A DNA stretch of 64,000 nucleotides from a virus. Its lineage: Duplodnaviria > Heunggongvirae > Uroviricota > Caudoviricetes. Position numbers and translations under genes: made by a program. Shown here one piece after another: positions 1 through 64,000 of the stretch. Numbering within the stretch: the first letter of the stretch is position 1; every line of letters starts with the position of its first letter. The stretch lies in IMG/VR virus record IMGVR_UViG_3300037466_003234, one strand, 5' to 3'. A model generated the notes under the pieces. The model was not told the DNA's origin and made no database searches. It worked only from the letters and a program-made list of their open reading frames with translations.

Positions 1-462
1 GGTAAGGGCGATTCCATTCGAGCAGAAGACCGTTAAATCCAACTTAACGGTGAAATTAACGTCTCCATTGGCCTTGGGCGACTCAAGAACGGTCGTTTGG
101 GAGCCAAGAATAGATTTCCACATTCTTTTCGCGTTCTTAATGGCCAGAGAAGGCTTATAATCGCCCGAGTCAAAGTCATAACCCCAATCCTGAATGCCGG
201 GATTGTCAGAAAAAGACTCATCGGAATAATTCTTATATCCAGTAAGCTTTGCGATCTGAGACCGGGAGACCTTGAAAGTGAAGCTATTAACTAGAAGCTT
301 CATGTCGTCCGCGTAAGGGATAAAGAAAGTATTGCCCCTGCCAAGGCCAAGAACGTGGCTTCCTTCCTCGTCCGAGGTGCTATAAAAGAAATCCTTCTTC
401 AGGAATTGTCTGAAGTCGTCCAGACTACGCTTCTTAAGCTCAGCAGCGTCGTCTAGGGCCAT
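1..462 (-). CDS. hypothetical protein; N-terminal part only, gene continues past window start
   Basis: Open minus-strand frame from the ATG at 462 (MALDDAAELKKRSLDDFRQFLKK...) to the window edge with no stop. Absent from the ORF track because it is edge-truncated. Confidence 0.45.
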   Translation of the reverse strand, partial: MALDDAAELKKRSLDDFRQFLKKDFFYSTSDEEGSHVLGLGRGNTFFIPYADDMKLLVNSFTFKVSRSQIAKLTGYKNYSDESFSDNPGIQDWGYDFDSGDYKPSLAIKNAKRMWKSILGSQTTVLESPKANGDVNFTVKLDLTVFCSNGIALT

Positions 463-685
463 GCCTGGCGCATGAGGCGGCGAGTAGACCGTCTTATACT
501 CGAAGTTAAGCCGTGGAGTCCGGCCAGAGCAAAACTGATCCCTTACCTTCCTAAGCTGAACTTTTACAGGAACCTTCTCGGTCGAGATCTGCTCCAGGCG
601 ATGGTAAAGGCTATCGGAAACGAAATGGATAGGGTGATAGTCCTCAGCAAAGGCAGCTTGCGCGAACAGGGCCAATATAACGATA

Positions 686-1396
686 CTACTGACGTTCCAG
701 ATACACATCGACAGACTCCGTTTCTGTTGCCAATTTGCGGTCGCCGCTGAGCGTAACATGTTTTGGTTGATACCCTTCTGCGCGAATAACGATTTCTTTA
801 TCTGAAGGCTCGACCATTACGGTCATTGGATTACTAACGCACCGCATTACTCTTGTTAATTTACCACTAATTAACACTGACTGGCAAGCAGGAATTGACG
901 ATACAATTAACTGCTTATTCTGAGACTGAACGATCTCCTTCTTATCTATATGCCGATCAGAAGTGTCATTTTGGACATTGGCTGAAAATTTATTTTCAGG
1001 TTCGATCTTAGCCTTAGCAATATCGATCCGGCATTGAACCCAGGCTTCCTGAGAATCGTTAATTTTAGCCTCGTATTGCTTTTGGATGTCGCAGGTCAGG
1101 CCAGAGACGTTGTGACTTGCAGTCACTTCCTCATGGTAGGCGGCCATTTGCTCCGTTTCTACACTCAATGACTTTACCTGGAAGTCGCTACTCAACTGCT
1201 GCGTGGCAAGCGCTTTGCATTGATCTACTGCAAGCCGGATCGCAACGTCTCTGTCTGGACCTATACCGTGGCACGCTACAAGTAGCTTGCCTCCTTCTTG
1301 TCTGGGCGGCCTGGTTGCCCATTCCGGTCCTTCAGCAAAGGCGGGCAGGGTGAGCAATATAAGACCTACGAATCCAATGTTCACCCTGCCCAGCAT
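686..1396 (-). CDS. secreted protein (signal peptide), function unknown
   Basis: Start ATG at 1396 preceded by AAGGAAGGTGAG and forming a TAATATG junction with the upstream gene. N-terminus MLGRVNIGFVGLILLTLPAFA is signal-peptide-like. Confidence 0.55.
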   Translation of the reverse strand: MLGRVNIGFVGLILLTLPAFAEGPEWATRPPRQEGGKLLVACHGIGPDRDVAIRLAVDQCKALATQQLSSDFQVKSLSVETEQMAAYHEEVTASHNVSGLTCDIQKQYEAKINDSQEAWVQCRIDIAKAKIEPENKFSANVQNDTSDRHIDKKEIVQSQNKQLIVSSIPACQSVLISGKLTRVMRCVSNPMTVMVEPSDKEIVIRAEGYQPKHVTLSGDRKLATETESVDVYLERQ

Positions 1397-1397
1397 A

Positions 1398-2042
1398 TTA
1401 CTCACCTTCCTTGGCGTTTGAGGCAACCTTAGTTTCTGACTTCTTACCTTCTACAAAACGATCCCACTGAGCGTCCACTTTCTGCTGAAAGTTTTGGCTA
1501 AGCTTATGCTCTGCGACCTTTCCTGAGATAGCGTCATTTACAGCCTTCTTAAGATCTTCCTCGGGCATTGTCACAAGGCTATAGACCTTGTAATAGATCC
1601 GGCGAGATCCGTCGTCTTGGCTTTGAGCATAACGCTTATACCAATGACCTTCTGTCCGCATAGAATGGCTCGTTATCGAAGAGACTTCAGATCCAATATA
1701 CCGAGCCTGTGTTGAGTCCATTCCAGCGTTCTCTTCGCTGTTCTGGAATACGAATTCGAGTCGGTTCTCGATCGTCTTTGCGAAGTTAGCTCTCGCGTTA
1801 TTCTCCGCGATTCTAAAGCCAGCCTCCGGTCGATCTTCGCCACGCAGGGTAGTAACGCCGACTGAATAGACTTTACCGGACCGGATAACGAAAGGAGTAG
1901 ACTCATCAGCCCAATCAGGTTGGTCTTTCCCATTAAGCGTACTAAGAGTCTCATCTTTCTCATAACCTCTCACCGATGGGGCTGAAGAACAGCCTTGAAA
2001 TACAATGGACATAAAACCAATAACAACGATCATCTTATTCAT
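1398..2042 (-). CDS. putative secreted/lipoprotein
   Basis: ATG at 2042 preceded by GAGGAG. N-terminus MNKMIVVIGFMSIVFQGCSS (hydrophobic run ending in Cys). Confidence 0.55.
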   Translation of the reverse strand: MNKMIVVIGFMSIVFQGCSSAPSVRGYEKDETLSTLNGKDQPDWADESTPFVIRSGKVYSVGVTTLRGEDRPEAGFRIAENNARANFAKTIENRLEFVFQNSEENAGMDSTQARYIGSEVSSITSHSMRTEGHWYKRYAQSQDDGSRRIYYKVYSLVTMPEEDLKKAVNDAISGKVAEHKLSQNFQQKVDAQWDRFVEGKKSETKVASNAKEGE

Positions 2043-2053
2043 ACGTTCTCCTC

Positions 2054-2374
2054 TCACAGACAATTGCTAGCTAGGGCCTTCTTACGAAACTCTGGGCTAT
2101 CCGACGGAACGAAGTTAACGCTTACGCCGGAAAGACATCCCTGAAACTTTGGATCTTCCCATTTATTAACTTCGTTGTGGAAATCGGCGAGCATCCATTC
2201 GCTGGCGCACTCGTCTGCTGCCCAGGCATTGGCTGCCTCGGGAGACCGTGCGAAACCAGTCTTAAGAGCTATTCGGGCGGCTACAGACCGGCATGATGCG
2301 ATAAACGGAGCTTTCTTAGGATTCTCTCCTGCATACGCACTTGCGCATAAGAGGAGCACTACTACGTACTTCAT
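2054..2374 (-). CDS. small secreted Cys-containing protein
   Basis: AGGAGG SD. N-terminus MKYVVVLLLCASAYA signal peptide. Confidence 0.55.
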   Translation of the reverse strand: MKYVVVLLLCASAYAGENPKKAPFIASCRSVAARIALKTGFARSPEAANAWAADECASEWMLADFHNEVNKWEDPKFQGCLSGVSVNFVPSDSPEFRKKALASNCL

Positions 2375-2520
2375 TTTGCCTCCTAGTCAATCCTGACTGA
2401 TATACTCAGGTTAACAAAGCTTAGCAGTTTGGTCAACAATTATTTTTCTGCAATAAGTCGTTGACTTCACAGGGTCTAAACATTCACGATTAGGTACGTC
2501 AAAAATGACACGGAGGTCAG

Positions 2521-2814
2521 ATGATCGTTTTGGATGTTGTGTTAATGCGTATGGCTAAGGCTGTGCAGTACCTAAGCCCTACCGTTGTGGATGTTGCCGA
2601 CTATAGAGAGCCCGAAAACTGCAAACCAGAGATCGTTCTTCGAGTCGTTACTGACAATTTTAAGGACATTAGGAACAAAACCAGGGATCGCCTAGTGATG
2701 GAGATGGTTCAACATAACGATCCTGAGATGTCAGAGAAGCTGAATATCGTTTGCCAATGCCTCACTGAGCGCGAATATCGATTGTTTAAGCTCTCAAGAG
2801 ATTTCCTACACTGA
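2521..2814 (+). CDS. hypothetical protein with weak HTH/sigma-region-4-like C-terminus
   Basis: GGAGG SD 6 nt upstream. Segment CLTEREYRLFKLSRDF is weakly LuxR/sigma-r4-like. Confidence 0.5.
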   Translation: MIVLDVVLMRMAKAVQYLSPTVVDVADYREPENCKPEIVLRVVTDNFKDIRNKTRDRLVMEMVQHNDPEMSEKLNIVCQCLTEREYRLFKLSRDFLH

Positions 2815-2905
2815 AAATAACGCTTGCCAACGCTAATCTTATGTCTAACAATTAGACAATAAGCTCAATGAAGAGTTTAGATTAACCAAGGAAAGAGGTT
2901 ATAGT

Positions 2906-3178
2906 ATGGATATGTCGAGTGTACCAGTCGTAGGCAAGGCAGTTGTAGGTCTTGGCCTTATTAACATTGCTCTCACCGCAGCAAAGCAAATTCTTGATAA
3001 AGTAGCTGCAGGCAGCAAGGCCGACACCATCGTCGGTAAAGCTTGCGCGATTCTTGCTAAGATCCTTAGCTTTGTTACCGCAAACACGCAGGCTACTCCT
3101 GCAGCCGGCGCTACGGTAGCAGACCAAGTTGCAGCGGCTCCAGCAGCGCAGCCAGCAGCAGAAGCTCCACAAGCCTAA
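2906..3178 (+). CDS. small hydrophobic protein
   Basis: AAGGAAAGAGG SD. Ala/Gly-rich hydrophobic segment. Confidence 0.5.
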   Translation: MDMSSVPVVGKAVVGLGLINIALTAAKQILDKVAAGSKADTIVGKACAILAKILSFVTANTQATPAAGATVADQVAAAPAAQPAAEAPQA

Positions 3179-3214
3179 TAAGCTTTGTTTTAGGAGTTGT
3201 GAGGAAGAGGGCTG

Positions 3215-3243
3215 TCCAGGGATGGACGGCCTTTTTCTTTTTA
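3215..3243 (+). terminator. putative intrinsic terminator
   Basis: GTCCAGGGATGGAC hairpin followed by GGCCTTTTTCTTTTT. Confidence 0.3.
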
Positions 3244-3420
3244 AGAGGCCTCTTCTCTCTTTTCAGCACAAGCGTCGCAAGGGTAAAGAACTTTGCCATC
3301 CTTGACGCGGTAGATAAGCCTAAAGCCATCCACCTTCCAATTACTCACCTGCCGAACGTAACAAAGCTCGCAATCAGGGCATTTACATTCCATGTTGACC
3401 ATCTTAGGAGAAGGTGTCAT
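3241..3420 (-). CDS. small zinc-ribbon protein (59 aa)
   Basis: MTPSPKMVNMECKCPDCELCY...YPCDACAEKREEAS with CxxC...CxxC. Below the 60-aa track cutoff; weak RBS. Confidence 0.3.
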   Translation of the reverse strand: MTPSPKMVNMECKCPDCELCYVRQVSNWKVDGFRLIYRVKDGKVLYPCDACAEKREEAS

Positions 3421-3664
3421 GGGTGCAAATTAACCAATTGCGAGCTTTTGTCAATTATTAATTGGCGGCGCTGTCCTAACGTTTTGCAGAGATTTCCGAC
3501 GCATTCGCTTCCATCTCACAGCTACGGTCAATACTGTCGAACCAGACTAAGTTTCTGGCACCGATTGGCGTGTCTACAGTGGTTCCGTTTTGGCGTTCCC
3601 AACTTAACAGGAATCCCGCATTTGCCGACCACAGCGAATTCCCACGCCGCCGCCAAACTTTTGA

Positions 3665-3847
3665 TTACTTGGCGCCACCAATCTTGAGCGCGTCAATTTT
3701 GGCTTGGGTTTGCTTGAGATCTTTAGCAAGGAATTCCTTGTATTGCTTCTCGCGACCCACATTCTTAGGTCCAACGTCGCTGGACTGAATCTTCGCTTGA
3801 AGATCTGCTGCGTACTTAGTTAATCTTTGCAATTTGCTGTCAGCCAT
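3665..3847 (-). CDS. hypothetical small protein
   Basis: GAGGGAG SD; coiled-coil-like. Confidence 0.5.
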   Translation of the reverse strand: MADSKLQRLTKYAADLQAKIQSSDVGPKNVGREKQYKEFLAKDLKQTQAKIDALKIGGAK

Positions 3848-3849
3848 AT

Positions 3850-4092
3850 TTATTTCTCCCTCTTATTAAAATGCTCATCACAGAAGTATTCGCTATAGAC
3901 TTCTCCATCGCGAACGCCGTGACATCCTCTAGTGCTTTCGGCACCACACTTACAATTCATGCTTTGACCAAATACAGTCTCGGCCTTTTCCTTACTTTCT
4001 TCGGCTCCAACACCATCAACGCTATAAAGCATAGTAGTGCTGTACCCACCAACATCCTTGTTGTTCTCATACTCTTTCCTTAATGCGATCAT
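3850..4092 (-). CDS. hypothetical small Cys-containing protein
   Basis: AAGGAAGGAA SD. Confidence 0.5.
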   Translation of the reverse strand: MIALRKEYENNKDVGGYSTTMLYSVDGVGAEESKEKAETVFGQSMNCKCGAESTRGCHGVRDGEVYSEYFCDEHFNKREK

Positions 4093-4511
4093 ATTCCTTC
4101 CTTGGCCTTTTTAACTGCTCGTATTGCGCTACTGGACAGATGAACCTTGTCTCTTCCAGAAATAATGTAAACGACCGGAATCTTGAGGCCTAGATCCTCG
4201 TACCAATATTGCTGGATCTTCTCGTCCTCAAAATCCTTAGTGTTTCTAAGGCCGCGAATAATAGCACAGGCGCCTACTTCAGCTGCGTAATCCGGTAGAA
4301 GGTAATTAAAGTGATGAACGCTGACTCTGTCCACGTATGACAAAGCGATGTCGAGCGGAAGAACGTTTTCAAAGTCAGGATAAGCATCCTTATCTGGATT
4401 AATTCCAGGGGCTACAATGACTTTGTCGAACATCTGAAGTGCAGCTAGTAAAACCTGCGTATGTCCGGCATGCCAGGGATTAAAGCTGCCAGGATAGATA
4501 GCGACTCTCAT
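4089..4511 (-). CDS. nucleotidyltransferase of the cytidylyltransferase superfamily (PPAT/CoaD-like or NMNAT-like)
   Basis: MRVAIYPGSFNPWHAGH carries the (H/T)xGH motif. MFDKVIVAPGINPDK, IIRGLRNTKDFEDE and ISGRDKVHLSSSAIR parallel CoaD MFDHVILAI / LIRGLRAVADFEYE / ISSSLVKE. The ATG overlaps the upstream stop (ATGA). Confidence 0.65.
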   Translation of the reverse strand: MRVAIYPGSFNPWHAGHTQVLLAALQMFDKVIVAPGINPDKDAYPDFENVLPLDIALSYVDRVSVHHFNYLLPDYAAEVGACAIIRGLRNTKDFEDEKIQQYWYEDLGLKIPVVYIISGRDKVHLSSSAIRAVKKAKEGI

Positions 4512-5011
4512 GACAGTAAGATCCCGATAATAAGATAGTGGGTTAAGTGATGAACGCCTTGGTCGAGGCCCAAGGCCCACCAAAAGTAGGTGTTTTCCTT
4601 GAGGCGCTGGCGTGCCCACGTAACCTTTTGCTTATATTCTTCACCGATAACAGCTACAGGCATATTGCCTTCAGCCATTTGAGCAACACCTGGGTAGCAA
4701 TTCGCATCCAAGGATTTATAACGACCAAGAAGGTTTGGGCTCGCTTTAATGCGATCCATAGCGAAATGTAGAACAAAATCTAGTAGACCAAGACCGATTG
4801 GCAGCAATTGATGGTCGTGAAGTTTGCCTGTAACAATGAGATAGAAAGAGGCAATGATCCACGTTCCAACTAGATGGACTAGGGCGTGCGCGGAGAGCGG
4901 TAAGATCCACTCACGTCCGCCCTTGAACTTCCCAAGCATGTAAGGGGTCTGCAAAGGATAGTCGCAAAAGAAGTGTTTAAGCTGAAACAGAACTAGAAGT
5001 AGGTAGATCAT
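4508..5011 (-). CDS. integral membrane protein
   Basis: Multiple hydrophobic helices (LLLVLFQL, LVGTWIIASFYLIVTG, WWALGLDQ...IIGILLS). Confidence 0.5.
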   Translation of the reverse strand: MIYLLLVLFQLKHFFCDYPLQTPYMLGKFKGGREWILPLSAHALVHLVGTWIIASFYLIVTGKLHDHQLLPIGLGLLDFVLHFAMDRIKASPNLLGRYKSLDANCYPGVAQMAEGNMPVAVIGEEYKQKVTWARQRLKENTYFWWALGLDQGVHHLTHYLIIGILLS

Positions 5012-5328
5012 TCTTCGTCATCCATTCCTGCCATAATCATGGCAAATTCGATATCGTCCACTGCCTTAGAGATGTTGAGCTTATAGGCTTCTAGCTGTTC
5101 TTTTGTAGCTACATAGGCTTTGCCGTGACTCGTGAGCACGACGGCGCCATTTTTCTCAACTACATAAGTGTCTTCCGTACCTTCTTTCTTATGAAAGAAT
5201 CTAACAGTGAAACCGTATTCATCGCACTCCCAGCCGGAGTAAAACATGCGAAAGGCTTGCACTTCATAGATTCTCTTATTGGGAAAGAGATCTTGAATTG
5301 CTGATACTGGAATTCTTGCGCTCTCCAT
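5008..5328 (-). CDS. hypothetical protein
   Basis: GGAG SD; ORF. Confidence 0.5.
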   Translation of the reverse strand: MESARIPVSAIQDLFPNKRIYEVQAFRMFYSGWECDEYGFTVRFFHKKEGTEDTYVVEKNGAVVLTSHGKAYVATKEQLEAYKLNISKAVDDIEFAMIMAGMDDEE

Positions 5329-5416
5329 TTTATAGCTCCGTCATTAAATTCGCGGTATAACGATTTTTCCGTGTTAATTGCGTTATATGCGACTTAATAC
5401 TCAATATAATTAACGC

Positions 5417-5716
5417 TCATCCTCTCATTGGATCGCCGTAATTATGGTTCACACACTTGTCACAGGCACATTCAAAATCGTGCTCTTCCTTACGCATTCC
5501 AACGAACTGAATCCTATGATTCTTGATGGTCGAAAGAGAGTTGATCAGCTGATCAATATCAAACCAACCGAGATTGGTTCCGCCTTCTCCTTCTTCGCCA
5601 AAGCGAAGCTGAACCATATTGTCACCACCATCCAGAGAATCGGTGCTAATGGAAAGTCCATCGTCACCCTTGTCGGCAGCAACATAGATCTTAATTTCAG
5701 TAAAAGTGCGGCTCAT
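5417..5716 (-). CDS. hypothetical protein
   Basis: GGAGG SD; ORF. Confidence 0.5.
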   Translation of the reverse strand: MSRTFTEIKIYVAADKGDDGLSISTDSLDGGDNMVQLRFGEEGEGGTNLGWFDIDQLINSLSTIKNHRIQFVGMRKEEHDFECACDKCVNHNYGDPMRG

Positions 5717-6129
5717 TTTTCCTCCACAAGTCTTGCAACTTCACATTTTTCCTTGTACTCCCAGGTCTTACCGATCTCAGCCGAAATAACTCTGCCGATA
5801 ACGGTCTTCATTGGATTCTTAATGTCATCGACCAAAATAACATCACCAATGCTAAGATTGCGGATTTCAGAGATGGCCTGGTCGCGAGAAGAGTAGATCC
5901 TCACGGAGCCCACATTATGGTCTTCATGATCAAAGTATGCGTGCCTTACATATTGCTCAACAGAGCCGTAAACTACGGAGGAGAACTTACGACCATCCTG
6001 AAGCTCGTATTCGATGCTGGTTGCACCAATATCTAACTCTTGAGTCTCGTAAACAATGTGATCTTTACGTTCTTTCTTAGGAACTTCGATCTTCTTTTCT
6101 TCAGTCTTATTTTTCTTTTTGAAAAACAT
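5713..6129 (-). CDS. hypothetical protein
   Basis: ATG at 6129 with GGAAGGAAA SD. TAATG overlap with the upstream gene. Confidence 0.5.
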   Translation of the reverse strand: MFFKKKNKTEEKKIEVPKKERKDHIVYETQELDIGATSIEYELQDGRKFSSVVYGSVEQYVRHAYFDHEDHNVGSVRIYSSRDQAISEIRNLSIGDVILVDDIKNPMKTVIGRVISAEIGKTWEYKEKCEVARLVEEK

Positions 6130-6398
6130 TATTTGTTTCCTTCCAACCAATGTCTAAAGTTCTCTGCATCCGGTCCACAAAAACCTAGCGCAGCGTCATA
6201 GCAATCCTGCACGGCATCAGGCTCGCCTGTCGTATATTCTGGGCAAAGCTTTTGCGCAGCCGTATAGCAGCCTGTTTCATAAGCGTTTTGGGCAAGCTGC
6301 ATGCGACGCTCGCGCTGCACATCTCCATCGCGATAAGACTTGTAGCTTAGCAGTAACATCGCCACGACGAAGAGGATGATAAAAACCGTATCTTTCAT
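6129..6398 (-). CDS. membrane-anchored Cys-rich small protein
   Basis: N-terminal TM FIILFVVAMLLL, then 6 Cys. Confidence 0.45.
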   Translation of the reverse strand: MKDTVFIILFVVAMLLLSYKSYRDGDVQRERRMQLAQNAYETGCYTAAQKLCPEYTTGEPDAVQDCYDAALGFCGPDAENFRHWLEGNK

Positions 6399-6449
6399 GC
6401 TTAGAGAATATCTGACTAAAGAAATAAGCGCAATAAGAAAAATAAGGAA

Positions 6450-6995
6450 TTAACTCTTTTTGCGAGGGCCGGAATTGTCTTTCGAGGTCTTACCTTTATG
6501 GCAGGTATTGCAAATAGCCTGGTGATTATCAAGACCTAGGCTTTGTCCGCCCTTTGAAATGGGCACAATGTGATCAACTTCTATACGGCGCTCTTTGGGC
6601 ACCTTACCCTTAAGAAGCTTGATCATATACCAAGAAAACTCCTCTTTGAGGTCTGGAACCTTGAGATTTTTCTTGCGCATATAATCGCTAACTTGGTTAA
6701 CGAACGGCATGTAGTCAAATTGACACATGTTGCACTTATATTCTTGTCTTGCAAGAAGCGCGTTAAGTCCGTGCTCCTTTTGCGGATAGGCCCAAGCCAT
6801 GGCGCTATCGGAGCACTTTTGCGAACAGTATTTTCGCTGCCTTGATGTAAACGTTTGCTCGGCGCACCAGCAGCACTTGAAAAGCTTCTCTTCCGTCTCT
6901 ACCTTGATCGAGCGTAGCGATCCAAGGTGAATCGAGCGCTCGCGGCACGACTTCGTTAATTCCTCAATCTGCGGATTCCCAGGCTTCTTAAACAT
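6450..6995 (-). CDS. HNH endonuclease
   Basis: C-terminal EVDHIVPISKGGQSLGLDNHQAICNTCHKGKT is the HNH motif. Multiple CxxC. ATG at 6995; the track start is a TTG. Confidence 0.7.
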   Translation of the reverse strand: MFKKPGNPQIEELTKSCRERSIHLGSLRSIKVETEEKLFKCCWCAEQTFTSRQRKYCSQKCSDSAMAWAYPQKEHGLNALLARQEYKCNMCQFDYMPFVNQVSDYMRKKNLKVPDLKEEFSWYMIKLLKGKVPKERRIEVDHIVPISKGGQSLGLDNHQAICNTCHKGKTSKDNSGPRKKS

Positions 6996-7136
6996 CGTCA
7001 AACATCAGTAGGGCGTAAAAACATGTGCCTGCCATCAAACCTAAGAAAGCGTTTGTTGAAGGATGTTCGCAGTAATTACCTGCGGAAGAAAGTAAGAAGC
7101 AATAGGCGCAGAGCCATTTAAGGAACCTCTTTAGCT

Positions 7137-7328
7137 TTAGCACTCTTCGCACCTATCGCAGATATATCCCATCGGCATGACGACGTGCCCATTATGGCTC
7201 ATCAGCTCGAACGGCTGATCGCCGCAGGCAGCGCACTGAACCGGATGGTCATCGAAGTGCGTGCGCGGAAGGTTACTGTAAATTAACGAAAGGAGTTCTT
7301 CTTTTGAGAGTTCTGAGATCTTTTTCAT
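7137..7328 (-). CDS. small zinc-finger protein
   Basis: CAACGD...CDRCEEC Cys pairs. Confidence 0.45.
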   Translation of the reverse strand: MKKISELSKEELLSLIYSNLPRTHFDDHPVQCAACGDQPFELMSHNGHVVMPMGYICDRCEEC

Positions 7329-7329
7329 A

Positions 7330-7545
7330 TTAATCTCTTAATACGCAAACGCGGTAAAAACCCTTCTCGTCTTTGACAGGATAAAGACCGTTTGCGACAT
7401 TAACTTTGTACACGTACTTAATGTCTTGATCGTTCTCATGGCCGATCGAAACCCACATGCCGCGTTGGCCTGGGTTTGGATTCGTCTCAACTTCCTTAAG
7501 AATTAAAAGACCTTTTTTATCCTTTGCAAGCTTATAAAATCTCAT
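7330..7545 (-). CDS. hypothetical small protein
   Basis: ATG at 7545 with perfect AAGGAG SD (MRFYKLAKDKK...). Confidence 0.5.
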   Translation of the reverse strand: MRFYKLAKDKKGLLILKEVETNPNPGQRGMWVSIGHENDQDIKYVYKVNVANGLYPVKDEKGFYRVCVLRD

Positions 7546-7555
7546 AATTAACTCC

Positions 7556-7741
7556 TTAGTGGCACCAACAACGGCAGTCTGGGTTATCGCAGCACGGCTG
7601 AATAATGGACTCATACCAGGCTGTACATGAGGGGCATCTAACGTAATGCTGACCCGGAATATCTATATCAGTGTTCTCATCGTTACAGCGCCATTGACTT
7701 GAGTCGGACTCTTGTCCGCACTCGGGGCACTTCTGAAGCAT
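7556..7741 (-). CDS. Cys-rich zinc-binding small protein
   Basis: CPECG...CPSC...CCDNPDCRCWCH. Confidence 0.45.
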   Translation of the reverse strand: MLQKCPECGQESDSSQWRCNDENTDIDIPGQHYVRCPSCTAWYESIIQPCCDNPDCRCWCH

Positions 7742-8865
7742 TAGCCTCTATTCCTTTTGTAAAGCTCTGCAAGCGTTGCTGCGCTATTCTTTGTAATAAT
7801 ATCAGCTTTCACTTCGACTGTGTTATTGGCGATATTTTCTGAGCGCTTGTTTCGAACGATCGAATCCCTATAAAGTTCGGCTGCATTGCGGGCAGCTTCG
7901 TTAACAGTACGCACCGATTCCTTATAGGATTCAGAGTGTGCTTGAAGAAGCTCGTCTTGCGTAAGGCCAAATTGTACGTGAACAGTTTCAATATCGTACT
8001 TTGATGCTGGATCAACGCCGTCAAGGTACTTCGTCATACCTTCGTAGGTTGCGTATTTAACGCCTGGCACATGGCATGGGCTCTTTGGGCTCTGTAAGAA
8101 TTCGGCAAGCGAAATACCCAAAAGCTTTGGGATCTTCTTTGAATCTAGGAAAGGAAAGCAAAAGAGCGTGAACGTATTAAAGCCAGATCCGGTCTGGTCG
8201 GCCATGATCATCATGGATGGCATTGCCAAATGACCTAAGATCAGACCTTTATCGCTTAGGAGCTTGAGGTCATCAACTAAAGCTTGCTGAGCACGCTGAA
8301 GGTCTGGAGCCTCAAACGTAACAGATAGAAAAATAGCGGGCTCGACCCTGCGAATAGGATGGCCAACGTGAAGTAACGGCAGGAGCTTGATTTCATTCAA
8401 GCGATCCAAGTACTCGAATCGATTTTCGATCTTATAGAGGCCTGCGGCCTTCAAGCGGCGCTTGTTAATTAACGAGAACAGGGCGTTAATTGGCTTTGCA
8501 AGGACGCCAAGGATTCGGGCGCCGAAAGATGGATAGTCGGTGTATTGGTAAAGAACTGAATTGGACTTAACCTTTTCGAGGGCCTTTTTGATCTTCGGAT
8601 AGTCATCCAACATGACGGAGGCATCAACGATGTTGAGTAACTTGCCGTCGTTGCGACCGCTCGTAGAAGTAGGAAGGAACTTGACCTTCTCGCCTTCGGT
8701 CTTTTCGATAAACTCGGCTACGATCTCGGTCGGCGTCTTTCCAAGGATGTGCCCTTGGACGGCGTCAAGGCCGGAAAGCACATAGTGCCTAATCTTGTTC
8801 CCACCCATCTGGCGGGCAAAGCGCAGGGACAAATCTACTTGGGCTAAAGGACGAAGTTCGATCAT
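7741..8865 (-). CDS. hypothetical protein (374 aa)
   Basis: ATG at 8865 with GAGGTGA SD (the track start is a GTG). No family recognised by eye. Confidence 0.55.
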   Translation of the reverse strand: MIELRPLAQVDLSLRFARQMGGNKIRHYVLSGLDAVQGHILGKTPTEIVAEFIEKTEGEKVKFLPTSTSGRNDGKLLNIVDASVMLDDYPKIKKALEKVKSNSVLYQYTDYPSFGARILGVLAKPINALFSLINKRRLKAAGLYKIENRFEYLDRLNEIKLLPLLHVGHPIRRVEPAIFLSVTFEAPDLQRAQQALVDDLKLLSDKGLILGHLAMPSMMIMADQTGSGFNTFTLFCFPFLDSKKIPKLLGISLAEFLQSPKSPCHVPGVKYATYEGMTKYLDGVDPASKYDIETVHVQFGLTQDELLQAHSESYKESVRTVNEAARNAAELYRDSIVRNKRSENIANNTVEVKADIITKNSAATLAELYKRNRG

Positions 8866-8891
8866 AATCACCTCGTCCTGTTAATATCATA

Positions 8892-9455
8892 TCAAGGTTT
8901 GCCGGATCGGGCGTTTTTAACGATTTCTTCTTCGGACATTTCGGGCGCTACCTGCTTAGCCCACTTAACGAAGTCCGTCTCTAACATGCGATCAATGCGG
9001 CCTGCAAAATTCTTATTGGGAGCGTAGCAGACTAGGGCAACGCTGTTGCCATTTTTAAGAAGCTTGAAATCTTCAGGATTGGCGATCATCCAGTAGCGCG
9101 GGGCGAGCCTGACCACATGGTTGGGAAGGCCATAGTTCTCGACCGAGTTTATCGCAGCCTCTTCGACCATCTCAACGAGGTCTCGTTTAAAGAGAAACTT
9201 CAGGGTCAGCTGGGGCATCAAGGATGCCAAGGCCACGTCGGCCACATGACCGCGAATTAACGTGACGGCCCTGCGATCATATAGATCGACTTCCTCAGCC
9301 CTACCGTCCTCTTCAAAAGAAGTGGTTCCGATCTGGCAGTTATAATGCTGGACGTTAAATTTGATGTTAACGGTCGCCACCGCGTCCAAGAACTCTTTGA
9401 AAGTGACGAACTTAACGTTAAAGCCGACGACAGTTTGTTGATAGGCGGTTTTCAT
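8892..9455 (-). CDS. hypothetical protein (187 aa)
   Basis: ORF. ATGATATTAAC motif upstream, shared with the next gene. Confidence 0.55.
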   Translation of the reverse strand: MKTAYQQTVVGFNVKFVTFKEFLDAVATVNIKFNVQHYNCQIGTTSFEEDGRAEEVDLYDRRAVTLIRGHVADVALASLMPQLTLKFLFKRDLVEMVEEAAINSVENYGLPNHVVRLAPRYWMIANPEDFKLLKNGNSVALVCYAPNKNFAGRIDRMLETDFVKWAKQVAPEMSEEEIVKNARSGKP

Positions 9456-9537
9456 GCCCAGTTAATATCATGGAGATGGACGCCAAATGGTTGAAAGGGG
9501 CGTCCAAGATAAGAGGGCTTATTCTCCCAGGCCCCAC

Positions 9538-9795
9538 TCAGCGTTCGGGCTTACATACCCGGTTCATGGGCACCAATTTCCCAGGCTTGTCTCTTGCGGC
9601 CCAAGATTCGACCCACATTTCTCGGGCGCCTTCATTCCACGCAAAGTGCGTGACATCGCCCGCTAGGTCACGGATCACTCTTCCGTAGCCCCGCCTTTCT
9701 AGCCGCCGCCAATACGCCTGCGTCATCTCGGGTGCCCCATTAAAGGGGATGCCTTCAATGTATTCGATATAGGGGCCTCCGTTAATGAGCCTCAT
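9538..9795 (-). CDS. hypothetical protein
   Basis: ATG at 9795 with GAGGGG SD. Confidence 0.45.
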   Translation of the reverse strand: MRLINGGPYIEYIEGIPFNGAPEMTQAYWRRLERRGYGRVIRDLAGDVTHFAWNEGAREMWVESWAARDKPGKLVPMNRVCKPER

Positions 9796-9998
9796 TGAAG
9801 GCACACCGCCCCTCGGCTCTCTTTTTGGACCTCTAAGAGGCGGAGACAGTCATTGCACACTGAGACTTCGGGCTTCGAAAAGTAGCCTTCATTTGGGGCC
9901 ATGAGATCGAGGATCGCCTGGGCCGACATGGTGAATAGCTCCGATTGATGGCAGCAATCCCAGCATAGTCCACACGACGAATACTGGATCGTTTTCAT
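9792..9998 (-). CDS. Cys-rich small protein
   Basis: SSCGLCWDCCHQ...CNDC. First minus-strand gene next to the control region. Confidence 0.4.
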   Translation of the reverse strand: MKTIQYSSCGLCWDCCHQSELFTMSAQAILDLMAPNEGYFSKPEVSVCNDCLRLLEVQKESRGAVCLQ

Positions 9999-10035
9999 AG
10001 TGCCGTCATATACGCATGGTACATGCGCGTCAAGT

Positions 10036-10200
10036 GGATTATAGAAGTTATAGGCTGGTTTATAGAACGGTTATAGAAGGGGGCCGTTTTGTTATAGTTA
10101 AGTAACAGCGCCCCTTTGTTACTTTAAAATAACGGTTCCGAAAAAAATTTTTGATATCAGGTAGTTAGACGATATCTGGAAAAAAATTTTGGAAAAAATT
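10036..10200. promoter_or_regulatory. iteron array plus AT-rich tracts; candidate replication origin / divergent control region
   Basis: Five TTATAG(A/G)A repeats at roughly 10.5-bp phasing (10039-10100). Inverted repeat AAGTAACA-n9-TGTTACTT. Duplicated GAAAAAAATTTT tracts flanking two GATATC sites. Confidence 0.35.
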
Positions 10201-11238
10201 AAAGTGTTTGTATGTCGGTATACAAGGGGGGTTAAGGCAGCTGTGTCACACAAACCCCGGAAACCGGTTTTTATGTCTGGTTCCGTATACTTAGCGCATG
10301 TAAGCAAGCCGCATGCCGTTACATGTGTCTGTATATAAAGCTGACACCTAGACAGCCAACAAAGAGTGTGCCAAATCAAAGACCGTGCCAGCTGTCAGCT
10401 TTGACATGGACATAGCCTAGACTAGACAAGGCCTAGTCATGCCGTGGAATAATCCCTAGCCGGCCTAGCCTAGCCGCGCCTAGAGACTTCAAGGGGTTAG
10501 GCGCTTGCGCTTAGTCGTGTCGTAATGAGTTGATTAGTTGACGGTCTTATTAATAAATAACGCGGTTTTTGTTAATAAGGCCTAAGCCTATTAAAGCCGC
10601 ATTGCATACGCTGGACGCACGAATGCACCGCGTGCATTTAGCCGCGATGCTGCAGACCATTAGAGACTATACGCGGCGGAAAAGGACCGCTTTTAGTCAA
10701 GGTCTAGGAAAAGCCACCTAAAGGCTAATCGTGTAGTGTGTCGTTTGGGACACATGTTAATTCTGACGCAGCTACTCTAGGCGCGGCTATACTAGCCGAT
10801 CTATTCCCGCTAGGGTATTCCCTGCTATAGGTCAGAACTGACACACCTACTCTTTTTGCCCTTATTTGCGTTATGCCGTTAGGCGGACTAGCAAGGTCAA
10901 GGCAACTAGATAGGCAAGTTTTAGGGTAAGGCCTAGCCGTCTAAACGAAAGGGTTTATAGGGCAAGCTAACGCGTCGTATGAGGGGTTAGCATTCTAGTT
11001 AGGCTTAAGATTGGATCGCCTAGGCGTTAATTAACGCTAATTCGTATAAGTTTTAGCCAGTGTTAAAGCCTTAGACGGTGCGCTAAGCGCCGAATATGAC
11101 TCAGCTATTCAAGATAGGGCCTAATAAAATCAGATACTTAGACGGCGCTATAGGTCATAGGGCTAAATCCTTATTTTGCTTATATTGTTAACTGGCATAT
11201 GCGATGCATTAACTATCGGCATAACGAAAGGGTTAAAT

Positions 11239-11358
11239 ATGACTAAGCCTAAGTTCTGCCTAGCTAACAAGTTCTGCGTCATGATCGGCATTATGGGGGT
11301 TAGACATATCAGACGCGCTAACCGCATTAAAGAGATTTTGGCCCAATTGGGCGAATAA
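11239..11358 (+). CDS. small protein (39 aa)
   Basis: ATG preceded by the conserved ATAACGAAAGGGTTAAATATG motif. Confidence 0.35.
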   Translation: MTKPKFCLANKFCVMIGIMGVRHIRRANRIKEILAQLGE

Positions 11359-11385
11359 CGGATAACTAAACGAAAGGGATAGAAT

Positions 11386-11616
11386 ATGACTAACGCTAAA
11401 ATCAGTTTTTCAGCTAGTGGCGTCGTGACTCAAGACGTGACTATTCTAGTAGACGGTTTAACGGTTAGCGATCTAGTCAAGGGTTTACAGGAAGGGCTTT
11501 ATTTAACCACAATGCAAGGCGATCGGATTATAAATAGCGAGACATTGCAACCGGTTGCTATCATTGAGGATATGGATACACAACTAGAATATGTTGATTT
11601 TGAATCAGAGGGTTAA
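11386..11616 (+). CDS. hypothetical early protein
   Basis: Conserved AACGAAAGGGATAGAATATG initiation motif. Confidence 0.55.
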   Translation: MTNAKISFSASGVVTQDVTILVDGLTVSDLVKGLQEGLYLTTMQGDRIINSETLQPVAIIEDMDTQLEYVDFESEG

Positions 11617-11618
11617 TT

Positions 11619-11906
11619 ATGACACAGGCCTATGTTTTAAGCTCTATTTTTGGCATGGCTAAAGCCACAATTAACAAGACTAAGCAAGGCTATACGTTGC
11701 ATATCGCTTTAACGCCTAAGGGAAGTCTGAAAGTTGCCAAGTATTTAACACAATCCGGCCATAGACGCAAAATTGACGCGCTTAGGTCATGGGAAGAGTT
11801 AGCCACTAGATTGGAAGTTGAATTGCAGCAATTGCAGGTTAACCATACTGGCCATTGCTTTAGCATTCCTTGCCATTGTAACAAAAAAGACTGTTGTCCG
11901 TTTTAA
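11619..11906 (+). CDS. hypothetical early protein (C-terminal Cys cluster)
   Basis: GAGGG SD; translationally coupled. Confidence 0.5.
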   Translation: MTQAYVLSSIFGMAKATINKTKQGYTLHIALTPKGSLKVAKYLTQSGHRRKIDALRSWEELATRLEVELQQLQVNHTGHCFSIPCHCNKKDCCPF

Positions 11907-11933
11907 TTTAACGAAAGGGATAGGGTTAATTAT

Positions 11934-12398
11934 ATGGGAGTTGACACGCGGCTTTATATTGCATCTAAATGGCAAGTTAGCGACATTAAAAAGGTTTTAG
12001 AGCGTACCTTTAACGTCACGGCTAGCGTAGAGATGCCATTAAAAGACACTTGCAACTATTTTAGATTAAACTTTACGGCGCCAGATGGCGAAAATCGCAG
12101 TATGTCAATTCATACACAGTCTAGCCATAATGGCTTTGAATGCACGACGCTTAGCCTAGGGTGTGGCGGTATGGCTATTGAGATCATGCAAGCGCTTGCC
12201 GATACCTTTGGCGGGTTTTTGCAAAAATATGACTCCGACGAAACATACCACGGCATTAGGGGCAAGCTAGACGATTGTGATAACTTGCCGTTCTGGATTA
12301 AAGACGCTATTCTAGCCGGCATTGATCCCGATAGCCTTGAAGAGTTAAAAGCCCATATTGCTAAAACTACAGCACGTTGGAAGTCTAACGGATTGTGA
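11934..12398 (+). CDS. hypothetical early protein
   Basis: AACGAAAGGGATAGGGTTAATTATATG motif. Confidence 0.55.
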   Translation: MGVDTRLYIASKWQVSDIKKVLERTFNVTASVEMPLKDTCNYFRLNFTAPDGENRSMSIHTQSSHNGFECTTLSLGCGGMAIEIMQALADTFGGFLQKYDSDETYHGIRGKLDDCDNLPFWIKDAILAGIDPDSLEELKAHIAKTTARWKSNGL

Positions 12399-12417
12399 AT
12401 AGTGGCTAAGCCTTGAT

Positions 12418-12450
12418 CACTGGCTAAAAGATCGCCATATTATTAAATTA
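12418..12450 (+). promoter_or_regulatory. sigma70-like early promoter, family copy 1
   Basis: CTGGCT-AAAAGATCGCC...-TATTAA. Member of the conserved AAAAGATCTAC family. Confidence 0.4.
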
Positions 12451-12553
12451 ACAATATAAGGAAAATAAGGCGTTAGCGTTGGCATTCTAGGTGCATAACC
12501 CTATACCATGACGCGGCGCTAACGACGCCGAACGGATAACGAAAGGGATAGTT

Positions 12554-12910
12554 ATGCAAGGCATGAGAAAAACAGGAGTTAGAACGGTTAACGTATATTG
12601 TGGCGCCGTCTATGGTAACGGCAAGCGTGCAAGCGGTTGCGGCGCTAAACCTAAATCTAGCGGCTTTAACGAGTATGCCTATAATCCAGACGGTTATAAA
12701 TCGCTATGGTCTACGGTTAGCCTCTGCCCAAAGTGTGAAGCTAGGGTTATCGTTATGCTTAGAACCTCTAGCGGTGCATTCTATGCGTCTAGTGATCGCG
12801 ATTTAAAGAAGTTGAAACGCACTGGCTTAGGCAACTTAGGTTATTTGTCTCTAGGCTTGCTTGCTAGTCACGTTGCTAAACATGGCTATAACGTTGCAAT
12901 TTTGGGATAA
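12554..12910 (+). CDS. hypothetical early protein (CxxC pairs)
   Basis: GATAACGAAAGGGATAGTTATG motif. Confidence 0.55.
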   Translation: MQGMRKTGVRTVNVYCGAVYGNGKRASGCGAKPKSSGFNEYAYNPDGYKSLWSTVSLCPKCEARVIVMLRTSSGAFYASSDRDLKKLKRTGLGNLGYLSLGLLASHVAKHGYNVAILG

Positions 12911-12925
12911 CGAAAGGGATTAGTT

Positions 12926-13117
12926 ATGTTTATTTTGATCAACTCTAAAGCTCAATGGCGTGAGTATTATAAAGGCATGATGTGCGGCGTTATCGTTGAA
13001 GTATCGCCCGAATTCGAGGAGGCAGTCACATTTGACACAGAGCAAGCCGCACTAAAAGAACGTGACACTAACCACGCGTTTTTAAAAGACTTTAAAGTCA
13101 TGCGCGTTAACGGATAA
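12926..13117 (+). CDS. hypothetical early protein
   Basis: Motif GATAACGAAAGGGATTAGTTATG. Confidence 0.5.
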   Translation: MFILINSKAQWREYYKGMMCGVIVEVSPEFEEAVTFDTEQAALKERDTNHAFLKDFKVMRVNG

Positions 13118-13132
13118 CGAAAGGGATAGATT

Positions 13133-13429
13133 ATGCAATGCTTAGCCAGTGAATTAAAGTCAATTGCTCAAAAATCAGTAGATCAAAGCGAGGTTAAAAC
13201 AATCGTCAATAGCCTTATAGACAAAGCTAAAGAAGCGGCTCAACTAGGCCGGACCTATATGGTTATAAAGCTTTTAGGCGACGCATATAAAACCCGCTTT
13301 GAATATAGCGAGTATAATAAAGACAAAGCCTTGCAAGTTGCCGTTAAAGAACACTTGATCAATCTAGGCTTTGATTTTGAATACCGCCATGGGGTTAACG
13401 GACTATATGCGGTTATGATCTGGGGTTAG
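13133..13429 (+). CDS. hypothetical early protein
   Basis: Motif GATAACGAAAGGGATAGATTATG. Confidence 0.5.
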   Translation: MQCLASELKSIAQKSVDQSEVKTIVNSLIDKAKEAAQLGRTYMVIKLLGDAYKTRFEYSEYNKDKALQVAVKEHLINLGFDFEYRHGVNGLYAVMIWG

Positions 13430-13605
13430 ATATGAGACTAGTTAAACTTATACTAACGCCGCTATTTAGGCTTGCATGCATGATTAGGCGTTATCATAAC
13501 TTCGATACGTCTAAAGTGTTATGGCATTCGTGCAAGCTATGCGGAAAAACTAAATATTGGGTTATGGGTAAGGGTTATCAATTCTAAGCTATTGAAAGGA
13601 TTAGT

Positions 13606-13737
13606 TATGTTGCGGCTTCGTTATGTTAGATATTGTGCAATGTGCTGTAATTACGTTGACTTAGAAGAGCATGAGGATCACGACGCGGAAAGTGTAGAAC
13701 TTTCAGACGATAGTCAAGAACTTAAACAGGCTGCCTA
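13606..13737 (+). CDS. small Cys-containing protein (43 aa)
   Basis: AAAGGATTAGTTATG motif variant. Below the track cutoff. Confidence 0.3.
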
Positions 13738-13862
13738 GACACAGTGTCATTAAGACCTGAAGGAAAATAAGGATTTAGCGATTTTAGCAATTGGCATACT
13801 GGCTGCAATAGATAGATGCATAACGAACGGCGTTAACGACGCCATAACGAAAGGGATAGGTT

Positions 13863-14678
13863 ATGTTAAATAATCAAGTTGCTAAAATCGTAAACCCAAT
13901 CGATCAAGTCAAGGCATTTGTAGAGCGTGACTCATATGGCTTTGTTAATACTCGCGAAGTGTTAGACATTTTCGGTCAAGCTGGATGGTCGCCAGTTAGC
14001 GAGTCATACGGCAAGGTTAAAAAGGAAGAGAAAAAGGGTTATCAAAAACACTTGATTAGACTCGAAAATCCAGCTTTTCCAGCTATTGAGGGGTTGACCG
14101 ATGCAAATAAGTCTAGGCCTCAATTAGTCGTGCTCAATAGTCACGACGGCTCTAGCAGCTTGCAAATCATGTGGGGCCTTATTCGTATCGCTTGCCTCAA
14201 TGGAATCATTGCCGGCACTGGCATTAATGGCGTTAGAATTGTTCACTCTAAATCGATCGTGGACAAGTTGCCTAGCGGTATTGACTATATGTTGAACAAC
14301 TTTGGCAAGTTCAATAGCCAAATCAAAGAGTTGCAAGGTAAGCAATTGAGCGCTGCAGCAACTAAAGAGTTGATTAAAATCGTATACGATGAGCGTCTGA
14401 AAGGTGTGTCTAACTTGACACAGGTCAACTATGACTTGATCCGTTCGCGCCGCATTGAGGATAACGCTAGCGACGCCTATACGATCTTTAACCGCGTGCA
14501 AGAAGCTCTAATGCGTGGCGGTATTCAATATCAATACCTTAAGCAATTTAAAGACGATAACGGCGCGGTTATCGGCTCAAAGCTCATAACGACGCATACC
14601 GGAAAAATCAGCGCGGTAACGAGTCAAGTAAAGCTTAATCAGCTTGCCTATGACACGGCGCTAAACCTTGCCGCATAA
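13863..14678 (+). CDS. hypothetical protein, possibly DUF932-like phage/plasmid family
   Basis: Motif CATAACGAAAGGGATAGGTTATG. LVVLNSHDGSSSLQIMWGLIRIACLNG resembles DUF932, from memory only. Confidence 0.55.
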   Translation: MLNNQVAKIVNPIDQVKAFVERDSYGFVNTREVLDIFGQAGWSPVSESYGKVKKEEKKGYQKHLIRLENPAFPAIEGLTDANKSRPQLVVLNSHDGSSSLQIMWGLIRIACLNGIIAGTGINGVRIVHSKSIVDKLPSGIDYMLNNFGKFNSQIKELQGKQLSAAATKELIKIVYDERLKGVSNLTQVNYDLIRSRRIEDNASDAYTIFNRVQEALMRGGIQYQYLKQFKDDNGAVIGSKLITTHTGKISAVTSQVKLNQLAYDTALNLAA

Positions 14679-14837
14679 TCTCTAGCGGCCTAAAACAGGG
14701 GTTAGGTTATCACGTTGCCGATCGCCTAACCCCTCATACTAAAAGGCTAGTCTATGGCTTTAGCTATTATAACGGTTATCAAGGTTTTAGCGGTTATAGG
14801 CCTAATAAGCATTCTAATTAAATCGGCTAAGCTTTGA

Positions 14838-14872
14838 ACACTGGCTAAAAGATCTACAGATTTTAAATTTAA
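14838..14872 (+). promoter_or_regulatory. sigma70-like early promoter, family copy 2
   Basis: CACTGGCTAAAAGATCTACAGATTTTAAATT. The ~100-bp flank is near-identical to the 12.41-12.50 kb copy. Confidence 0.4.
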
Positions 14873-14972
14873 CAATATAAGCAAAATAAGGCGTTAGCGT
14901 TGGCATTCTAGGTGCATTAACTAGATGCATAACGAACGGCGATAACGACGCCACTAACGAAAGGGATAGGTT

Positions 14973-15275
14973 ATGTTTCAAGTAAAGAATATTGTTAGAG
15001 TTGATAGCGAGACTGTTAAAGTCACGGTTACGATGGACGCTAAAGAATTTAACAAGGCTAAAAAACAGGGATTAGGTCAACTCTTTGGTATCGATATCTC
15101 TAACCACGTCTTTAGGGAATATGGCATTAAAGCCTATAACCCTAGCGTTGACGGCATTAAGTCTCGCGCCGTTCAAGGCGTTAAAACCCTGCAGCTTTAC
15201 TATAAAGATGACGCATGGGTCTACAATGACAACGTTGTCAGAGTTGATTTTGCAGCTAAACGCGTTGCGGCCTAA
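14973..15275 (+). CDS. hypothetical early protein
   Basis: Motif CTAACGAAAGGGATAGGTTATG. Confidence 0.55.
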   Translation: MFQVKNIVRVDSETVKVTVTMDAKEFNKAKKQGLGQLFGIDISNHVFREYGIKAYNPSVDGIKSRAVQGVKTLQLYYKDDAWVYNDNVVRVDFAAKRVAA

Positions 15276-15349
15276 ATAAGAAAATAACGTTTGACGCGCC
15301 GCACGAATTAACGCATACTAGATTTAACGGATAACGAAAGGGATAGGTT

Positions 15350-16162
15350 ATGGACATCACTAAAAAACTTGACATGATTGTTAATGCCAACGAATTGTTA
15401 AGCGAAATGTTTCCTAATAAACATAAGGATATTAAGCTAGACGAAGTTGAGGCAGTCTATAGCCGCAACGTGCTAGGCATTCAAGCCGATGCAAAAACTA
15501 AGAAAGGTACCGGCAAGGGATATTTAACCGGCATTATGTACCTTGCACCTGCTAGCCTTAGCGGCGTCAATATCTGCCCTAAATCTAGTGCGGGTTGCCG
15601 GTCCGCTTGCCTGTTTAGCGCCGGACGTGGACGCTTTTATAGCATCACGCGGGCGCGTATCGTTAAAACGCTTGCATATCACTTGGATACGCCGCGCTTT
15701 GTCGAAACTATTAAAAAATCGATCAAGTCTCTAATCGTAAAGGCTAAAAATCAAGGCCTAATCCCGGTTGTTAGGCTCAATGGCACATCGGATATTCTTT
15801 GGGAACGTACCACGGATATTTTGCAGACATTCCCCGATGTGCAATTCTATGACTATACTAAAATTGCTAAGCGGTTTTTGTTCAGTATTCCCGCTAACTA
15901 TCACTTGACGCTATCGCTTAGCGAGGATAACGATAACGACGCTAAGCTTGCACTATCCAAAGGCTTTAACGTTGCTGCAGTGTTTCGTAAAGAGTTGCCG
16001 TCAAGTCTCTTCGGCTATGATGTAACTAGCGGCGACGAAACTGATTTAAGGTTTTTAGATCGGCGCGGCGTCGTCGTGGGCCTTAAGGCTAAAGGCAAGG
16101 CTAAAACCGATCAATCTGGCTTTGTTAGGGATTATAGCAGCGCGGCTAAGATCGCCGCATAA
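15350..16162 (+). CDS. Cys-cluster protein (C-x6-C-x3-C), possibly Gp37/Gp68-like
   Basis: Motif GATAACGAAAGGGATAGGTTATG. NICPKSSAGCRSAC Cys triad; family assignment tentative. Confidence 0.55.
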   Translation: MDITKKLDMIVNANELLSEMFPNKHKDIKLDEVEAVYSRNVLGIQADAKTKKGTGKGYLTGIMYLAPASLSGVNICPKSSAGCRSACLFSAGRGRFYSITRARIVKTLAYHLDTPRFVETIKKSIKSLIVKAKNQGLIPVVRLNGTSDILWERTTDILQTFPDVQFYDYTKIAKRFLFSIPANYHLTLSLSEDNDNDAKLALSKGFNVAAVFRKELPSSLFGYDVTSGDETDLRFLDRRGVVVGLKAKGKAKTDQSGFVRDYSSAAKIAA

Positions 16163-16178
16163 CGAAAGGGAATCAATA

Positions 16179-16286
16179 TGTTAACTCAAGTTGTGCAAAA
16201 TACCGCGCCAGTGCTAGCGATTGTGCAAGCGGTTGTCTTGATCACTAGCGGCGTTATCATGGCTATCTATTCAGTCTCGAAAGGTT
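16179..16286 (+). CDS. small membrane peptide (35 aa)
   Basis: Motif ATAACGAAAGGGAATCAATATG. Hydrophobic VLAIVQAVVLITSGVIMAIY. Confidence 0.35.
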
Positions 16287-16292
16287 AAACCA

Positions 16293-16454
16293 TATGCCTA
16301 ACTACAGTCGAAACATTGGCTCTAGGGTTAAAGTTGCGCCTAACAGTCTCATTCAAGTTGACGGCAAGACTTATAGGGTTATCGATTCTAAAGAATTGCA
16401 TACCCGCAACGCTAAAGGTTTTAGGTTTTATTTAACGATTAGCCTAGTTGTCTA
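16293..16454 (+). CDS. small protein (53 aa)
   Basis: AAAGGT SD. Confidence 0.3.
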
Positions 16455-16466
16455 GGTCAGATTAAA

Positions 16467-16492
16467 CACATGTGTCAATGGTGACACATGTG
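16467..16492. promoter_or_regulatory. perfect 11-bp inverted repeat CACATGTGTCA-atgg-TGACACATGTG (operator candidate)
   Basis: Seen directly. Lies just upstream of the SD/ATG of the 16530 gene. TGTGTCA reappears at 17021-17030, 10252 and 10740. Confidence 0.4.
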
Positions 16493-16529
16493 TCATAACG
16501 GACACACTGTGTCAGATAGGAGATATGTC

Positions 16530-16982
16530 ATGGGATACTCACACTATTTTACTTTTAAGCCAGTCAATGAACGTCAATGGCGGGATATTGAAACGCGATA
16601 TAAAAAGGCTATTTTAGACTGCCAACGTATCGTTAAAGCATGGTATTCAAAGCATGGCCGGTTATCAGGCTATTCAGCGCATACGCCGCTAGGCCGTTAT
16701 GGCGGTCTAAAGGTTAACGGCAAGGGCATTGATGCATGTGAGGCATTCGAGTTGCGCGAACATTATGGGCAAAATCTCCGCGATTTTAAAGGCTATTGCA
16801 AGACTAACGGCTTGCCCTATGACACGGTTGTCACGGCATGCCTTGCCGTTCTTAAGCATCGCTTAGGCGATGCGATCCAATTGCATAGCGACGGCAACCG
16901 CCACGACTGGAGTTATGGGGTTAGGCTTGCTAGGCGCGTAACTGGCCTTAAGCTCAAAAACCCTATCGTGTGTCTTGATTAA
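16530..16982 (+). CDS. hypothetical protein
   Basis: ATG (MGYSHYF...) with TAGGAGA SD. The track start at 16488 lies inside the palindrome region. Confidence 0.5.
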   Translation: MGYSHYFTFKPVNERQWRDIETRYKKAILDCQRIVKAWYSKHGRLSGYSAHTPLGRYGGLKVNGKGIDACEAFELREHYGQNLRDFKGYCKTNGLPYDTVVTACLAVLKHRLGDAIQLHSDGNRHDWSYGVRLARRVTGLKLKNPIVCLD

Positions 16983-17059
16983 CTGGATACAATCAGGCCT
17001 ATGTCTTGACCAGACACAGGGATGTGTCAAAACGGCCACATGGCCAAAGGAAAGTTGTT

Positions 17060-17479
17060 ATGGGTTACAACACGACGCTAATTATCCTAAACGATGCGTT
17101 ACATGAGATTAAAGACGATAAAGACTTTGGAGCTAAGGTCTATCATGCTGCAATTCGAGTGTCAGGCAATTTAAAGCCCATCGATATATCTAGCGGTCAC
17201 TTCGCTAACGCAGCAACGGTAATAGAGATGCATCATGCCGACGAAATCAAATTGCTTGCTGTTGGCGGTAATTATGCACAAGACTTAGGCTATATGGGCA
17301 ACTATCGGTCTAAGCCAACTGACTGGCTTAAAGCGCTTGCAGATTCCCTAGGCTATCGCGTATCTAAAAAGCCAGGTGTCTGCACTGATTGTTATGTTGC
17401 TAGGCGCGTAGGGCCACTAAAGAACCCGCCATGCGATAAATGCGGAGGGAGGGGGAGGGTCAAAAAACGCTCTAAATAA
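17060..17479 (+). CDS. hypothetical protein with C-terminal zinc ribbon
   Basis: ATG (MGYNTTLI...) with AAGGAAAG SD. CTDCY...CDKCGGRGRV. Confidence 0.5.
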   Translation: MGYNTTLIILNDALHEIKDDKDFGAKVYHAAIRVSGNLKPIDISSGHFANAATVIEMHHADEIKLLAVGGNYAQDLGYMGNYRSKPTDWLKALADSLGYRVSKKPGVCTDCYVARRVGPLKNPPCDKCGGRGRVKKRSK

Positions 17480-17518
17480 TTGGGTTTTTCAGAAGTGTTT
17501 TTTGGATAGAGAGGATCA

Positions 17519-17747
17519 TATGAGCACCACTAGATTTTGTGGCACTTGCTGTAGCAAGCCTAAGATGTGCGAGAATTGTATGGAAGCCACACTGCTATGC
17601 AATGGCTTGTCAGTGAATAAAGAGAATATGGATAAGCTTCGCGCCGTAGAGAGTGCCGAGCGCTCGCGATGGTTTGGAGCTAACGCATACACCTGGGTCG
17701 TCATGGACATTGCTAGAGGGGAGGGGGTTAAAAATGCACTTAGATAG
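17519..17747 (+). CDS. Cys-rich small protein
   Basis: ATG with AGAGAGGA SD. Upstream TTTTCAGAAGTG-TTTTTTGGAT motif. Confidence 0.45.
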
Positions 17748-17787
17748 AGACTATTTTCAGAAGTGATTTTTTGATTGAAAGGATCTT

Positions 17788-18015
17788 ATGCCTAAAGCAA
17801 TTAATCAGTATGTTACTGACTCTGTTAAGTCTTGGTATGTAAATAGAAAAACCTATTGCCTTATCAAGAATGCTGGTCAAGGCGATGAATACTTAGTGCG
17901 GGTTATTCCCGATGGACGCGACGCGGTTAGCTATTGGCTTAATAAAGGCCAAACATGGGAAACCGAGAGCGGCGCCGCATGGTCTATTCTTAATGATTTA
18001 GATGAAAGTGAGTGA
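17788..18015 (+). CDS. hypothetical small protein
   Basis: Upstream TTTTCAGAAGTGATTTTTTGATTGAAAGGATCTTATG. Confidence 0.5.
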   Translation: MPKAINQYVTDSVKSWYVNRKTYCLIKNAGQGDEYLVRVIPDGRDAVSYWLNKGQTWETESGAAWSILNDLDESE

Positions 18016-18260
18016 TTATGCCAAAGACTGAAGTATCCGTAACCTGTAACGACGGTACTAAATTTAAAATCTATTACGATAAGAAACATATGGAATACGT
18101 TCTATCCTATCGTAATGATCGCAAGGCTTTGCCAGCTGGTAACGGCCAAAAGATCAAGGGTAAGTGGCTTTGTCTTGATAGACAACCGTTCTATTCAGAC
18201 GCATTAGACTTTATGTGTGACGAGATCAAACAAATCGACGCCAAAGAAGGAGCTGGCTAA
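18012..18260 (+). CDS. hypothetical small protein
   Basis: ATGA overlap coupling. Confidence 0.5.
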   Translation: MIMPKTEVSVTCNDGTKFKIYYDKKHMEYVLSYRNDRKALPAGNGQKIKGKWLCLDRQPFYSDALDFMCDEIKQIDAKEGAG

Positions 18261-18267
18261 GAATTAA

Positions 18268-18302
18268 ACACTGGCTAAAAGATCTACGAGTTTGTAAAAT
18301 AG
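18268..18302 (+). promoter_or_regulatory. sigma70-like promoter, family copy 3
   Basis: CTGGCT-AAAAGATCTACGAGTTTG-TAAAAT (18-nt spacer). Confidence 0.45.
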
Positions 18303-18391
18303 CGATTTAATAAAAACAACAACTTAGACATGGCACGGTCGCTGCAATAGATAGCTGCATAACTGAACGTATCCTGAGGGAGGATAAACAA

Positions 18392-18610
18392 ATGACCAAC
18401 GGCAAATATAAAGTTACTTTCGAAGTTGAAATTGTTGGCATGCAAAACGGCCAAGAAGCCACGCACGCTATTGTTGATATGTTCAACGAAATGCGCGACA
18501 ACGAAGAAGCTCCGGCTATGGAATTCGAATTGATCGAGGAAGGCGTCGAGCAAGAATACTTGGAAGAAGAGGAAGAAGTCGAGGAGCTAGACCTTGAGCA
18601 AGCAAGTTAA
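18392..18610 (+). CDS. acidic small protein
   Basis: GGGAGGA SD. Glu-rich C-terminus. Confidence 0.5.
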   Translation: MTNGKYKVTFEVEIVGMQNGQEATHAIVDMFNEMRDNEEAPAMEFELIEEGVEQEYLEEEEEVEELDLEQAS

Positions 18611-18827
18611 AAAGTTATCCAAAAGACTCAGTAAAACCAAAGATGTTTTTAACTCTTTAAAGAAAGGATCTAAAATTCACGATACTTGGTATGGTAATGG
18701 AGTTGTGGTTAAAACCTTAAAGACTCGCATTCATATCAAGCTGTACTCTAGCGACGAGATCTATAGCTATGATAAAGCCCACGTAAACGGTTTTATTAAG
18801 CTTGGATACTATCGCCCGAGTAAATAA
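18594..18827 (+). CDS. basic small protein (probable TTG start)
   Basis: GAGGAG SD 8 nt before a TTG. Confidence 0.4.
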   Translation: MSKQVKKLSKRLSKTKDVFNSLKKGSKIHDTWYGNGVVVKTLKTRIHIKLYSSDEIYSYDKAHVNGFIKLGYYRPSK

Positions 18828-18883
18828 GTGTCCCCAATCCTAGCGGAGTCGTTAACCGCTAGTTGTCCTATCCCATCCGTGAC

Positions 18884-18920
18884 GGCGCTACTCGAAAGGG
18901 TAGCGCCGTTTTTTATTTTG
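18884..18920 (+). terminator. intrinsic terminator
   Basis: GGCGCTAC-tcgaaag-GTAGCGCC then TTTTTTATTTT. Confidence 0.6.
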
Positions 18921-18943
18921 CGCTGTAGTGTTTAAGTATTGTA

Positions 18944-18976
18944 CGTTGATTAAAAGATCTACAGCTTTGAAAATAA
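18944..18976 (+). promoter_or_regulatory. sigma70-like promoter, family copy 4
   Basis: TTGATT-AAAAGATCTACAGCTTT-GAAAAT. Confidence 0.45.
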
Positions 18977-19156
18977 CGAATTTAACGATTTCAACACTTT
19001 AGGAATGGCACGAGCGTTGCTTATATATAAGGCATGAGTGATCAAGTAGTTACGATAGTTTGGATGATCGCATGGATCGCTCTAGGAACCTGGGCTGGAA
19101 ACAGGTTTCAAAATAGAAAGTCTAAATAACAGCACTGATACTGCAACAGGAGTTAT

Positions 19157-19369
19157 ATGGCAATGTCTAATAAGGAAGTTAAGAAACCTCTCGAAATTAA
19201 AGATTTAAACGATGTTTTTCATTACCTCGCCCAAATCCAAGAAGAGCTTGAGATTCGAGGTTATCAGCAAGCCGCACTGCATGTGCATAAGTCGATCAGC
19301 AGTCTAAACGGCGCCATGCTACTAGATGCTGCGAGGAAAAGAACAGCTGACAAAGCTAACGCTTGTTAA
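19157..19369 (+). CDS. hypothetical small protein
   Basis: AGGAG SD. Confidence 0.5.
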   Translation: MAMSNKEVKKPLEIKDLNDVFHYLAQIQEELEIRGYQQAALHVHKSISSLNGAMLLDAARKRTADKANAC

Positions 19370-19410
19370 TTATTCTTGACCGCAAAGCATGACTATTATA
19401 ATCTAATAAG

Positions 19411-19722
19411 ATGAACACTCGCGATCTGATGGACTTCGGCCCACGAGAGCGGCGGTTAGCTGCTGAACTCCTATTACTCTTTAGGAGTCCACGAGATAAA
19501 ACGCTCCGGCTAGGGGAGTTTGTTTCGCCAGAATATAACCCCATTTCAAAAATCGTTTTCTTAGTAGACATTAACTTTAATGTCGGCATGGTGCGCGATG
19601 GATACTTAGAGGATTGGTATATCTGCCCCATGTGTAAAGAGGAAGGCTTTGGGGATGCCCTGGCCAAAGGCAAGGTTTGTTGTAGATCATATCTGAAAAG
19701 AGAAATTCCGATCGCTGCTTGA
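19411..19722 (+). CDS. hypothetical protein (CxxC...CC)
   Basis: Preceded by TTGACC-n15-TATAAT. Near-leaderless. Confidence 0.45.
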   Translation: MNTRDLMDFGPRERRLAAELLLLFRSPRDKTLRLGEFVSPEYNPISKIVFLVDINFNVGMVRDGYLEDWYICPMCKEEGFGDALAKGKVCCRSYLKREIPIAA

Positions 19723-19773
19723 TTGGCAAGCCGATTGCATATAGCCGCGCTTTCTTAGCACATGTACCTCCAA

Positions 19774-19812
19774 AGGACACCTATCAGCTGATCGGTGTCC
19801 TTTTTCATTTTT
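19774..19812 (+). terminator. intrinsic terminator
   Basis: AGGACACC-loop12-GGTGTCCT then TTTTTCATTTTT. Confidence 0.6.
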
Positions 19813-20069
19813 GCAACCAAAAAAATGTAGACAGCTCAATTTTGTCACTGAATAATATTATTAAACTAAAAAACGGTCTAAATTAAAAATGAATAATGGA
19901 TTAAAATTTAAGATGTTATCGAATAAAAAACGTATTTAACGATACTATTTTTAGTTGACCATTTTAGTATGTTTAAGCTACTATTAATTCATGGGAGCAA
20001 AGAAGTCTCTCAAATTGGCTAAGGAAATGGCCAGAATCAACAACTCCAGTATGGAGAGAAAGTAGTAAC

Positions 20070-20309
20070 GTGGCACGTATGAGCAATGTAATCATTGGTA
20101 ATTTTGGCTTTGGTGGTCGAGCATACAGCGAATGGGGCTGGACTCGCGCAGTGCTACTAAATCCTGTGGACTATAGAAATGGAGAAGTAATCATTCCCGC
20201 AGGTACGGAGATCGTAGTGGATACGTTTAAAAATGTTGGACGGTTGAATGACGAAGACTTCGAAGTATTTCCAGATGAGTATATGCTGCTAGCGGAAGCT
20301 GCAAACTAA
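20070..20309 (+). CDS. hypothetical small protein
   Basis: ORF. Upstream TTGACC-n18-TACTAT promoter-like sequence. Confidence 0.45.
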   Translation: MARMSNVIIGNFGFGGRAYSEWGWTRAVLLNPVDYRNGEVIIPAGTEIVVDTFKNVGRLNDEDFEVFPDEYMLLAEAAN

Positions 20310-20333
20310 AACGTTTAAGTAGAGTCGCAACAA

Positions 20334-20366
20334 ATGCCGCTCCTTGCAAAGGGAGCGGCATTTTTC
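20334..20366 (+). terminator. intrinsic terminator
   Basis: ATGCCGCTCC-loop-GGAGCGGCAT then TTTTTCATTT. Confidence 0.6.
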
Positions 20367-20433
20367 ATTTATAACATTTGATTTTGCCATATTCCCATGG
20401 TACGCGCTCAACAAATACGCTTTGGGGGAGACA

Positions 20434-20772
20434 ATGAAAGATATTCTGATTATTGAGGAGGACCAGGCCATTAGAGAGGTTCTAGGTCTTTATTGTAATC
20501 ACTGCAGGCAAAATTGCATATGTGTGTGTAATATTGGCGAGGGATTTAAGGAGCTAGAAAAGAAAAATCCATCCCTTATTCTGCTAGATCTAAGTTACCA
20601 TACCGAAAACCTACCAGAATTTATCCGTAAGGCCAGACAATCGGTCTCTAATCCTCGTATTTTTATAATGAGCGCCATGAATGGCGCCGAAGAAATTGCA
20701 AGAAATAATGATGTAAGCTTCATTGCAAAACCTTTTCATCTTGATTTGATTGAGAAAATCATTTGCGAATAA
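20434..20772 (+). CDS. stand-alone response-regulator receiver (REC/CheY-like) domain protein with Cys-rich insertion
   Basis: ILIIEED...LILLDLS...IFIMSA...FIAKPF matches REC acidic pocket, phospho-acceptor Asp, S/T and Lys. CNHCRQNCICVCN inserted after beta1. GGGGAGA SD. Confidence 0.7.
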   Translation: MKDILIIEEDQAIREVLGLYCNHCRQNCICVCNIGEGFKELEKKNPSLILLDLSYHTENLPEFIRKARQSVSNPRIFIMSAMNGAEEIARNNDVSFIAKPFHLDLIEKIICE

Positions 20773-20950
20773 GATGTGAAGAATTCGTCAAAATAATTGT
20801 TGACGCGAGGCAACAATTAACGTATTCTGATATTAGAAACGATCGCAAATTAATAAAACTCTAAGAGTCAGCGGTCATTTCTCAACAATACAAAATGAAG
20901 TACGTGTGGAAGCGTACAAGATAAACGAAAGGTAAAAAAGGTAAACGATA

Positions 20951-21535
20951 ATGAGTCAAAGTGTGAAGTTGAACGGAAGCCGACTGCATAGCATCACCCA
21001 TGCATCTCACAGCGCAGAAGTAACAATGACAGCATTAGCATTACGTGAACGTAACCGGCATTTCTCGGACATTGGCCGGACCCGAACCGCTCTTATCCGC
21101 GCAGGAGAGCGTATTGTTGACGAAGAGTATCGAAGGTTTTGGATTGACCTTGAAAAGGAAGGCGTTGGCAAAATCGTTTATGGAAGACGCGGAAACCCAG
21201 ACCGGTTTGAATGGTACCACGCGCTTAAGATGGTTGCCGATTGCGCATTAACCGGCAAGGATATAACCATTGAGCCACAATCGATGTTGCAAGCTGAGGA
21301 AGAAAAACCAGCTCCTAAGAAGGCAGCTGCACCTAAGAAGTCGGTGCGCATGACCAGTGCGCAAAAGAAAGATAAGGTCGAACATGCCGAAGTTGCTTCG
21401 GCTAAAGGTTCTGCTGAAAAGCTCGTGGTTATTCCATTGAGAAAAGACTTTTTCCTTGAAGTCAAGATGCCAGCTGACGTTTCTAAGGATGAAATGGAAG
21501 TCATTCAGGAAGCTTTGAAACGCGCTTCAGCATAA
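20951..21535 (+). CDS. hypothetical protein with Lys/Ala-rich linker
   Basis: AAAGGTAAA SD. Upstream TTGACG-n17-TATTCT with an 8-bp IR over the -35. Confidence 0.55.
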   Translation: MSQSVKLNGSRLHSITHASHSAEVTMTALALRERNRHFSDIGRTRTALIRAGERIVDEEYRRFWIDLEKEGVGKIVYGRRGNPDRFEWYHALKMVADCALTGKDITIEPQSMLQAEEEKPAPKKAAAPKKSVRMTSAQKKDKVEHAEVASAKGSAEKLVVIPLRKDFFLEVKMPADVSKDEMEVIQEALKRASA

Positions 21536-21567
21536 TAAGGAGAATTTAAGCAAAACAAAACATTTAG

Positions 21568-21601
21568 GCCGGAGCGGAAACGCTCCGGCTTTTTTATTTT
21601 T
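21568..21601 (+). terminator. intrinsic terminator
   Basis: GCCGGAGCG-gaaa-CGCTCCGGC then TTTTTTATTTTT. Confidence 0.7.
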
Positions 21602-21628
21602 ATGGCGTTGATGTTTAAGATATATACA

Positions 21629-21662
21629 GCTGTATAAAAGATCTACGAGTTTTGAAATTAAC
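21629..21662 (+). promoter_or_regulatory. sigma70-like promoter, family copy 5
   Basis: TGTATA-AAAGATCTACGAGTTTT-GAAATT. Confidence 0.4.
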
Positions 21663-21732
21663 TATTTCGTTATTTTCGCTATTTACGAGCGGCATAGACC
21701 ATGCAACACTAGTCAGCAAGGAGATAAACAAT

Positions 21733-22464
21733 ATGTTTAACACAGATAGAGGATCTAAAATGGCAGCTTATAAAATCGGTATCGTCGGCGCTATGTGCGT
21801 CGCCGCTAGTATTCTGAGCGGATGCGGCGGGGCTCCACAAATGGCAGCCGCTCCGAGCGTACCGGTAGACGTTGGCCCTGGCCCTAAAGATGATGGTTAC
21901 GTAGTTCGCGGCGTAGCTCTTTACACCATTAGCAATGAGCAACAAACGGCGCTAATGAAGCTCTTTAACCTCGCTATGCCCACGGCATACGCTGCAACCG
22001 GTAGCACGACTGTTACCTATGTAAACGCAGCATCAGTTAACTTCTCTATCAACGTATCTAATTTCGCAGCTGGATCATTTACCGGTAACACGCTAAGCCT
22101 TGGACATGTTGACCTTGGCTCAATTGACGATAACAATCTAAAGGTATGCGGCGCGGGCGGTAACTCCAAATGTAGCTCTGCAGTGATTCGCGTATATACG
22201 ACTGGATCTATTGCGGGCTTTGTAAATACCGCCGATGGCTATGGCGCTCCGGTCTATGCGGGATCGCTTAACCCATCGACCGCTGTGGGCCTAACTTCGG
22301 CCAATAGCGTCCAGGTTCAGACCTATACTATCCCTTCTAGCGATCACCGCATTACCACGTCAGACTTTGCGTCAACTCAATACGCTGTTAGTTCTGACTT
22401 CGCAAATGCTGGCGCGGGCTCCTATAGCATGACCTTTGTGGTCGAGTACGCTCTCGCTCCTTAA
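21733..22464 (+). CDS. lipoprotein (lipobox LSGC)
   Basis: AAGGAGA SD. MAAYKIGIVGAMCVAASILSGCGG lipoprotein signal. Gly/Ser/Thr-rich mature region. Confidence 0.6.
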   Translation: MFNTDRGSKMAAYKIGIVGAMCVAASILSGCGGAPQMAAAPSVPVDVGPGPKDDGYVVRGVALYTISNEQQTALMKLFNLAMPTAYAATGSTTVTYVNAASVNFSINVSNFAAGSFTGNTLSLGHVDLGSIDDNNLKVCGAGGNSKCSSAVIRVYTTGSIAGFVNTADGYGAPVYAGSLNPSTAVGLTSANSVQVQTYTIPSSDHRITTSDFASTQYAVSSDFANAGAGSYSMTFVVEYALAP

Positions 22465-22492
22465 TTGTCTCCTTAACCCTCTATCCCCCAAA

Positions 22493-22526
22493 GCCTCTGC
22501 CTTAACTGGCAGGGGCTTTTTTGTTT
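22493..22526 (+). terminator. intrinsic terminator
   Basis: GCCTCTGCC-ttaact-GGCAGGGGC then TTTTTTGTTT. Confidence 0.6.
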
Positions 22527-22532
22527 AAGAGC

Positions 22533-22570
22533 TTGACACTGACTAAAAGATCTACGAGTTTTGAAAATAA
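22533..22570 (+). promoter_or_regulatory. sigma70-like promoter, family copy 6
   Basis: TTGACACTGACT-AAAAGATCTACGAGTTTT-GAAAAT. Confidence 0.45.
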
Positions 22571-22626
22571 GGAATTAAGGAAATTAACTACTTAGCTATG
22601 GCATGCCGGTTGCTACATATAGAGAC

Positions 22627-22776
22627 ATGAAGAAGAAGACGAATAAAAAGATAAAAGTTTCAGCTAATGAAATGGTTAAAGCTTTTAAATTCCTTGAGAA
22701 GGAAGGCCACGGCAAGGTCATTACCGTAAAAGGAAAGAAACTTTTTAAATGGAATCGAAAGCTGCGTTAATTCTTA
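22627..22776 (+). CDS. small basic protein (49 aa)
   Basis: MKKKTNKKIKVSANEMVKAF... Below the track cutoff; weak SD. Confidence 0.3.
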
Positions 22777-22827
22777 TTGACGGAATTAACGGATAACAAT
22801 AGACTGAAATTAACGGAAGGGAATAAT

Positions 22828-24879
22828 ATGAAACTCGCAAGCCATAACAATAAACTGGAAACGAACATTCAAGACGCTGAAACCCAAAACTTCGGAATTG
22901 GTGATGCAAGCGTTGTCATTGAAATTCTGCGGAACCGGCTCTATGAACACAAGATCCAAACGCTTGTTCAAGAATATATCTGCAATGCTCGCGACGCAAT
23001 GCGTGAATGCGGCAAGGCTAACGAATTCGAAGTGACTTGCCCTACCTCTTTGAGCCCTGTTTTTAAGGTGCGTGACTTCGGTCCTGGCATCTCCCCTGAT
23101 CGCATGGCTAACGTCTTCATCAAGTACGGCGCTAGCACTAAGCGTGACTCTAATAATCAGACTGGCGGCTTCGGCATTGGCGCTAAAAGCGCTTGGAGCT
23201 ACACCGATAGCTTCACGATTGTGACCTATATTGACGGTAACAAGCGCACCTATGTCGCGCATACCGGAGTCAACAATAACGGACGCCTGGACCTTTTGAG
23301 CACTGCTGCTACCTCGGAACCAAATGGAACCGAAATTCAAGTTCCTGTCGGTCGCTATGACCTTGACGAATTCCGCAGAGCTATCTATCGCGCTGTTTAC
23401 TTCTGGGAGTCTCGCCCAACCCTTAAGGGCGGAAACCACGAGTTGCCTACGCTTGTTGGCGGCGAGCGCATTAGCGATCTCGTCGAAGTGATCGATTATA
23501 AGATGCTCCCTGCCTTCTTGAACGTTGATTACTACGACAACATGCTTGCCGTGATCGATGGCGTGCCATACATGATCACCTCCAAACTCATGGATAAAGT
23601 CAAAAAGCTTAAAGATCTCAAGCAATTGACCAAACGATTCATTGTATTGCACTTTGGAAATGGTCTTGTGGAAGTCTCTGCAAGCCGCGAGTCTATCGCT
23701 GACTCAAAGGCTACAGTCGAAGGCCTGGAAAAACTTGCAGCGCAGGGGGTAGTGGCAATTAAAACCAAGATCTCCAGCGACTTTTCAAAAGTGAAATCTA
23801 GCTCGGATTTCTTTAAGACCTACCTTGCAATGGAACCATACTTCCATGTGGACAAGCTTGCTAAGTATGACGTTTATCAAATCGATGGAGGCTATGTTAA
23901 AGCTGACCTGCTCCATAAGGTTTCGTTGACTCGCATGCATATGTGGGGAAGAAATAGCCGCGTCCAGGTCGATCGCATCACCAAAGAGCAATTCGATCAA
24001 AGACAAAAGCAAAATGGCATTCGTCTTCAATACCTGAATAACGTTTACTTTCTTCGCGCATCTGAAAACGCTATTATCCAAAATAAGCGTCTGCGCGAAA
24101 ACATTGGCCCTAACTTGCCAGAAGTGCTCTTGATCGAGCAACTGGGCGATAACTCTGCGGAATTTGAGAAGTTAATTTTGGATCTGAATGCTAAAGACTT
24201 CCAAACGCTGACCTACGTAGAAAAGCCAAGGGCTCCGCGTGTTAAGATCGAGCGCGATAAGCAAGAATTCTGCATCCATCAATTCTTGGGTGTAAGACAT
24301 CACTATACAAGTCTGGCAGATAACACAGATAAGTGGCTCTATATCCCAATGAGCGGCGGCAGTCTTACAAACTTCTCAAATGTGGACCTTAAAGACGTAG
24401 CTTATTTCGTTAAAGAAACTACTGGACTTATCGTCTGCGGGCTCTCTGAGAACGTTGTGGAGAAGGTGAAAGATAACGCAAATTTCTTGCCATTCTCCGA
24501 ATGGATCGCAAAATTTAAACCTACCGACAAACAAATGGCTTATGTTAAAATGATGGAAGGCAAGAATACCAGTGTCATGTCGATCCTTTCTAAGCTGAAA
24601 GGTCTTAAGGATAAGTTTATTCTTGAAATGATTGAGGAATATAAGGGTGCAGTGAGAAACGATTTTTCTGGCGATCCGGTCCCTAAAATGTTCCTTGAGC
24701 TTATCAAGAACAGTGAAGAATATAAGGAATTCGTCAACAAAGACGGTAAGTTGAAAGATCTTATTGGAAGCAAATATAGACTTCTGAGCATGCTCGATGA
24801 CTACTATTTTTCCAAATCGACAAAATACGCTGAAGAAATCGTTATTTATATGAACGCTAAACACAAGGCTAAGGCTTAA
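22828..24879 (+). CDS. rIIA: rIIA-like protein (GHKL/HATPase_c N-terminal domain)
   Basis: ATG with GGAAGGGAA SD (the track start is a TTG). N-box EYICNARDAM, G1 VRDFGPGIS, G2 GGFGIGAKS. About 680 aa, immediately upstream of rIIB. Confidence 0.8.
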   Translation: MKLASHNNKLETNIQDAETQNFGIGDASVVIEILRNRLYEHKIQTLVQEYICNARDAMRECGKANEFEVTCPTSLSPVFKVRDFGPGISPDRMANVFIKYGASTKRDSNNQTGGFGIGAKSAWSYTDSFTIVTYIDGNKRTYVAHTGVNNNGRLDLLSTAATSEPNGTEIQVPVGRYDLDEFRRAIYRAVYFWESRPTLKGGNHELPTLVGGERISDLVEVIDYKMLPAFLNVDYYDNMLAVIDGVPYMITSKLMDKVKKLKDLKQLTKRFIVLHFGNGLVEVSASRESIADSKATVEGLEKLAAQGVVAIKTKISSDFSKVKSSSDFFKTYLAMEPYFHVDKLAKYDVYQIDGGYVKADLLHKVSLTRMHMWGRNSRVQVDRITKEQFDQRQKQNGIRLQYLNNVYFLRASENAIIQNKRLRENIGPNLPEVLLIEQLGDNSAEFEKLILDLNAKDFQTLTYVEKPRAPRVKIERDKQEFCIHQFLGVRHHYTSLADNTDKWLYIPMSGGSLTNFSNVDLKDVAYFVKETTGLIVCGLSENVVEKVKDNANFLPFSEWIAKFKPTDKQMAYVKMMEGKNTSVMSILSKLKGLKDKFILEMIEEYKGAVRNDFSGDPVPKMFLELIKNSEEYKEFVNKDGKLKDLIGSKYRLLSMLDDYYFSKSTKYAEEIVIYMNAKHKAKA

Positions 24880-24902
24880 TAAGAAGGGAAAACGGAGGAA
24901 GT

Positions 24903-25799
24903 ATGAATAAAGTAAATTATCTGTGGTTGAAAGATTCCATTAATCTGAGCTTTGAAGGGAAGCATTTCACGATTTCAAGCGGCGATCCGCTCTTTGAAAA
25001 GGTTACGCAAGCGATCCGCGAACAGCGCTTGGAGGACATCCCAAGCATTGTGGACATCTCCAAAGACCTTAAGATTGCAGGCTTGGAGCTTAAAGACGGC
25101 GCTCTATACGATGGCGAAACGGCGCTCCCTGAAGCTCTTAACCGTCGCATCTTGGAATATCGCGACGGCGCTATTCCATATGACTCTCTGCTCAAGTTCT
25201 GGGAGAACGTGAAGAAAAACCCATCGTTCAATTCACGTCAAATGCTCTTCTCATTCCTAGCTCACAATGGACACCCTATCACTGAAGACGGATGTTTCAT
25301 TGCCTACAGAGGTGTCAGGGAAGACTTCAAAGATAAGCATTCTGGCACTTTTGACAATTCGCCAGGCTCCGTTTGCGAAATGCCTCGCGACCAAGTGGAC
25401 GACAACCCAAACAACACTTGCTCCAAGGGCTTGCACGTTGCATGCTTCGACTACGCCAAAGGCTTCGGCGCCAAGCTTGTCGAAGTGAAGGTCAACCCAG
25501 AAGACGTTGTTGCGGTTCCTACCGATTACAACGGCACCAAGATGCGCGTCTGTAAGTTCGAAGTGATCCAAGAGTGTGAGTCCATGAGAACTGAGACGCT
25601 CTATAACCACGGTATCAGTCGCGAAGAGCTTTGCGACGACGAGAGCGATGAGGATGGCTGCGAAGACTGTGGAGATTGCGAAGACTGCGATAAGAAAACG
25701 TTAGAAGATGGTAACTGCCCTGAATGCAGAGATGACGTTGAAAGTGACGACGCATTCTGCAAGCACTGCGGCACCGATCTGGACCAGTATCGCGGATAA
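24903..25799 (+). CDS. rIIB: rIIB-like protein
   Basis: HSGTFDNSPGSVCEMPRDQVDDNPNNTCSKGLHVAC...VEVKVNPEDVVAVPTDYNGTKMRVCKFEV aligns with T4 rIIB HSNTFDNTPGKVVKMPRTRVNDDDTQTCSRGLHVCS...VKVKVHPRDVVSIPIDYNDAKMRTCQYEV. GGAGGAAG SD. Confidence 0.85.
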   Translation: MNKVNYLWLKDSINLSFEGKHFTISSGDPLFEKVTQAIREQRLEDIPSIVDISKDLKIAGLELKDGALYDGETALPEALNRRILEYRDGAIPYDSLLKFWENVKKNPSFNSRQMLFSFLAHNGHPITEDGCFIAYRGVREDFKDKHSGTFDNSPGSVCEMPRDQVDDNPNNTCSKGLHVACFDYAKGFGAKLVEVKVNPEDVVAVPTDYNGTKMRVCKFEVIQECESMRTETLYNHGISREELCDDESDEDGCEDCGDCEDCDKKTLEDGNCPECRDDVESDDAFCKHCGTDLDQYRG

Positions 25800-25810
25800 T
25801 TAAACCCCCG

Positions 25811-25846
25811 CCCCGCACTTTGTCGGAGCAAGGTGCGGGGATTTTT
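25811..25846 (+). terminator. strong intrinsic terminator after rIIB
   Basis: 12-bp stem CCCCGCACTTTG/CAAGGTGCGGGG, 6-nt loop, then ATTTTT. Confidence 0.7.
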
Positions 25847-25851
25847 CAGGA

Positions 25852-26085
25852 GTGAATTTTATGTTCGATAGCAATAACCGGAAGTTTGTAAAGACTCAGA
25901 TGACTGTCGAAGCACCGTATGGCCACGGCAATGTCACTGGCAAGTTTAAAGCGGAAAAATTCGATGGCCACCCTATGATGGATACCCACGTAGAAATTAG
26001 CATTACGCCTTTCTCAGTCACCTGGGAGCAAAAGGAACAGATGTTAAGAGAGATCGCCGCAGTAATCGCCAAATACCAGATCTGA
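25852..26085 (+). CDS. hypothetical small protein
   Basis: AGGAGTGAATTTTATG initiation context. Confidence 0.5.
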   Translation: MNFMFDSNNRKFVKTQMTVEAPYGHGNVTGKFKAEKFDGHPMMDTHVEISITPFSVTWEQKEQMLREIAAVIAKYQI

Positions 26086-26097
26086 GGAGTGAATTTT

Positions 26098-26307
26098 ATG
26101 AAGGTCTTGAAAAGATTCAAAGAGGGCGACGCGATTCCAGAGGGTGCTAAGTTCATCTCCAAAGAACAGGTCAAAGATGACATGCCTTACAGGTTCTCGT
26201 CGGAGGTCGTCTCCAGCGGATTTTTCTTTGAGAGAACCAGGACTTATGCGCATTACCATGTGAGAACATATTATATCTATGAGGTAGAAGATGATCACAC
26301 TTCCTAA
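26098..26307 (+). CDS. hypothetical small protein
   Basis: Identical GAGGAGTGAATTTTATG context (MKVLKRF...). Confidence 0.5.
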   Translation: MKVLKRFKEGDAIPEGAKFISKEQVKDDMPYRFSSEVVSSGFFFERTRTYAHYHVRTYYIYEVEDDHTS

Positions 26308-26740
26308 CGATAACCGCATCGGTGGCGCTCATGGTAGCTATGTAAAATTGAGCCCATCTCTTGGCGTGAAGATTATTCATTCTGTCAAGTTTAATAATAT
26401 CGCCAAGGCTTATCGTAGTGGAGCTTATAGGAACGCGCTGAGAGAAGCTTATATCCTTAACGTTGCATTTGAGAGCGGCGTCGTTCCCCGCTGCTATGGA
26501 GTCACATTGGTTCGAGTTAAAAAAGGATATAGGGTGGGGGTGCTTATGCAACACCTCGGAAGTACACCACTTTTCGAAAGTGAATTTTGTGACAAATTTT
26601 CCGAAGCTTTCGACGAAATTAATGATAGATTAATTGAGCTAGGGATTGTTCATAACGATATACACGATGAGAATGTTATGGTCTATCGTGGCAAATTCTA
26701 CGTGATTGATTTTTCGCCCGACTGCGTTAAAATGAAATAA
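26291..26740 (+). CDS. small protein-kinase-like (APH/Kdo-kinase-like) protein
   Basis: IVHNDIHDENVMV resembles the HxDxxxxN catalytic loop. YVIDFS resembles DFG/IDW. GAGGTAGAAG SD. Confidence 0.5.
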   Translation: MITLPNDNRIGGAHGSYVKLSPSLGVKIIHSVKFNNIAKAYRSGAYRNALREAYILNVAFESGVVPRCYGVTLVRVKKGYRVGVLMQHLGSTPLFESEFCDKFSEAFDEINDRLIELGIVHNDIHDENVMVYRGKFYVIDFSPDCVKMK

Positions 26741-26753
26741 ATAAGGAGTTAGT

Positions 26754-27083
26754 ATGGATCAAGTATTTTCTGGCGCTAAAGTTTCTGTAACTGTCGATGG
26801 TGTAACGCACGACCTCGGTCGTATTGATGGCTCCATCACTCTCAAATGCAAGCCTTCTCTTGGTAAACTTAATCGTTTGACCAAAGCTGCTCAAAGTCTT
26901 ATTGCTCACCAAGGTCACGCAACTAAGCGTTTTAAGCGTGACTATGACACTGGCACCGCTAGTTACGAATGCCCTAATTGCGGCGCTCGTGCGCTAGTTG
27001 TGGCTAATCCTGTGGCCGGCGAAACCAAGATGCAGGGGGAGGCCATTAAACTTGGCTGCGTTCCTTCTGAATCTCAGAAGTAA
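26754..27083 (+). CDS. hypothetical protein (CPNCG zinc-ribbon-like)
   Basis: AAGGAG SD. Confidence 0.5.
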   Translation: MDQVFSGAKVSVTVDGVTHDLGRIDGSITLKCKPSLGKLNRLTKAAQSLIAHQGHATKRFKRDYDTGTASYECPNCGARALVVANPVAGETKMQGEAIKLGCVPSESQK

Positions 27084-27108
27084 TTTTTTGATAGATAAGG
27101 AATTAGTA

Positions 27109-27285
27109 TGAAGACGTTGCGCGTTACTATTAGCCTTGAACTTAAAGGCGACGCAGAAGATAGCGAAATGATTAAGGAAGATGTTTACAATTATCTTCAA
27201 GAGCTTATGGAGAGTGATGAGCTTGAAGAGAATTGGGATGTCGTAGAAGTTGAAGAAGACGAAGACAGCGAAGAAGAGCTGTAAT
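27109..27285 (+). CDS. acidic small protein (58 aa)
   Basis: AAGGAA SD. Followed by a hairpin plus TTTTTTT at 27290-27336. Confidence 0.4.
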
Positions 27286-27391
27286 TTCAAATGGCTATGT
27301 TCTTATTTAAGGACGTAGCCATTTTTTTAAAATAATAGTTGACGTAAATAGTCAGATACAGCATACTAAGAATATAAGAATCGAGGAACGT

Positions 27392-27574
27392 ATGAAACAA
27401 AACAAAGAACACTTAGCAAAACTGATCCTGATCCAAGTCGAGAGTCTTAACGAAGCCAAGAAGGAAGGTTCTTACCTTAACCTCGATGGCATCAAGACTC
27501 TTGAGCACGAAATCGCCCGTGATGCCAAGCAGTTAGCTGAACTGATCCAAAACGAAAATAACCAAGTCGCTTAA
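27392..27574 (+). CDS. hypothetical small protein
   Basis: GAGGAA SD. Confidence 0.5.
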   Translation: MKQNKEHLAKLILIQVESLNEAKKEGSYLNLDGIKTLEHEIARDAKQLAELIQNENNQVA

Positions 27575-27586
27575 TTAGGAGGAAAT

Positions 27587-27829
27587 ATGAATAACGTTAT
27601 TAACATGCGGACCAAGAAGCCAATCGAAACTCTCCCTTACGATAAGGAACAAGCGCAAAAGCTTATTGCTCATATCGTGCTTAATTTCAGAGCACCAGAG
27701 GAAGAAGCTTATTCCTACAGAGAAATGATCGAAAACACTCTTCGCCACATCATGAATAATAGCGGCGTTGATATGGAATTCGTTAATAACCTGATCGATC
27801 AACAAATCAAGAAATCGCAAGGAGCTTAA
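27587..27829 (+). CDS. hypothetical small protein
   Basis: TAGGAGGAAAT SD. Confidence 0.5.
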   Translation: MNNVINMRTKKPIETLPYDKEQAQKLIAHIVLNFRAPEEEAYSYREMIENTLRHIMNNSGVDMEFVNNLIDQQIKKSQGA

Positions 27830-27832
27830 TTT

Positions 27833-28120
27833 ATGAAAACTTATCAAGAACTTACTGAGATCCAACAGAAGAAAGCTATCGAACATGCTTATCAAGCTCT
27901 TGTTGCAGAAGTTGTTGAAAAAACCATCGTCTTCAAAGGCGAGATTGGTAAAAACGTAGATAAGGCCCTTAGGGTTGCAACAATGTCCGACCATCCTTCG
28001 GCTCCATATATCGAAGTAGCTCGATACGCAGGTAAGGCACTTATGGATCTAGCAGTAGAAATCGCTGAAGATAGCAAATATACCAACGATGGTGAACAAG
28101 TTATTTACGAAGTCGCTTAA
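27833..28120 (+). CDS. hypothetical small protein
   Basis: AAGGAG SD. Confidence 0.5.
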   Translation: MKTYQELTEIQQKKAIEHAYQALVAEVVEKTIVFKGEIGKNVDKALRVATMSDHPSAPYIEVARYAGKALMDLAVEIAEDSKYTNDGEQVIYEVA

Positions 28121-28131
28121 TTGGGGTTATT

Positions 28132-28329
28132 ATGAAACTCGTTGATTTCGAACGTTTACTTAAGGATTCTGGATATGTTCTTATCAGTAACTCGAAGCAC
28201 CGCAAGTGGAGCAACGGTGTAAATAACGTAGTCGTACCTCAAGGTCGCGTGATCAATCGCATGATTGCTCGCCGCTTACTTAAGGAAATTAACTATTCGC
28301 AACGTGTTCCTGAACTTAACTTTGGATAA
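28132..28329 (+). CDS. HicA/YcfA-like small protein
   Basis: LLKDSGYVLISNSKHRKW...VVVPQGRVINRMIARRLLKEI parallels the HicA pattern G-W-x-L...GSH...VTVPHP...IGTLKSILKQ. Confidence 0.45.
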   Translation: MKLVDFERLLKDSGYVLISNSKHRKWSNGVNNVVVPQGRVINRMIARRLLKEINYSQRVPELNFG

Positions 28330-28338
28330 GAGGTTTAT

Positions 28339-28581
28339 ATGGGAAAAAGTTCTTCACTCTCAGCTATAGCTATGATGGTGGCCGCAGGCATCGACCCATC
28401 TTTATTTTTAGGCCCAGGTGGTCGCGCCCCTACCGCAGATGAGCGCCGATTCCTAGACTCTTTGCACGGAGAAGCTAGACGTATCTGGGGTCGTAGGGTT
28501 GCAAGAGGATTAAGTGAATCAGAAAGTAAATTCGTTAAGGAAAGACTTGAACAGTTAGATAAGGAGATACCATGCAGCTAA
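28339..28581 (+). CDS. hypothetical small protein
   Basis: AAGAGG SD. Confidence 0.5.
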   Translation: MGKSSSLSAIAMMVAAGIDPSLFLGPGGRAPTADERRFLDSLHGEARRIWGRRVARGLSESESKFVKERLEQLDKEIPCS

Positions 28582-28685
28582 TTTTAATCTTGACCGCTTG
28601 TTATTGTCTCGGTGGAAAAGTAGCGCTCGGCTGGGGCTGTGTCGTAGCGCTCTGTCTACAGTTTGCATTCTTTATCTCTGAATGA
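28572..28685 (+). CDS. tiny membrane peptide (37 aa)
   Basis: AAGGAGA SD. Hydrophobic Cys-containing helix. Confidence 0.3.
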   Translation: MQLILILTACYCLGGKVALGWGCVVALCLQFAFFISE

Positions 28686-28692
28686 GGTTGTT

Positions 28693-28923
28693 ATGGTTAG
28701 TCTTTCAGAATTCTGGGATATGCTAAACCAGCATGATTGGTACCATGTTTTTTCGGACAGCTGGGAGATCGATCAAAGAGGTGCTGAAAATCGCGCAAAG
28801 CTATTAGAGATAGCTCACCAGTCAGATGCTCATACAAAGTTATTTATCGACTTTGAAAATCATTACTGGACCGGCAAGCCTTGGGGCACCGAACAAGCTC
28901 CTAAGCCTGAAAGACCAGTTTGA
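28693..28923 (+). CDS. hypothetical small protein
   Basis: GAGG SD (MVSLSEFWDML...). Confidence 0.45.
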   Translation: MVSLSEFWDMLNQHDWYHVFSDSWEIDQRGAENRAKLLEIAHQSDAHTKLFIDFENHYWTGKPWGTEQAPKPERPV

Positions 28924-29018
28924 CAGTAATCGTTAGATAGCCTATAAGGCCTCCAAAGAATTAACTTGCCAAAGCTGACCAATTATGTCAGACTCTTTGG
29001 AACCATTGGAGGTTATAG

Positions 29019-29561
29019 ATGGAAGAACTGACGAACGTTACTGAAACCCAAAAAGTAGAAGAACAAGAGTCCAAAGAAAATAAGTTTAGCGACCATCTGG
29101 TTTTCCTAGGCCTGTTGAGTCGAGACGAAAAGGGATCTCTAGTATTCACAGATCTTGGCAAGCGGACCCTAAGAACTCTCCGGTTCCTTGACGGTAAGAT
29201 CAATTACATTAAGAATGGCAGCAAGAAGGTTAAAGCCATTAAGAAAGCTCCTCTTAAGCGTAATAAGAAGACTGTCATGCATATTAAATACAAGGCGGGA
29301 GCTAAGCCTGTCAGACGCTCTGCCAGACCGCTTAATTTGCGTCAGAAGGGGCCTATCTTTAACCATAGGCTGGCTACCTTCATCTTTGCCAATCACGCCA
29401 AGGAACTCGTTTCTAAGCTCAATAAGGGCAAGGTAGACGCTACTATCCGGCCAACCCTGGATGGCAAGCGGAGCCATGTGATCATCCCTTACAGCAAAGT
29501 CCACGAGGCCCTGCCGATCCTTAAGGCGTTCCGCGAATCTGCCAAGGCTGGTGCAGCATGA
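29019..29561 (+). CDS. hypothetical basic protein
   Basis: GGAGG SD. Lys-rich. Confidence 0.55.
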   Translation: MEELTNVTETQKVEEQESKENKFSDHLVFLGLLSRDEKGSLVFTDLGKRTLRTLRFLDGKINYIKNGSKKVKAIKKAPLKRNKKTVMHIKYKAGAKPVRRSARPLNLRQKGPIFNHRLATFIFANHAKELVSKLNKGKVDATIRPTLDGKRSHVIIPYSKVHEALPILKAFRESAKAGAA

Positions 29562-29851
29562 AGAGCGTTAAAATTAAGGCGAAGGAGAAGCCAGAGATAC
29601 ACGTATTCGTCTACATGGAACAAAAGAGGGCCGAGGAACTTAGGCCTATCATTATGGGCATGGCCCAAGCCAATGCGGGCGAGTGGAATGGAGAAGGAAC
29701 CGACGGTAAAGAGTTCGATGTAAGCTTTACCTTCAAGAGCCAAATCAAAGCTAACGAGTTTGCCGAGAGGGCCAAGAAGCTTGCCATCAGAGAGGTCAGC
29801 TTAAGCCTGTGGGATGGAAACCGGCATAGTACGGTACCTACCCTACATTAG
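29558..29851 (+). CDS. hypothetical protein
   Basis: ATGA overlap coupling. Confidence 0.5.
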   Translation: MKSVKIKAKEKPEIHVFVYMEQKRAEELRPIIMGMAQANAGEWNGEGTDGKEFDVSFTFKSQIKANEFAERAKKLAIREVSLSLWDGNRHSTVPTLH

Positions 29852-30351
29852 CTCTCAAAACCACCCTCGGACTCTTCGCGTTCGAGGTAGCTTAAATTAA
29901 CGTAGCCCCCCTTGGGTAAATTATCCTTGGGGGGTTCGTCTTTTTCAGGAGTGTTTTTTTGATCGGGAACGCCAAGTAAGGTTGTCTCTTTAGCCAAGGC
30001 AGGATGGATAGGCTTACCGGACTCCAAGCGCAAGCGCTCTTCTTCCTCAGCCTGTTCCGCAAATGCGTCAAACTCTTCTTTCTTAATGGACTCGTACTCT
30101 GGATCTTCAATGGAATAGATACGATCCATAAGAACGTCTAGGTTATCGTCAATATCGATATCCTCTAGGTCGTCCTCGAAATAGTTCAAAATGACAAATT
30201 CTGGAGACAATTCCATTACTTGGTGCAATGGCGTATTAAACCTTTTAGAGTAGGCCCTGCATATTTTTCGATAAACGCTTTCAGCGGTTGGCGAAAGTAA
30301 ATTTGCGATTGCCTGCGCTCTCAGCGCATCGGCCAAGTCTTGGAAGTCCAT
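29848..30351 (-). CDS. acidic hypothetical protein
   Basis: GGAGGAG SD. Second gene of a 2-gene minus-strand operon. Confidence 0.55.
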   Translation of the reverse strand: MDFQDLADALRAQAIANLLSPTAESVYRKICRAYSKRFNTPLHQVMELSPEFVILNYFEDDLEDIDIDDNLDVLMDRIYSIEDPEYESIKKEEFDAFAEQAEEEERLRLESGKPIHPALAKETTLLGVPDQKNTPEKDEPPKDNLPKGGYVNLSYLEREESEGGFES

Positions 30352-30833
30352 TACTCCTCCGAACTATCGGAGTCTTCGTCTTCGTCAGCCTTATTGGCAA
30401 GGAAACTCTCAGCGGCCTTCTTAGCTCTTTCGATCGCGTCTTTCTTCTGCTTATCCTTCTCTTGCTTATACTTAAGCTGAGCATCGCCAGCAGCGTTAAG
30501 AACTTGAGTGATCACGTTCACGTCAGGGATGTCACCTGCTATACCACTAGCAGGGATGGTCGCAGTCCAAAAAGGAGGAGCAGAGATAACCCTTTGTTCT
30601 AATTGCGATAAAGCATAAGCCATGAAGCTCTCGTGCTCATCTGCAGCAAAAGGATTTGCACCAAGTAGTTCCCTATGCTTACGGCCAGCAGCGATTACCT
30701 GCGTAGGCGTTAAATAGCAGCGAAACTTGAACGTTCCTGCGTAGGTACCGTGGATATCACCCTCAGCCCTTAGCTGCCAGGTAGCCACGTCACCATCAAT
30801 TGAAATGTCGCTAAAATCTTTTTTATCAGCCAT
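30351..30833 (-). CDS. hypothetical protein
   Basis: ATG (MADKKDFSD...) with AGAGGAA SD; the track start is a GTG. Confidence 0.55.
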   Translation of the reverse strand: MADKKDFSDISIDGDVATWQLRAEGDIHGTYAGTFKFRCYLTPTQVIAAGRKHRELLGANPFAADEHESFMAYALSQLEQRVISAPPFWTATIPASGIAGDIPDVNVITQVLNAAGDAQLKYKQEKDKQKKDAIERAKKAAESFLANKADEDEDSDSSEE

Positions 30834-31105
30834 AGAGTTAATTCCTCTAACCAAGGGTATCGTAGCTGATATATCATAGCGTTAAAAGCCAAGGAAAAGC
30901 TTCCGCTAACTTTTTGCTAATATAATTATTATAATTAAATTATAGTAACTGTATTGAGTGAATAAATTCGTAAGAACAACTCACTCTCGTGAGGTGTATC
31001 ATATCTTTTTTTAAAAAATGAAAGAAAACGACAAAAAAAGAAAATTTATTTTTGCTATTGTCTTATTTTCTTAAATCAACTATCCTTATGCGAATAGGAG
31101 TAAAT

Positions 31106-32983
31106 ATGGATTTAAATACACTTTTTAGCATCGGTCTACACTACGGTGTTTACCTCATTGGTTTTATTGCGTTTTTGGTTTTGGTCTACAAGGCTCTTGG
31201 CATTGTAGTTATCGGTGAATCCGAAGTTGGTGTTGTTACTAAGAAAATTTCTAATAGGAATCTTCCTCCAGGTCGCGTCATTGCTACGAACGGCGAAGCT
31301 GGCGTTCAAGCTGATACGTTGAGCCCTGGTATGCACTTTGGCTACTGGCCATTTGTTTACAAGGTTGACTTGGCACCGCTTACGAGCATTGCTCCAGGCG
31401 AAATTGGCCTAGTGATGGCAATCGATGGTAATCAGATCCCAGCCAATCGCTTGCTTGGCCAAGGTGTTGATTGTGATAACTTCCAGTCCGCAAAGGCTTT
31501 CTTGGCTAATGGCGGTGAAAAAGGTAAGCAACTTGCTATCTTGACCGCTGGTAAGTATCGTATCAACCCAGCATTGTTTAAGATCGTAACGGCTCCTGTA
31601 ACCGTTATCGCTGCAAATCAAGTCGGTATCGTTACAACCTCTGACGGTGTACCTCTGGAACAAGGCGAAATCGCAGCGGCAACCGTTCCTGGCCACAATA
31701 ACTTCCAAGATATTCAGAAGTTCATTGATGCTGGTGGCAAACGCGGTCTTCAAGAGCAAGTTATCTTGGCAGGTCAATGGAACTTGAATCCATGGTTTGC
31801 TCAAGTAAAGACGGTTCCAATGACGAACGTGCCAATCGGACACGTAGGCGTTGTGACCTCTTACGTTGGTAAAGCTCACGTCGATATCTCTGGCTCTGAA
31901 TTCAAGCACGGCGACCTTGTGGACCAAGGCCATAAGGGTGTTTGGGCAAAACCTCTCTATCCTGGCTTGCATCCGATCAATACGGACACTATGAAAGTGG
32001 ATCTCGTCCCTACGACCAACGTCGTCCTTAACTGGGCAACAAATCGTAACGAATCCCATATGCTCGACAAGAACTTGTCTAGCATCACGGTTCGTTCGAA
32101 AGACGGATTCAGCTATAACCTCGACGTTTCTGTGGTTATTCACATCGGCGCTATGGAAGCCGCTCGCGTGATCTCTCGCATGGGCAGCATGTCTGGCCTT
32201 ATCAGCCAAGTCCTTGAGCCTACGATTGGTAACTACTTCAGAAACTCTGCACAAGAGTTCGCAGCCTTGGACTTCCTCAAGACTCGTACTGAAATGCAAC
32301 AAAATGCCGCTCACTTCGTTCATGAAGCTTTGAAGCAATATGACGTGGAAGCTGTCGATACCCTTATTGGCGATATCGTTCTCCCACAACAATTGCTTGA
32401 AACTCAGACACAACGTAAGCTTGCTGAAGAAATGCAAAAGACCTATGAGATCCAACAAGCTTCTCAGAAACAGAAAGAGGCTCTCAATCGCCAAACTGCT
32501 GTGACTGAAATGCAAAAGGATCTTGTGGCCTCTGAACAAGCTGTTAAAATTGCTCAGCAAAACGCAGAAGCAAGCATTCGTAAGGCAGAAGGTGATACCA
32601 AGGTCGCTGAACAGCAAAGCTTGCAAAAGATTCGTCTTGCTGAAGCTGAAGCTGCTCAGATCCAAAAGAAAGCTCTTGCTGAAGCTGAAGGCCTCAAGGC
32701 TCGCGGCTTGGCAGAAGCAGAAGCGATCAAGGCTAAAGGTAACGCCCAAGCTGAAGCATATCAAAACGGCGCTAAAGCAATGGGTGAAAAGAACTTCACC
32801 ATGCTCGAAACTATGTCCGTCATGGCTAAGGAAAAGATGAAGGTCATCCCAGACCTCGTAGTCAATGGCGGTGGTGAAGGCGGTGGAAGCGGCACCGGTC
32901 TCAGCATGCTCAACTTGCTGATGGCTGAAATGGTTAAGGAAAAGTTTCTTGATCCTAAACAGGAAAAGAAAACGACTGCCTAA
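31106..32983 (+). CDS. flotillin-like SPFH/band-7 membrane protein (FloT/YqiK-like)
   Basis: N-terminal TM helix LHYGVYLIGFIAFLVLVY. Long SPFH-like region. C-terminal Ala/Glu flotillin repeats AEAEAAQIQKKALAEAEGLKARGLAEAEAIKAKGNAQAEAYQ. AGGAG SD. Confidence 0.75.
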   Translation: MDLNTLFSIGLHYGVYLIGFIAFLVLVYKALGIVVIGESEVGVVTKKISNRNLPPGRVIATNGEAGVQADTLSPGMHFGYWPFVYKVDLAPLTSIAPGEIGLVMAIDGNQIPANRLLGQGVDCDNFQSAKAFLANGGEKGKQLAILTAGKYRINPALFKIVTAPVTVIAANQVGIVTTSDGVPLEQGEIAAATVPGHNNFQDIQKFIDAGGKRGLQEQVILAGQWNLNPWFAQVKTVPMTNVPIGHVGVVTSYVGKAHVDISGSEFKHGDLVDQGHKGVWAKPLYPGLHPINTDTMKVDLVPTTNVVLNWATNRNESHMLDKNLSSITVRSKDGFSYNLDVSVVIHIGAMEAARVISRMGSMSGLISQVLEPTIGNYFRNSAQEFAALDFLKTRTEMQQNAAHFVHEALKQYDVEAVDTLIGDIVLPQQLLETQTQRKLAEEMQKTYEIQQASQKQKEALNRQTAVTEMQKDLVASEQAVKIAQQNAEASIRKAEGDTKVAEQQSLQKIRLAEAEAAQIQKKALAEAEGLKARGLAEAEAIKAKGNAQAEAYQNGAKAMGEKNFTMLETMSVMAKEKMKVIPDLVVNGGGEGGGSGTGLSMLNLLMAEMVKEKFLDPKQEKKTTA

Positions 32984-33009
32984 ACTGTCAAATCCATAGA
33001 CACTCTGAA

Positions 33010-33044
33010 GGGCGGCCTAAAAAAGGTCGCCCTTTTTATTTTGG
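33010..33044 (+). terminator. intrinsic terminator
   Basis: GGGCGGCC-taaaaaa-GGTCGCCC then TTTTTATTTT. Confidence 0.6.
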
Positions 33045-33125
33045 TAATTACGAAAATAAGGATGTTGCAAATACGAAAATAAGGCGCTAAAGTGGATAAT
33101 ATAAGTCAGCTACTTGGAGGATAAA

Positions 33126-33392
33126 ATGAAAGAATTAAATAGCGCCGGATACGATCTCTCGGAAGTGTCTGAAAATGAATGGATCTTTAGCGTTCGCGGT
33201 GGCAGCCTTTACGTTGGCTCGTTCCTGCAGATCGTTATGATCATGGTCATGAAATTTGGCTTTCATATTGATAATGTTGATGAAGCTATCAAAGAGATGG
33301 TTAAAAAAGATAAGGATTCCGTTCACTTTGGAATGTATGGAACCATGATCTACCCTTACAATAGGGAAGATAACCTCAAGAAGGTGAGCTAA
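33126..33392 (+). CDS. hypothetical protein
   Basis: GGAGGA SD. Confidence 0.5.
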   Translation: MKELNSAGYDLSEVSENEWIFSVRGGSLYVGSFLQIVMIMVMKFGFHIDNVDEAIKEMVKKDKDSVHFGMYGTMIYPYNREDNLKKVS

Positions 33393-33610
33393 TGAGCCTC
33401 AGATTGATTAAGGGTGGTGCCCAACAAAACAGTAATGGTAGGGTCTTAAAGGACGGCCAATACACTCCCCATGAGCCACGTAAGCTCGATAAGGGGCCAG
33501 CTATCGATCCAGCTATTGAATCGCTAAAGAATAATTTACAAACCCTAAATTCTCTTCACGCTAAGCTTAAACATATGATAGAAGAACTTAGGGAGTTAGT
33601 AAGAGAATGA
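33392..33610 (+). CDS. hypothetical protein
   Basis: Coupled start. Confidence 0.5.
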   Translation: MSLRLIKGGAQQNSNGRVLKDGQYTPHEPRKLDKGPAIDPAIESLKNNLQTLNSLHAKLKHMIEELRELVRE

Positions 33611-33858
33611 ACGTCGGTATCCAAGTTCTTAAAGTAATGCATTATGGACCAACAGAAGAGGACAACCGTATGGTGACTATCTCACCGGTTAACGTTCTCA
33701 TGCTCGCGGCTCCATTGGTTTATGAGCGCATCCAAGATCGTGAAGTTAAGCGTGTTACCGTCCTTATGATTGACGGTGGCGAGACCGAGGTCTGTATCAA
33801 TGATATGGATCTAGATCAGCTAGAGCAAGCTGTAGGCGCTTACGGATTGCCTTATTAG
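33607..33858 (+). CDS. hypothetical protein
   Basis: Coupled start. Confidence 0.5.
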   Translation: MNVGIQVLKVMHYGPTEEDNRMVTISPVNVLMLAAPLVYERIQDREVKRVTVLMIDGGETEVCINDMDLDQLEQAVGAYGLPY

Positions 33859-33861
33859 TGG

Positions 33862-34136
33862 TTTGTGGGTGTTATGGTCAGACTCGACCGCCGAGGGCCA
33901 AGGTAGCGCTTTAAACTGGCCCATAGCGAAGATGCCTAGATAGGTATTTCTAGGGACAGCCTCTTCGGCCCACATTTAACTTAGTACATGGCCTAATATA
34001 GGTGCGTGGCAAGCCGGTACAGTTGGAACACTTGAGTCTTAAGCTGAGGGATAAAGGATCGCAACCCCCAAAGCCGCGAGGCCCGCTAGATTCCACGCCG
34101 TAGCTGTGTTATCCCGAGCGGTGGGCGAAGTCGGGG
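33862..34136. other. GC-rich structured non-coding region (ncRNA candidate)
   Basis: About 275 nt with no ORF, higher GC than the surroundings, several short stems (GGTC...GACC, CTTCGG). Confidence 0.2.
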
Positions 34137-34517
34137 TTATTCTTTATCAATCATCTTAGTTAAAAGAGAGACCATCTGACTGAACTGGCCTCTTAGCTCA
34201 GTTCTTAGGTCTTCTATCTTATCGCCAAGATTGCGGATTTCGCCATTGTAGGTCTCGCGGACGTGAGAGAAGTCTTTTTCCACGGATTCCTTGAAGTTAG
34301 AGAGTTCGGCGTCTAAGGCCATGATTTTAGACTCTAAAGCCGCCTTAATTTTGGCGTCTTCTTCTTTGGCCTTTTGGAGTAGGGCAGCTTCGGCCACTTT
34401 ACGTTGCTTGGTGTGGTCCGCGTTAATTTTGCGGATTTTCATATAAGCGCCAGCCACGGTAGAAACCATAGCGGCAAGTGATGCGATTGTCGTAAGGTTG
34501 ATATTTCCGGTTTCCAT
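34137..34517 (-). CDS. membrane-anchored coiled-coil protein
   Basis: N-terminal hydrophobic segment TIASLAAMVSTVAGAY. Lone minus-strand gene; weak SD. Confidence 0.4.
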   Translation of the reverse strand: METGNINLTTIASLAAMVSTVAGAYMKIRKINADHTKQRKVAEAALLQKAKEEDAKIKAALESKIMALDAELSNFKESVEKDFSHVRETYNGEIRNLGDKIEDLRTELRGQFSQMVSLLTKMIDKE

Positions 34518-34584
34518 GGCTTGCTTGGCCCTCTCACTAAAAGATTACTGTAAAGCTATGATATATAGGGTTTTAGAGGTCTTT

Positions 34585-34893
34585 ATGAAAGAGAAAGTAG
34601 CCGAATTCATCAATGTTATCTTTGGGTTCCGCAAGTTCATTATTATGTTACTTGCAATGCTCATCGCTATTATTTTCAGAATGAAAGGCCTTATTAACGG
34701 CGAAAATATGGTTGATTTGCTTAAGGCAACAATCATCTCCTTCTTTGGTGCCAATGGTGTCGAGCATATCATGGCAGTGGTTAAGGACTATGCTGCAGCT
34801 AAGGGTCAAAAAATTGCCGGAGAGGCTTTGGTAGGCCCGGACCAAATCGATGAGGCCGAAGAAGCTAAGGCTGAGGAGAAGAGCAATGAGTGA
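34585..34893 (+). CDS. holin-like small membrane protein (2 TM, charged C-terminus)
   Basis: AGAGG SD. FIIMLLAMLIAIIF and LLKATIISFFGANGV. C-terminus DQIDEAEEAKAEEKSNE. Confidence 0.4.
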   Translation: MKEKVAEFINVIFGFRKFIIMLLAMLIAIIFRMKGLINGENMVDLLKATIISFFGANGVEHIMAVVKDYAAAKGQKIAGEALVGPDQIDEAEEAKAEEKSNE

Positions 34894-35188
34894 GAAACTT
34901 AAGGCGTATTATAACGCCGCTAAAGCTAACGTTGTAGCCTTTGTGCAAGCCAACAAGGCGATTTTAATTGGCTTTCTGTCTATTTTAGCCGTTTTTAAGT
35001 TTAGAGACTTCTTGATGGATCTGTTGCTCAATAGCGCTAAGCGCATTGGTCAGCAAGCCCAGGAAAAAGACAAGGTTCTAGCGGAGCAGGAAAGTAATGC
35101 AAACACACAAGCGAATCACCTTATTGAGCAGGCTGAGAAAGCTAAAGAAGAAACGCCCCAAGCAGACGAAAACTGGTACAAAAAATGA
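34886..35188 (+). CDS. type-II membrane protein with coiled coil (i-spanin-like)
   Basis: GAGGAGAAGAG SD. TM ILIGFLSILAVF followed by a charged helical region. Confidence 0.4.
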   Translation: MSEKLKAYYNAAKANVVAFVQANKAILIGFLSILAVFKFRDFLMDLLLNSAKRIGQQAQEKDKVLAEQESNANTQANHLIEQAEKAKEETPQADENWYKK

Positions 35189-35302
35189 GAAGAAATAAGC
35201 TCTTAATGGCGATTGGCATTTTCATATGCCTATACGCGTGCTGGAATAGGCTTGCAGCCCATTACCAGCAGGTCATTGAGAACAAAAGTACAAGGTGTCC
35301 AA

Positions 35303-35695
35303 ATGAAAAAATTTATTGCGGCAATCCTGATCGCTAACGTCATGTCTAATGCAGCTTTTGCTGAATGCGACTTTAAGACTGGTATTACCGCGAACCAAGA
35401 CGGTTCGTATACTTATACTAAGGAATGTCACGTTAAAGTAGGTCAGATGAAGAATGACCTTGAGACCGCCCAAAAGCAATTGGACAACCTTGGTCAGGCC
35501 ATTACGCTTAAGGATCTAGCCCTTCAGAAGTCTGATGATCGCGTAAATCTTTGGATGCAGACCTCCAGTCAATTGGAAGATCGCATTACAAAGCTTGACT
35601 CTATGCAGAAGCATAACGAGTGGATCTACTTCGGACTTGGCGTTTTAACTACCCTTGGCGCAGGCTTTATGACTGCGAGGATTTTAGGGAAGTAA
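35303..35695 (+). CDS. protein with N-terminal signal peptide and C-terminal TM anchor
   Basis: AAGGTG SD. MKKFIAAILIANVMSNAAFA signal. C-terminal WIYFGLGVLTTLGAGFMTARILGK. Confidence 0.5.
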   Translation: MKKFIAAILIANVMSNAAFAECDFKTGITANQDGSYTYTKECHVKVGQMKNDLETAQKQLDNLGQAITLKDLALQKSDDRVNLWMQTSSQLEDRITKLDSMQKHNEWIYFGLGVLTTLGAGFMTARILGK

Positions 35696-36179
35696 GGTAG
35701 TTAAACACGTCTAGCGGCGTCATGTCGTCCAGATCTCTAGGTAGCTGTGCTCCTGCGTATTGCTGAAGAATGTAAGAAGCAAGCTCTGAGCAAACATAAG
35801 TCTGCCCTTCATCTTGGAATGGATTTGTTATCTTTCTGCCGAGAAGCTCGTTGATCCTTACCCAGGCCATTCCAAAGATCTGTTTAACGCCATAAGGCTT
35901 GCCAGCGTTATCGATGGCAAATTGCACCATGGCTGTTTTGTTCTCTTCAGTGATATCTACTTCGAATTCGTCTACGATGACGTTTTCCGATAGAAACTGA
36001 GCGTCACCCATGAAATTAACCATGAGCTTGCTCGCTTGATAGATCAAATTTCGACCATACTTATCAGAACGATATTTGATGTAGACGTGATCGTATGGGA
36101 TATTGAACGCAACCATGATAAGCCAAGCAAAAGGCTTCCATTTGTTTGGCTTTGAGAATCCTACTAGAATCTTTTCCAT
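35667..36179 (-). CDS. hypothetical protein (possible permuted papain-like hydrolase)
   Basis: Last gene of the tail module. QTYVCSELASY is weakly NlpC/P60-like; speculative. Confidence 0.5.
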   Translation of the reverse strand: MEKILVGFSKPNKWKPFAWLIMVAFNIPYDHVYIKYRSDKYGRNLIYQASKLMVNFMGDAQFLSENVIVDEFEVDITEENKTAMVQFAIDNAGKPYGVKQIFGMAWVRINELLGRKITNPFQDEGQTYVCSELASYILQQYAGAQLPRDLDDMTPLDVFNYLTSLKSSQS

Positions 36180-36180
36180 G

Positions 36181-36642
36181 TTAAACCCCTAAGTATGCCT
36201 TGATCTTGTTGACGTATTTTTCAATTCTTGCTTTAGGAACGAGAGCATCTGGAGGGGTAGCTTCCATAATAGCTATGGCCGTATATAGAGATCCTGCTTC
36301 TAGCGCAGCTTTTGCCCCTGCAAATTTGGTAAGGATCTGAACGATTTGGATAGGGTTGTAGCCCAAAACAATATTTTCTACGCCAACCTCAATAATTATG
36401 GATCTGCCAAAGTCCATAGCGTCTTGAATGGTTCGAGTGATGCCAGGCACTTTTTGATTATGGTCCATAACTACTTGGTAGATTCTGTTCACTTCGCCCT
36501 GCGATAAATCTCTATAGGTGTTAACTGTAAGAATATTACCGTTAACGTCCATAGATGAAATCCAAGAGGAGATGCCAGCTAGTTGCATTTCCTGGGTCAA
36601 AGTGTTCTGATCAATATGTTTGACGTAAGTATAAGTTGCCAT
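36181..36642 (-). CDS. hypothetical protein (possible tail-fibre assembly/chaperone)
   Basis: Immediately downstream of the tail fibre gene. Confidence 0.45.
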   Translation of the reverse strand: MATYTYVKHIDQNTLTQEMQLAGISSWISSMDVNGNILTVNTYRDLSQGEVNRIYQVVMDHNQKVPGITRTIQDAMDFGRSIIIEVGVENIVLGYNPIQIVQILTKFAGAKAALEAGSLYTAIAIMEATPPDALVPKARIEKYVNKIKAYLGV

Positions 36643-39600
36643 TACGATAACTTCTCAAGATTAATAGCGTAAGGCGACGCGTTTGCCGTACCTCCGCTGG
36701 TGTTCCATCTGAGGTCAATTGTTTGAGATCCATTGACGGTAACTACGCAGTCGGTGTAAATTGCGTGCGTATCTCCTGAGCCTATGGCGCCGCCAGTTCT
36801 AACGAGAACGGTAACTGCGGTATCCGCCACTTGAACTCCGTTGGAGTAGATGCTGACGGTCACAAGCCTGTTGTTGGAAGTGGCCGAAACCACCGCTCTA
36901 GCGGTTACTCTATAGGTTCCTGCGGCAGGTGTGAGGGCCATGCCGGTCATCAAGGTGTCTGTAGTGCTTAGCGTAGTGATTACGGTGCTACTAGACGTTC
37001 TAAAGTTCGTAACAGTAACAGCGTGGGTGTGGTCTGCTCTTGCGAAGGAAGTTGCAGACCCTTGGGCATTAGCCGTGCTCGTAGAGATCGAAGTTGCAGC
37101 TGCCGTAGGGATGTTATGAACATGGTCAGCACGAGCAAAGCTGCTTGAGGTTCCAACTGCACTCGTCTGATCTGGAGCCTGTGCGGCAGCCGCAGCCGTA
37201 GGGATGTTATGAACATGGTCAGCACGAGCGAAATTAACGGACGTACCCGCACCGTTAGCTTGGTCAGGAGCCTGAGTAGAAGCTGCTCCAGAAGCGATAG
37301 CGTGGGTGTGGTCTGCGCGAGAGAACGACGTTGATCCACCTTGCGTGTTGATAGATCCAGCGTTTAGGGAGCTTGCAGCAGCCGTAGGGATGTTATGTAC
37401 GTGGTCAGCACGAGCAAGGTTATTTGATGTTCCAGCCGCGTTCACTTGGTCAGGATTCTGAGTAGCAGCTGCAGCGGTAGAAACGGCATGAATATGATCT
37501 GAGCGAGAGAAAGTGGCTCCGATACCTTGAGTGTTAGTGTTATTTGCTCCAATAGATCCGCTAGGCGCAGCCGTAGGGATGTTATGGACGTGGTCAGCAC
37601 GAGCTAGGTTGCCAGACGTTCCGGCAGCATTTGTTTGGTCTGGGATCTGAGAAGATGCTGCACCGGTTGCGATAGCGTGGCCGTGGTCTGCTCTAGAAAG
37701 TGCGTTTTGAGTACCTACCGCATTAGATCCGGTAGCGCTTAAGCCAATTCCCGCAGCTGTAGCTAGAGGATCGGCTCCATTTGGAAGGTGCCTTGAAGCG
37801 TGGGCAGTAACGTCTACGCCGTTAACAGTGCCAGCATTTAAGATATTATTTCCGGCCATGTCCAAAGAGCCAGACATAGCGCGAGATCCATCGCCTAGTA
37901 GGTATTGCTTATGATCGTCCTTATCTAGGCCAAGCAAGTTACCGTGCGTAGATGAAGCGGATATGCCAGATGCTTTGAAACCGATGACTGGGCGCTCGTC
38001 GCGAATCTCGATGAGGTTAGGATAGGTAGTGTTGCTTGCGTTTCCATCACCTTTGACGATAATAGAGGCAATGAGAGTGATACCATCGGTGAAATAAGAT
38101 GGTGGGCTTGGAATATTACCCTGCTCTGCTTCGGTAAGAGTTGAGAATTGATTCTGGCCGTACACAAGCATGTATTTCTCATCATCGTCGTCTCCTACGA
38201 TGTATAGAGAATGCTTAACATATTTACCGGCAGCAATTACCGCAAGTGTTCCAGACCCATCGTCATAATGGGAGTTATCCACGGTGCTAGTGGTGGTTTT
38301 AGTGTAAGTGCTACCGCCGCTGTTACGGAAGTAGGAAACAAAATTTCCTGCGCTTATACCTACAGGTTGGAATTTGTTTCCTGAAAAGTAAAATATGCCT
38401 GAGCTAATGTTTAGCTTTCTTGTGCCTGACTCAGTAACGATAGATCCAGAATCATAAATAGATCCAAGGGCATAGCGGTTAAAAATATCGTTCCTGTTAC
38501 TGGCGTGAGCAGCTACGAAAGGCGACGTATCGATGATCTCAACGCCAGCGCTATCGGTAACTACCCGACCAAATAAGATATTTTGTTCAGTATTTGGCAT
38601 GGTGCTCGAATAGCTGAGGACGCCATCAACATTCACATAGATATAAGAAGAGGTATTGGCAGGCAATGCGATCGATAGGTTTGACCAATCGTAGCGCTTA
38701 AGAGTGCCGGTATCCGCTGTCATCACATAGCCAAAGCCGGCTTCCACGTTAATTGAAAGACCGCTACCTGGAGTTATATCTCCACCCTGAATAAGACCGA
38801 TCGCAGTTCCATGCTCTAGGAGTGGTCTCACGTCAACAGCCGTGGTATGCGTATCTCCCAAATACAATGCGCCAATAGCGGTGAAGCTATTGATAACTGG
38901 GTCGGTGTAAGAGATGGAGATGGTACCGTGGGTTGCGAGCGATGTTTTAGAGCGTTCGAAAGATCCTTCAATACTGCCGGTCGAAAGAGGATGTTCGATC
39001 AAAATATGTTGAGCAGTTTGATTAATTTGAAGTCCGAAGATCTTAACTTTAGGCGCCGCACCGTTGTTAAGTCCATGTAGTCCTGTAGCAAGTCCTTTTA
39101 CGGAAATACTTTGAAAATCAAGCTCTGTACCGTCATAAAATTCTGTGAAAGTGCCGCCGTTACTTTGACCATAGACATTGCTTAACAATACGAGGGTGTT
39201 TACGCCCGATGCTTTAATGAAAGCTTCTGCTGGAGGATTATAGACAGTAGTGAATCCAAAGTTTGTGACGATAAGATATGCCATTGCATTGTTGGCGTTA
39301 TCGATGACAAATCCATTCGTAAAGGCACTAGCGCCGATAGTTGGCGTTTCAAGCTGTAGGAATGCTGGAACTGAAGGGAATGATGCATGGCAATATGCGT
39401 GCGTTTGATTCGCATCAAATTGACAGTTGCTAGCATAGAAAATGCCCGGCACGTCCGTTGGCGAAAAGTAAATACCGTAACTATAGGTAGCGCCTACAAT
39501 TGCTAGATTGTAAATAGCAGCGTTAGCGCAGGCGATGAATACCGGCTCGGTAGGATCTTTAGCCTGAATAACAGTCAGTTTCCTCTCGGCACCAGAGATA

Positions 39601-40172
39601 GCGATATATGGCTTCATTACGATCGTATCTTCTACGTAAGTGCCAATCCCTACCTTGATGAGATATTGATTTGAGACGGATGAGTCTGTGATCGAATCTA
39701 CGGCTGCCTTTAGGGAACTAAAGTGATTTGGAGTAGAAGTGTCGCCTTTGGTGACATAGATAATGTTTTTGTCTGGAAAGAGCCTGGAATTGAAAGAGTC
39801 GTAGTCGGCCTTAGAAATTAAGCCGGAAGTAACCCCTGGTGACGATGCTTGGGGAATATTAATCGTGTTAATGTTGTCGCCAGACTGAGACCAGTTAGGT
39901 GCGGTTCCTGCTGCGCCAGTATTTAGGATCTGCTGTCTGTTTGTGAGTCCGTTGAGGGAACTAAGACCATACGCCTTTGTCCAAGAATCGGTAGTGATAT
40001 CGTAGGTCTCAAGGGACTTTACGTCGGTGTTGTAAATCAAAAGTCCGTTTTGAACGTTGCCTAACTGATCGCGTTCAGCGCTGGTTAGACTTGGAATATA
40101 AAGACCGCTACCCTCGATAGTAAGGAATTCGCCTGAGAAAGGGGTGATATTGTTGACTTTAATTTTACTCAT
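36642..40172 (-). CDS. tail fibre / receptor-binding protein with DHxH tandem repeats
   Basis: 1176 aa. Gly/Ser/Thr/Asn-rich beta-rich composition. C-terminal region holds 8 repeats of (L/F)(A/S)R(A/S)DH(V/T/I/G)H; HxH motifs like the metal-binding needle of T4-type fibres. Confidence 0.75.
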   Translation of the reverse strand: MSKIKVNNITPFSGEFLTIEGSGLYIPSLTSAERDQLGNVQNGLLIYNTDVKSLETYDITTDSWTKAYGLSSLNGLTNRQQILNTGAAGTAPNWSQSGDNINTINIPQASSPGVTSGLISKADYDSFNSRLFPDKNIIYVTKGDTSTPNHFSSLKAAVDSITDSSVSNQYLIKVGIGTYVEDTIVMKPYIAISGAERKLTVIQAKDPTEPVFIACANAAIYNLAIVGATYSYGIYFSPTDVPGIFYASNCQFDANQTHAYCHASFPSVPAFLQLETPTIGASAFTNGFVIDNANNAMAYLIVTNFGFTTVYNPPAEAFIKASGVNTLVLLSNVYGQSNGGTFTEFYDGTELDFQSISVKGLATGLHGLNNGAAPKVKIFGLQINQTAQHILIEHPLSTGSIEGSFERSKTSLATHGTISISYTDPVINSFTAIGALYLGDTHTTAVDVRPLLEHGTAIGLIQGGDITPGSGLSINVEAGFGYVMTADTGTLKRYDWSNLSIALPANTSSYIYVNVDGVLSYSSTMPNTEQNILFGRVVTDSAGVEIIDTSPFVAAHASNRNDIFNRYALGSIYDSGSIVTESGTRKLNISSGIFYFSGNKFQPVGISAGNFVSYFRNSGGSTYTKTTTSTVDNSHYDDGSGTLAVIAAGKYVKHSLYIVGDDDDEKYMLVYGQNQFSTLTEAEQGNIPSPPSYFTDGITLIASIIVKGDGNASNTTYPNLIEIRDERPVIGFKASGISASSTHGNLLGLDKDDHKQYLLGDGSRAMSGSLDMAGNNILNAGTVNGVDVTAHASRHLPNGADPLATAAGIGLSATGSNAVGTQNALSRADHGHAIATGAASSQIPDQTNAAGTSGNLARADHVHNIPTAAPSGSIGANNTNTQGIGATFSRSDHIHAVSTAAAATQNPDQVNAAGTSNNLARADHVHNIPTAAASSLNAGSINTQGGSTSFSRADHTHAIASGAASTQAPDQANGAGTSVNFARADHVHNIPTAAAAAQAPDQTSAVGTSSSFARADHVHNIPTAAATSISTSTANAQGSATSFARADHTHAVTVTNFRTSSSTVITTLSTTDTLMTGMALTPAAGTYRVTARAVVSATSNNRLVTVSIYSNGVQVADTAVTVLVRTGGAIGSGDTHAIYTDCVVTVNGSQTIDLRWNTSGGTANASPYAINLEKLS
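37000..37720. repeat. tandem DNA repeats inside the tail fibre gene
   Basis: GCCGTAGGGATGTTATG(A/T/G)ACRTGGTCAGCACGAGC recurs at about 37108, 37195, 37380 and 37567, alternating with AGCGTGGGTGTGGTCTGC-type units. Confidence 0.7.
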
Positions 40173-40176
40173 AGGA

Positions 40177-40386
40177 TTATAGAACGATTAGTTCCCCTCC
40201 GTCTTGGACTTCGATAGTCATGTCATCTGGAATGCAAAGGTTTGGATAAACTCTGGTGTAGCCATTCATAACGACGAATGGAGCTTTGGCGACATTGCGC
40301 ACCGTAAAGCCCATTTCAAGATCGTTAATGATCTGAAGTTCGTTAGTGAACGGATTTAATGCTGGCTTTGTTCTATTCTGTGCCAT
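40177..40386 (-). CDS. hypothetical small protein
   Basis: ORF coupled to the tail fibre gene. Confidence 0.45.
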   Translation of the reverse strand: MAQNRTKPALNPFTNELQIINDLEMGFTVRNVAKAPFVVMNGYTRVYPNLCIPDDMTIEVQDGGELIVL

Positions 40387-41147
40387 TATGTCACCTTCAC
40401 GTTGGTCATATTGCCGAACTCATCGTACTGCATCGTGAGAGTTGCTACGGCCTGACCGTTAAGCTTATAGGTAGCTCCCGACATATCTTGAGTGTCGGGG
40501 TCATAAGAGATGGAGATCTCGTCATATGGAACCTTGACGAGAGTGTTACGTTTAACGGTTTGTAGTGAACCTTGCCCGGCAGGCCCATCAGGTTGAACGG
40601 CGACTTCAGCGTTTTGATCGCCAATACGAACGGAGTCAGCGGGGGAGTCAGGAGCCTTAGTGCCAGTTTTTGAGGATAGCGCGACGTTAATTTCAGCATT
40701 AACGGTGCCGATGTTAATTGATCCGTCACTGAGCCTTACAGGGAGAGGGTTTGAGGTCTCGTAATAGCGCCCTAGCTGGTCCACCAAGACGTTTCTATAG
40801 GCTACGGCAGGCTCTTGGTCATAGACCGCCATTTCGCGGTCCTGTTGGGTTAACTCGGTCTTTGGCTGCTCTTCAGCGAAGATGTAGGCACCGGCAGAAA
40901 CCGTATAGGAGGTAAGGTTTAGATTTCGGTCAGTAATCTTGCCGCCCATTTTGGTCACGATCATTTGGGTATCGGACAAGACGCGACAGACTAGGACAGG
41001 GAGATTGGGCTGGCCTGGACATGTAATGGCCGCAGTAGCTTTAACTTTGAAGCCACGCGTATTTGCGACAGTGACTAAGCCTGTGGACGTACCATCGCTT
41101 GTAAAGAGCTGCGGGGCGACCGCAGGCCATTTCTTTTCTATAGCCAT
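40386..41147 (-). CDS. hypothetical virion-module protein
   Basis: AAGGAAA SD. First gene downstream of the tRNA cluster. Confidence 0.55.
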   Translation of the reverse strand: MAIEKKWPAVAPQLFTSDGTSTGLVTVANTRGFKVKATAAITCPGQPNLPVLVCRVLSDTQMIVTKMGGKITDRNLNLTSYTVSAGAYIFAEEQPKTELTQQDREMAVYDQEPAVAYRNVLVDQLGRYYETSNPLPVRLSDGSINIGTVNAEINVALSSKTGTKAPDSPADSVRIGDQNAEVAVQPDGPAGQGSLQTVKRNTLVKVPYDEISISYDPDTQDMSGATYKLNGQAVATLTMQYDEFGNMTNVKVT

Positions 41148-41212
41148 ACCATTTCCTTAAAGTCTCAACCCTATGAGACTATTTAAAGATTAGGCTTCTA
41201 GATATGAAATAA

Positions 41213-41288
41213 TGGTCCGAGGGGAGGGAATTGCACCCTCATTTCCGGGTTCGGAAGCCGGCGTTTTAGCTAATTAAACTACCCAAGG
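41213..41288 (-). tRNA. tRNA-like gene, anticodon CCG (Arg) predicted, non-canonical
   Basis: CCA encoded. T-arm GAGGG-TGCAATT-CCCTC. D-stem GTTT/AAAC. Anticodon loop TTCCGAA with a C-C mismatch at the closing pair. Acceptor mismatches at 3-70 and 4-69. Confidence 0.45.
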
Positions 41289-41375
41289 GGCTGTGATGGC
41301 TTTGGGTGAAAAATCAGGTTGTTCGGGCTTGCCAGTAACTCAAATTAGCTATATCGCAAGTACACTTGGAATAAA

Positions 41376-41451
41376 TGGTCCGAGGGGAGGGAATTGCACC
41401 CTCATTTTCTCCTTCACAGGGAGATGTTCTATCTCGCTAAACTACCCAAGG
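41376..41451 (-). tRNA. tRNA-His (GTG), shares acceptor and T-arm with the previous gene
   Basis: Perfect anticodon stem TCTCC/GGAGA, loop CTGTGAA. 3' 31 nt and 5' 14 nt identical to the 41213 gene. CCA encoded. Confidence 0.55.
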
Positions 41452-41461
41452 GACGTTAAAG

Positions 41462-41538
41462 TGGCGGGGCCAGGGGGATTCGAACCCCCGATCTCTGCCG
41501 TGACAGGGCAGCGCATTAGGCCGCTATGCTATGACCCC
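41462..41538 (-). tRNA. tRNA-Asp (GTC)
   Basis: Canonical cloverleaf. T-loop TTCGAAT. Anticodon loop CTGTCAC. CCA encoded. Confidence 0.8.
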
Positions 41539-41543
41539 AAAAA

Positions 41544-41620
41544 TGGCGCACTCCCTGAGACTCGAACTCAGCGCTTACGGTTTAACAGACCGTCTTCTCC
41601 ACCCGGTAGAACTGGAGTGC
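41544..41620 (-). tRNA. tRNA-Asn (GTT)
   Basis: Acceptor GCACTCC/GGAGTGC. Anticodon loop CTGTTAA. T-loop TTCGAGT. CCA encoded. Confidence 0.8.
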
Positions 41621-41625
41621 AAACT

Positions 41626-41702
41626 TGGTAGCGGGTAGAGGTATCGCACCTCTCTGCTAGGCTTATGAGACCTGGCTGGATCTATCTCCAGTCGAACCCG
41701 CT
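41626..41702 (-). tRNA. tRNA-Met/Ile2-like (CAT), non-canonical D-arm and T-loop
   Basis: Acceptor AGCGGGT/ACCCGCT. Anticodon loop CTCATAA. T-arm AGAGG-TGCGATA-CCTCT. Two extra nt before the D-stem. Confidence 0.45.
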
Positions 41703-41723
41703 AAATTAACTTTCCTTTCATTC

Positions 41724-41750
41724 CCCGCCAGGCCCTACTTGCCTGGCGGG
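41724..41750. other. perfect 10-bp GC-rich hairpin between tRNA genes
   Basis: CCCGCCAGGC-cctactt-GCCTGGCGGG. Possible processing or termination element. Confidence 0.35.
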
Positions 41751-41760
41751 ATTTCAAACA

Positions 41761-41836
41761 TGGTGCCTGCTCTTGGTTCCGCTCCAAGTCCTCTAGCTCT
41801 TCAGGCTAGCGCTTCTACTAAGTTAGCTTAGCAGGC
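41761..41836 (-). tRNA. tRNA-Phe (GAA)
   Basis: Acceptor GCCTGCT/AGCAGGC. Anticodon stem CTAGC/GCTAG, loop CTGAAGA. T-loop AGCGGAA atypical. Confidence 0.6.
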
Positions 41837-41841
41837 AAAAT

Positions 41842-41917
41842 TGGTCGGGAAAGCACGATTCGAACGTGCGACCTCCTGTATCCAAAACAGGCCGTCTGAC
41901 CACTGACTTATTTCCCG
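41842..41917 (-). tRNA. tRNA-Pro (TGG)
   Basis: Acceptor CGGGAAA/TTTCCCG. Anticodon stem CCTGT/ACAGG, loop TTTGGAT. T-arm GCACG-TTCGAAT-CGTGC. CCA encoded. Confidence 0.8.
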
Positions 41918-41924
41918 ATTTTAA

Positions 41925-41966
41925 ACCTTATAAAATAAAAAAGCCTCCAAACTTTCGTTGGGAGGC
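41925..41966 (-). terminator. intrinsic terminator for minus-strand transcripts
   Basis: Hairpin GCCTCC...GGAGGC followed on the minus strand by TTTTTTATTTTAT. Confidence 0.55.
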
Positions 41967-42164
41967 CTGTGTTCTTGTTAATTGTACAATAGTGAACACA
42001 AGCCTACATATCAGGGCAATCCTTATTAAAATTATGTTTCGGCATGTGTTTTTGCACAGTAAAATTCCTTATATCTTTATAGATTAGTACGCACTAAAGA
42101 ATATATCATATGAAAAATTACTTAAAAGCGAAAAAATCACTAATTTTAGTAATTTTTAATATTA

Positions 42165-42234
42165 CCGGGGTGCCGTGGTATCGAACCACGCAACTAGTAT
42201 TCGGGCTATTAGACCCTGGCGACCTGCACACCCC
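42165..42234 (-). tRNA. degenerate tRNA-like element (pseudo-tRNA?)
   Basis: Canonical T-arm CGTGG-TTCGATA-CCACG and pairing acceptor GGGGTGT/GCACCCC. D/anticodon region does not fold canonically. No CCA. Confidence 0.25.
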
Positions 42235-42341
42235 AGATTTTCAGATTACAATATAATATGTTAATTCGTTAATGTCAAATAAAAAGGGGCCGACGAATTA
42301 ACGCCGGCCCCGCCTTCAACCCTGAAGTTTATGGGAGGTGA

Positions 42342-42791
42342 TTAGGGGAGGCTTACAGCGCCAGCACCTTCATCTTGAGCACCAGATTCGTCACTTAGAC
42401 GTAGGCCGGTGTAGTTGATGGTGAAACGGCTTGTAGCTCTGGAGTTGTGGTTGCCGTTATATCCGGTAGCCACGCAACCGATAGCGGTTAGGATAGCTTG
42501 GCCAGTTTGACGGTCAACTACGGCAATCGTCACGCCTTCTAGGGTTAGAAGATCCTGAAGCTTAGGAGCTTTAGGAAGTGCGTGAGGTCCGTTACCAATT
42601 ACGCGGAAGCCACCGCATGAGAGGGTGACAGCTTCATAGCTGGTAGGGGTGATTTCGTCTGGGCTGAAACGGCCAAGTAGATGGATTGGCTCAACCCCGA
42701 CACTCATATTGTATGTACAAGTTTCGAAGACACCGACTAGTGCGTTATCCACGTAAACTTTGGCTCTTGCGCCTGTCATTACTTTCGACAT
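42342..42791 (-). CDS. tail tube protein
   Basis: 149 aa directly downstream of the sheath gene. AKVYVDNALVG...RFSPDE...LSCGGFRV is tube-like. Confidence 0.6.
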   Translation of the reverse strand: MSKVMTGARAKVYVDNALVGVFETCTYNMSVGVEPIHLLGRFSPDEITPTSYEAVTLSCGGFRVIGNGPHALPKAPKLQDLLTLEGVTIAVVDRQTGQAILTAIGCVATGYNGNHNSRATSRFTINYTGLRLSDESGAQDEGAGAVSLP

Positions 42792-42822
42792 TGTTTATCT
42801 CCTTAAATTCGTTAAGCCCAAA

Positions 42823-44964
42823 TTACCCAGCGTTTTGCTGAACCTGCGAGAGGCTGATTGCAATTGGGATGAAGTACACGCTGGTTGCGAGCTTCGCTTC
42901 CACAGAAACATCCATCTCTGGTCCAGAGATCGATACTTTTGCGTTCTTGAATCCGAGCGGAGCGTCGTCAGAAGCCGCAGTCATCTTTAGCTTCTTATAT
43001 CCGTCAAACTTCTGAGCCAAGAAAGCTAGTGCGGTAGCAGCGTCAACGTCTGCCAAGGACTTACCGACGAAAGCCTTTTGGAAGCTGTCAGCGAGGTCGA
43101 GGGCAAGGATGTCTGCCAAGTACACAGCCTGGATGCTGTTGTAGACGAAGTTAGTGTCGAAGCCGTAAGTGGTTTGGTCAGAAACCCAACGATTTCCTGC
43201 TGCATCCTTAGTGAGGATGAGGAGGCCAGCGTCGAGTGCGTCTTCAACGTCGCCAGGGCTACCAGAGTCGAGACCGCTTGGGTCAACGAAGCTAATAACG
43301 TTTGCGAACTTGTTGGTGATGGACTTATAGAATCCACCAGCTTGCATACCTGCTGCGACTGCAGCGCCGTACCAAGGCATGAACGTAACGACGTTACCGG
43401 AAGCGTCTACTTGGGAAACCTTTTGGCATGTTAGAGATGCGCGGTAGTTTGCCAAGGATTGAGAAGCTGCCTTAACGTTCGAAAAGCTATCCCAGATGGA
43501 GAGCATTGCGATACGATTGCGCTTGAGCTTAGGCGTGCTGTATTGGATGCAGTGAGACTTAACGATCGCGTGAATTGCCGAGATCGTGTAAGCCGAAGTG
43601 CTGTCCGTGAGGCCATCAGCGATGTCGTCAGCAGCGTCGCGGCTGAAGAGTGGAACGATGATGTTGCACTGAATACCAGCAAGCTGGTTAACAGCGTTAA
43701 CGATATCGTTTGCCGAGGTAGCGCCACGAGCGCCGCCAGCAAGGTAGGCTGGAGCAGACATAACGCCTGGGAGACCTGCCTTAGCGGTAGCAACGAACTC
43801 CACAGCGTGGGAGGTAGCCATTGCCTTCTTGAATGCTGCCATAGCGCTCTTCACGCGGCCTGCCTTAGCTGCTGGAGAAGCGATTCCGATTGCGGAAACT
43901 TCGTCAAGAGCCGAAGGAGCTTGCTGCTGAGCTTTAGCGGAAGCAGAAGCGCTGTATCCAGGCTGAGAAGCGATGTAAGATGCTAGGTCTGCGATCGTGC
44001 GGAACTGGCTCATGTCGATGCTGAGGTTAGAACCTGATCCACCGGTAACCGTCGTGGAGAGGGTTCCAGAAGCGATCGAAAGAGTTGCAGTCGTGCCAGC
44101 ATAACCAACCATGAGGGCAACTTCTGCGTTAACATCGATCGTTTCGCTGAGGCCGGTATCTGGACGAGAGATAGCGACTTCAACGCCTGGCTCTTGAGCG
44201 GAAACAACGAGTCCAGCCGAAAGGCCGAGAGCAGCGAGATCGCCAGCTTGAGCGTCAATGAGTTCAAACGACTTGCCCCAACCCTTACGGTTAGCGGAAG
44301 CGTCAACTGCAACCGTTAGCTTGATGCTATTGGATGCCGTTCCTGGTGCGGCGGTGATGCCAGCAGGAAGTTGAGCATTAAGTTCGGTGCAAAGAGCAGC
44401 GACCGTATTGTGGTCCGAAGACGTGGTGCTGAGGGTAACGGTTGTCTTAGCGCCGCCGTTCAAGCGAACGTCGAACGTTAGACCGTTAAGAGCAGATCCA
44501 AGGGCTGCGATCGTGTCACCGCTAACGGTAGGAGCAGATTCAGCAGCGATTTGGGTGATTTGGAACTTATACTTGTTTCCAGACTTACCAACGTTCTGAT
44601 CTTTGAAGGTACCGAAGTCGCTATCAACGATAGCGGAAGCCTTGGTGCCTTGGTTCGTCTTAACGATGTAGACGAGGTTAGCAGATCCGCTGATGTCAGC
44701 GTCGCTCGATGGAGCAGAAAGAGCGCGGAAAGCGTCTACGATCTGGCCGCTCTGATAAGCCTGGGTGACTTTATCGAGCTGGTCAGGGGTGAATGCGTTG
44801 TCCTTGAGGGCAACTTCTTGGTAGCTGGCGCCGCCATCGGCTTCACCGATAATAACGACAATACCAGAAGCTCCAAGACCTACTGGGTTACTTTTAACAG
44901 TAACGTTAGGATAAGCACCTGGAATATTGGTGTTTACAAAGCTTGTAACTAGTCTTTGAGACAT
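42823..44964 (-). CDS. contractile tail sheath protein
   Basis: 713 aa. N-terminus NIPGAYPNVTV...GIVVIIGEADGG and C-terminus NRWVSDQTTYGFDTNFVYNSIQAVYLADILALDLADSFQKAFVGK resemble the sheath N/C domains. Followed by the tube gene. Confidence 0.75.
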   Translation of the reverse strand: MSQRLVTSFVNTNIPGAYPNVTVKSNPVGLGASGIVVIIGEADGGASYQEVALKDNAFTPDQLDKVTQAYQSGQIVDAFRALSAPSSDADISGSANLVYIVKTNQGTKASAIVDSDFGTFKDQNVGKSGNKYKFQITQIAAESAPTVSGDTIAALGSALNGLTFDVRLNGGAKTTVTLSTTSSDHNTVAALCTELNAQLPAGITAAPGTASNSIKLTVAVDASANRKGWGKSFELIDAQAGDLAALGLSAGLVVSAQEPGVEVAISRPDTGLSETIDVNAEVALMVGYAGTTATLSIASGTLSTTVTGGSGSNLSIDMSQFRTIADLASYIASQPGYSASASAKAQQQAPSALDEVSAIGIASPAAKAGRVKSAMAAFKKAMATSHAVEFVATAKAGLPGVMSAPAYLAGGARGATSANDIVNAVNQLAGIQCNIIVPLFSRDAADDIADGLTDSTSAYTISAIHAIVKSHCIQYSTPKLKRNRIAMLSIWDSFSNVKAASQSLANYRASLTCQKVSQVDASGNVVTFMPWYGAAVAAGMQAGGFYKSITNKFANVISFVDPSGLDSGSPGDVEDALDAGLLILTKDAAGNRWVSDQTTYGFDTNFVYNSIQAVYLADILALDLADSFQKAFVGKSLADVDAATALAFLAQKFDGYKKLKMTAASDDAPLGFKNAKVSISGPEMDVSVEAKLATSVYFIPIAISLSQVQQNAG

Positions 44965-44980
44965 GTTGGTTTCTCCTTAA

Positions 44981-45289
44981 TTAACTAATCTTTTTAAGTC
45001 CGAAATGTTTGAGACCTTGTTCAAACTTCTCGGGTTCGTCCATCTTGGTAGCCTTCAAGTGTAGCCACAAGATTTGTTCTAGGTCTTTGGACTTTCCGTA
45101 CTTGTATTTTTCGCGTGCCCAAAAAAGTCTAAATTCTTCTCTCTTCTCTTCATCTGAAAGCTGCTTTTTAGCAGGCTTCGCTAAGGAAGCTCTAAAAGCG
45201 CGGGCTTCTTCAGCCGTCATTTCGGCTGTAGCGGTCTCTTCAAGAGCTTCAATCAATTCTTGCCCTAGGCTTTTATCTTTCTTAGCCAT
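44981..45289 (-). CDS. hypothetical charged protein
   Basis: ORF in the tail module. Confidence 0.5.
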   Translation of the reverse strand: MAKKDKSLGQELIEALEETATAEMTAEEARAFRASLAKPAKKQLSDEEKREEFRLFWAREKYKYGKSKDLEQILWLHLKATKMDEPEKFEQGLKHFGLKKIS

Positions 45290-45633
45290 TATTCCGCCTT
45301 TGGAGCCTCTTGAGCAGGAGCCTCTTTTGCAGGGGCTTCAGCTTCGGGAGCTTCTTTCTTTTGTCCGCGTTTGTGTTCCATACGGCCCAAGAATTTAGCG
45401 AGTTTGAGATGGCCCTTGAGGTGGCCTTCGGCAGCTTCGGCTTCAGGGTTTTCACCCATATGTTGGTCAACTAGACTTTCAACTTCTTCGCCGAGCTTAG
45501 CGTCTTCTTTTTCGTCTGGATTAGCGGCTGGCACTTCTGCCTTAGCAAGCTTCGAATTCTTAATAACCTCTTCGGCCTTCTTAAGAACGGCTAGAGCAGC
45601 TTCTTTAGCGCTAATTTTCTTTTCGTCTGCCAT
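45289..45633 (-). CDS. Lys/Glu/Ala-rich hypothetical protein
   Basis: ORF coupled downstream. Confidence 0.5.
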   Translation of the reverse strand: MADEKKISAKEAALAVLKKAEEVIKNSKLAKAEVPAANPDEKEDAKLGEEVESLVDQHMGENPEAEAAEGHLKGHLKLAKFLGRMEHKRGQKKEAPEAEAPAKEAPAQEAPKAE

Positions 45634-45662
45634 AAGTTAAAACCTCTTGTACTCCAATAAGA

Positions 45663-45926
45663 TTATCGCTTTGATCTAGTCTTCTCTAGAAAAGCCCTTA
45701 AATTCTCAATACTTGGCTTTTTTATCTTGCCAAAATCCTCGGATTTAAAGAACAAAGATGGCTTTCCAAATGGGTCAGGCATCTTCTTTGATTTCGGCGT
45801 CTTAACGGTTGCCTGGGTTCCCACCTTCATCGGAGATTTCATACCCCCACCGCCAGCGCTAGCCGACGGAAGCAATGTTCCTGGGTTTGAAAGGTTTTCA
45901 CCGATTTTAGGAATCTTGGCGTCCAT
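45663..45926 (-). CDS. hypothetical basic protein
   Basis: ORF. Confidence 0.45.
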   Translation of the reverse strand: MDAKIPKIGENLSNPGTLLPSASAGGGGMKSPMKVGTQATVKTPKSKKMPDPFGKPSLFFKSEDFGKIKKPSIENLRAFLEKTRSKR

Positions 45927-45940
45927 AAGCTAAAGATTAC

Positions 45941-46927
45941 CTAACCTTGCTCTTCATCAGTGCCGGGATCGTTAATTGTGGTCCAAGCTTCCTGAGTGGC
46001 GTCAAAAGTTGAGTCTAAATTGCTCATGATGGTAATTCCGCCAGTCATTCCATCCTTAACAGTAGCCTTCTCAATTACGCGGCGAGGTGACTTAATCCAA
46101 GTGTTCTCGACCTGACCAGATAGGGTGATATAGCGGCTCCAAGCCGTTTCCCCACCTTCGGTGGCAAAATTACCATTTAGGTCAGGATTTCCACGACTTA
46201 CAACGCTTTCAGCGAAACCGTTTGCCTCAAGCAGGCTCTCGCGGTATCGCAAAATGCTATAAAGTACGATCGACTCAAGCCATAGGAGGACTTGAGGGTC
46301 GCCGTGGACGTGGCAGCCTACGTTGTAGGTTTCTTGGAAGAATGTGTGCTCTACGCGTGCCTTATAGAACTGGAATTGTGGTATAATAGCGAATCTGGTC
46401 GTATCAAGCTCAAGGTCTTCTTCAATGAAAACGCCTTCGTCGTCCATTCCAATGATTTGATATCCGTGGCCTGTAGAAGGATCGACAAGGATCATTCCGA
46501 TTGCCACAGAGTCTAGGCCCGACGGAACAGGGACGTGACCGGTAGAGTTTTCATAAGACGTGTCAAATGGCTTAACAACGAAAGGAATAGGTTTTCCGAT
46601 TTCCTGAGGCATCAAAACAACGGTTTCGGAAGAAGAATCGCCCATGCTCTTCATAGGCTCTTTTTCATTGCTGGAGCCGATTTCGATGGTAATGCAAGGA
46701 AGCTCATCTTTATCGTCGCGACCGCGCATAAAGACGTTAATTTTGTTATTTAAGAACCATTCCTTACAGGCGTCGATTTGCTTTTGGCCGTACTTAGCAG
46801 CTGTATAGGGGTTTGAGGCCAGATCGCCAAGCATGTGGTCGATAAGCCATGGGTTCTTACGCATGTCGTCCATGCCGTTTTCAATTGCGGCTTTAATGAA
46901 GATATCGCCTTGAAAAATGCCTGCCAT
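45941..46927 (-). CDS. virion-module protein (unknown)
   Basis: ATG at 46927 overlapping the upstream stop. Confidence 0.55.
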   Translation of the reverse strand: MAGIFQGDIFIKAAIENGMDDMRKNPWLIDHMLGDLASNPYTAAKYGQKQIDACKEWFLNNKINVFMRGRDDKDELPCITIEIGSSNEKEPMKSMGDSSSETVVLMPQEIGKPIPFVVKPFDTSYENSTGHVPVPSGLDSVAIGMILVDPSTGHGYQIIGMDDEGVFIEEDLELDTTRFAIIPQFQFYKARVEHTFFQETYNVGCHVHGDPQVLLWLESIVLYSILRYRESLLEANGFAESVVSRGNPDLNGNFATEGGETAWSRYITLSGQVENTWIKSPRRVIEKATVKDGMTGGITIMSNLDSTFDATQEAWTTINDPGTDEEQG

Positions 46928-46929
46928 AA

Positions 46930-47691
46930 TTAACCCCAATCTTTCATGACCTTAGTCATTAAGTCGGGCAAAACCTTAGTTTCCCATTCTTTCATTGCCC
47001 ACTCTACGGCGCGATCCAAGAACTTCTTGGCGTCCACACCTGGGTGTAACCATTTATCTTTTTGATTAGGCTTGTCGGAGACTGTTCTAAAGGTAAATAT
47101 ATCACGCCTGACTCCGCCACCTGGGGTCTGGGTCTGGTAGATACGCAATCTGTCCAAAACAGGGGTATTGCCCTTGCCTGGGGTTTCGCCACCAAAGTTG
47201 AATTCATGGAGCAGTCCAACGCGAGGGCTGCCTTGGGCGTTCTTTTCAATTTTCTTAAATGGAACCTTTTGCTGCTTTAGCTCAGACTTGATTCTATCGA
47301 CTAGGTTCTGGGCGTAGCCATTCATTTGGCTTGGAGCTTTGCTGTGCTCAAAAGGAACTACTCTGTACTTATGACCATCTTTAGCCGTTTCGCCATCTCT
47401 CAATAGGCCTGGCTTCATGTCAAAATTAGCGTCCAAGCCTTCTTCGATCCAGAGAGCATCTTCGTCGATGGCAACAACCCAAATACCGTCAGAAACCTCT
47501 TCAAACTTTAAGTTATCCTGTAGAGTCTTAAGTGAAGACTTAAGCTCCTGACTGGCTAACTCAGCTACTTTGGCGTGAGTCATGGATGCGAGTGCTTTGA
47601 CGCCCTGAATGAACTCTTGTTCAGCTTCAACTGCAAATTCTTTGAATTGAGCAGCAATAGCAGCAACGTCAATGTTGATCTTAATGCTCAT
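46930..47691 (-). CDS. virion-module protein (unknown)
   Basis: ATG at 47691 with GAGGAA SD (MSIKINIDVAA...). Confidence 0.55.
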   Translation of the reverse strand: MSIKINIDVAAIAAQFKEFAVEAEQEFIQGVKALASMTHAKVAELASQELKSSLKTLQDNLKFEEVSDGIWVVAIDEDALWIEEGLDANFDMKPGLLRDGETAKDGHKYRVVPFEHSKAPSQMNGYAQNLVDRIKSELKQQKVPFKKIEKNAQGSPRVGLLHEFNFGGETPGKGNTPVLDRLRIYQTQTPGGGVRRDIFTFRTVSDKPNQKDKWLHPGVDAKKFLDRAVEWAMKEWETKVLPDLMTKVMKDWG

Positions 47692-47900
47692 CAGTGTTCC
47701 TCGAAGGAGGTTTGACAGGCACGCCGGTAGGGCTTTGAACCATACCTTGCTTACGATCGATAAAGCGAGTCTTGCCAGTTTTTGGATCAACTACCTTTTG
47801 CTGACCTTTGGCGTTAATTGCGCCTGGAGGCATAGGTGTTCTGGCGATATGCTTAGTAGTGTGTTTTGCCGATAGTTTGCCGATAGGCTGACCTACCGGC

Positions 47901-49190
47901 TTACTGCTGTGGGGATTCCGCAGCGTCCTCCTGGGCCGCTGCAGGAGGAGCGGCAGGCGTTTCAGCTTGCTGCCCTGGCTGTTCCGTTGGATCGGCTGGA
48001 GTTTCTTCGGATGGTCCAAGGCCTAGCATCTTTGCCATTTCAATCATGGCCTTAAGCATCATGATCGAAGCTTGATATAGCTGCGGCGCTTGTTCTTTTG
48101 CGCGTTCGAGAATGTCTTTGCTTTGCTTAAAGCCATCAAGGGCTTCGGACACCATTCCAACTACTTTTTCGCGTGCGATCTGATCTGCGTGCTGATCAAG
48201 TCCACCTTGGAGAACTTGCGTGAGATCTGGACCTTGACCTTGATCTTCTTCAGAAAGGCCCATGTCCGCAGGAACGTTTTCTTGGTCTCCTGGGAGCGCC
48301 TGCCCATTCACTGGAAGGGCAGCGTCATCTGACATCGGATCTACTGGAGCTTCTTGATCAAAATGTTGCAGAATATTCTGCATAGCTTGAGCAGTCTCAG
48401 GATCATCTTGTTCTGATCCTTCTGCTGATCCGACGGCTGTGGGGTCTTGCCCAGCAGCGACTTTAGCGTCGTACTCAGCGCAGTGGGGGCAGTCACAACT
48501 GTCTGCACCACCGCGTTCGTCGTATTCTTTACAGTATGGGCAATTGTCGTGATCGTGTTCTTCGCTATTTCCTTCAGCTTGCTTAGCATCGTATTCCTTA
48601 CAATATGGGCAGTCATCGCCGCATGCATGTCCGTCAGCGCCATCCATTTCTGCGCAATAAGGACAATCGTGATGATCATCAGCCGGAGCCGGTTGATCGG
48701 TTGTGGTTTGAACGTCGTCTGATTTTTGTTCTGGAGTCATGTAAGCTTCTCCTAGTTTCTTTTGTTCGGCAGAAGCGTCATCTGCTCCAAGGCTTGATTG
48801 GGCTAGCGCATAGTCCTGCTCTACACTGTCGTCGTAGTTAACGACTTGGTCTTTGCCGCGAAGTTTTCCGACCATGAGGGATTTGCCAGCCTGAGAAAGG
48901 TCTTGTCCAACGCCGACAGTCATGGTTAGGCCTGTCGCGAACTGATAGTCTTTGCGAAGTTCTTCAATGTGGTCCATGGCTTGAGGAGGAACCTGAAAGG
49001 TGCCTTCGTCGCCACCGCCAGAAATGCGGGTTCCGCCCATTTCAGCTACCCAGCGGGTAACGATTTCATGGCCGAGATCAATGCGCTGAGAGGCCTCGCT
49101 GAGACCTTGTGCGTCGTTTGCTAAAATTGCTCTTCCGACCAAACGACCGGCGTTGTCGCCGTCGTAGGCCATAATTAACATGTTATCCAC
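47901..49190 (-). CDS. acidic virion-module protein with N-terminal DxD...GGDE palm-like motif and four CPxC zinc-knuckle repeats
   Basis: IMAYDGDNAG...ISGGGDEGTFQV at residues about 7-62. DCPYCAEMD / DCPYCKEYD / NCPYCKEYD / DCPHCAEYD repeats. Long acidic tail. Confidence 0.55.
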   Translation of the reverse strand: MDNMLIMAYDGDNAGRLVGRAILANDAQGLSEASQRIDLGHEIVTRWVAEMGGTRISGGGDEGTFQVPPQAMDHIEELRKDYQFATGLTMTVGVGQDLSQAGKSLMVGKLRGKDQVVNYDDSVEQDYALAQSSLGADDASAEQKKLGEAYMTPEQKSDDVQTTTDQPAPADDHHDCPYCAEMDGADGHACGDDCPYCKEYDAKQAEGNSEEHDHDNCPYCKEYDERGGADSCDCPHCAEYDAKVAAGQDPTAVGSAEGSEQDDPETAQAMQNILQHFDQEAPVDPMSDDAALPVNGQALPGDQENVPADMGLSEEDQGQGPDLTQVLQGGLDQHADQIAREKVVGMVSEALDGFKQSKDILERAKEQAPQLYQASIMMLKAMIEMAKMLGLGPSEETPADPTEQPGQQAETPAAPPAAAQEDAAESPQQ

Positions 49191-50172
49191 GTTTCCTCCT
49201 CATGACCTCAAGGAGCATTTCGATATTTTCTTCATCCCAGCCTTTGCTGAAACGAACGGTGATGCCATCTTCGGTCTTCTTAATGAAAACCCTACGTTCC
49301 ATGTCATCGCCTAGGCAAATGCAGCCTGAAAAGAGCTTGCCATCAAAAATGTTCTTGCCACAGTCTGGACAATGGACGTTTTCGCCCTTAGCAAGCTCGA
49401 CTGTAAATTCTTTCTTTTTCTTACGAGAGTCTAAGAAGCCTTTAAGGGGAGAACCCTTAGTTTTTGGCGCATCCACAAATTCAGGCTCCTTCTTATTAAC
49501 TATGGCGTCCGCGACTGCCATACCGTTTGCCATGCCTCTGTGGTACTCATTACCGGTAGACTGCTTGGCGACCTGTGCTAGATTAGAAATATCATGCTTC
49601 ATATTACGGAGAGACTCTAACTCCTCCGTTAATTTCATAAGCATGAGTTGGTGGACGGCTTCTTTTTGCGCAATTTTGTTGTCTACGACCTTGTTAACTA
49701 GGTCGTGGAGGGCTAGACGCTCCTCAATAAGCTTCTGGACGCGTTCTTCTGCCCCAGGAGCGAGTTCTGCCTGCTTAGGGCCTTCTAGGCTATCCATGTC
49801 GTAAAGCTCAAAGGCGCTCATAATAACGAGTCCTACGCCGGGGATAGAGCGGAACTTAAAGTCAACGATAACCTTGTTGTCTTGTTCAATCTCGCCAGAA
49901 TAAACGTCACGCTCGTGCTTGTTAATTCTGACCATTGCAGGGGCGCCTGGGACTGGGAGCCAGATTTCCTTGTTATCGCCAAGGTTCATTGGCGTTAATT
50001 CGCGAATTAACAAGGACATAATAGTGCGCGGCACGATACGGAGAGCGGTTTTGATCTCCTCGTGGTCAAGCGTAGTCTTAGTTCCTGGTTTCCAAAGCTC
50101 AAACTTCTCTAGCGACTCAAAAAAGTCATCGCCGAGAGCTTTCTTTAGAAAGTTATCCGCGCCCTTAGCCAT
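49183..50172 (-). CDS. virion-module protein (unknown; C-terminal CPDCG...CIC)
   Basis: ORF. Contains the palindrome GTTAATTCGCGAATTAAC. Confidence 0.55.
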   Translation of the reverse strand: MAKGADNFLKKALGDDFFESLEKFELWKPGTKTTLDHEEIKTALRIVPRTIMSLLIRELTPMNLGDNKEIWLPVPGAPAMVRINKHERDVYSGEIEQDNKVIVDFKFRSIPGVGLVIMSAFELYDMDSLEGPKQAELAPGAEERVQKLIEERLALHDLVNKVVDNKIAQKEAVHQLMLMKLTEELESLRNMKHDISNLAQVAKQSTGNEYHRGMANGMAVADAIVNKKEPEFVDAPKTKGSPLKGFLDSRKKKKEFTVELAKGENVHCPDCGKNIFDGKLFSGCICLGDDMERRVFIKKTEDGITVRFSKGWDEENIEMLLEVMRRKRG

Positions 50173-50180
50173 GCTACACC

Positions 50181-50615
50181 TTAGCGCTTGGCTTCTTGTT
50201 GGATGTAGCTTTCGTCGTCAATTAAGAAGACTAGAAGCGTTGAAGCAGTAGTTCTAACGAAAGTCTTCGATCCGCAAGCAATGTAGGTCCAGTCGCCGGG
50301 GGCGCAAGGAATACCTACGTTTCCGTTTGCATCGCAAGCTCCAGGGGCCAATGCGGCAATGGAAGCGTCGTCTCCAAGGGTAACAGCGCCAACCGAAGTT
50401 GCGTTATTGTAAATAGCCAAGTTCTTACCCATGGAAGGAAGGACTTTAGCGGTAGCTGCGTTGGTGGTAAAGCCAGCGCCAGTTCCGTCGTCCAAAGGAA
50501 TGAGTTTACGGCCCACTTCCATATTCTTTTCTGCGCCAGAAGCCTCATTGTACGTGAGGTTGCCAAGCTGACCAGTGTCTTTGATATTACTAGTGTTTCT
50601 CTTGTTAATTGCCAT
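50181..50615 (-). CDS. hypothetical protein
   Basis: ORF. Confidence 0.5.
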   Translation of the reverse strand: MAINKRNTSNIKDTGQLGNLTYNEASGAEKNMEVGRKLIPLDDGTGAGFTTNAATAKVLPSMGKNLAIYNNATSVGAVTLGDDASIAALAPGACDANGNVGIPCAPGDWTYIACGSKTFVRTTASTLLVFLIDDESYIQQEAKR

Positions 50616-50647
50616 AAGTCGTTAACTTCCTTACAGTTAGGTTACCT

Positions 50648-51565
50648 TTAAGATTGCTCGCCGTCGTCGCCAAAGGCTGCCATATCGACTGCGATAGAGC
50701 CGTTATCGGGCTTTACGGAATCGGTAGGGGCCTCAACGGCACGCTGAGGATCTTTGGATTTATTTTGGTTTTCTGGACCACCCTTATTTTGGTTGTGGTA
50801 GATGTATTCTCTAACGATAACAGCATGATACGGCATTCTTTCGGAAGTTCTTACATTTCCGTTAGTTACGCCGGTTACGCGGACTTCCTTAGGTAAGGAA
50901 ACAACGTACCAGTAGGCCTTGTAGAGATAACGCACTGAATATACACGGCCTTTTCCAGTGTCCGGGTCAATGCCAGGATTCTTACCGCCAGAGAGCCAGC
51001 GAATATTGCCGTTTTGGGTGATGCAGTAGTCAACACCTTCGACGTATTCTTTATTTTGGCTATCCACAATTGGGACTTCTAGCTTGGAAATAGGGAACAT
51101 TGGGACATTATCTTGTCCCGATTCGTAGTCCATGCGTTGGTAATTGCTGACTAAAACGTCGGCTTGGGGATCAGAAATGTAGATACGATCGCCTGGAGCC
51201 ATGTAAATTCTTGTTTTTCCGTCTTCGTAAAAACGAGGAAGGACCAGTCTTGACTGGGAGGTATCCAAAAGGTCATTTTGACCACTCTTTTGGTTGCGCT
51301 CGTTATCTTCCATGGTGGCCGTAAACGTTCCAGCGCACTTATAGATCATGCCATTGGAAGTAATGGTATCGACGCCGTCAGAACGACGGTAGTCGCCACG
51401 GTCTTTGAGCCCAATAGGGCTTGGCATAGCCTTGTAGTGCGAAAAGGTAACGCCAAAGCTTTTGACGAACTTATCCTGCTTGTTCAAGTCCAAGGACATC
51501 TGAACAAAAGGGCTAGTTCTGTTAATTGCGTCGGCCTGATTGCCGTCTGGTTTACGATCTGCCAT
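50648..51565 (-). CDS. virion-module protein (unknown)
   Basis: ORF, 305 aa. Confidence 0.55.
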   Translation of the reverse strand: MADRKPDGNQADAINRTSPFVQMSLDLNKQDKFVKSFGVTFSHYKAMPSPIGLKDRGDYRRSDGVDTITSNGMIYKCAGTFTATMEDNERNQKSGQNDLLDTSQSRLVLPRFYEDGKTRIYMAPGDRIYISDPQADVLVSNYQRMDYESGQDNVPMFPISKLEVPIVDSQNKEYVEGVDYCITQNGNIRWLSGGKNPGIDPDTGKGRVYSVRYLYKAYWYVVSLPKEVRVTGVTNGNVRTSERMPYHAVIVREYIYHNQNKGGPENQNKSKDPQRAVEAPTDSVKPDNGSIAVDMAAFGDDGEQS

Positions 51566-51767
51566 TTTTTTCCAATAGATCTTTGATCTCTTCTATCTTT
51601 CTATCAGCGCTCTCCAGCGAAGAAGACATAAGTTTAACCATTTCTTGGAATTGCTGCTTTTTAACCTCTTTGTCGCTCCAAGACTTTTCGTTAATTTTGC
51701 TTTCTAATCTTTTATTCGCTGCTTTTGGCATAATTAACTCTCGATGCGCGTTTTCTTGGCTCCGCAA
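51552..51767 (-). CDS. small charged protein
   Basis: ORF overlapping neighbours. Confidence 0.4.
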   Translation of the reverse strand: MRSQENAHRELIMPKAANKRLESKINEKSWSDKEVKKQQFQEMVKLMSSSLESADRKIEEIKDLLEKNGRS

Positions 51768-52237
51768 GCCATTGCCTTCTCGATCGTCGCGCCGGCCAAA
51801 GCCCTTGCAAATTCTTTTGGCATTTTTAGTTCTTCAAACACGATCGTATCGCCTCTGAGTGATCCGGTAGCGGTACCGATTCTCTCGCCATGCTTTTGGA
51901 CATGGAATTCGATCTTTTCGTTGGTCTGAACTGAATAGATATCATGGCCAGACTTCCTAAGTTCATCAGAAAGGAAGTGCGAGTGCTGGTCCACGGTAGG
52001 ATTTACGGAATCTTCGCTCTTCATAAGGGTAGGCTGGAATTGAGGGTAAGCTTTTTCGATGTTATACTTAACGATAGCTGGGTGAGAGCCTGCAGCGAGA
52101 GCTTCTTCGCGAGCCTTTCCCTTTGGCTTGCCGATACCAATCCAGAATCCGCCCTTAGTGCGAATCATCTTGACTGGAGCGTTGTCGAGCATGCCAGCTT
52201 CTTCAATTGAATGAATTTCGTTTGGAGTAATATTCAT
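51734..52237 (-). CDS. hypothetical protein
   Basis: ORF. Confidence 0.5.
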   Translation of the reverse strand: MNITPNEIHSIEEAGMLDNAPVKMIRTKGGFWIGIGKPKGKAREEALAAGSHPAIVKYNIEKAYPQFQPTLMKSEDSVNPTVDQHSHFLSDELRKSGHDIYSVQTNEKIEFHVQKHGERIGTATGSLRGDTIVFEELKMPKEFARALAGATIEKAMACGAKKTRIES

Positions 52238-52238
52238 G

Positions 52239-53372
52239 TTATTTCCCTTTATTGTACGCGTCGTTAATTTTCTTAACGTGCCAATGATGGCTTATATTCT
52301 TGTGCTCTTTTTGGGCTCGATAGGTACCTTTGATGCCCTCTAACCATGCGTAACCTATCGCCGATGGATCATGACCGAAATGATGCTCAAGTCTTGCGAG
52401 ATGGCGGGAGGCTACTTGGTCCTCTAGCTCAGGATGATCTTGCATATAGTGATGCAAGTCTTGACCGTGTAGCATTAACGCCTTTTTGTGCTTGGCCTTG
52501 AGATCGGCACTGAGCCCGACAGTGTCGCGGATGATGGCAGGAGTAAGGCCGTATTTTCCGTACGCCTTTTCGCCATGATGCATTCCGCCTAACGCGTGGT
52601 GATCCATCTGTTTGCCATTGCTACTTTCGACCTGTGCGATCGTATGAAGCATTTTTTGGCTAGAATATGCAGGAATAGTTTGCTGGTGAGCAATATCGTT
52701 GTTGACCGGAGCCATCGATTGGCCCGGAGTACCTACTGCGACTGCGGCAGCTGCGCCGAGTGCAGTTCCTAAGTTTTTGAGAGCACCTTTTTCTAGCGGA
52801 TCGCCCAAGTCTTGCTCGGACGCTGCTAGTTTTTCATACTCCTCATGCTGTTTAGGAGGATGGAAGGTGTCAATTACCTTATGACCATGCCTTAACTGGG
52901 CAGGTCCAAATTCAATGCCTGCCTCGTGGGCAGTTTTTGGTTTTTTAGCGAAAACGTTATCAAACGTCTTTTTGTCCACTGTGATGTGGACAGGGTGATC
53001 TGGAGAGTGTCCAGGGTAGCCGTATTGAGAGAGCTTCTTTCTGTTCTCTACAAAGTGTTTTTGATGCTCGCCGAGCAGCTTAATGGCGTAGGTGTCGTTT
53101 CCGAACCTATCCTTAAGCACTGCGGGCTCAATATGAGTCTTCTTAGGATCAATCGCTGGGTAGTGAAGGCCCTTAGCCGCCTCATGAGCTTGCGCAAGAG
53201 GATCTTTGGTGTGGTCGAACATTTTAATGGTAGAGTGATATGCAATGCCATTGTCCGGTCTATGGGTTTGACCGTTAATGGTTACTGGATGACCCAAAAG
53301 AATACCCTGCTCGGCGATCTTTTTATACGCCTGCGGATCTTCAGCTTTGAGGAGTTCCAGAAAGTAGTCCAT
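52239..53372 (-). CDS. fusion protein: N-terminal 2H-phosphoesterase-like domain plus C-terminal lytic transglycosylase (SLT)-like domain
   Basis: Two H-x-T-x motifs about 85 aa apart (AYHSTIKM and PVHITVD), as in LigT/2H. C-terminal TIAQVESSNGKQ...GGMHHGEKAYGKYGLTP resembles the SLT catalytic ES and GLMQ region. Confidence 0.55.
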   Translation of the reverse strand: MDYFLELLKAEDPQAYKKIAEQGILLGHPVTINGQTHRPDNGIAYHSTIKMFDHTKDPLAQAHEAAKGLHYPAIDPKKTHIEPAVLKDRFGNDTYAIKLLGEHQKHFVENRKKLSQYGYPGHSPDHPVHITVDKKTFDNVFAKKPKTAHEAGIEFGPAQLRHGHKVIDTFHPPKQHEEYEKLAASEQDLGDPLEKGALKNLGTALGAAAAVAVGTPGQSMAPVNNDIAHQQTIPAYSSQKMLHTIAQVESSNGKQMDHHALGGMHHGEKAYGKYGLTPAIIRDTVGLSADLKAKHKKALMLHGQDLHHYMQDHPELEDQVASRHLARLEHHFGHDPSAIGYAWLEGIKGTYRAQKEHKNISHHWHVKKINDAYNKGK

Positions 53373-54199
53373 TAGAAGTTACTCACATGAAATCTTGAGA
53401 AGAAGAGGGCCTTAAGCTTTTTGATAAGCTCCGCCTTCTTATTTTCGAGATCTTCTAGCCTCTTATTATAAACGTTAACGCCTGGACCGCTTGACGACTG
53501 AGAAATGCCGTCTTGAGACATCGATTGAGAGTTGTAAATGTTCGAAGGAGCGATGCTGCTCAAGATGTCGATAGCTGCAACCACGCCAATGAGTTCATTG
53601 ACAGGAATCGGAATCTGACCTTCGGTAGCGGAGATGCCGGCGGTGTAATTGATTTGCCAATAGGCAGGAACCCAGCCGAGTCCACCCATGACAGAGAGGA
53701 ATGCGATACCTGCGTTACCTACGGCGCCCTGAACGGTGTTAATTCCATAAGCTGCAAGTAGCGGGATGACGTTGATTTGGCGCTTAGAGAAATTGGCAGT
53801 TTCGATCCAATCAGGTGGAAGTTCAAAGATATTTTCGCCGTTAGCACTGACGATAGCTAGATGCTCGATACTTACGATAGGGCCTTGCTCGGTGCGAAGC
53901 TGAATGAATGCGTCGTAGAGGCTTTTGTCGAATGGGGCTTTTTCTTGGACAGCATTGCGATAGATTGGGCAGCCAATAAGAGTTTCGACTTCGTTAGAGG
54001 CTAGATTGATACGATCCTTAAGCTCATCTGGGGTAAAGCTATCGCCGTTAGGGAACTGGAGTGGAATACCCTTCAAGTAGCGGCTGATAAGTTTGTCTGG
54101 CGTCAAAAGAGGTTCAACGCGCTTAAGAAGGCCTGAGGTCTCCTTTGCGTGAACCGGATAGACGGCAGTGCCGAAGTTTTTAGTCTGATTGAAGTTCAT
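53372..54199 (-). CDS. virion-module protein (unknown)
   Basis: ATG at 54199 with GGAG SD. TAATG coupling. Confidence 0.55.
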   Translation of the reverse strand: MNFNQTKNFGTAVYPVHAKETSGLLKRVEPLLTPDKLISRYLKGIPLQFPNGDSFTPDELKDRINLASNEVETLIGCPIYRNAVQEKAPFDKSLYDAFIQLRTEQGPIVSIEHLAIVSANGENIFELPPDWIETANFSKRQINVIPLLAAYGINTVQGAVGNAGIAFLSVMGGLGWVPAYWQINYTAGISATEGQIPIPVNELIGVVAAIDILSSIAPSNIYNSQSMSQDGISQSSSGPGVNVYNKRLEDLENKKAELIKKLKALFFSRFHVSNF

Positions 54200-54585
54200 T
54201 AGCAACTCCCATCGGCGCCTGGATACTCAACGGACATCAAATTGATTCCACTGAATTTGCGCGTGACGTTATTTTCAGTGATCGAGAAGACGACGTTACC
54301 GCTAGCAGGGATCTGCGTGCTGGATAGGTCGATCTTCCATAGGGAGCCATCTCCAGTGACCTGGACGGCGTTAATTGTGATCTTTTTAGCGTCGTCAACT
54401 GAAGGGAAATTAACGCTTAAAGCCACGGCAGGATCTTGGGGCATATAGCGCAAGCCATCCTGGTCCATGTCAACTAGTTGGAAATAAAGAGTATTTGGCT
54501 CTCCAGCTCTGATTTCCCACTGGTTAGCGTAGCCGAAGTGATTGATATCACTGAAATTTTTGATAACTTTTGCGGATAGCCTCAT
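54199..54585 (-). CDS. hypothetical protein
   Basis: GGAG SD. Confidence 0.5.
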   Translation of the reverse strand: MRLSAKVIKNFSDINHFGYANQWEIRAGEPNTLYFQLVDMDQDGLRYMPQDPAVALSVNFPSVDDAKKITINAVQVTGDGSLWKIDLSSTQIPASGNVVFSITENNVTRKFSGINLMSVEYPGADGSC

Positions 54586-54664
54586 CTTTTAACTCCAAAA
54601 GGGTATAGTCCTTAATAAAGATTGGAACAAAGGGCTTGATAACCCTTCTATATCGTGCTTAAAT

Positions 54665-54689
54665 AAGGAATTAAGGAATTAAGGAATTA
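54665..54689. repeat. 3x tandem GGAATTAA in the divergent intergenic region
   Basis: Seen directly, between the minus-strand gene ending 54585 and the plus-strand gene at 54708. Confidence 0.6.
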
Positions 54690-54707
54690 ACGAAAATAGG
54701 AGTTAAC

Positions 54708-55424
54708 ATGAAAGTAATCGCTGTAAGTGGCTGGAAAGGTTCAGGAAAAGACACTCTAGCTGCGCATTTGATCGATAAATTTGGTGCAGTCCGCACTTCT
54801 TTTGCTGACCCTCTGAAAGATATGGTGGCCGAAGAATACGGTATTGACCGTACCTCCCTGGACGACCCAGGCCGCAAGGAGCGAGCCCTTCTTCACCTCC
54901 CAGTGAATCCACAAGACCCATATAGTCGCATGATTGCCGAATTCCTCATTAAGGAATTTCGTACTACTCAAGGCATTCAGCCGACAGACTTCACCTATCA
55001 AAACGGTGATTTTTATGGCGTGATCGGAGACATCTCTACTGGACAAACCGTTCGCGTTTATTGGACCCCTCGCGCATTGGCCATTTTGAAGGGTTCTACC
55101 AATCGTTCCGTTCGCTCAAACTACTGGGTGAAGAGAGCGGTTGAGGAAGTTGCTCGCAAAGCCGCAGATGGCTTCGAGCTTCACGTTATTTCTGACCTTC
55201 GCTATCAGTCTGAAATGCAACAATTGAAAGACACCTTTGGATCGGACGTAGTATTCGTAAGAGTCAATCGTTTCGAAGAAAGCCCATCCAAAGATCCTTC
55301 GGAAAGAGATTTGGATAACGCGACCTTCGATTTCTACGTGAACAATAAGGGTACGAAAGAGGAAGCTTTCGCTAGGATGGAAGACATCCTAAGACAAGTG
55401 ACCGTAAACGCCCAAAGCGCGTAA
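54708..55424 (+). CDS. deoxynucleoside monophosphate kinase (T4 gp1-like)
   Basis: MKVIAVSGWKGSGKDTLAAHLIDKFG parallels T4 Dnk MKLIFLSGVKRSGKDTTADFI. P-loop present. TAGGAG SD. Confidence 0.7.
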   Translation: MKVIAVSGWKGSGKDTLAAHLIDKFGAVRTSFADPLKDMVAEEYGIDRTSLDDPGRKERALLHLPVNPQDPYSRMIAEFLIKEFRTTQGIQPTDFTYQNGDFYGVIGDISTGQTVRVYWTPRALAILKGSTNRSVRSNYWVKRAVEEVARKAADGFELHVISDLRYQSEMQQLKDTFGSDVVFVRVNRFEESPSKDPSERDLDNATFDFYVNNKGTKEEAFARMEDILRQVTVNAQSA

Positions 55425-55431
55425 TAAGTTA

Positions 55432-55472
55432 GGGGCCAGTAGCCGACGATGCTGGCCCCTATTCATTTTCTA
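55432..55472. terminator. hairpin between convergent genes (bidirectional terminator candidate)
   Basis: AGGGGCCAG-loop12-CTGGCCCCT then ATTCATTTTCT. Confidence 0.45.
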
Positions 55473-56136
55473 CGTAATATTCGCCATCTTCCGATTTAAC
55501 GATTTTCTTTGGATTTCCTTCGGTCGGTAAATACTGACCGTCCAAAACCGCCGCATTTACCCATACTTTGCCGTCTTTGTAGGTATAGCCGCGAGACTCG
55601 TGAATGTGACCAAAGATATGGAGTTTCACATTGGTCTCCATGATCCTCTTATAGAGGGCTGGGCAGCCAACGTTTTTATTTTGATGTGGAATAAAATCTA
55701 GGCGATCCCAAGCGGGGCCATGGGTAATAAGGATTTCGGTATCCTCTGGGATCATATCCCAGTGGGGTTGAATTTCGATCTGATTGCGATTAAATGCCCA
55801 ATTGCAGAATTCTGGCTGAACAGGCGAACCCCAGATCTTAATTCCTTCGATTTCGATTCCGCTATCGTTAAGGAGTATGATCCCGCGATTCTTGCACTCG
55901 TCTGCGCAGAGGCTTGGATTTTCCTCAAAGAGCCAGTCGTGGTTGCCTGGAACGAATATCTTATGCTTGTAATTCTGTTTGGCATACCAGTCCAAAAAGT
56001 TCATTACTTCGCTAACTCTGCCGCCAAGGGTGGCGTCGCCAGCGTGAATAAGAATGTCTCCGCCAGGCATGGTAAATTTGTTATGCCTATTATGGGTGTC
56101 CGAAATAGCGTGAATTTTGATACCTTCTAAACTCAT
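55459..56136 (-). CDS. calcineurin-like metallophosphoesterase
   Basis: HAISDTHNRH, HAGDATLGG and VPGNHDW (GDxHG / GDxxDRG / GNH[DE]). Also ITHGPAW and GHIHE. Confidence 0.7.
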   Translation of the reverse strand: MSLEGIKIHAISDTHNRHNKFTMPGGDILIHAGDATLGGRVSEVMNFLDWYAKQNYKHKIFVPGNHDWLFEENPSLCADECKNRGIILLNDSGIEIEGIKIWGSPVQPEFCNWAFNRNQIEIQPHWDMIPEDTEILITHGPAWDRLDFIPHQNKNVGCPALYKRIMETNVKLHIFGHIHESRGYTYKDGKVWVNAAVLDGQYLPTEGNPKKIVKSEDGEYYVENE

Positions 56137-56270
56137 GCCATATTTATATCAGATCGGGTATAAGAATGGTTATTTCGTTAATTTCTATACCCGAAGGGGT
56201 ATAAAATAAAAAAGGGCCGGTACCCGAAGGTACCGACCCTTTAATTATTTACGCTACTAGCGCTCCAGGC

Positions 56271-57653
56271 TTAGTGGAGTTGGCCAGTGATGTTCTCGAT
56301 GAGAACATTCTTGCGAGGCTGATAAACAGCCAAGCTGAGGAAGCGGAAGTGCGCTTCTGGGAGCGACAAATCGCTAACAGCGAGCTTGAGCTTGCTGTAT
56401 GGAGCGAGTTGAGCGAGGCCCATCGTGTTTGCTTGGACCAAGAATCCGGTGACCGAGCCTGGAGCGCGGTTGCCGAGGTCGGTGAACACTGGGTTGCCAG
56501 CGCCTTGAGCAACGCGACCGATGAACTTAGCAGAAGCAGCGCTTCCACCAACGTCAGAGCGGTAAACGTTGTAATACTTAGCCTGAGCAACAGCGCCGAT
56601 CGTGACCGTGATCTTGTGCTGAGCAGCGATCGTTACAGATCCAGCAGCCGAAGGCATGGACTCACCGCGTTCGTTGCAAGCCGTAGCGTAGTACGTGAAT
56701 GCGCCGGCAGCGAGGAGGGTTCCTGCGGCACCTGCGTCAGCAACCGTGATCGAAGGAGCAGCTGGGCTGCCAGAACGAGCGCGGGCTGGGCGGGTCTTAC
56801 CAGACAAGAAGCGAGAAGCTTCTAGGCTGACAACTGCGCTGGAGGTCCACTGAGTGCGGAGGTGAGCGCCGGTTGATTCTTGAGCAGATCCAGCAAGAAC
56901 GATACGCTCCTTAGCGTGTGCGATCTTGTTGTATGCAGACAAGCTGATTGGGTCGAGCATGAGCTTGTCAGCTGCGCCCATGTTCATTGCAGAACGAACT
57001 GCAGCGTCTTCGATGATGGATTGCGAGAGCGTTCCACCAGCAGAGAGGACGACGGTTTGGTCAGAGCCAAACTCAGCGAACATAAGGTCTTGGGTGTTCG
57101 ACTGAGCGTCCGATTGACGAACTTGCTGGTCGAGACCGATCATGTTAGGAACCTTAGCAGCTGCCAATGGGTTACCATCGAACACACCTGCGTTGGAGTA
57201 GTCAGATTGACCACGGAAGCAGTCGAACTCGATGTCGCCAGCGAGCTTCATAGCTGCATCGCTAGCTGCGCGGTCTTCAGCCTTTTGGCCGTCGAACGTG
57301 CCGATCAAGTTAGCGGCAACGGTGACACGACGAGTCGTGCTGTAGTATGCCATAGGCACCACTGCACGAACGTAGTTCGAGGTTTCTTCTTCCCCGATAC
57401 CACCTTCATACTGTGCCGATCCACCAAAGATACCGTAGTCTAGCTGACGGTTGAATTGGTGAAGCTGGGACTTAACGTCCTTAGAAGGGATCATCTTCTG
57501 AAGCTTAATGTGTTGGTCTTCGAAAGTGACGTTGTGCATAACAGGGGAAAGGTCTTCCACCATTAGCGCAGCGCCTTGGGCTAGTTGGCCTGGAGCAGCA
57601 TTATAAGAACCTGCTTCCAAAGCTTTCATGAGTGATTGTAGTTGCTCAATCAT
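56271..57653 (-). CDS. major capsid protein (HK97-fold type)
   Basis: 460 aa immediately downstream of a scaffold-like gene. Ala/Gly/Ser/Thr-rich capsid-like composition. Confidence 0.6.
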   Translation of the reverse strand: MIEQLQSLMKALEAGSYNAAPGQLAQGAALMVEDLSPVMHNVTFEDQHIKLQKMIPSKDVKSQLHQFNRQLDYGIFGGSAQYEGGIGEEETSNYVRAVVPMAYYSTTRRVTVAANLIGTFDGQKAEDRAASDAAMKLAGDIEFDCFRGQSDYSNAGVFDGNPLAAAKVPNMIGLDQQVRQSDAQSNTQDLMFAEFGSDQTVVLSAGGTLSQSIIEDAAVRSAMNMGAADKLMLDPISLSAYNKIAHAKERIVLAGSAQESTGAHLRTQWTSSAVVSLEASRFLSGKTRPARARSGSPAAPSITVADAGAAGTLLAAGAFTYYATACNERGESMPSAAGSVTIAAQHKITVTIGAVAQAKYYNVYRSDVGGSAASAKFIGRVAQGAGNPVFTDLGNRAPGSVTGFLVQANTMGLAQLAPYSKLKLAVSDLSLPEAHFRFLSLAVYQPRKNVLIENITGQLH

Positions 57654-57679
57654 TGTTATTCTCCTTAGTTAATTTCCGC

Positions 57680-58564
57680 TTACTTGAGTAAGTGGCTGAT
57701 TTTCTCAATACTTACTTGGCCCGTGCCGTAGTAAGCGTTAATTGCATCTCTGTCAGACTTGGTTAAAGTTGGATCTGCTGCTTTCTTCGTTAGAATCTGA
57801 GTGATTTCACTCTTAGTGAAGGTTTTCGCTTCGGCTTGAACGTTTTCGCTCTTAGCGACAACGTCGAGAGAAGTGATTGCCTTACCTACTGGAGCGGATC
57901 TCTTAGACATTTTGGTCAAGATTTCCGTAACTCCATCTAACGTTTTCTTAAGTTCTTCGATCTTTGCATCTTTTGCAGCGATCTCAGACTTTAGAAGGTC
58001 GGTCTCTTCGGACTTAACTTCGACCGAAACTTCCGTTTCAGACTTAGTCATTGCTGGGGCTGGAGCTTCAGCTTGCTGAGCTGCACCCTTAGCGTCTAGA
58101 GCCTTACGAACGGCGTCGTGGTGAGCCTTAAGTTCACCATGCGACATGGAGCTATACATCTGGTGCATATGTTCCATATCTTCGTCGTCGTACCCGTGAT
58201 CGTCGCCTTCTGCAGCTGGAGCTTCAGGAGCCTTAGCTTCATCAGCTGGGGCTTCTTTCTTATCTTCAGCTGGAGGAGCTTCTTTGCTTTCTTCCTTAGC
58301 TTCAGGGGCTTTTTCGCCTTCTTCTGCTTTAGGAGCTTCTTCAGCGGGTTTTTCTTCTTTCTTTTCTTCTGCTTTTGGCTCTTCCTTTTTCTCTTCAGGC
58401 TTCTTTTCGTCTTCAGCCTTAGCGAGAGGAGCAGCATCAGCAGCAGCGGTCGTAGATTCATCGGACTTAGCGAGCTTGAAGTCTTCTTCAGCTTTAGCCA
58501 AGTGAGCCGTGAACTCTCTTTCCACGTCTTCAATTAATTTTGCTAGTTCCTTCTCGGTGTACAT
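57680..58564 (-). CDS. scaffolding-like protein
   Basis: Highly charged Lys/Glu/Ala/Pro-rich helical protein directly upstream of the capsid gene. Confidence 0.5.
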   Translation of the reverse strand: MYTEKELAKLIEDVEREFTAHLAKAEEDFKLAKSDESTTAAADAAPLAKAEDEKKPEEKKEEPKAEEKKEEKPAEEAPKAEEGEKAPEAKEESKEAPPAEDKKEAPADEAKAPEAPAAEGDDHGYDDEDMEHMHQMYSSMSHGELKAHHDAVRKALDAKGAAQQAEAPAPAMTKSETEVSVEVKSEETDLLKSEIAAKDAKIEELKKTLDGVTEILTKMSKRSAPVGKAITSLDVVAKSENVQAEAKTFTKSEITQILTKKAADPTLTKSDRDAINAYYGTGQVSIEKISHLLK

Positions 58565-58591
58565 AGTAGTAACCTCCTACAATGTTACCGA

Positions 58592-59041
58592 TTAGACGCC
58601 CTTAGTTGGCCAGTAGAGATCCTCTAGCTCGATTGCAGCAGCGGCAGCGTTAAGAGCAGCTTCGCTTGGAACGGTTCCGTTAGCGATTTCCTTAACTTGC
58701 ACTTTTGCGCCGATAGCGAAAACTTCGCGAGCAACAGTCATGAGGTCAGTAGCAGCTGGGGTTGGCTTGCCGTTAGCATCGAGTTCGTAGCCGAGTTCGA
58801 TAGCGTGTGGAGCGAAAGCGGTAAGCGAGTTACCGAAAACGTCCTTAGAAACTGCGTCAGCAGCGCTGCAGCGAAGAGCGATAACAGATTCGCCGGTAGC
58901 TGGGGTTGCGTCTGCGGAAACGATGATCATTGGCCATCCTTGAGCGTCGGTCGATTGCGTAATGACTTTGCTTGCAAGGCGGATTTTAAGCTTGTCAGCG
59001 AGATCGCGGAATAGCGCGATTGCTTTTGCGGTTGATTTCAT
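58592..59041 (-). CDS. hypothetical head-module protein
   Basis: First gene of the minus-strand structural operon. Function unknown. Confidence 0.5.
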   Translation of the reverse strand: MKSTAKAIALFRDLADKLKIRLASKVITQSTDAQGWPMIIVSADATPATGESVIALRCSAADAVSKDVFGNSLTAFAPHAIELGYELDANGKPTPAATDLMTVAREVFAIGAKVQVKEIANGTVPSEAALNAAAAAIELEDLYWPTKGV

Positions 59042-59250
59042 GTAAAAATCTCCTGTTTAGAGTTGTGTTAACACCGCTACTTTCACTAAGTAGCGTAACC
59101 TTACGATATGATTAAATGATTCTTGCTCTGACCATTTATTAAGTCATTTCAATAGGTTACGAGCATTTTATTGCAATTTAACCAATTAGATCGGTTACTT
59201 AATGCCGTTATTTCCAGCCTAATCTTCTTTAAGATATAGGTAGGACATAG

Positions 59251-60753
59251 ATGGCCACATTCATTCACGGCATTGCCGCATCAGAAAATATCGATTCCTC
59301 TGGCGAAGTAGTTTCCATCGTCGGTATGGATATTTCTTCACTAGACAAGACTGGCGTGTTCAATTGGGAGCACGATCAGGCCACAGGTCCGAATGGCGAG
59401 AAATTAACGATTAAGCTACCTTCCAATGTTGTAGGTAAGATCTTGAAAGCAAAGAAGATCTTTTCCGAACAAGACTGTGAAGATGAGCACCAGCTTTATT
59501 TCTGGAATAAGATCAAAACCCCATACCTTTACGTTATGGGCGAACTTTTGGACGATTATAAGGATTCTGCCAAGGAAGTAGCTGGAATGTTCCGCTATGA
59601 CGCAGATAGGCAGAATCAAAATGAACACGACATTATTGGTTTTTCGATCGAAGGCAATAACCTCAAAAAAGAGGGAATGACCATTACCCGCTCGATCGCC
59701 CGAAAATTAACGATCACAACCGGCCCTTGCAATAAAGCTTGTGTGGCCGAAATAATGCCTGATCAGGGTGAAAGTCAGATTAAAGACGATATTGATAGCA
59801 TCTTCAAATCCGAAGAAAGCTTTGATATTCAACTATTTAAGTCTGACAAGCTTGATCAGATGTACGAAGACTTCTTGGCCAAGAAAGAGGAAGCCATGAA
59901 TAAAGCAGATCCAAAAACCCTCAATGGCCCAGCTAAGGCACCGATGGCGCCTATGGCTCCTGCCCAGACCACGACCGCCGGTCGAGTCCATGGTTGGCAT
60001 GCTTCTATTAGCCAGCATAGCGGTGGAACTAACGTTAATTTCGAACATCCGCAGCATGGCATGGTCACGGTTCATAAGAATCCTGAGTCCAATCACTACG
60101 AAGTAAAGCATAATGGCGCTCACGCAGGTCTTATGGGTCACAAAGGTATTCATCCAGATGCCGCCTCTGCCGTAGCCCACGCTAAAAACTACATCCAAGC
60201 AGTTAACTCCGGCAAGGTAGCAGGCAAACGCATGATGAACGTTAATTCCAATATGGGAATTGACAAAAAACCTGTCGCCAAGGCCGATACCGCTGGATCT
60301 GCCAACGTAGCTCCATCACAATTAACAGGCACCGCAGCCCTCGCCAAAGAAGATCTTGATAAGGCAGACGCAGGTGTTTACAATCAAAAAGGAGTTCACC
60401 TTCCTCCTTTGAGCGATAAGAAGGGTGGAACCAGCGTAATGGGCACTCATGTCAGAAACCCTTCTAGTGCCGGAGCAGGATCTAAAGAGATGGCTCGCCG
60501 CCATGCTCAAAATGGCCTAAAACAGCTCAAAGAAATGCCTAAGCCGAAATTAACGAAGTCTGACTGGCTTGATCGTGCGGACGAAGCTTACCAAAACTGG
60601 GATAAAAAAGAACAATTTGAAGCATTTATGCATTCCCGCCTTCCGCACCTAGCTAAGGGTGAGGTTGAAGCTATCGGAAAAACGTTAGCGTTGAAAAAAT
60701 CCCTTGATTTCGAGGCCGCTTTAGGTAAACTGATTAAGAAACAAGAAGAATAA
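59251..60753 (+). CDS. prohead protease-like (HK97 U35/S78 family) N-terminal domain fused to long low-complexity C-terminal region
   Basis: N-terminus FIHGIAASENIDSSGEVVSIVGMD resembles the protease pattern G-Y-A-S...D..G-[DE]-V-V. Divergent from the capsid operon. Confidence 0.4.
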   Translation: MATFIHGIAASENIDSSGEVVSIVGMDISSLDKTGVFNWEHDQATGPNGEKLTIKLPSNVVGKILKAKKIFSEQDCEDEHQLYFWNKIKTPYLYVMGELLDDYKDSAKEVAGMFRYDADRQNQNEHDIIGFSIEGNNLKKEGMTITRSIARKLTITTGPCNKACVAEIMPDQGESQIKDDIDSIFKSEESFDIQLFKSDKLDQMYEDFLAKKEEAMNKADPKTLNGPAKAPMAPMAPAQTTTAGRVHGWHASISQHSGGTNVNFEHPQHGMVTVHKNPESNHYEVKHNGAHAGLMGHKGIHPDAASAVAHAKNYIQAVNSGKVAGKRMMNVNSNMGIDKKPVAKADTAGSANVAPSQLTGTAALAKEDLDKADAGVYNQKGVHLPPLSDKKGGTSVMGTHVRNPSSAGAGSKEMARRHAQNGLKQLKEMPKPKLTKSDWLDRADEAYQNWDKKEQFEAFMHSRLPHLAKGEVEAIGKTLALKKSLDFEAALGKLIKKQEE

Positions 60754-60838
60754 GAACATAGTGTTGTCATGTATTCCTTTTATGGGCCAGGGGTGGCAAA
60801 CCTCTGGCCCTTTTTGTTTATGATATATACGGTTCAAT

Positions 60839-60914
60839 GGGGTCGTAGCTCAGTTGGTAGAGCGGTAGCTTTGCAAGCTATAGGTCAAGGGTTCGAGTCC
60901 CTTCTTCTCCACCA
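60839..60914 (+). tRNA. tRNA-Ala (TGC) with imperfect acceptor stem
   Basis: D-arm GCTC-AGTTGGTA-GAGC. Anticodon loop TTTGCAA. T-arm AAGGG-TTCGAGT-CCCTT. CCA encoded. G3-U70 present; mismatches at 5-68 and 6-67. Confidence 0.6.
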
Positions 60915-60957
60915 AGTTTAATTTGCCGCTTGCGGGCGGGGCCTGCCGCAACAGGTC

Positions 60958-61029
60958 GCTATCGTCGTCTAGGGGCCTAGGATACCGTCATTTCGGGCGG
61001 AGACGCTGGTTCAAATCCAGCCGATAGCT
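60958..61029 (+). tRNA. tRNA-Glu-like gene with aberrant anticodon loop
   Basis: Acceptor GCTATCG/CGATAGC. D-arm TCGTCTAGGGGCCTAGGATA and T-arm GCTGG-TTCAAAT-CCAGC parallel E. coli tRNA-Glu. Anticodon region CCGTCATTTCGGGCGG is 1 nt short (6- or 8-nt loop). Confidence 0.4.
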
Positions 61030-61142
61030 ATTTTCTTGTTGTCTTATTTTCTTATCTGATATAATCTTATTTGTATAGCGATGCCGATTGATAGTGCAAA
61101 GCTAGAAATTAACACTCGTAGGAATATTACGAGGAGGACAAA

Positions 61143-61922
61143 ATGATTTATCTCAATGACCAACCGGTCAATACTACCATTTTCCCAGACAACACTTCTC
61201 AGGTCTGGAAGCTTCCCAAAGATATCTTTTTTAAATCCTATATTTCAATTAAATGGGCTTTTTCTAATGAAGGCGAGTTTTTACAGCTTGCTCAGCTAAA
61301 GCATCTTTTGAGTAATAAGTGCCAATACGGTCCATTTATCACTCTTACCTTAACCTATTTGCCATATGGCAGACAAGATAAGGAAGTTTGCAATGAGGCC
61401 ACTTTCGCCCTTCGCACTTTTGCCGCTCTGCTCAACACCTTGCAATTCGACTCTGTCATCATTCATGATCCTCACAGTAAAATTGCGCTGGATTTGATCA
61501 ATAATTCTCATGCAGTTTATCCAGAGAGAAAAATTTTAGACGCTAGAGTGGCCACAAATTCTCCGCTACTCTGCTATCCCGATAAGGGCGCTGTAAGTAA
61601 ATATTCTGAGACGTATCCTGGGTGGGATTACATTTACGGTCAAAAAGTCCGCGATCAATTGACTGGAAACATTACGCACTATGAGCTTATCGGTGATTGT
61701 GTCGGCCAAAACGTACTTATCGTGGACGATATCTGCGATGGCGGAATGACTTTTATTTTGCTTGCCAAAAGCTTGCTGGCAGCAGGTGCTAAAGAGGTAA
61801 ACCTTTTTGTCACCCATGGAATTTTCTCCAAAGGGACGAGAGTTCTATTTGAAGCAGGCATTAAACGCGTGTTTACCCAAGATGGTGAAGTCGGGCCACG
61901 CGAAACCTCAATTCAGTTCTAA
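61143..61922 (+). CDS. PRPP-synthetase-family pyrophosphokinase (candidate ADP-ribose pyrophosphokinase, Adps-like)
   Basis: VLIVDDICDGGMTFILLAKSLLAAGAKEVNLFVTHGIFS is the PRPP-binding / phosphoribosyltransferase motif. Directly upstream of a NAMPT-family gene. Confidence 0.7.
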   Translation: MIYLNDQPVNTTIFPDNTSQVWKLPKDIFFKSYISIKWAFSNEGEFLQLAQLKHLLSNKCQYGPFITLTLTYLPYGRQDKEVCNEATFALRTFAALLNTLQFDSVIIHDPHSKIALDLINNSHAVYPERKILDARVATNSPLLCYPDKGAVSKYSETYPGWDYIYGQKVRDQLTGNITHYELIGDCVGQNVLIVDDICDGGMTFILLAKSLLAAGAKEVNLFVTHGIFSKGTRVLFEAGIKRVFTQDGEVGPRETSIQF

Positions 61923-61936
61923 TTATAGGAGATTAT

Positions 61937-63397
61937 ATGAAGAACTTATCTGCAATGTTGTTGTGTGATTTTTATAAAATTAGCCATAGGGCTATGTATC
62001 CAGTGGGCACTGAAGTCGTTTATTCGACCTGGACGCCTCGCGCTTCTCGCATGAATGGAGTGGAAAAGGTCGTTGCCTTTGGCTTCCAAGCTTTCTTGAA
62101 AGAGCTTAACGAATATTTTGACGTTAATTTCTTCGGTAGAGATAAGGAAGAGGTTGTTTTTGAATATTCTCGTATTGTCAAACACACCTTAGGTGTCGAA
62201 AATCCTGAAACTAAGCATATCGAAGATTTGCATGATCTTGGATACCTGCCTTTGTCGATCAAGGCCCTCCCAGAAGGAACCTTGGTACCACTTCGCGTTC
62301 CAATGCTTACGATCCAAAACACCGACCCTCGCTTCTTCTGGCTCACCAACTACATTGAGACCTTGGCCTCATGCCAACTCTGGCAGCCTTGCACGTCGGC
62401 AACGATTGCACGCGAATATCGTCAGATCCTTGATAAATGGGCCATGAAGACCGTTGGAAATACTGATTTCGTTCCTTTCCAGGGCCACGACTTCTCTATG
62501 CGCGGCATGAGTTCGCTTGATTCAGCGATGCTCAGTGGCATGGGCCACCTCACCCAATTCGTTGGCACCGACACGATTCCTGCTATCCAGGTAGCTGAAA
62601 AGTATTATGGAGCTAATGTTCAGACGGAAATGGTAGGAACGTCAATTCCTGCAACGGAACACTCGATCCAATGTGCTTATGGTAACGACGTTGAATACTA
62701 CAAAAACATGATCAATCGCGTCCATCCAAGTGGCTTCGTATCGATCGTGTCTGACGGATACGACTTCTGGGATGTCATCACTCGCGTAATTCCTTCCTTG
62801 AAACGCGATATCTTGAAACGCGATGGTCGCGTTGTTGTTCGCCCTGACTCTGGAGATCCAGTTCTTATTGTTTGCGGTGATCCAAATGCTCCAGTTGGAA
62901 GCCCTGAATATAAGGGTGCAATTGAGTGTCTTTACGAAACTTTTGGTGGAACCGTCACTAAAGAAGGTTATAAAGTGCTCGATAGCCATATCGGCTTGAT
63001 TTACGGTGACGCTATTACCCTTCGCCGCGCAGAAGAGATCTGCGAGCGTTTGGCTGCCAAGAGATTTGCTTCGATTAATGTTGTGTTCGGTATCGGTTCT
63101 TATACGTACCAATACAATACTCGTGACACCTTCGGATTTGCCCTTAAGAGCACGCTCTGCGTGATTAACGGCGAAGAAAAGCATATCTTTAAAGACCCTA
63201 AGACCGATAACGGCATCAAAAAGAGCCAAAAAGGTCGCGTGGCCGTCTTGAAGGATGGTAAAGAAGGTCTTAAATTCGTTGACGGCCTTGGCCTTCAAGA
63301 TAACCTCGTTAGTGATCAGCTTGTCGAGATTTATCGTGACGGCGAAATCCTTAAAGAGTATACTTTCGAAGAGATTCGCGCTCGCCTGAAGGGCTAA
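61937..63397 (+). CDS. nicotinamide phosphoribosyltransferase family protein (NAMPT/NadV-like; candidate nicotinamide ADPR transferase, Namat-like)
   Basis: N-terminus LLCDFYKISH and overall about 486 aa are NAMPT-like. Adjacent to the Prs-like gene. Confidence 0.75.
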   Translation: MKNLSAMLLCDFYKISHRAMYPVGTEVVYSTWTPRASRMNGVEKVVAFGFQAFLKELNEYFDVNFFGRDKEEVVFEYSRIVKHTLGVENPETKHIEDLHDLGYLPLSIKALPEGTLVPLRVPMLTIQNTDPRFFWLTNYIETLASCQLWQPCTSATIAREYRQILDKWAMKTVGNTDFVPFQGHDFSMRGMSSLDSAMLSGMGHLTQFVGTDTIPAIQVAEKYYGANVQTEMVGTSIPATEHSIQCAYGNDVEYYKNMINRVHPSGFVSIVSDGYDFWDVITRVIPSLKRDILKRDGRVVVRPDSGDPVLIVCGDPNAPVGSPEYKGAIECLYETFGGTVTKEGYKVLDSHIGLIYGDAITLRRAEEICERLAAKRFASINVVFGIGSYTYQYNTRDTFGFALKSTLCVINGEEKHIFKDPKTDNGIKKSQKGRVAVLKDGKEGLKFVDGLGLQDNLVSDQLVEIYRDGEILKEYTFEEIRARLKG

Positions 63398-63447
63398 CAG
63401 AGAATGTAGGGTCGCTCCCTACCCAGACCGGTGGTTCCTGGTGACAA

Positions 63448-63471
63448 GCGGGGAGAGACCCGCACATTTTT
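63448..63471 (+). terminator. weak intrinsic terminator
   Basis: GCGGG-gagaga-CCCGC then ACATTTTTA. Confidence 0.35.
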
Positions 63472-63513
63472 ACAGACGATGCGTCACCTGCCCACCCAGG
63501 AGGGTGGCTGTGG

Positions 63514-63753
63514 ATGAGTGGTGAGGATGGCCTGCTGGCTACTTTTATGACTGAATTGCTTATATCCCTAGCTTTAGCGTCTTGCCCGGCTACGCAAATG
63601 ATCAATAAGACAGCGTATCCATGGAACGATAACGATAAGCAGACGATGAAATACTGTCAGAGAAGGTGCTCAGACTACTACCCCGACGCGCCCTGTCTTA
63701 AACAGTTCATCAAGTGGAATAAGCAAGACTATCACTGTCTTTGTGGCATTTAA
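63514..63753 (+). CDS. Cys-rich small protein
   Basis: GGAGGG SD inside a CCACC/GGTGG stem. MKYCQRRCSDYYPDAPC...CLCG. Confidence 0.45.
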   Translation: MSGEDGLLATFMTELLISLALASCPATQMINKTAYPWNDNDKQTMKYCQRRCSDYYPDAPCLKQFIKWNKQDYHCLCGI

Positions 63754-64000
63754 GGCTTAAAGAAGCGTAAATGAATAACTGGTAAATTGTCGAGATGAAC
63801 CCAGCCACCGTTAAGGTCTTCCATGCGTAGTCCAAGCTCTTCTAGGTGAGGAAGAAGGATCTGACGGATCTTTGCACAGTTTGCGGCGCCTTCAAAGCCA
63901 GAGATGTGGAAATCGATAGCGTGACCGGTCTTGTGAGGCGAGTTTGGAACGTGCTTTTTAGCCTTTTCTTCAGGTGTTAAGTCTTTCCAAACCTGGGTCT
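63750..64000 (-). CDS. peptidase M15 family (L-alanyl-D-glutamate peptidase/VanY-like) endolysin, C-terminal part; gene continues past window end
   Basis: Minus-frame translation ...SPHKTGHAIDFHISG...GGWVHLDNLPVIHLRFFKP* carries the SxHxxGxAxD and VHxD zinc-peptidase motifs. Confidence 0.55.
   Translation of the reverse strand, partial: TQVWKDLTPEEKAKKHVPNSPHKTGHAIDFHISGFEGAANCAKIRQILLPHLEELGLRMEDLNGGWVHLDNLPVIHLRFFKP

Follow-up and report, generated by a model that had tools for sequence, protein, structure and literature searches.

A repeated cassette consisting of a stop codon, a ribosome site and a start precedes ten genes of a large Mx1-like phage, and our analysis confirmed that this observation is real and specific to a 5-kb block of small unknown genes. 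The window, which is the whole stretch of 64,000 nucleotides that was analysed, carries the core (T/A)AACGAAAGGG ten times in the interval 11222-16170. All ten copies are on the + strand, have AACGAAAGGG as the invariant part and are followed by an ATG at a distance of 7-14 nt (7-8 nt in nine copies and 14 nt in one; Table 1). The cassettes are positioned at the joints where related phages have swapped genes, and a regulator that reads them would be hypothetical. Judging from the sequence comparisons, we give about even chances to the reading that the element is a portable translation-initiation junction of a hyperplastic accessory block, which would be kept uniform through recombination.

The initial annotation had placed a conserved motif in front of at least 11 genes, and ten intact copies were recovered, while the eleventh, at the 13606 site, proved to be degenerate. 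Ten of the starts that it listed hold, although the last is 16178 instead of 16179, and the 13606 site corresponds to an ATG at 13607. The block is organised in four units, each with a sigma54-like promoter (TGGCAY-N6-TGCW) in front, and a small 5' hairpin is present in three of them. Calling these genes 'early' is an assumption, and the promoters in front of them appear sigma54-like. Genes 11619 and 13432 belong to the same operons and have no motif.

Table 1. Motif copies, promoters and 5'-UTR hairpins of the block, in order of position in the window.
Feature	Coordinates	Strand	ATG	Sequence and context
Orphan core copy	10943..10953	+		AAACGAAAGGG; in an 860-nt non-coding leader, no start codon after it
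Promoter P1, sigma54-like -24/-12	11193..11208	+		TGGCATATGCGATGCA
Copy 1	11222..11241	+	11239	TAACGAAAGGGTTAAATATG, variant spacer; first gene after P1
Copy 2	11368..11388	+	11386	AAACGAAAGGGATAGAATATG; relative has a 160-aa gene inserted between two motif copies
Copy 3	11909..11936	+	11934	TAACGAAAGGGATAGGGTTAATTATATG, 14-nt spacer GGGATAGGGTTAATTATATG
Composite promoter P2	12425..12495	+		AAAAGATC 54 nt before TGGCATTCTAGGTGCA (12480-12495)
5'-UTR hairpin, P2 to copy 4	12514..12529	+		CGGCG-CTAACGA-CGCC(G)
Copy 4	12537..12556	+	12554	TAACGAAAGGGATAGTTATG; first gene after P2
Copy 5	12908..12928	+	12926	TAACGAAAGGGATTAGTTATG; TAA is the stop of ORF 12554-12910
Copy 6	13115..13135	+	13133	Perfect; TAA is the stop of ORF 12926-13117
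Degenerate copy	13590..13609	+	13607	TATTGAAAGGATTAGTTATG
Promoter P3, sigma54-like	13792..13807	+		TGGCATACTGGCTGCA
5'-UTR hairpin	13828..13843	+		GGCG..CGCC; relative GCCG..CGGC, one compensatory pair
Copy 7	13845..13865	+	13863	Perfect; DUF932 gene, first after P3
Composite promoter P4	14846..14916	+		TAAAAGATCTAC, then TGGCATTCTAGGTGCA 54 nt on
5'-UTR hairpin	14937..14952	+		GGCG-ATAACGA-CGCC
Copy 8	14955..14975	+	14973	Perfect; first gene after P4
Copy 9	15332..15352	+	15350	Perfect; GP88-family gene; 29-nt TTAACGGATAACGAAAGGGATAGNTTATG 97% identical to copy 6
Copy 10	16160..16180	+	16178	TAACGAAAGGGAATCAATATG; TAA is the stop of ORF 15350-16162; starts a 36-aa hydrophobic ORF

Searches of the window demonstrated both the position of the motif and its strand bias. 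With at most three mismatches, the full 21-nt pattern was matched six times against 0 expected, while TAACGAAAGGG with at most one mismatch gave 14 matches, all on the + strand, against 1.3 expected. Ten of these fall at 11222-16170, each directly 5' of an ATG, and the other four are the rIIA ribosome-binding site (22811), the orphan copy of the non-coding leader (10943) and two variants with GGA (1886 and 7284), which lie antisense to genes of the minus strand. Besides, CGAAAGG occurs 20 times on the + strand and 0 times on the - strand, and the motif 11-mers are the commonest 11-mers of the 64-kb window (nine copies, with an ATG within 18 nt in all). Zero copies were found inside genes in sense-strand coding sequence of the window, which disposes of the objection that the motif might occur equally inside coding regions. 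It is not simply the preferred Shine-Dalgarno sequence (SD) either, since the GAAAGG/AAAGGG type is class-specific, being found at 11 of the 13 block starts and in one of 73 other ORFs, of which 49 have GGAG/GAGG/AGGA; the structural genes of this phage, which are highly expressed, have AAGGAG.

The assignment of AAAGGGA as the SD agrees with our results, as the element coincides with the ribosome-binding site and nothing SD-like other than GAAAGGG stands at a suitable distance from the start. GAAAGG(G) would pair with the 3'-terminal CCUUUC of 16S rRNA, judged against the general bacterial 16S tail CCUCCUUUCU, from which the tail of the host may differ, and this pairing would set the ribosome 7-8 nt before the ATG. 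Folding predicted the SD to be unpaired, with a mean unpaired probability of 0.49-0.99. The TAA at the 5' edge may act as the stop codon, or as a backup stop, of the preceding gene; the ATG, 18 nt further on, shares its frame, which would favour coupled re-initiation. In three copies this TAA terminates the upstream gene, and in five of the six internal copies the stop of the upstream gene lies in frame with the ATG, 18 or 30 nt away. Two other roles were rejected: a -1 frameshift site, because the heptamer AAAGGGA, which fits XXXYYYZ, comes after the in-frame stop TAA, and stop-codon read-through, because a TAG is found four codons further on in the same frame.

The evidence for gene exchange comes from IMGVR_UViG_3300037423_001736, an IMG/VR contig of ~170 kb and the only close relative available, with which few independent events could be scored. 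Both phages are colinear at 6.1-11.4 kb and 18.8-23 kb of the window and mosaic at 11.4-18.8 kb. All eight copies of the exact 15-mer in the relative fall in the homologous block (contig 24562-33403), and the ACGAAAGG word has 12 copies there. Among four gene-sized differences, three have an edge at a motif copy and the fourth ends at a promoter repeat, which demonstrates that indels and replacements are bounded by these repeats, although some breakpoints fall off the motif, in promoter repeats or inside genes. The extra 160-aa gene of the relative stands between two copies of TAAACGAAAGGG, in place of which the window has a single hybrid copy, and the extra 74-aa gene of the relative carries a new motif copy along. 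The relative's allele of gene 13133, which is 52% identical, starts exactly after GGGATAG, and the stretch that the relative lacks (copy 3 and its gene, 11934-12398) ends at a promoter repeat. Moreover, ATGACTAACGCTAAA is common to window gene 11386 and the GP88 gene of the relative, two unrelated genes, and within the window the 29-nt stretches at 13107 and 15324 (copies 6 and 9) are 97% identical. Paralogy of the downstream genes was rejected as the cause, since their proteins are unrelated (DUF932, GP88 and ORFans).

These comparative data directly support the suggestion that recombination takes place at the copies, with concerted evolution. Motif copies may recombine among themselves, which would act as the homogenising force, and genes would join, leave or be replaced as cassettes at the motif or at promoter repeats. 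If the copies do recombine, their uniformity would reflect concerted evolution and not the reading of every position by the ribosome. Against this reading, the 11-15 nt that the copies have in common offer homologous recombination only a short substrate on which to work efficiently.

The two halves of the element behave differently in this comparison. All 21 copies in the two phages have one and the same core, whereas the spacer differs in about six of ten orthologous pairs, inside DNA that is otherwise 98-100% identical. A tight constraint on ATAGNTT downstream, which had been proposed from the window, was not supported, as it differs in about six of ten orthologous copies; only seven of the ten window copies carry it (11239 has GGGTTAAATATG and 16178 has GGGAATCAATATG). 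For the upstream TAACG, by contrast, conservation probably goes beyond ribosome-binding need: AAC(G) stands unchanged before GAAAGGG in 21 of 21 copies from the window and its close relative, and the 40 nt upstream contain 10 extra TAACG units where 0.98 would be expected (P about 1e-7, for copies that are not independent). Judged against the general bacterial tail, AAC should be unable to pair with 16S rRNA. Distant relatives keep GAAAGG(G) with reiterated flanks of their own, even at orthologous genes, demonstrating that the flanks are lineage-specific. For example, the orthologues of four window genes in one of them (L021) have their own reiterated GAAAGGGAAAACATATG, with four copies of the core word; L021 also uses GAAAGGGGTTA...ATG, a second phage (L020) carries yet other forms, and AAC 5' of GAAAGGG recurs in both.

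Three units show UAACGA not only at the ribosome-binding site but also in the loop of a hairpin, and the P3 and P4 leaders hold three UAACGA units spaced 12-13 nt, one of them in the hairpin loop. The invariant AAC, the TAACG enrichment and the looped UAACGA resemble recognition determinants that neither SD function nor recombination explains by itself. A possible, though rather unlikely, explanation by analogy is a class-specific post-transcriptional operator, in which an RNA-binding protein or endoribonuclease of phage or host would read (UAACGR)n-AAGGGA and switch the set together. Part of the site would be exposed in a small hairpin or beside one, and the logic would be that of T4 RegA, which represses at ribosome-binding sites, or of RegB, a nuclease that cuts early SDs. 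The SD type private to the block would offer a handle separating these mRNAs from all others, and the AAC invariance, the upstream TAACG enrichment, the spaced UAACGA units and the loop hairpin stem with its one compensatory change all favour this explanation. The flanks, specific to each lineage yet uniform within it, also look as if sites co-evolve with a factor. However, domain scans of about 55 window ORFs (Pfam and PHROGs; 64 kb of a ~170-kb genome, about 100 kb lying outside the window) turned up neither an RNA-binding nor a nuclease domain, the 3' half of the motif is free to vary between phages that are otherwise nearly identical, and 11619 and 13432 lack the motif within the same operons. 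An antisense partner was not found either, the complementary CCCTTTCG occurring 0 times on the + strand of the window, and an Rfam search returned only six tRNAs.

The local AUAAC/GUUAU hairpin around the SD also argues against an operator, being weak (-0.4 to -4.4 kcal/mol in folding) and devoid of covariation: where a copy reads TAAAC or CTAAC, the opposite arm has not changed to compensate. Since the hairpin is also missing from half of the copies, we rejected the idea that it is a defined structure. CsrA/RsmA sites present GGA in a short hairpin loop over the SD, usually with more GGA upstream; GGA lies in the loop of the weak hairpin in about half of the copies, and the repeated upstream unit is UAACG, not GGA. 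A shared RNA processing site had also been put forward, and nothing was found that points to one at the motif; an RNase E-type site was rejected, because the consensus RN/WUU fits only one spacer variant. In phage T4, RegB needs GGA and about 8 nt downstream in single-stranded RNA and acts on GGA(G) with an A-rich tract at early SDs, while RegA binds an AU-rich operator that covers the start codon (PMC1702504; PMC3014915). The likeness to these systems would be one of logic only, with an SD/start sequence marking one gene class. Unlike RegB targets, the motif has GGGAUAG in place of GGAG with an A-rich tract, and GGGAUAGGUUAUG is not A-rich downstream. RegA/RegB homologues were not detected by Pfam or PHROGs among the window ORFs scanned (64 kb of about 170 kb).

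A wider proposal is that the block has an expression code of its own, combining sigma54-type promoters, a fixed-phase upstream element, the 5' hairpin and the private (UAACGR)n-AAGGGA, with a phage-encoded reader, an RNA-binding protein or nuclease, through which the set would be silenced or translated as a class, apart from genes with canonical AAGGAG sites. This seems unlikely to us; if true, the lineage-specific flanks would represent co-evolving operator-regulator pairs. Sigma54 promoters have -24 GG and -12 GC in TGGCAC-N5-TTGCW with exact spacing. In the window, TGGCAY-N6-TGCW has seven exact matches, all on the + strand, against 0.55 expected; together with one CGGCAT variant these give eight sigma54-like promoters, of which six are preceded by an upstream element at a constant distance of 54 nt. 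The same promoter pattern was found in L020 and L021, and a viral scan for the upstream element returned, among the matches listed, only two contigs already known. The block promoters match the sigma54 consensus and spacing, with a putative dependence on RpoN and an ATP-hydrolysing enhancer-binding protein, and no Sigma54_activat domain was found among the window ORFs scanned. A stand-alone receiver-domain protein is encoded at 20434-20772. Promoter cassettes account for the ~150-nt repeats at 12404-12553 (which includes P2), 13749-13862, 14825-14972 and from 18255; further downstream such repeats come after terminators. A sigma70 reading of the repeated intergenic regions was rejected, because the scan of 10.3-23 kb stayed at chance level (29 found against 26 +/- 5 expected). 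For a lytic-type myovirus it is unusual to carry sigma54-like promoter cassettes and, if these are functional, this phage group would depend on a host enhancer-dependent sigma factor for a gene class.

It is quite improbable that a strong ribosome-binding site was converged on many times independently, with neither recombination nor a regulator. The recurrence of GAAAGG(G) in three diverged lineages and the predicted unpaired SD would fit such convergence, but it leaves unexplained the identical non-pairing flanks, the 97%-identical 29-nt copies, the motif-bounded indels and the first five codons shared by unrelated genes, and the highly expressed structural genes use AAGGAG instead. The present data lean toward within-genome clustering of copies and against independent convergence. 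Least probable of all is a DNA-level protein site resembling the 'stoperators' of Cluster A mycobacteriophages and overlapping ribosome sites since intergenic space is scarce: all copies do share one orientation to transcription in short intergenic gaps of a block full of other DNA signals such as the eight promoters, but the distance to the ATG is fixed while that to the promoter is not, copies are found far inside operons as well as beside promoters, these genes have no SD other than the conserved core, and the sequence is not palindromic.

Two described systems come closest to the proposed junction, namely the start-associated sequences (SAS) known from Cluster K mycobacteriophages and the promoter-early stem-loop (PeSL) cassettes of T4-type phages. 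SAS are short asymmetric repeats in one orientation, with the consensus 5'-GGGATAGGAGCCC, that lie a few nt before mostly ATG starts in 11-19 copies, all of which fall within the non-structural part of the genome; they overlap the SD, have positions unable to pair with 16S rRNA, sometimes contain the upstream stop and, in about half of the copies, have an extra upstream element (ESAS, 17-bp inverted repeats) (PMC3203893). The window likewise has a one-orientation asymmetric repeat before ATG, in 10 + 1 copies that all belong to an ORFan block. Nevertheless, host and phage lineage are unrelated, the sequence differs, only the octamer GGGATAGG being shared and in another register relative to the SD and the ATG, and the copies are packed in 5 kb and not spread over half a genome. 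In addition, a 4-5-bp GC hairpin in three copies with TAACG repeats replaces the 17-bp inverted repeats, and flanks are lineage-specific here, while SAS are conserved across subclusters.

PeSL cassettes combine sigma70-type promoters and terminators in hyperplastic ORFan regions (PMC2839356; PMC4122927). As in that system, cassettes are repeated among small ORFans, the repeats bound indels and replacements between close phages (three of four at the motif), and the ~150-nt repeats are also promoter cassettes. In contrast to PeSL, the motif is a ribosome-binding junction of 11-21 nt with neither promoter nor terminator, and the promoters are sigma54-like. The 2011 report on Cluster K mycobacteriophages left the function of SAS open, and the window is a second, unrelated case, which adds a clean contrast, inside one genome, of the private SD GAAAGGG with canonical AAGGAG, and also a close relative in which cassettes are swapped at the copies. 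It is directly testable whether such elements are operators or 'Lego studs' for shuffling accessory genes.

By its capsid protein, the nearest record to the window phage is Myxococcus phage Mx1 (55% aa identity), which has neither the motif nor the promoter type. Neither the block nor the structural region had a Megablast match among GenBank phages, and a metagenome scan for AACGAAAGGGATAG returned, among the matches listed, single matches that look like chance. Capsid relatives in genome assemblies came from MAGs of four unrelated phyla, a spread that suggests binning noise.

The repeated cassette of stop codon, ribosome-binding site and ATG in front of small genes of the 11.2-16.2 kb block is real and far beyond chance, as shown by match counts against expectation, the repeat ranking of 11-mers and its location in a close relative. 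The full 21-nt pattern matched the window six times with three mismatches allowed (0 expected), and TAACGAAAGGG, with one mismatch allowed, gave 14 matches (1.3 expected), every one on the + strand, 10 of them within 11222-16170 and each preceding an ATG. The commonest 11-mers of the 64 kb are those of the motif, and in the 170-kb contig of the close relative, IMGVR_UViG_3300037423_001736, 8/8 exact 15-mers fall in the homologous block. The initial annotation listed at least 11 motif-fronted starts; ten were confirmed, the last being 16178 instead of 16179, whereas the site at ATG 13607 is a degenerate copy, TTGAAAGGATTAGTTATG. Occurrence of the motif equally inside coding regions, which that annotation considered, is contradicted by the absence of sense-strand intragenic copies among the TAACGAAAGGG matches of the window. 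The truly invariant portion is AACGAAAGGG. Of the flank conservation originally proposed, the upstream part stood, with an invariant AAC and clustered UAACG units, but the downstream ATAGNTT follows the core in only 7/10 copies and the 3' half varies freely; in the 11934 copy the spacer is 14 nt. The TAA, TAG and ATG of the motif share one frame, the gene before the motif ends on this TAA in three copies, and in five of the six internal copies the stop of that gene is in frame with the following ATG, at a distance of 18 or 30 nt.

Coordinates of motif copies, putative promoters and landmark genes in the window
Feature	Position	Strand
ATGs behind motif copies	11239, 11386, 11934, 12554, 12926, 13133, 13863, 14973, 15350, 16178	+
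Other TAACGAAAGGG match: rIIA ribosome-binding site	22811	+
Other TAACGAAAGGG match: leader orphan	10943	+
Other TAACGAAAGGG matches: two GGA variants antisense to leftward genes		+
Sigma54-like promoters before motif-bearing genes	P1 11193, P2 12480, P3 13792, P4 14901	+
Sigma54-like promoters before ordinary-SD genes	18331, 19006, 21690, 22599	+
rIIA	22828-24879	
Tail sheath	42823-44964	-
Major capsid protein	56271-57653	-
Nicotinamide phosphoribosyltransferase	61937-63397	+

When starts were chosen for all non-overlapping ORFs and their upstream sequences compared, GAAAGG/AAAGGG preceded 11/13 block starts but 1/73 of the ORFs of at least 80 aa outside the block, where GGAG/GAGG/AGGA was found before 49/73 (e.g., TAAGGAGAATAACAATG at the capsid gene and TTAAGGAGAAACCAACATG at the sheath gene). 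The motif is thus not the general ribosome-binding site of the phage, and with a Shine-Dalgarno sequence (SD) private to the block and non-random flanks it is not simply a preferred SD in random surroundings. Other start contexts also recur in this genome. A smaller reiterated-start family consists of a 37-nt repeat, TTTTCAGAAGTG.TTTTTTGAT.GA.AGGATC.TATG, at 17486-17522 and 17754-17790 (+), fronting two neighbouring small genes (17520-17747 and 17788-18015). Additionally, the context G(A/G)G(G/A)GTTAATTATG appears on both arms (7545, 11619, 46927, 51731 and others), often where a start abuts the stop of the preceding gene, and is also a spacer variant in the motif copies of the close relative (GAAAGGGTTAATTATG). 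Just before its ribosome-binding site, the dNMP kinase gene (54708) has a tandem (AAGGAATT)x3 at 54665-54690 (+), and related words, (G)AAATTAAC, occur 5' of the SDs of capsid, sheath, rIIA and other genes.

The block comprises four units, each downstream of a sequence that closely matches the sigma54 -24/-12 consensus. TGGCAY-N6-TGCW was matched seven times against 0.55 expected, always on the + strand, in intergenic positions and between 11.2 and 22.6 kb, and an eighth site reads CGGCAT (21690); scanning this region for sigma70-type promoters gave chance level only. The motif is narrower than this promoter class, since the four later promoters front genes with ordinary SDs. AAAAGATC lies exactly 54 nt 5' of 6/8 elements, with a AATAAGGAAATTAAG-like box in between, and good intrinsic terminators were found 5' of the four downstream promoter cassettes. 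A small GC hairpin with the loop NUAACGA occurs in the leaders of P2 (12514), P3 (13828) and P4 (14937), and the P3 stem, GGCG/CGCC in the window, is GCCG/CGGC in the close relative, representing one compensatory pair. TAACG occurred 10 times 5' of the core against 0.98 expected (ten 40-nt upstream windows, the copies not being independent). A brief literature search found no description of a sigma54-dependent gene class in a lytic-type myovirus, and these cassettes may be a more unusual feature than the motif they surround. The same promoter architecture was seen in IMG/VR contigs 3300005529_000023 and 3300037311_000024. A gene at 20434-20772 (+), among those with sigma54-like promoters, encodes a response-regulator receiver domain (PF00072, E = 6.9e-9) as a stand-alone protein, a possible partner of NtrC-type activators in the host.

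Comparison with the close relative through loci L005, L017 and L224 revealed 98-100% identity across much of the block and colinearity on either side, with a mosaic at 11.4-18.8 kb. The relative carries an extra 160-aa gene between two TAAACGAAAGGG copies, at a point occupied in the window by one hybrid copy (11368), and an extra 74-aa gene followed by a new motif copy, GCTAACGAAAGGGATAGGCATG. Conversely, the relative lacks gene 11934-12398 with its motif, a difference bounded on the right by the promoter repeat at 12404. In place of gene 13133-13429 it has an allele of equal length, 52% identical, whose divergence starts exactly after GATAACGAAAGGGATAG, and window gene 11386 and the GP88 gene of the relative begin with the same five codons, ATGACTAACGCTAAA, although the genes are unrelated. 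The core is identical in every copy of both genomes, but the spacer differs in about 6/10 orthologous pairs (e.g., ATAGTTATG vs ATAGATTATG, GATTAGTTATG vs GATAGGTTATG and AATCAATATG vs ATAGGTTATG); crossovers within the core would leave differences massed at its 3' edge inside otherwise near-identical DNA.

Two more distant relatives, L020 (GP88, 72% aa identity) and L021 (GP88, about 60%; DUF932, 54%), share the sigma54-like promoters, with a CTAAAAGTTCTAC-type element upstream, and have GC stems at the same place with different sequence. Their ribosome-binding sites are GAAAGG(G), but the flanks are unlike those of the window: L021 orthologues of four window genes have GAAAGGGAAAACATATG or GAAAGGGGTTA...ATG, and AAAAGGATAAGGTGATTTATGGCTAAA occurs twice and ATAACGAAAGGGATAC once in L020. 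The flanks therefore follow the genome and not the gene, which suggests concerted evolution. In L021, the SD word itself is reiterated in tandem, GAAAGGGAAAGGAAAGGGAAAACGTATG, in the start region (8285-8310) of the gene orthologous to 16530 of the window. Neither motif-type sites nor the sigma54-like promoter architecture was found in the genome of Myxococcus phage Mx1, the closest record by capsid protein (55% aa identity).

A portable translation-initiation junction is the best-supported reading of the element. In it, GAAAGG(G), suitably spaced from the ATG, would pair with CCUUUC at the 3' terminus of bacterial 16S rRNA, a general sequence that may not be that of the host; folding predicts the SD to be unpaired, and the embedded in-frame TAA would suit termination followed by re-initiation. 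The copies probably recombine with one another in this hyperplastic accessory region, as suggested by their uniformity within each genome, their divergence from one genome to another and indels edged by motif copies or promoter repeats. The same recombination behaviour has been described for the PeSL cassettes of T4-type phages (PMC2839356), although that repeat is a promoter-terminator whereas the present one is a ribosome-binding site. The closest likeness as a feature, without homology, is to the start-associated sequences of Cluster K mycobacteriophages, whose function was left undetermined (PMC3203893). Overall, the element belongs to a known but poorly understood kind, that of start-associated repeats and of the regulatory cassettes found in hyperplastic regions of phages.

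A junction does not explain the AAC that never varies, the clustering of UAACG units or the presence of UAACGA in the hairpin loop. All three look like recognition determinants and would be in keeping with an operator of RegA- or RegB-like logic as in T4 (PMC1702504). Such an operator is nonetheless unlikely, considering the free variation in the 3' half of the motif, the two intra-operon genes without it and the lack of an RNA-binding or nuclease domain among about 55 window ORFs scanned, the window covering 64 kb of a ~170-kb genome. The observation made in the initial annotation is confirmed, and its interpretation as a translational operator or RNA processing site is partly supported. Less likely explanations are a site acting at the DNA level and independent convergence of the copies on a strong ribosome-binding site.

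The window derives from a large myovirus with no near-identical relative found in GenBank; the Mx1 genome has 169.6 kb (PMC10720576), and capsid relatives among genome assemblies were MAGs from four unrelated phyla. Genes run leftward at 1-10.4 kb and rightward at 11.2-35.7 kb, and the arms are separated by an ORF-free 860-nt stretch (10380-11190), rich in CCTAG/CTAGG/GGCCTA words, which possibly serves as an origin or control region and contains the orphan motif core, lacking a start codon. Six tRNA genes were identified, five clustered at 41216-41917 (-) and one at 60839-60911 (+), compared with 22 in Mx1. An NAD salvage pair (61143-63397, +) is made up of a phosphoribosyltransferase/PRPP-synthetase-like protein and the adjoining nicotinamide phosphoribosyltransferase, and a cytidylyltransferase-like protein is encoded at 4089-4619 (-).

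Follow-up and report, generated by a model that had tools for sequence, protein, structure and literature searches.

Promoters read by RNA polymerase with sigma-54, such as E. coli pspA, K. pneumoniae nifH and P. putida Pu, carry GG at -24 and GC at -12 with a fixed 10-nt gap, which is incompatible with the 16-18-nt spacer of sigma-70-family promoters. In the psp- and nifH-type layout, the activator binds around -75 to -110 and an IHF site intervenes before the core, and promoters of this kind follow the extended consensus TGGCAC-N5-TTGCW and have no sigma-70 hexamers. The middle promoters of phage T4 (MotA box and AsiA), which serve rIIA/rIIB-type genes, retain the sigma-70 -10 element, with the MotA box at -30 in place of -35. 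A third type of unit, the PeSL (promoter-early stem-loop) cassettes in the hyperplastic regions of T4-type phages, was reportedly described by Arbiol et al. in 2010.

The stretch of DNA analysed here (the window: 64,000 nt of the Caudoviricetes record IMGVR_UViG_3300037466_003234, to which all coordinates refer) contains six cassettes that share with pspA, nifH and Pu the GG/GC pair and its 10-nt gap, the extended consensus without sigma-70 hexamers, the distant upstream element and an IHF-consensus-like site before the core. Unlike those promoters, they form a family of at least six in a lytic-type phage of ~170 kb and on other phage contigs, serve early-type phage genes (rIIA/rIIB, small ORFs), have an asymmetric upstream element strictly fixed in distance and orientation, and include several units predicted to be leaderless; no cognate activator gene was found nearby. 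They resemble T4 middle promoters as a second class interleaved with sigma-70-type promoters of an early region, in serving rIIA/rIIB-type genes and, putatively, in using an extra upstream-bound factor, but they have no conserved -10, their core lies at -24/-12 and the factor site at -82. With PeSL units they share the repeated intergenic pairing of terminator hairpin and promoter beside small, fast-evolving early genes and the flanking identity among copies, whereas PeSL promoters are sigma-70 early promoters and the cassettes combine a sigma-54-type core with an upstream element. Most likely, the AAAAGATCTAC box acts as upstream control site for a set of six sigma-54-type promoters carried by a large lytic phage. 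The six elements would thus be the upstream halves of ~110-bp composite enhancer-type promoters read by host RNA polymerase with sigma-54, a reading to which we assign a probability of about 0.6. A search of the literature found no report of a sigma-54-type class as a phage promoter family.

The repeat itself is real. Allowing at most two mismatches, AAAAGATCTACRRSTTTT was matched at 14847, 18277, 18952, 21636 and 22545, all on the + strand (five observed against 0.05 expected; 0/100 shuffles reach five), and a profile HMM (nhmmer) recovered six full copies, at the places given by the original prediction, and nowhere else in the window. That prediction spoke of at least six near-identical copies with a conserved 18-nt spacer, a description that fits five; the box of copy 1 (12424-12433) is degenerate, and this copy shares only CTGGCTAAAAGATC with the others before it reads GCCATATTATTAAATT, so that it has no such spacer. 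The claimed flanking identity of copies 1 and 2 was confirmed (91% over 89 bp, plus 83% over ~94 bp downstream). The conserved core of the repeat is CTAAAAG(A/T)TC, the promoter-proximal end of an upstream element that spans about -108 to -73 and has the consensus YTAAG-N3-T(A/T)GACA-N5-CTAAAAG(A/T)TC.

Downstream of the box, all six copies carry a motif that had been overlooked, (T)GGCA(C/T)-N6-TGC(A/T), the -24/-12 signature of sigma-54. Counted from the first A of AAAAGATC, the GG follows at exactly 55 nt in each case, and the distance from box to GG is identical in 6/6 copies despite divergence of the 44 nt in between. CTAAAAG(A/T)TC begins exactly 57 nt 5' of GG in these six and in 11 more copies elsewhere, and a spacing scan permitting 42-46 nt recovered only 44; since the search pattern behind part of the sample prescribed both the spacing and the TTA of the IHF-like site, these spacing measures and the IHF-like measures are somewhat inflated. 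The window contains 12 matches to GGCAY-N6-TGCW where 1.87 are expected (0/100 shuffles reach 12). Nine of these matches, at 10.3-22.6 kb, all lie between genes and point the same way as the gene that follows, and the other three, roughly the chance level, lie inside long ORFs. Two cores, those of cassettes 4 and 6, match the sigma-54 consensus perfectly (12/12). Work by Merrick in 1993 and by Barrios et al. in 1999 is said to bear on how this geometry compares with that of sigma-70-family promoters.

Table 1. Cassettes and related sites in the window. The first G of GG is -25 and the predicted start is GG+25 ± 2; mismatches (mm) of cassette cores are to TGGCAYG-N4-TTGCW.
Feature	Position	Strand	Upstream box	IHF-like site	Core	Predicted start	Downstream	Remarks
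Cassette 1 (degenerate box)	12398..12506	+	element 12398-12433, CTAAAAGATC at 12424-12433	12463-12475	GGCATTCTAGGTGCA 12481-12495 (2 mm)	~12506	118-aa ORF 12554-12910	nhmmer E=3e-17
Cassette 2	14819..14927	+	CTAAAAGATC 14845-14854	14884-14896	GGCATTCTAGGTGCA 14902-14916 (2 mm)	14927	ORF 14973-15275	nhmmer E=2e-17
Cassette 3	18249..18357	+	18275-18284	AAACAACAACTTA 18314-18326, 1 mismatch to WATCAANNNNTTR	TGGCACGGTCGCTGCA 18331-18346 (1 mm)	18357	ORF 18392-18610	nhmmer E=8e-21
Cassette 4	18924..19032	+	18950-18959	TTTCAACACTTTA 18989-19001	TGGCACGAGCGTTGCT 19006-19021 (0 mm)	19032	31-aa ORF, ATG 19034, ~+3 (predicted leaderless)	behind terminator 18881-18910
Cassette 5	21608..21716	+	21634-21643	weakest (4 mismatches)	GGCATAGACCATGCA 21691-21705 (3 mm)	21716	243-aa ORF, ATG 21733	nhmmer E=9e-14; behind terminator 21566-21591; 1-nt insertion in distal element
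Cassette 6	22517..22625	+	22543-22552	AATTAACTACTTA 22582-22594	TGGCATGCCGGTTGCT 22599-22614 (0 mm)	22625	47-aa ORF, ATG 22627 (~+3), then rIIA 22828-24879, rIIB 24903-25799	abuts terminator 22490-22519
Sigma-54-like core	13793..13807	+	no full box; degenerate TAGACAcagTGTCAttaag, ~10 nt nearer than in the six cassettes		GGCATACTGGCTGCA		DUF932 gene 13863-14678	kept in relative L003
Sigma-54-like core	11194..11208	+	none at -82		GGCATATGCGATGCA			first promoter-like site of rightward gene block
Inverted copy, upstream element only	11034..11076	-	CTAAGgctTTAACACTGGCTAAAAct					weak match, E=0.057; no -24/-12 motif after it on its own strand
Sigma-54-like core	10303..10317	-	none		GGCATGCGGCTTGCT		leftward genes	TGTCTAGGTGTC and two more TGGCAC motifs (10358-10390) lie 5' of it
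Intrinsic terminator	18881..18920	+						13-bp stem, 8 GC pairs, T-tail; directly 5' of cassette 4
Intrinsic terminator	21566..21601	+						directly 5' of cassette 5
Intrinsic terminator	22490..22529	+						T-tail extends into distal part of cassette 6

Between box and core, at about -43 to -31, lies a site in the register of the IHF consensus WATCAANNNNTTR, which ends an A/T-rich stretch. In this register the mean was 1.9 mismatches, as compared with 5.9 ± 0.8 over all registers. The geometry of the cassettes matches, by analogy, that of psp- and nifH-type sigma-54 promoters.

Every cassette is intergenic and oriented toward its downstream gene, cassette 6 preceding rIIA/rIIB, and the region appears early-type by these two genes and its many small ORFs. 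Four copies had been placed behind clear terminators; this holds for three of them (Table 1) and fails for the fourth. Among the units compared, long ORFs never begin 5' of the predicted sigma-54 start, and in six units, including those with ORFs of 162, 170 and 441 aa, an ATG stands at +2, +3 or +5. These positions imply leaderless mRNAs in several units and cap the start site where the sigma-54 geometry would put it. The start proposed originally, ~7 nt past GAAAAT (~GG-25), falls ~50 nt 5' of this position. One unit (L009, GG at 1819) counts against the predicted start, as an AGGAG Shine-Dalgarno sequence lies 5' of it.

The architecture and spacing recur in 11 copies on five other contigs, among them IMG/VR contigs 3300047994_000277 and 3300035698_005727 and metagenome contigs SDBV01024833 and SDBV01028122 (4 copies each), and the cassette is also found on contigs without detectable protein similarity. 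Six of the non-window copies were recovered by the core motif alone, and their box is still in register. Between contigs, the box has an identity of 0.76, the core (including 6 free positions) 0.64 and the IHF-like segment 0.53; the least-conserved adjacent segments reach 0.30-0.37, and the originally proposed spacer tail plus '-10', at 0.39, comes close to them. The palindromic AGATCT, proposed as a conserved core, varies among related contigs, its GATC becoming GTTC, GATT or GATA. As originally proposed, the strict conservation of the box is best explained if a further factor binds there. Among sequenced isolates the nearest is Myxococcus phage Mx1 (OR576727.2; major capsid protein 55% identical), which has a genome of 169.6 kb, against 170.1 kb for a close relative of the window phage, and with which genes for DUF932, NAMPT, GroEL, a helicase and a putative sigma factor are shared. 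Its GC content is 55.5% against ~45% here; it has no CTAAAAG(A/T)TC box and no core-motif enrichment (only 4 GGCAY-N6-TGCW matches in 170 kb).

The best reading of the box is that it would form the activator-binding (enhancer) part of sigma-54-dependent promoters. We infer sigma-54 dependence, IHF binding and activator binding by the box from the DNA alone, and an unlikely variant keeps the sigma-54 core but makes the box a site for a repressor, timing switch or architectural protein of phage or host, the activator acting from solution or elsewhere. The upstream element, which is asymmetric and resembles two direct GNYTAAG / GNCTAAAAG repeats ~19 nt apart, has a single orientation and a single distance throughout, and this counts against an activator site: the classical sites are mostly inverted repeats and still work when their distance is altered. 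Moreover, the core may work without the box, because three sigma-54-like cores (10303, 11194, 13793) have none in register, and activators without a DNA-binding domain exist, e.g. FlgR and CtcC. On the other hand, a position of -107 to -73 with an intervening IHF-like site is standard activator-site geometry, the inverted upstream element ~150 bp 5' of core 11194 suggests enhancer-like behaviour, and no candidate repressor was identified.

Slightly less probable still is that core and box are read by phage-specific machinery (a sigma factor or RNA polymerase of the phage, or host polymerase in modified form) and that the likeness to sigma-54 promoters is superficial. A box so strictly oriented and spaced would be typical of an extended core promoter, and neither RpoN nor a sigma-54 activator (AAA+ with GAFTGA) was found in the window, at the other loci or at 5.4-107.9 kb (~102 kb, 60%) of the 170-kb relative, which is ~92-100% identical to the window where aligned and whose searched part includes the whole early-type region. 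This relative also encodes a homologue (37% identity) of the putative sigma-70-family factor of Mx1. However, the gene adjoins helicase and packaging genes, likewise in Mx1, a position that suggests a late factor, yet the genes behind these promoters, rIIA/rIIB among them, are of early type; in Mx1 the sigma homologue occurs without these motifs, and sigma-70-family factors require two elements ~17 nt apart, not 10. The conserved positions are the exact sigma-54 determinants (GG, 10-nt gap, TGC, T at -14), and the two perfect matches likewise argue against a superficial likeness.

The original prediction took each element as a sigma-70 promoter (CTGGCT as -35, an 18-nt spacer, GAAAAT as -10) whose spacer holds a site for an extra regulator or for sigma appropriation. 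The elements are indeed promoter-associated, being intergenic, co-oriented and often behind terminators (three copies), but a sigma-70 identity, with the box as a spacer, is very improbable. Five window copies have TTT(T/G)-(G/T)AAA(A/T)T after the box, and T(A/T)GACA just 5' of it is -35-like in some copies. The proposed hexamers, however, are poor matches: a permissive sigma-70 consensus scan called 0/6 elements (34 calls in total, 30.3 ± 5.0 by chance). The '-10' and spacer tail are lost in copy 1 and in copy 3 of the nearest relative, which reads GATAACCGAAATAGCAAAAT, and their identity falls to 0.39 across the 10 copies of the more distant contigs; with T(A/T)GACA as -35, the -10 candidates would include GAGTTT, ACAATT and CAGCAT. 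Sigma appropriation of the MotA/AsiA type requires a conserved sigma-70 -10, which is absent here. The invariant GG-N10-GC at a fixed 55 nt would be unexplained, and the same phage has a distinct and much better sigma-70-type family, TTGACG-N17-CATACT.

Least probable is that the repeats chiefly mark where mobile or recombinogenic PeSL-like gene cassettes begin and end, and that recent duplication has kept them alike: copies 1 and 2 are alike over ~100-180 bp including the 5'UTR, terminator-plus-promoter units flank small-ORF groups in a fast-evolving region and the cassette occurs on contigs without detectable protein similarity, but conservation is patchy (box, IHF-like register and GG/TGC kept, the remainder diverged), contigs of different habitats retain the spacing, contrary to what a recent copy would show, and a recombination role is compatible with a promoter role.

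In the preferred sigma-54 reading, the holoenzyme would form a closed complex on the -24/-12 core, the DNA between core and upstream element being bent by an IHF-like protein or by intrinsic A-tract curvature. An ATP-dependent AAA+ activator at the upstream element would then contact sigma-54 and open the promoter, and transcription would start ~12 nt past GC, which in several units is at or adjoining the ATG and would yield a leaderless mRNA. The cassettes, often right behind a terminator, would re-initiate transcription of short early-type gene groups, including rIIA/rIIB. Because the cassettes are interleaved with the separate sigma-70-type family in the same region, the two promoter classes probably represent two regulatory or temporal inputs.

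The repeat family is real, as judged both by a pattern scan and by a profile HMM. Scanning the window for AAAAGATCTACRRSTTTT with up to two mismatches gave five matches, all on the plus strand (14847, 18277, 18952, 21636 and 22545), against a chance expectation of 0.05, and five matches were reached in none of 100 shuffled sequences. A sixth copy, near 12424, has only CTGGCTAAAAGATC in common with the others and diverges thereafter, hence the 18-nt conserved spacer described in the original prediction stands for five copies and fails for copy 1. The HMM, built from all known copies, found exactly these six elements (cassettes 1-6) in the window. Copies 1 and 2 do share their flanks (91% identity over about 90 bp, in addition to related 5'UTRs), and strong intrinsic terminators, claimed for four copies, precede only three.

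Alignment of 160 bp around each copy revealed a second conserved block, (T)GGCA(C/T)-N6-TGC(A/T), that had been missed previously and lies downstream of every copy. GGCAY-N6-TGCW occurs 12 times in the window, compared with 1.87 expected, and 12 was reached in 0 of 100 shuffles. Nine of these motifs fall within 10.3-22.6 kb, all of them intergenic, upstream of and co-oriented with the next gene; the other three are inside long ORFs, as chance predicts. The GG-N10-GC arrangement (GGCAY-N6-TGCW) was found in 6/6 window cassettes and in 11 copies from relatives, with GGTAC in one relative copy. In all six cassettes the distance from the first A of AAAAGATC to GG is exactly 55 nt, the intervening 44 nt being strongly diverged. 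Two cores, TGGCACGAGCGTTGCT at 19006 and TGGCATGCCGGTTGCT at 22599, match TGGCAYG-N4-TTGCW without mismatches; cassette 3 differs from it at one position, cassettes 1 and 2 at two, and cassette 5 at three, the last counted by inspection, below the two-mismatch listing. When the first G of GG is numbered -25, the T at -14 is invariant among copies. Sigma-70-family promoters have two elements about 17 nt apart, and the GG-N10-GC geometry does not fit them. What defines sigma-54 (-24/-12) promoters is a GG and a GC doublet separated by 10 nt, together with T at -14 (Merrick 1993, Barrios et al. 1999). Judged by this signature, the core is probably a sigma-54 promoter, and the cassettes would be sigma-54-dependent. 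An RNA hairpin was ruled out for the core, because GGCA and TGCW are not complementary, and no RNA family was found by Rfam in 9.5-26 kb.

Upstream of the core, the cassettes share one architecture. The distal part of the upstream element and the box, the repeat containing CTAAAAG(A/T)TC, resemble direct repeats, GNYTAAG and GNCTAAAAG, spaced by about 19 nt. Closer to the core lies an IHF-like site, exemplified by AAACAACAACTTA, TTTCAACACTTTA and AAACAATTGGTTA. Mismatches to the IHF consensus averaged 1.9 in the -43 register versus 5.9 +/- 0.8 in other registers, a difference somewhat inflated by a search pattern that partly fixed TTA, and 6 of 17 copies had a single mismatch. IHF may bind there. 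Both hallmarks of IHF-assisted sigma-54 promoters, a site of this kind and an A/T tract between the upstream element and the core, are present in the cassettes.

Positions of the cassettes, their parts and other repeated elements. Signed positions take the first G of GG as -25; identity is between contigs.
Feature	Location	Strand	Sequence or remark	Identity
Cassette 1	12398-12506	+		
Cassette 2	14819-14927	+		
Cassette 3	18249-18357	+		
Cassette 4	18924-19032	+		
Cassette 5	21608-21716	+		
Cassette 6	22517-22625	+		
Distal part of upstream element	about -108 to -88		YTAAG-N3-T(A/T)GACA	
Box	-87 to -73		cTGnCTAAAAG(A/T)TC	0.76
Variable A/T-rich stretch	downstream of box		TAAT(A/G)A tract at about -49, upstream of IHF-like site	
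IHF-like site	-43 to -31		matches IHF consensus WATCAANNNNTTR	0.53
-24/-12 core	downstream of IHF-like site		predicted start about 12 nt after GC	0.64 (including 6 free positions)
Previously proposed spacer tail plus '-10'				0.39
Least-conserved adjacent segments				0.30-0.37
Terminators preceding window copies	18881-18910, 21566-21591, 22490-22519			
Units with ATG at +2 to +5, window	19034, 22627		cassettes 4 and 6	
Unit with ATG at +2 to +5, carrier locus L006	about 9007			
Units with ATG at +2 to +5, carrier locus L009	6292, 4679, 1819		positions of GG	
Sigma-70-type family	15291-15319, 19376-19404, 20800-20828, 22777-22805, 27339-27367	+		
Sigma-70-type family	2436-2408, 42278-42250	-		
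Translation-initiation block (examples)	11369, 11910, 12538, 13116, 13846, 14956, 15333			
5'UTR hairpins, window	12515-12535, 13825-13845, 14935-14955			
5'UTR hairpin, relative (locus L003)	about 185-205			

The cassette was followed into other genomes. The close relative, IMGVR_UViG_3300037423_001736, is 170 kb long and about 79-100% identical to the window across aligned segments, mostly 92-100%. Pattern scans of public collections yielded more distant carriers, namely IMG/VR 3300047994_000277 and 3300035698_005727 and, with four copies each, the metagenome accessions SDBV01024833 and SDBV01028122; the habitats behind the carrier accessions are Sphagnum peat, Ace Lake (Antarctica) and Loki's Castle marine sediment. 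Other relatives, 150-183 kb in size, include IMGVR 3300029922_000013, 3300005529_000023 and 3300050821_010761. The distant carrier loci showed no detectable similarity to the window in their proteins. One of them, L006, has genes for a family-A DNA polymerase, interrupted by an intein and HNH, and for a VapE-like primase (87-2720, minus; 5412-7346, plus) and has the same cassette aboard, so that the cassette is common to otherwise unrelated gene content. Two further metagenome matches (L007 and L008) were discarded as chance matches in coding sequence, and a bacterial host or prophage sought with the composite pattern gave three matches only, all within coding sequence (e.g. a Lachnospiraceae apt gene). 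No isolate in the phage collection matched 12-23 kb or 18.2-23 kb at the nucleotide level (megablast, blastn); links to isolates and other phages are at the protein level only, to huge uncultured phages through a 1176-aa protein and to Myxococcus phage Mx1 through the capsid.

Seventeen copies were aligned on GG, and CTAAAAG(A/T)TC was in the same register in all of them. Six had been found via the -24/-12 motif alone, and four of these read AAAAGTTC, which a box-containing pattern could not have retrieved. Copy 3 of the nearest relative reads CTAAAAGATAACCGAAATAGCAAAAT; GATC, AGATCT and TTTG-TAAAAT are gone from it, and the box core, the segment from -50 to -31 and the -24/-12 core are all preserved. 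Palindrome and hexamers consequently belong to the recent copies in this genome and not to the element. Neither AGATCT nor a Dam (GATC) site is tenable as the functional core, since relatives carry GTTC, GATT or GATA.

The start codons are consistent with the same promoter geometry. A real ORF has its ATG at +2, +3 or +5 in six units, i.e. 13-16 nt after the -12 C; the ORFs of the three L009 copies among them are 162, 170 and 441 aa long. No long ORF begins upstream of the predicted +1 in any unit examined, and the start site would thereby be placed, independently, where sigma-54 geometry predicts it. With such ATG positions the mRNAs would be leaderless. One of the six units has AGGAG upstream of the predicted start.

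From these results, a mechanism may be proposed, to which we assign a probability of about 0.6 as a whole: the box is the activator part of sigma-54-dependent promoters, with an IHF-like bend in between. E-sigma54 would sit on the core as a closed complex, and the bend would bring it into contact with an AAA+ activator on the -108 to -73 element, which would open the promoter by hydrolysing ATP. The cassette geometry is like that of the well-established psp- and nifH-type promoters, and the combination of an upstream activator site with an IHF site is textbook knowledge for sigma-54 promoters. In keeping with an enhancer would be a weakly matching (E=0.057), inverted copy of the upstream element alone at 11034-11076, about 150 bp upstream of the core at 11194, which lacks a box.

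No sigma-54 activator was detected in the window, in four stretches of the close relative (L098, L219, L228 and L247) or in the carrier loci L005, L006, L009 and L010, using PspF/NtrC tblastn, GAFTGA/Walker-A scans and a four-sequence HMM. The searched stretch of the relative (5.4-107.9 kb, about 102 kb or 60% of the genome) includes its whole early-type region. RpoN was likewise not found in these sequences with a C-terminal fragment as the query. Collection-wide activator scans of viral contigs returned no related contigs among the matches listed, and the cassette was absent from the activator-encoding viral loci that were fetched. The 'AAA ATPase' of Mx1 was rejected as a sigma-54 activator, being a classical PF00004 AAA protein. 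Because contigs that differ entirely in gene content carry the same cassette and no activator was found in the early region, there is a weak indication that the activator is host-encoded.

Alternatively, the box might be an operator or an architectural site instead of an activator site. The asymmetry and rigid placement of the box favour this somewhat, and we regard it as unlikely. Known motifs considered for comparison (NifA TGT-N10-ACA, Fis, FleQ and PilR-like TGTC repeats) did not fit consistently. Slightly less likely still is a phage-specific holoenzyme recognising a core that merely resembles a sigma-54 promoter, against which stand the exact sigma-54 determinants and the 10-nt geometry. 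The close relative does encode a homologue of the putative sigma-70-family factor of Mx1 (37% identity; L228 3813-4847, minus strand, about 93-94 kb in the relative). Its gene adjoins helicase, packaging and calcineurin-like phosphoesterase genes, as in Mx1, with GroEL and a Clp-like protease nearby, and this position suggests, by inference only, a late-gene factor.

The original reading of the elements as sigma-70 promoters is highly improbable. A permissive consensus scan of 9.5-25.5 kb (each hexamer at least 4/6, A2 and T6 in the -10, spacer of 16-18 nt) gave 34 matches versus 30.3 +/- 5.0 by chance, and none of the six cassette elements was among them. Moreover, sigma-70 promoters should be better conserved in the hexamers than in the spacer, and the reverse was observed between contigs: 76% for the core of the 'spacer' against 39% for the '-10' plus spacer tail. 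The suggested sigma appropriation fares no better. MotA/AsiA middle promoters have a conserved sigma-70 -10 and a box centred at -30, whereas the cassettes lack such a -10 and their box is centred near -78 relative to the predicted sigma-54 start. In PeSL-type mobile cassettes, which recur between small early genes, an early sigma-70 promoter comes immediately after a terminator stem-loop; three of the six window copies and one copy from L009 likewise pair a terminator with a promoter, though one of another type. A far better sigma-70 match is offered by another family in the same genome, in which an A/T-rich tract (e.g. AAAATAATTG) is followed by TTGAC(G/C)-N17-(C/T)AtaCT. Its copies are interleaved with the sigma-54-type cassettes; the one at 22777 directly precedes the rIIA start (22828), and another precedes the tRNA cluster. 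A pure recombination-cassette role, the least probable of all, would leave the patchy, position-specific conservation unexplained.

The window derives from a large tailed phage encoding a tail sheath, a major capsid protein, NAMPT, DUF932 and GP88, the capsid protein being 55% identical to that of Mx1 (genome of 169.6 kb). In the whole Mx1 genome the box was absent and the core motif was not enriched. The Mx1 early region (67-121 kb) contains a different over-represented motif, AGATCCGCTAG / GGATCTGCTA, in 5-6 copies, which may be an early promoter or operator family of its own. The cassettes sit in a rightward block beginning at a non-coding hub of 1.2 kb (10.0-11.2 kb); since this block contains rIIA/rIIB and numerous small ORFs, it is of the early type. 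Cassette 6 is followed by a 47-aa ORF, a sigma-70-type promoter and rIIA, in this order, so rIIA/rIIB would be served by both promoter classes.

Several other features of the genome were recorded. The hub (10000-11200), between divergent gene blocks, is rich in CTAG-containing repeats (GCCTAG, CTAGGC, TGTCTAGGTGTC), has tandem TGGCAC motifs at 10358-10390 on the minus strand, and might act as a regulatory hub, as an origin or as a terminus; TGTCTAGGTGTC is also found near -100 of three promoters on SDBV01028122. A nearly identical translation-initiation block, (GGA)TAACGAAAGGGATAG(G/A)TTATG, precedes 11 consecutive genes (10945-16175) and is found nowhere else in the window; being far more conserved than a ribosome-binding site requires, it may be targeted by an RNase or a regulator of translation. 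After cassettes 1 and 2 and the core at 13793, the 5'UTR contains a hairpin, GGCG-nTAACGA-CGCC, flanked by more TAACGA repeats, whose stem in the 170-kb relative is GCCG/CGGC, a compensatory double change. ARAGORN identified eight tRNA genes, among them a cluster of six at 41213-41917 (minus) and a tRNA-like gene (60958-61029) that has an anomalous 2-nt anticodon ('tt') and adjoins tRNA-Ala. Amid structural genes, the 429-aa product of 47901-49190 (minus) contains a minimal CRISPR polymerase (mCpol) domain; a 'nucleotide cyclase' is annotated in the head-gene region of Mx1. The 1176-aa protein (36642-40172, minus) belongs to no Pfam or PHROG family, and its database relatives, 26-38% identical, occur only in uncultured phages of 460-640 kb. 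A 17-nt unit, CATAACATCCCTACGGC, is present in four copies in the window, one of them in this ORF near 37100.

Phages are known to transcribe their genes with host sigma-70, with or without appropriation factors, with phage-encoded sigma-70-family factors or with phage RNA polymerases. Full-text literature searches turned up no phage with a reported family of sigma-54 promoters, which is absence of evidence only. To the best of our knowledge, there is no precedent for a repeated, partly leaderless family of sigma-54 promoters in lytic-type phages, and the predicted family described here would be new in this respect. Being short, sharply delimited and conserved between habitats, the cassettes lend themselves to direct predictions that can be tested. 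They also illustrate that the obvious sigma-70 reading of an A/T-rich repeat can mislead, a real sigma-70-type family being present elsewhere in the same region.

Sigma-54 promoters stay silent unless they are fired by an ATP-driven activator. A family of them in a phage would form a tight on/off switch, through which phage gene expression could be made to depend on a host signal or on an activator dedicated to the phage. We tentatively suggest, as a possibility somewhat short of even odds, that an uncultivated clade of lytic-type phages runs some of its early genes via host sigma-54, a host AAA+ activator being recruited to CTAAAAG(A/T)TC. If true, this clade would be widespread, comprising Mx1-like myoviruses of about 170 kb as well as contigs that originate in deep-sea sediment, in an Antarctic lake and in peat; infection would be gated by the signalling state of the host, many transcripts would be leaderless, and the strategy would be distinct from sigma-70 use, sigma appropriation, phage sigmas and phage RNA polymerases.

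Follow-up and report, generated by a model that had tools for sequence, protein, structure and literature searches.

The 112-residue protein encoded at positions 20434-20772 of the window, by which we mean the whole 64,000-nucleotide stretch of phage DNA analyzed here, is almost certainly a canonical receiver domain. Its gene, called REC below, is a fixed syntenic gene of a clade of phages with genomes of about 170 kb and not a sporadic pick-up of a host gene. Together with its constant neighbor, it presents a concrete two-protein system by which a virus could read or drain host kinase signaling. Single-domain response regulators are an already known kind of protein. What is new is a family whose checked members are on phage-like contigs, its constant neighbor with a predicted winged helix and its place upstream of rIIA/rIIB. 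The gene and the signal in front of it are located as follows:

20434-20772, + strand: single-domain response regulator gene (REC), 112 amino acids, receiver domain only
20424-20430, + strand: purine-rich, Shine-Dalgarno-like GGGGGAG, 3 nt before the ATG, as read off the sequence

The open reading frame begins with the ATG at 20434 and ends with the stop codon at 20770-20772, and the resulting 112-residue product was also called by two independent gene callers (JGI and Logan). An alternative in-frame TTG start at 20344, which would give a protein of 142 residues, was rejected: it is located inside a terminator-like hairpin, and both gene callers give 112 residues. An identical REC protein is encoded by a 170,122-bp IMG/VR contig and by two independent public assemblies, and the odd residues described below are therefore not sequencing errors. 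It is the only receiver in the 64-kb window.

The sequence-only reading had proposed a stand-alone CheY-like receiver and had suggested that a Response_reg profile search and the conservation of the phospho-acceptor aspartate should decide the matter. Both came out in favor of the proposal. REC matches the Pfam Response_reg profile (PF00072) with a score of 36.3 bits (E 6.9e-9), the curated cut-off being 30.2. Residues 4-109 of its 112 align with positions 1-109 of the 111 in the profile, which confirms that the protein has no output domain, and no Trans_reg_C domain, the output domain of the OmpR/PhoB family, was found in the REC ORF. In the PDB, 62 distinct receiver sequences are matched at E values of up to 1, with RssB, Francisella KdpE and E. 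coli KdpE at the top, and the alignments to RssB, KdpE and others contain no gaps. Among the named regulator families of NCBIfam, REC scores below every cut-off, the best being DVU0259/DivK with 40 bits against 160.

An AlphaFold model of REC, which is a predicted and not a solved structure and was built on 21 family sequences, has a pLDDT of 95 and a pTM of 0.88. It shows a (βα)5 fold with five strands (β1, residues 3-7; β2, 27-31; β3, 48-52; β4, 75-80; β5, 95-98) and five helices (α1, 11-23; α2, 34-44; α3, 60-69; α4, 85-91; α5, 103-111). A Foldseek comparison of this model gave TM scores of 0.81-0.85 to KdpE and Spo0F.

All five active-site positions of REC are filled: E8 (codon 20455-20457), E9 (20458-20460), D52 (20587-20589), S80 (20671-20673) and K99 (20728-20730). 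The motifs that had been picked out by eye, namely IIEED (E8/E9), LLDLS (D52), IMSA (S80) and AKPF (K99), are indeed present and align with the active site. In order to see how common each residue is, we tallied the positions in 317 receiver domains aligned to the family profile, of which 21 are members of the REC family and the rest are other receivers:

Position 8, first acidic residue: E in REC; E in 20 of 21 family members; E in 160 and D in 132 other receivers
Position 9, second acidic residue, direct metal binding: E in REC; D in 19 of 21 family members; D in 276 and E in 3 of 292 other receivers
Position 52, phospho-acceptor Asp: D in REC; D in 21 of 21 family members; D in 289 of 294 other receivers
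Position 80, Ser/Thr: S in REC; S/T in 21 of 21 family members (Ser in 19); S/T in 274 of 291 other receivers
Position 96, aromatic switch: F in REC; F in 18 of 21 family members; F/Y in 238 other receivers
Position 99, Lys: K in REC; K in 21 of 21 family members; K in 278 of 279 aligned residues of other receivers

D52 is invariant not only in the family but also in further sister-phage homologues, and all five catalytic positions are retained in divergent sister-phage copies of 20-36% identity. The aromatic switch F96 is located three positions before the Lys, and P100 and F101, which follow the Lys, are invariant across the 21 family members. The one real oddity of the active site is the Glu at position 9, where Asp is found in about 95% of the receivers sampled. 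According to a 2025 review (PMC12632262), pseudo-receivers are those without one of the five residues, and any acidic residue at DD1/DD2 conforms. As E8 and E9 are both acidic, REC is a true receiver under this definition, and a pseudo-receiver or an aspartate-less receiver is ruled out by the presence of all five residues. Being at the metal-binding position, Glu9 may result in slow or altered phosphorylation in this phage. We found no paper on a Glu at the corresponding position 13 of CheY.

An exhaustive HMMER search of 1.84 billion representative proteins produced 434 matches at E ≤ 0.001 and nine at E ≤ 1e-10. These nine are all stand-alone proteins of 112-133 residues, and the closest 15 matches, which are 29-48% identical to REC, are stand-alone and of the same length range. 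In a profile search, the family members score 124-145 bits, whereas the next proteins score 77 bits at most. The family signature comprises EDD, LLDLLLxGE, MSAM and KPFDLD, with Leu/Leu at the two positions after D+1, a Met two residues past the Ser/Thr, and without the usual Met-Pro after the phospho-Asp. The REC family is small and distinct, and its checked members all belong to phage-like contigs: this is the case for every member with a readable context, and the contigs carry tail sheath, tail tube, rIIA/rIIB or arrays of small phage-type ORFs.

Searches for relatives outside this group returned little. In GenBank phages, tblastn found no close relative of REC, the six matches being 27-30% identical, and a megablast search with 6 kb found no cultured-phage relative at the DNA level. 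When the receiver, rIIA and the 194-residue protein described below were used in a word-indexed protein search and in IMG/VR scans, only the same phage was found. A pattern scan with a six-sequence alignment retrieved only generic receivers from metagenomes and nothing from genomes, and the absence of the family from bacterial genomes is therefore weakly tested.

Other receivers were encountered in the related phages. In a more distant myovirus of 117 kb (L006), a family receiver directly follows a 399-residue protein (8760-9959), a fusion of a phosphatase domain of the dual-specificity type (DSPc, 35.5 bits) with a rubrerythrin-like domain, which is a different, phosphate-related neighbor. 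In some sister phages, a second receiver protein is found 2-3.5 kb upstream of the syntenic one (L036:1294-1791 and L042:1-167). The L036 protein, with 165 residues and 71.9 bits, is fused to a Fis-type HTH_8 motif.

REC is similar to the single-domain regulators CheY, Spo0F, DivK and CpdR in its (βα)5 fold, the five active-site positions, the F96 switch, the size of about 115 residues and the lack of an output. Unlike them, it belongs to a lytic-type myovirus and has no kinase gene close by, its second acidic residue is a Glu, and its family has a signature of its own in which the Met-Pro after the phospho-Asp is missing. The automatic name given to the protein by JGI is OmpR/PhoB-family response regulator. 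As in that family, a predicted winged-helix protein is at hand, here next door, and the solved receivers nearest to REC are those of KdpE, PmrA and ArlR (25-28% identity, TM about 0.8). However, there is no fused Trans_reg_C, and the neighbor is a separate gene whose predicted winged helix resembles the Fur/SarA type. Other viral receiver proteins (PHROG 731, 5982 and 8810; BFVD entries such as A0A6C0R1B8 of Alteromonas phage vB_AmeM_PT11-V22; giant-virus hybrid kinases) share the receiver fold, are virus-borne and are uncharacterized, but they are just 13-23% identical to REC, most of them are fused to kinase or DNA-binding domains, and none belongs to the REC family.

The cRec domain of jumbo phages is a divergent receiver that is linked to NAD/ADP-ribose enzymes and never to two-component systems (Iyer et al. 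2021, PMC7824862). REC resembles it in being a phage-borne receiver fold with conserved aspartates, but REC is canonical and has no NAD/ADP-ribose neighbors. Phage spo0A homologues without a receiver domain have been described (PMC10294663), and another paper reports that the phage protein PIT4 affects host two-component systems (PMC10714779). In our literature searches, we found no paper that characterizes a phage-encoded stand-alone canonical receiver.

The surroundings of REC are conserved across the clade, and the genes that matter in this respect, together with one more distant gene that is considered further below, are:

20951-21535, + strand: 194-residue partner gene; N-terminal predicted winged helix (about residues 1-115), linker, C-terminal β-hairpin and helix
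22777-24879: rIIA, in which a GHKL-type ATPase match is the only kinase-related feature
24903-25799, + strand: rIIB, with a weak zinc-ribbon match at its end (residues 271-294) that is below the Pfam cut-offs
61937-63397: nicotinamide phosphoribosyltransferase, NAD salvage

In nine of nine clade contexts (the window, L008, L036, L038, L040, the P0271 contig, L041, L042 and L045), REC directly precedes the winged-helix gene. The gap between the two is always 93-195 nt and measures 178 nt in the window, where the partner is the next ORF after the REC stop codon. The usual order places the receiver first, then the winged-helix gene and no more than three small ORFs, followed by a gene for a protein of about 220-384 residues, rIIA and rIIB; the product of the gene before rIIA is lipoprotein-like in the window. 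Homologues of the 194-residue protein number at least 74, are 170-195 residues long and 40-62% identical, and are found on many contigs of 156-171 kb. The two families can also occur apart: the unrelated 43-kb contig L044 encodes a divergent winged-helix homologue (31% identity) with no REC beside it, and the receiver of L006 has no winged-helix gene beside it. When the same phage pairs are compared, the receivers are 20-45% identical and the winged-helix neighbors 42-52%. On these sequence identities, the receiver appears to evolve faster than its neighbor, yet it keeps the five catalytic positions.

By sequence, the 194-residue protein has no match in Pfam, PHROG, NCBIfam, PADLOC or the PDB, and it does not match Trans_reg_C. 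Its AlphaFold model, which was built on 36 sequences, has a mean pLDDT of 84 and exceeds 90 over residues 10-110. The model consists of an N-terminal helical domain with a β-hairpin, a disordered linker rich in Lys, Ala and Pro (about residues 115-155), and a C-terminal β-hairpin with a helix. In fold comparisons, the predicted domain resembles winged helices of the Fur/SarA type and not the OmpR-type Trans_reg_C. The predicted winged-helix domain is a lead, at the level of the modeled fold, to DNA binding.

Two further small genes on either side of the pair deserve a description. A conserved protein of about 235 residues, encoded in the interval from the winged-helix gene to rIIA (21757-22464, + strand), has a lipoprotein-type signal (…AASILSGCGG, lipobox LSGC). 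A 55%-identical homologue occupies the same place in L008, similar-sized genes trail the winged-helix gene in several sister phages, and no family match was found; the protein is possibly an rII-linked factor of the membrane or of superinfection exclusion. Upstream of REC, a 103-residue protein (19411-19722, + strand) contains a CPMC…CC motif, is 50% identical to a syntenic L008 protein and is preceded by a TTGACC promoter-like site of its own at 19376. This protein, too, matches no family and may be a small zinc-binding protein.

The transcription signals found around REC and the winged-helix gene are:

20332-20363, + strand: terminator-like hairpin with a 12-14 bp stem and a T-rich tail; ends the upstream 79-residue gene and is the 5' boundary of the unit formed by REC and the winged-helix gene
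20794-20819, + strand: perfect 9-bp inverted repeat TAATTGTTG-N8-CAACAATTA, overlapping the -35 hexamer of the promoter-like site below
20800-20828, + strand: sigma70-like promoter match TTGACG-17-TATTCT before the winged-helix gene, a consensus match only
21566-21591, + strand: terminator-like hairpin of 11 pairs, 8 of them G-C, followed by a T run; closes the unit

REC had been thought to occupy a promoter- and terminator-flanked unit of its own. The upstream half of this picture is borne out by the strong hairpin at 20332-20363, but no sigma70-like promoter was found between this hairpin and the REC start codon. On the 3' side the picture fails: there is no terminator between REC and the winged-helix gene, the next hairpin being after the latter, and the next promoter-like site serves the following gene. 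The hairpins bracket only the pair. Of the six sister loci that were read, four (L036, L040, L041 and L042) have TTGACT-type sites at the same intergenic place. Since a promoter-like site of its own precedes the winged-helix gene and a gap of 93-195 nt separates it from REC, the two genes need not be co-expressed. The inverted repeat is a candidate operator, which is statistically weak when taken alone: dinucleotide shuffling gave at least one match within three mismatches in 37 of 100 trials. The repeat occurs once in the window, and therefore no regulon is visible.

Phages sense host signals by means of quorum-sensing receptors and arbitrium peptides. To our knowledge, hardly any study has dealt with phages that tap directly into two-component phosphotransfer. 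The reading we favor, and hold tentatively, is that REC is an orphan single-domain response regulator, which is phosphorylated by the host or by acetyl phosphate and acts via the adjacent winged-helix protein as a split regulator. No histidine kinase was found in the 64-kb window of the genome of about 170 kb, and 17 hybrid kinases used as phmmer queries found nothing kinase-like. There is no cognate histidine kinase or Hpt protein nearby, and the neighbors of REC are without kinase domains. During infection, the phosphoryl group on D52 would probably come from acetyl phosphate or from a histidine kinase or Hpt protein of the host. REC would then act via protein-protein contact, similar to other single-domain regulators, and its likeliest partner would be the adjacent winged-helix protein. 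The pair would constitute a two-gene "split response regulator" that makes both DNA binding and the transcription of genes of the phage or the host dependent on the host signaling state. The strict adjacency of the two genes across the clade suggests such a two-gene regulatory module and not a free-standing decoy, and it is from adjacency alone that the partnership is proposed. Going one step further, phosphorylated REC could switch the DNA binding of the winged-helix protein, for example at the repeat over its own promoter, and the clade could time its gene program or rII-linked lysis decisions by host signaling; this extension we consider doubtful.

The sequence-only reading had regarded REC as a phosphate sink or decoy. 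In this case, the phage receiver would compete with a host regulator for its kinase and would drain or block the pathway, and the neighboring gene would not be needed. Single-domain receivers are established as phosphate sinks, Sinorhizobium CheY1 being an example, and the complete and conserved set of catalytic positions, the lack of an output domain and the absence of a phage kinase from the window all agree with such a role. The faster divergence of the receiver compared to its neighbor (20-45% vs 42-52% identity) would fit the tracking of different host kinases. However, a sink leaves the adjacency to the winged-helix gene in nine of nine genomes unexplained, and the Glu at the metal-binding position could make this particular copy a poor phospho-acceptor. 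We regard the sink as unlikely, and control of the receptor or of envelope stress, which had been named as a possible target, found no support. If Glu9 signifies that catalysis has been lost, REC could instead be a phosphorylation-independent binder, in which the receiver fold serves as a protein-binding module. Receivers acting as adaptors or anti-adaptors include RssB and CpdR, and DivK is an allosteric kinase modulator. Just 3 of 292 other receivers have Glu as their second acidic residue, a rarity that would fit this explanation, as would the top sequence matches, which include RssB, CpdR and DivK-type regulators, all far below the family cut-offs. It is nevertheless an improbable one: even relatives with as little as 20% identity conserve the five positions, an argument for selection on the chemistry, and all five hold permitted residues, so that REC is a true receiver by the definition cited above (PMC12632262).

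A still different role would be that of a cRec-type enzyme, that is, a "cyclic-phosphate processing" receiver that acts on cADPR or 2',3'-cyclic nucleotides and not in signaling. The phage does have an NAD salvage gene, the nicotinamide phosphoribosyltransferase listed above, and in sister phages a small WYL_2 protein is encoded about 2 kb upstream of the receiver. However, the NAD gene is 41 kb away, and no NAD/ADP-ribose-processing domains are found in the neighbors of REC. Furthermore, REC scores above the cut-off of the canonical Response_reg profile and is most closely related to two-component receivers, and in a viral structure library an annotated cRec protein ranks 48th (E 0.039), whereas ordinary receivers reach an E value of 4e-6. 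An enzyme of this kind is extremely unlikely. The WYL_2-domain protein has 91 residues (L041:1297-1572 and L045:1809-2084) and adjoins a homologue of GP88; in the window, the GP88 homologue is at 15350-16162.

The most conspicuous feature of the REC sequence is a cluster of cysteines:

20494-20529, + strand: codons of the Cys-rich stretch C21-N-H-C24-R-Q-N-C28-I-C30-V-C32, at the end of α1, in the loop and in β2

This stretch had been described as a Cys-rich insertion after β1, and neither part of the description holds. The alignments to the Pfam profile and to the PDB receivers are gap-free over residues 20-33, and with 112 residues REC is short rather than long for a receiver. In the AlphaFold model, the cluster comes after α1 and consists of substitutions within a normal fold: C21 belongs to α1 (residues 11-23), C24 to the α1-β2 loop, and C28 and C30 to β2 (27-31), with C32 just after the strand. 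C111 is at the end of α5. Should REC be an accessory protein and nothing more, the gain would be two corrected annotations, as it is not an OmpR-family DNA-binding regulator and its Cys patch is no insertion.

It could be argued that REC is a metal- or redox-sensing receiver, in which the CxxC-x3-CxCxC patch holds zinc or an iron-sulfur cluster, or in which disulfides gate the activity. Five Cys and one His are found within 12 residues, the Cys content of REC is 5.4% compared to an average of about 1.4% over the ORFs of the window, and Cys at position 21, normally a Leu, is enriched in the family (11 of 21 members vs 8 of 296 other receivers). The distribution of the individual cysteines does not favor this explanation. 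C21 and C28 are at core positions, which are usually Leu or Val in other receivers, and Cys at position 28 is common in ordinary receivers (63 of 296) as well as in the family (16 of 21). Of the five clustered cysteines, only these two recur in relatives. The other three, C24, C30 and C32, are found in just two of the 21 family members, REC included, and are essentially private to this phage. The cluster is absent from the syntenic sister-phage homologues, the Cys load of the family is moderate (2-6 per protein), and the codons of CICVC (tgc ata tgt gtg tgt) fall on a run of TG dinucleotides. In the model, the cysteines are part of regular helix and strand at a pLDDT above 90, and therefore the fold needs no metal. 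The pattern of sequence conservation argues against a family-wide metal or redox site. We infer that the cysteines are mostly core or lineage-specific substitutions and not a conserved metal site, and we consider a metal- or redox-sensing receiver very unlikely.

The window is part of the genome of a large myovirus. Its clade, with genomes of about 170 kb, has a distant relative in Myxococcus phage Mx1 (169.6 kb), with which the window phage shares about 20 structural genes at 27-55% identity, and the capsid protein is 55% identical to its Mx1 counterpart. The GC content is about 45% in the window phage vs 55.5% in Mx1. No cultured phage is nearer than Mx1. Neither a receiver nor a winged-helix homologue is present in Mx1, and rII genes were not detected there; it therefore gives no functional lead and only a weak hint as to the host. 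We found no Mx1 genome paper in the literature. In the block of small genes, a 149-residue ORF (26291-26740, + strand) matches the RIO1 kinase domain with 23.8 bits, just above the Pfam cut-off of 22 (E 4e-5), and shows weaker matches to APH and to polyvalent-protein kinases. This ORF could encode a miniature protein kinase. The window also contains a tail sheath gene, a major head protein gene and eight tRNA genes. A tRNA-like gene at 60958-61029 (+ strand) adjoins a normal tRNA-Ala gene. ARAGORN assigned it no definite identity and an anticodon of two bases (tt), and it could be a degenerate or otherwise unusual tRNA.
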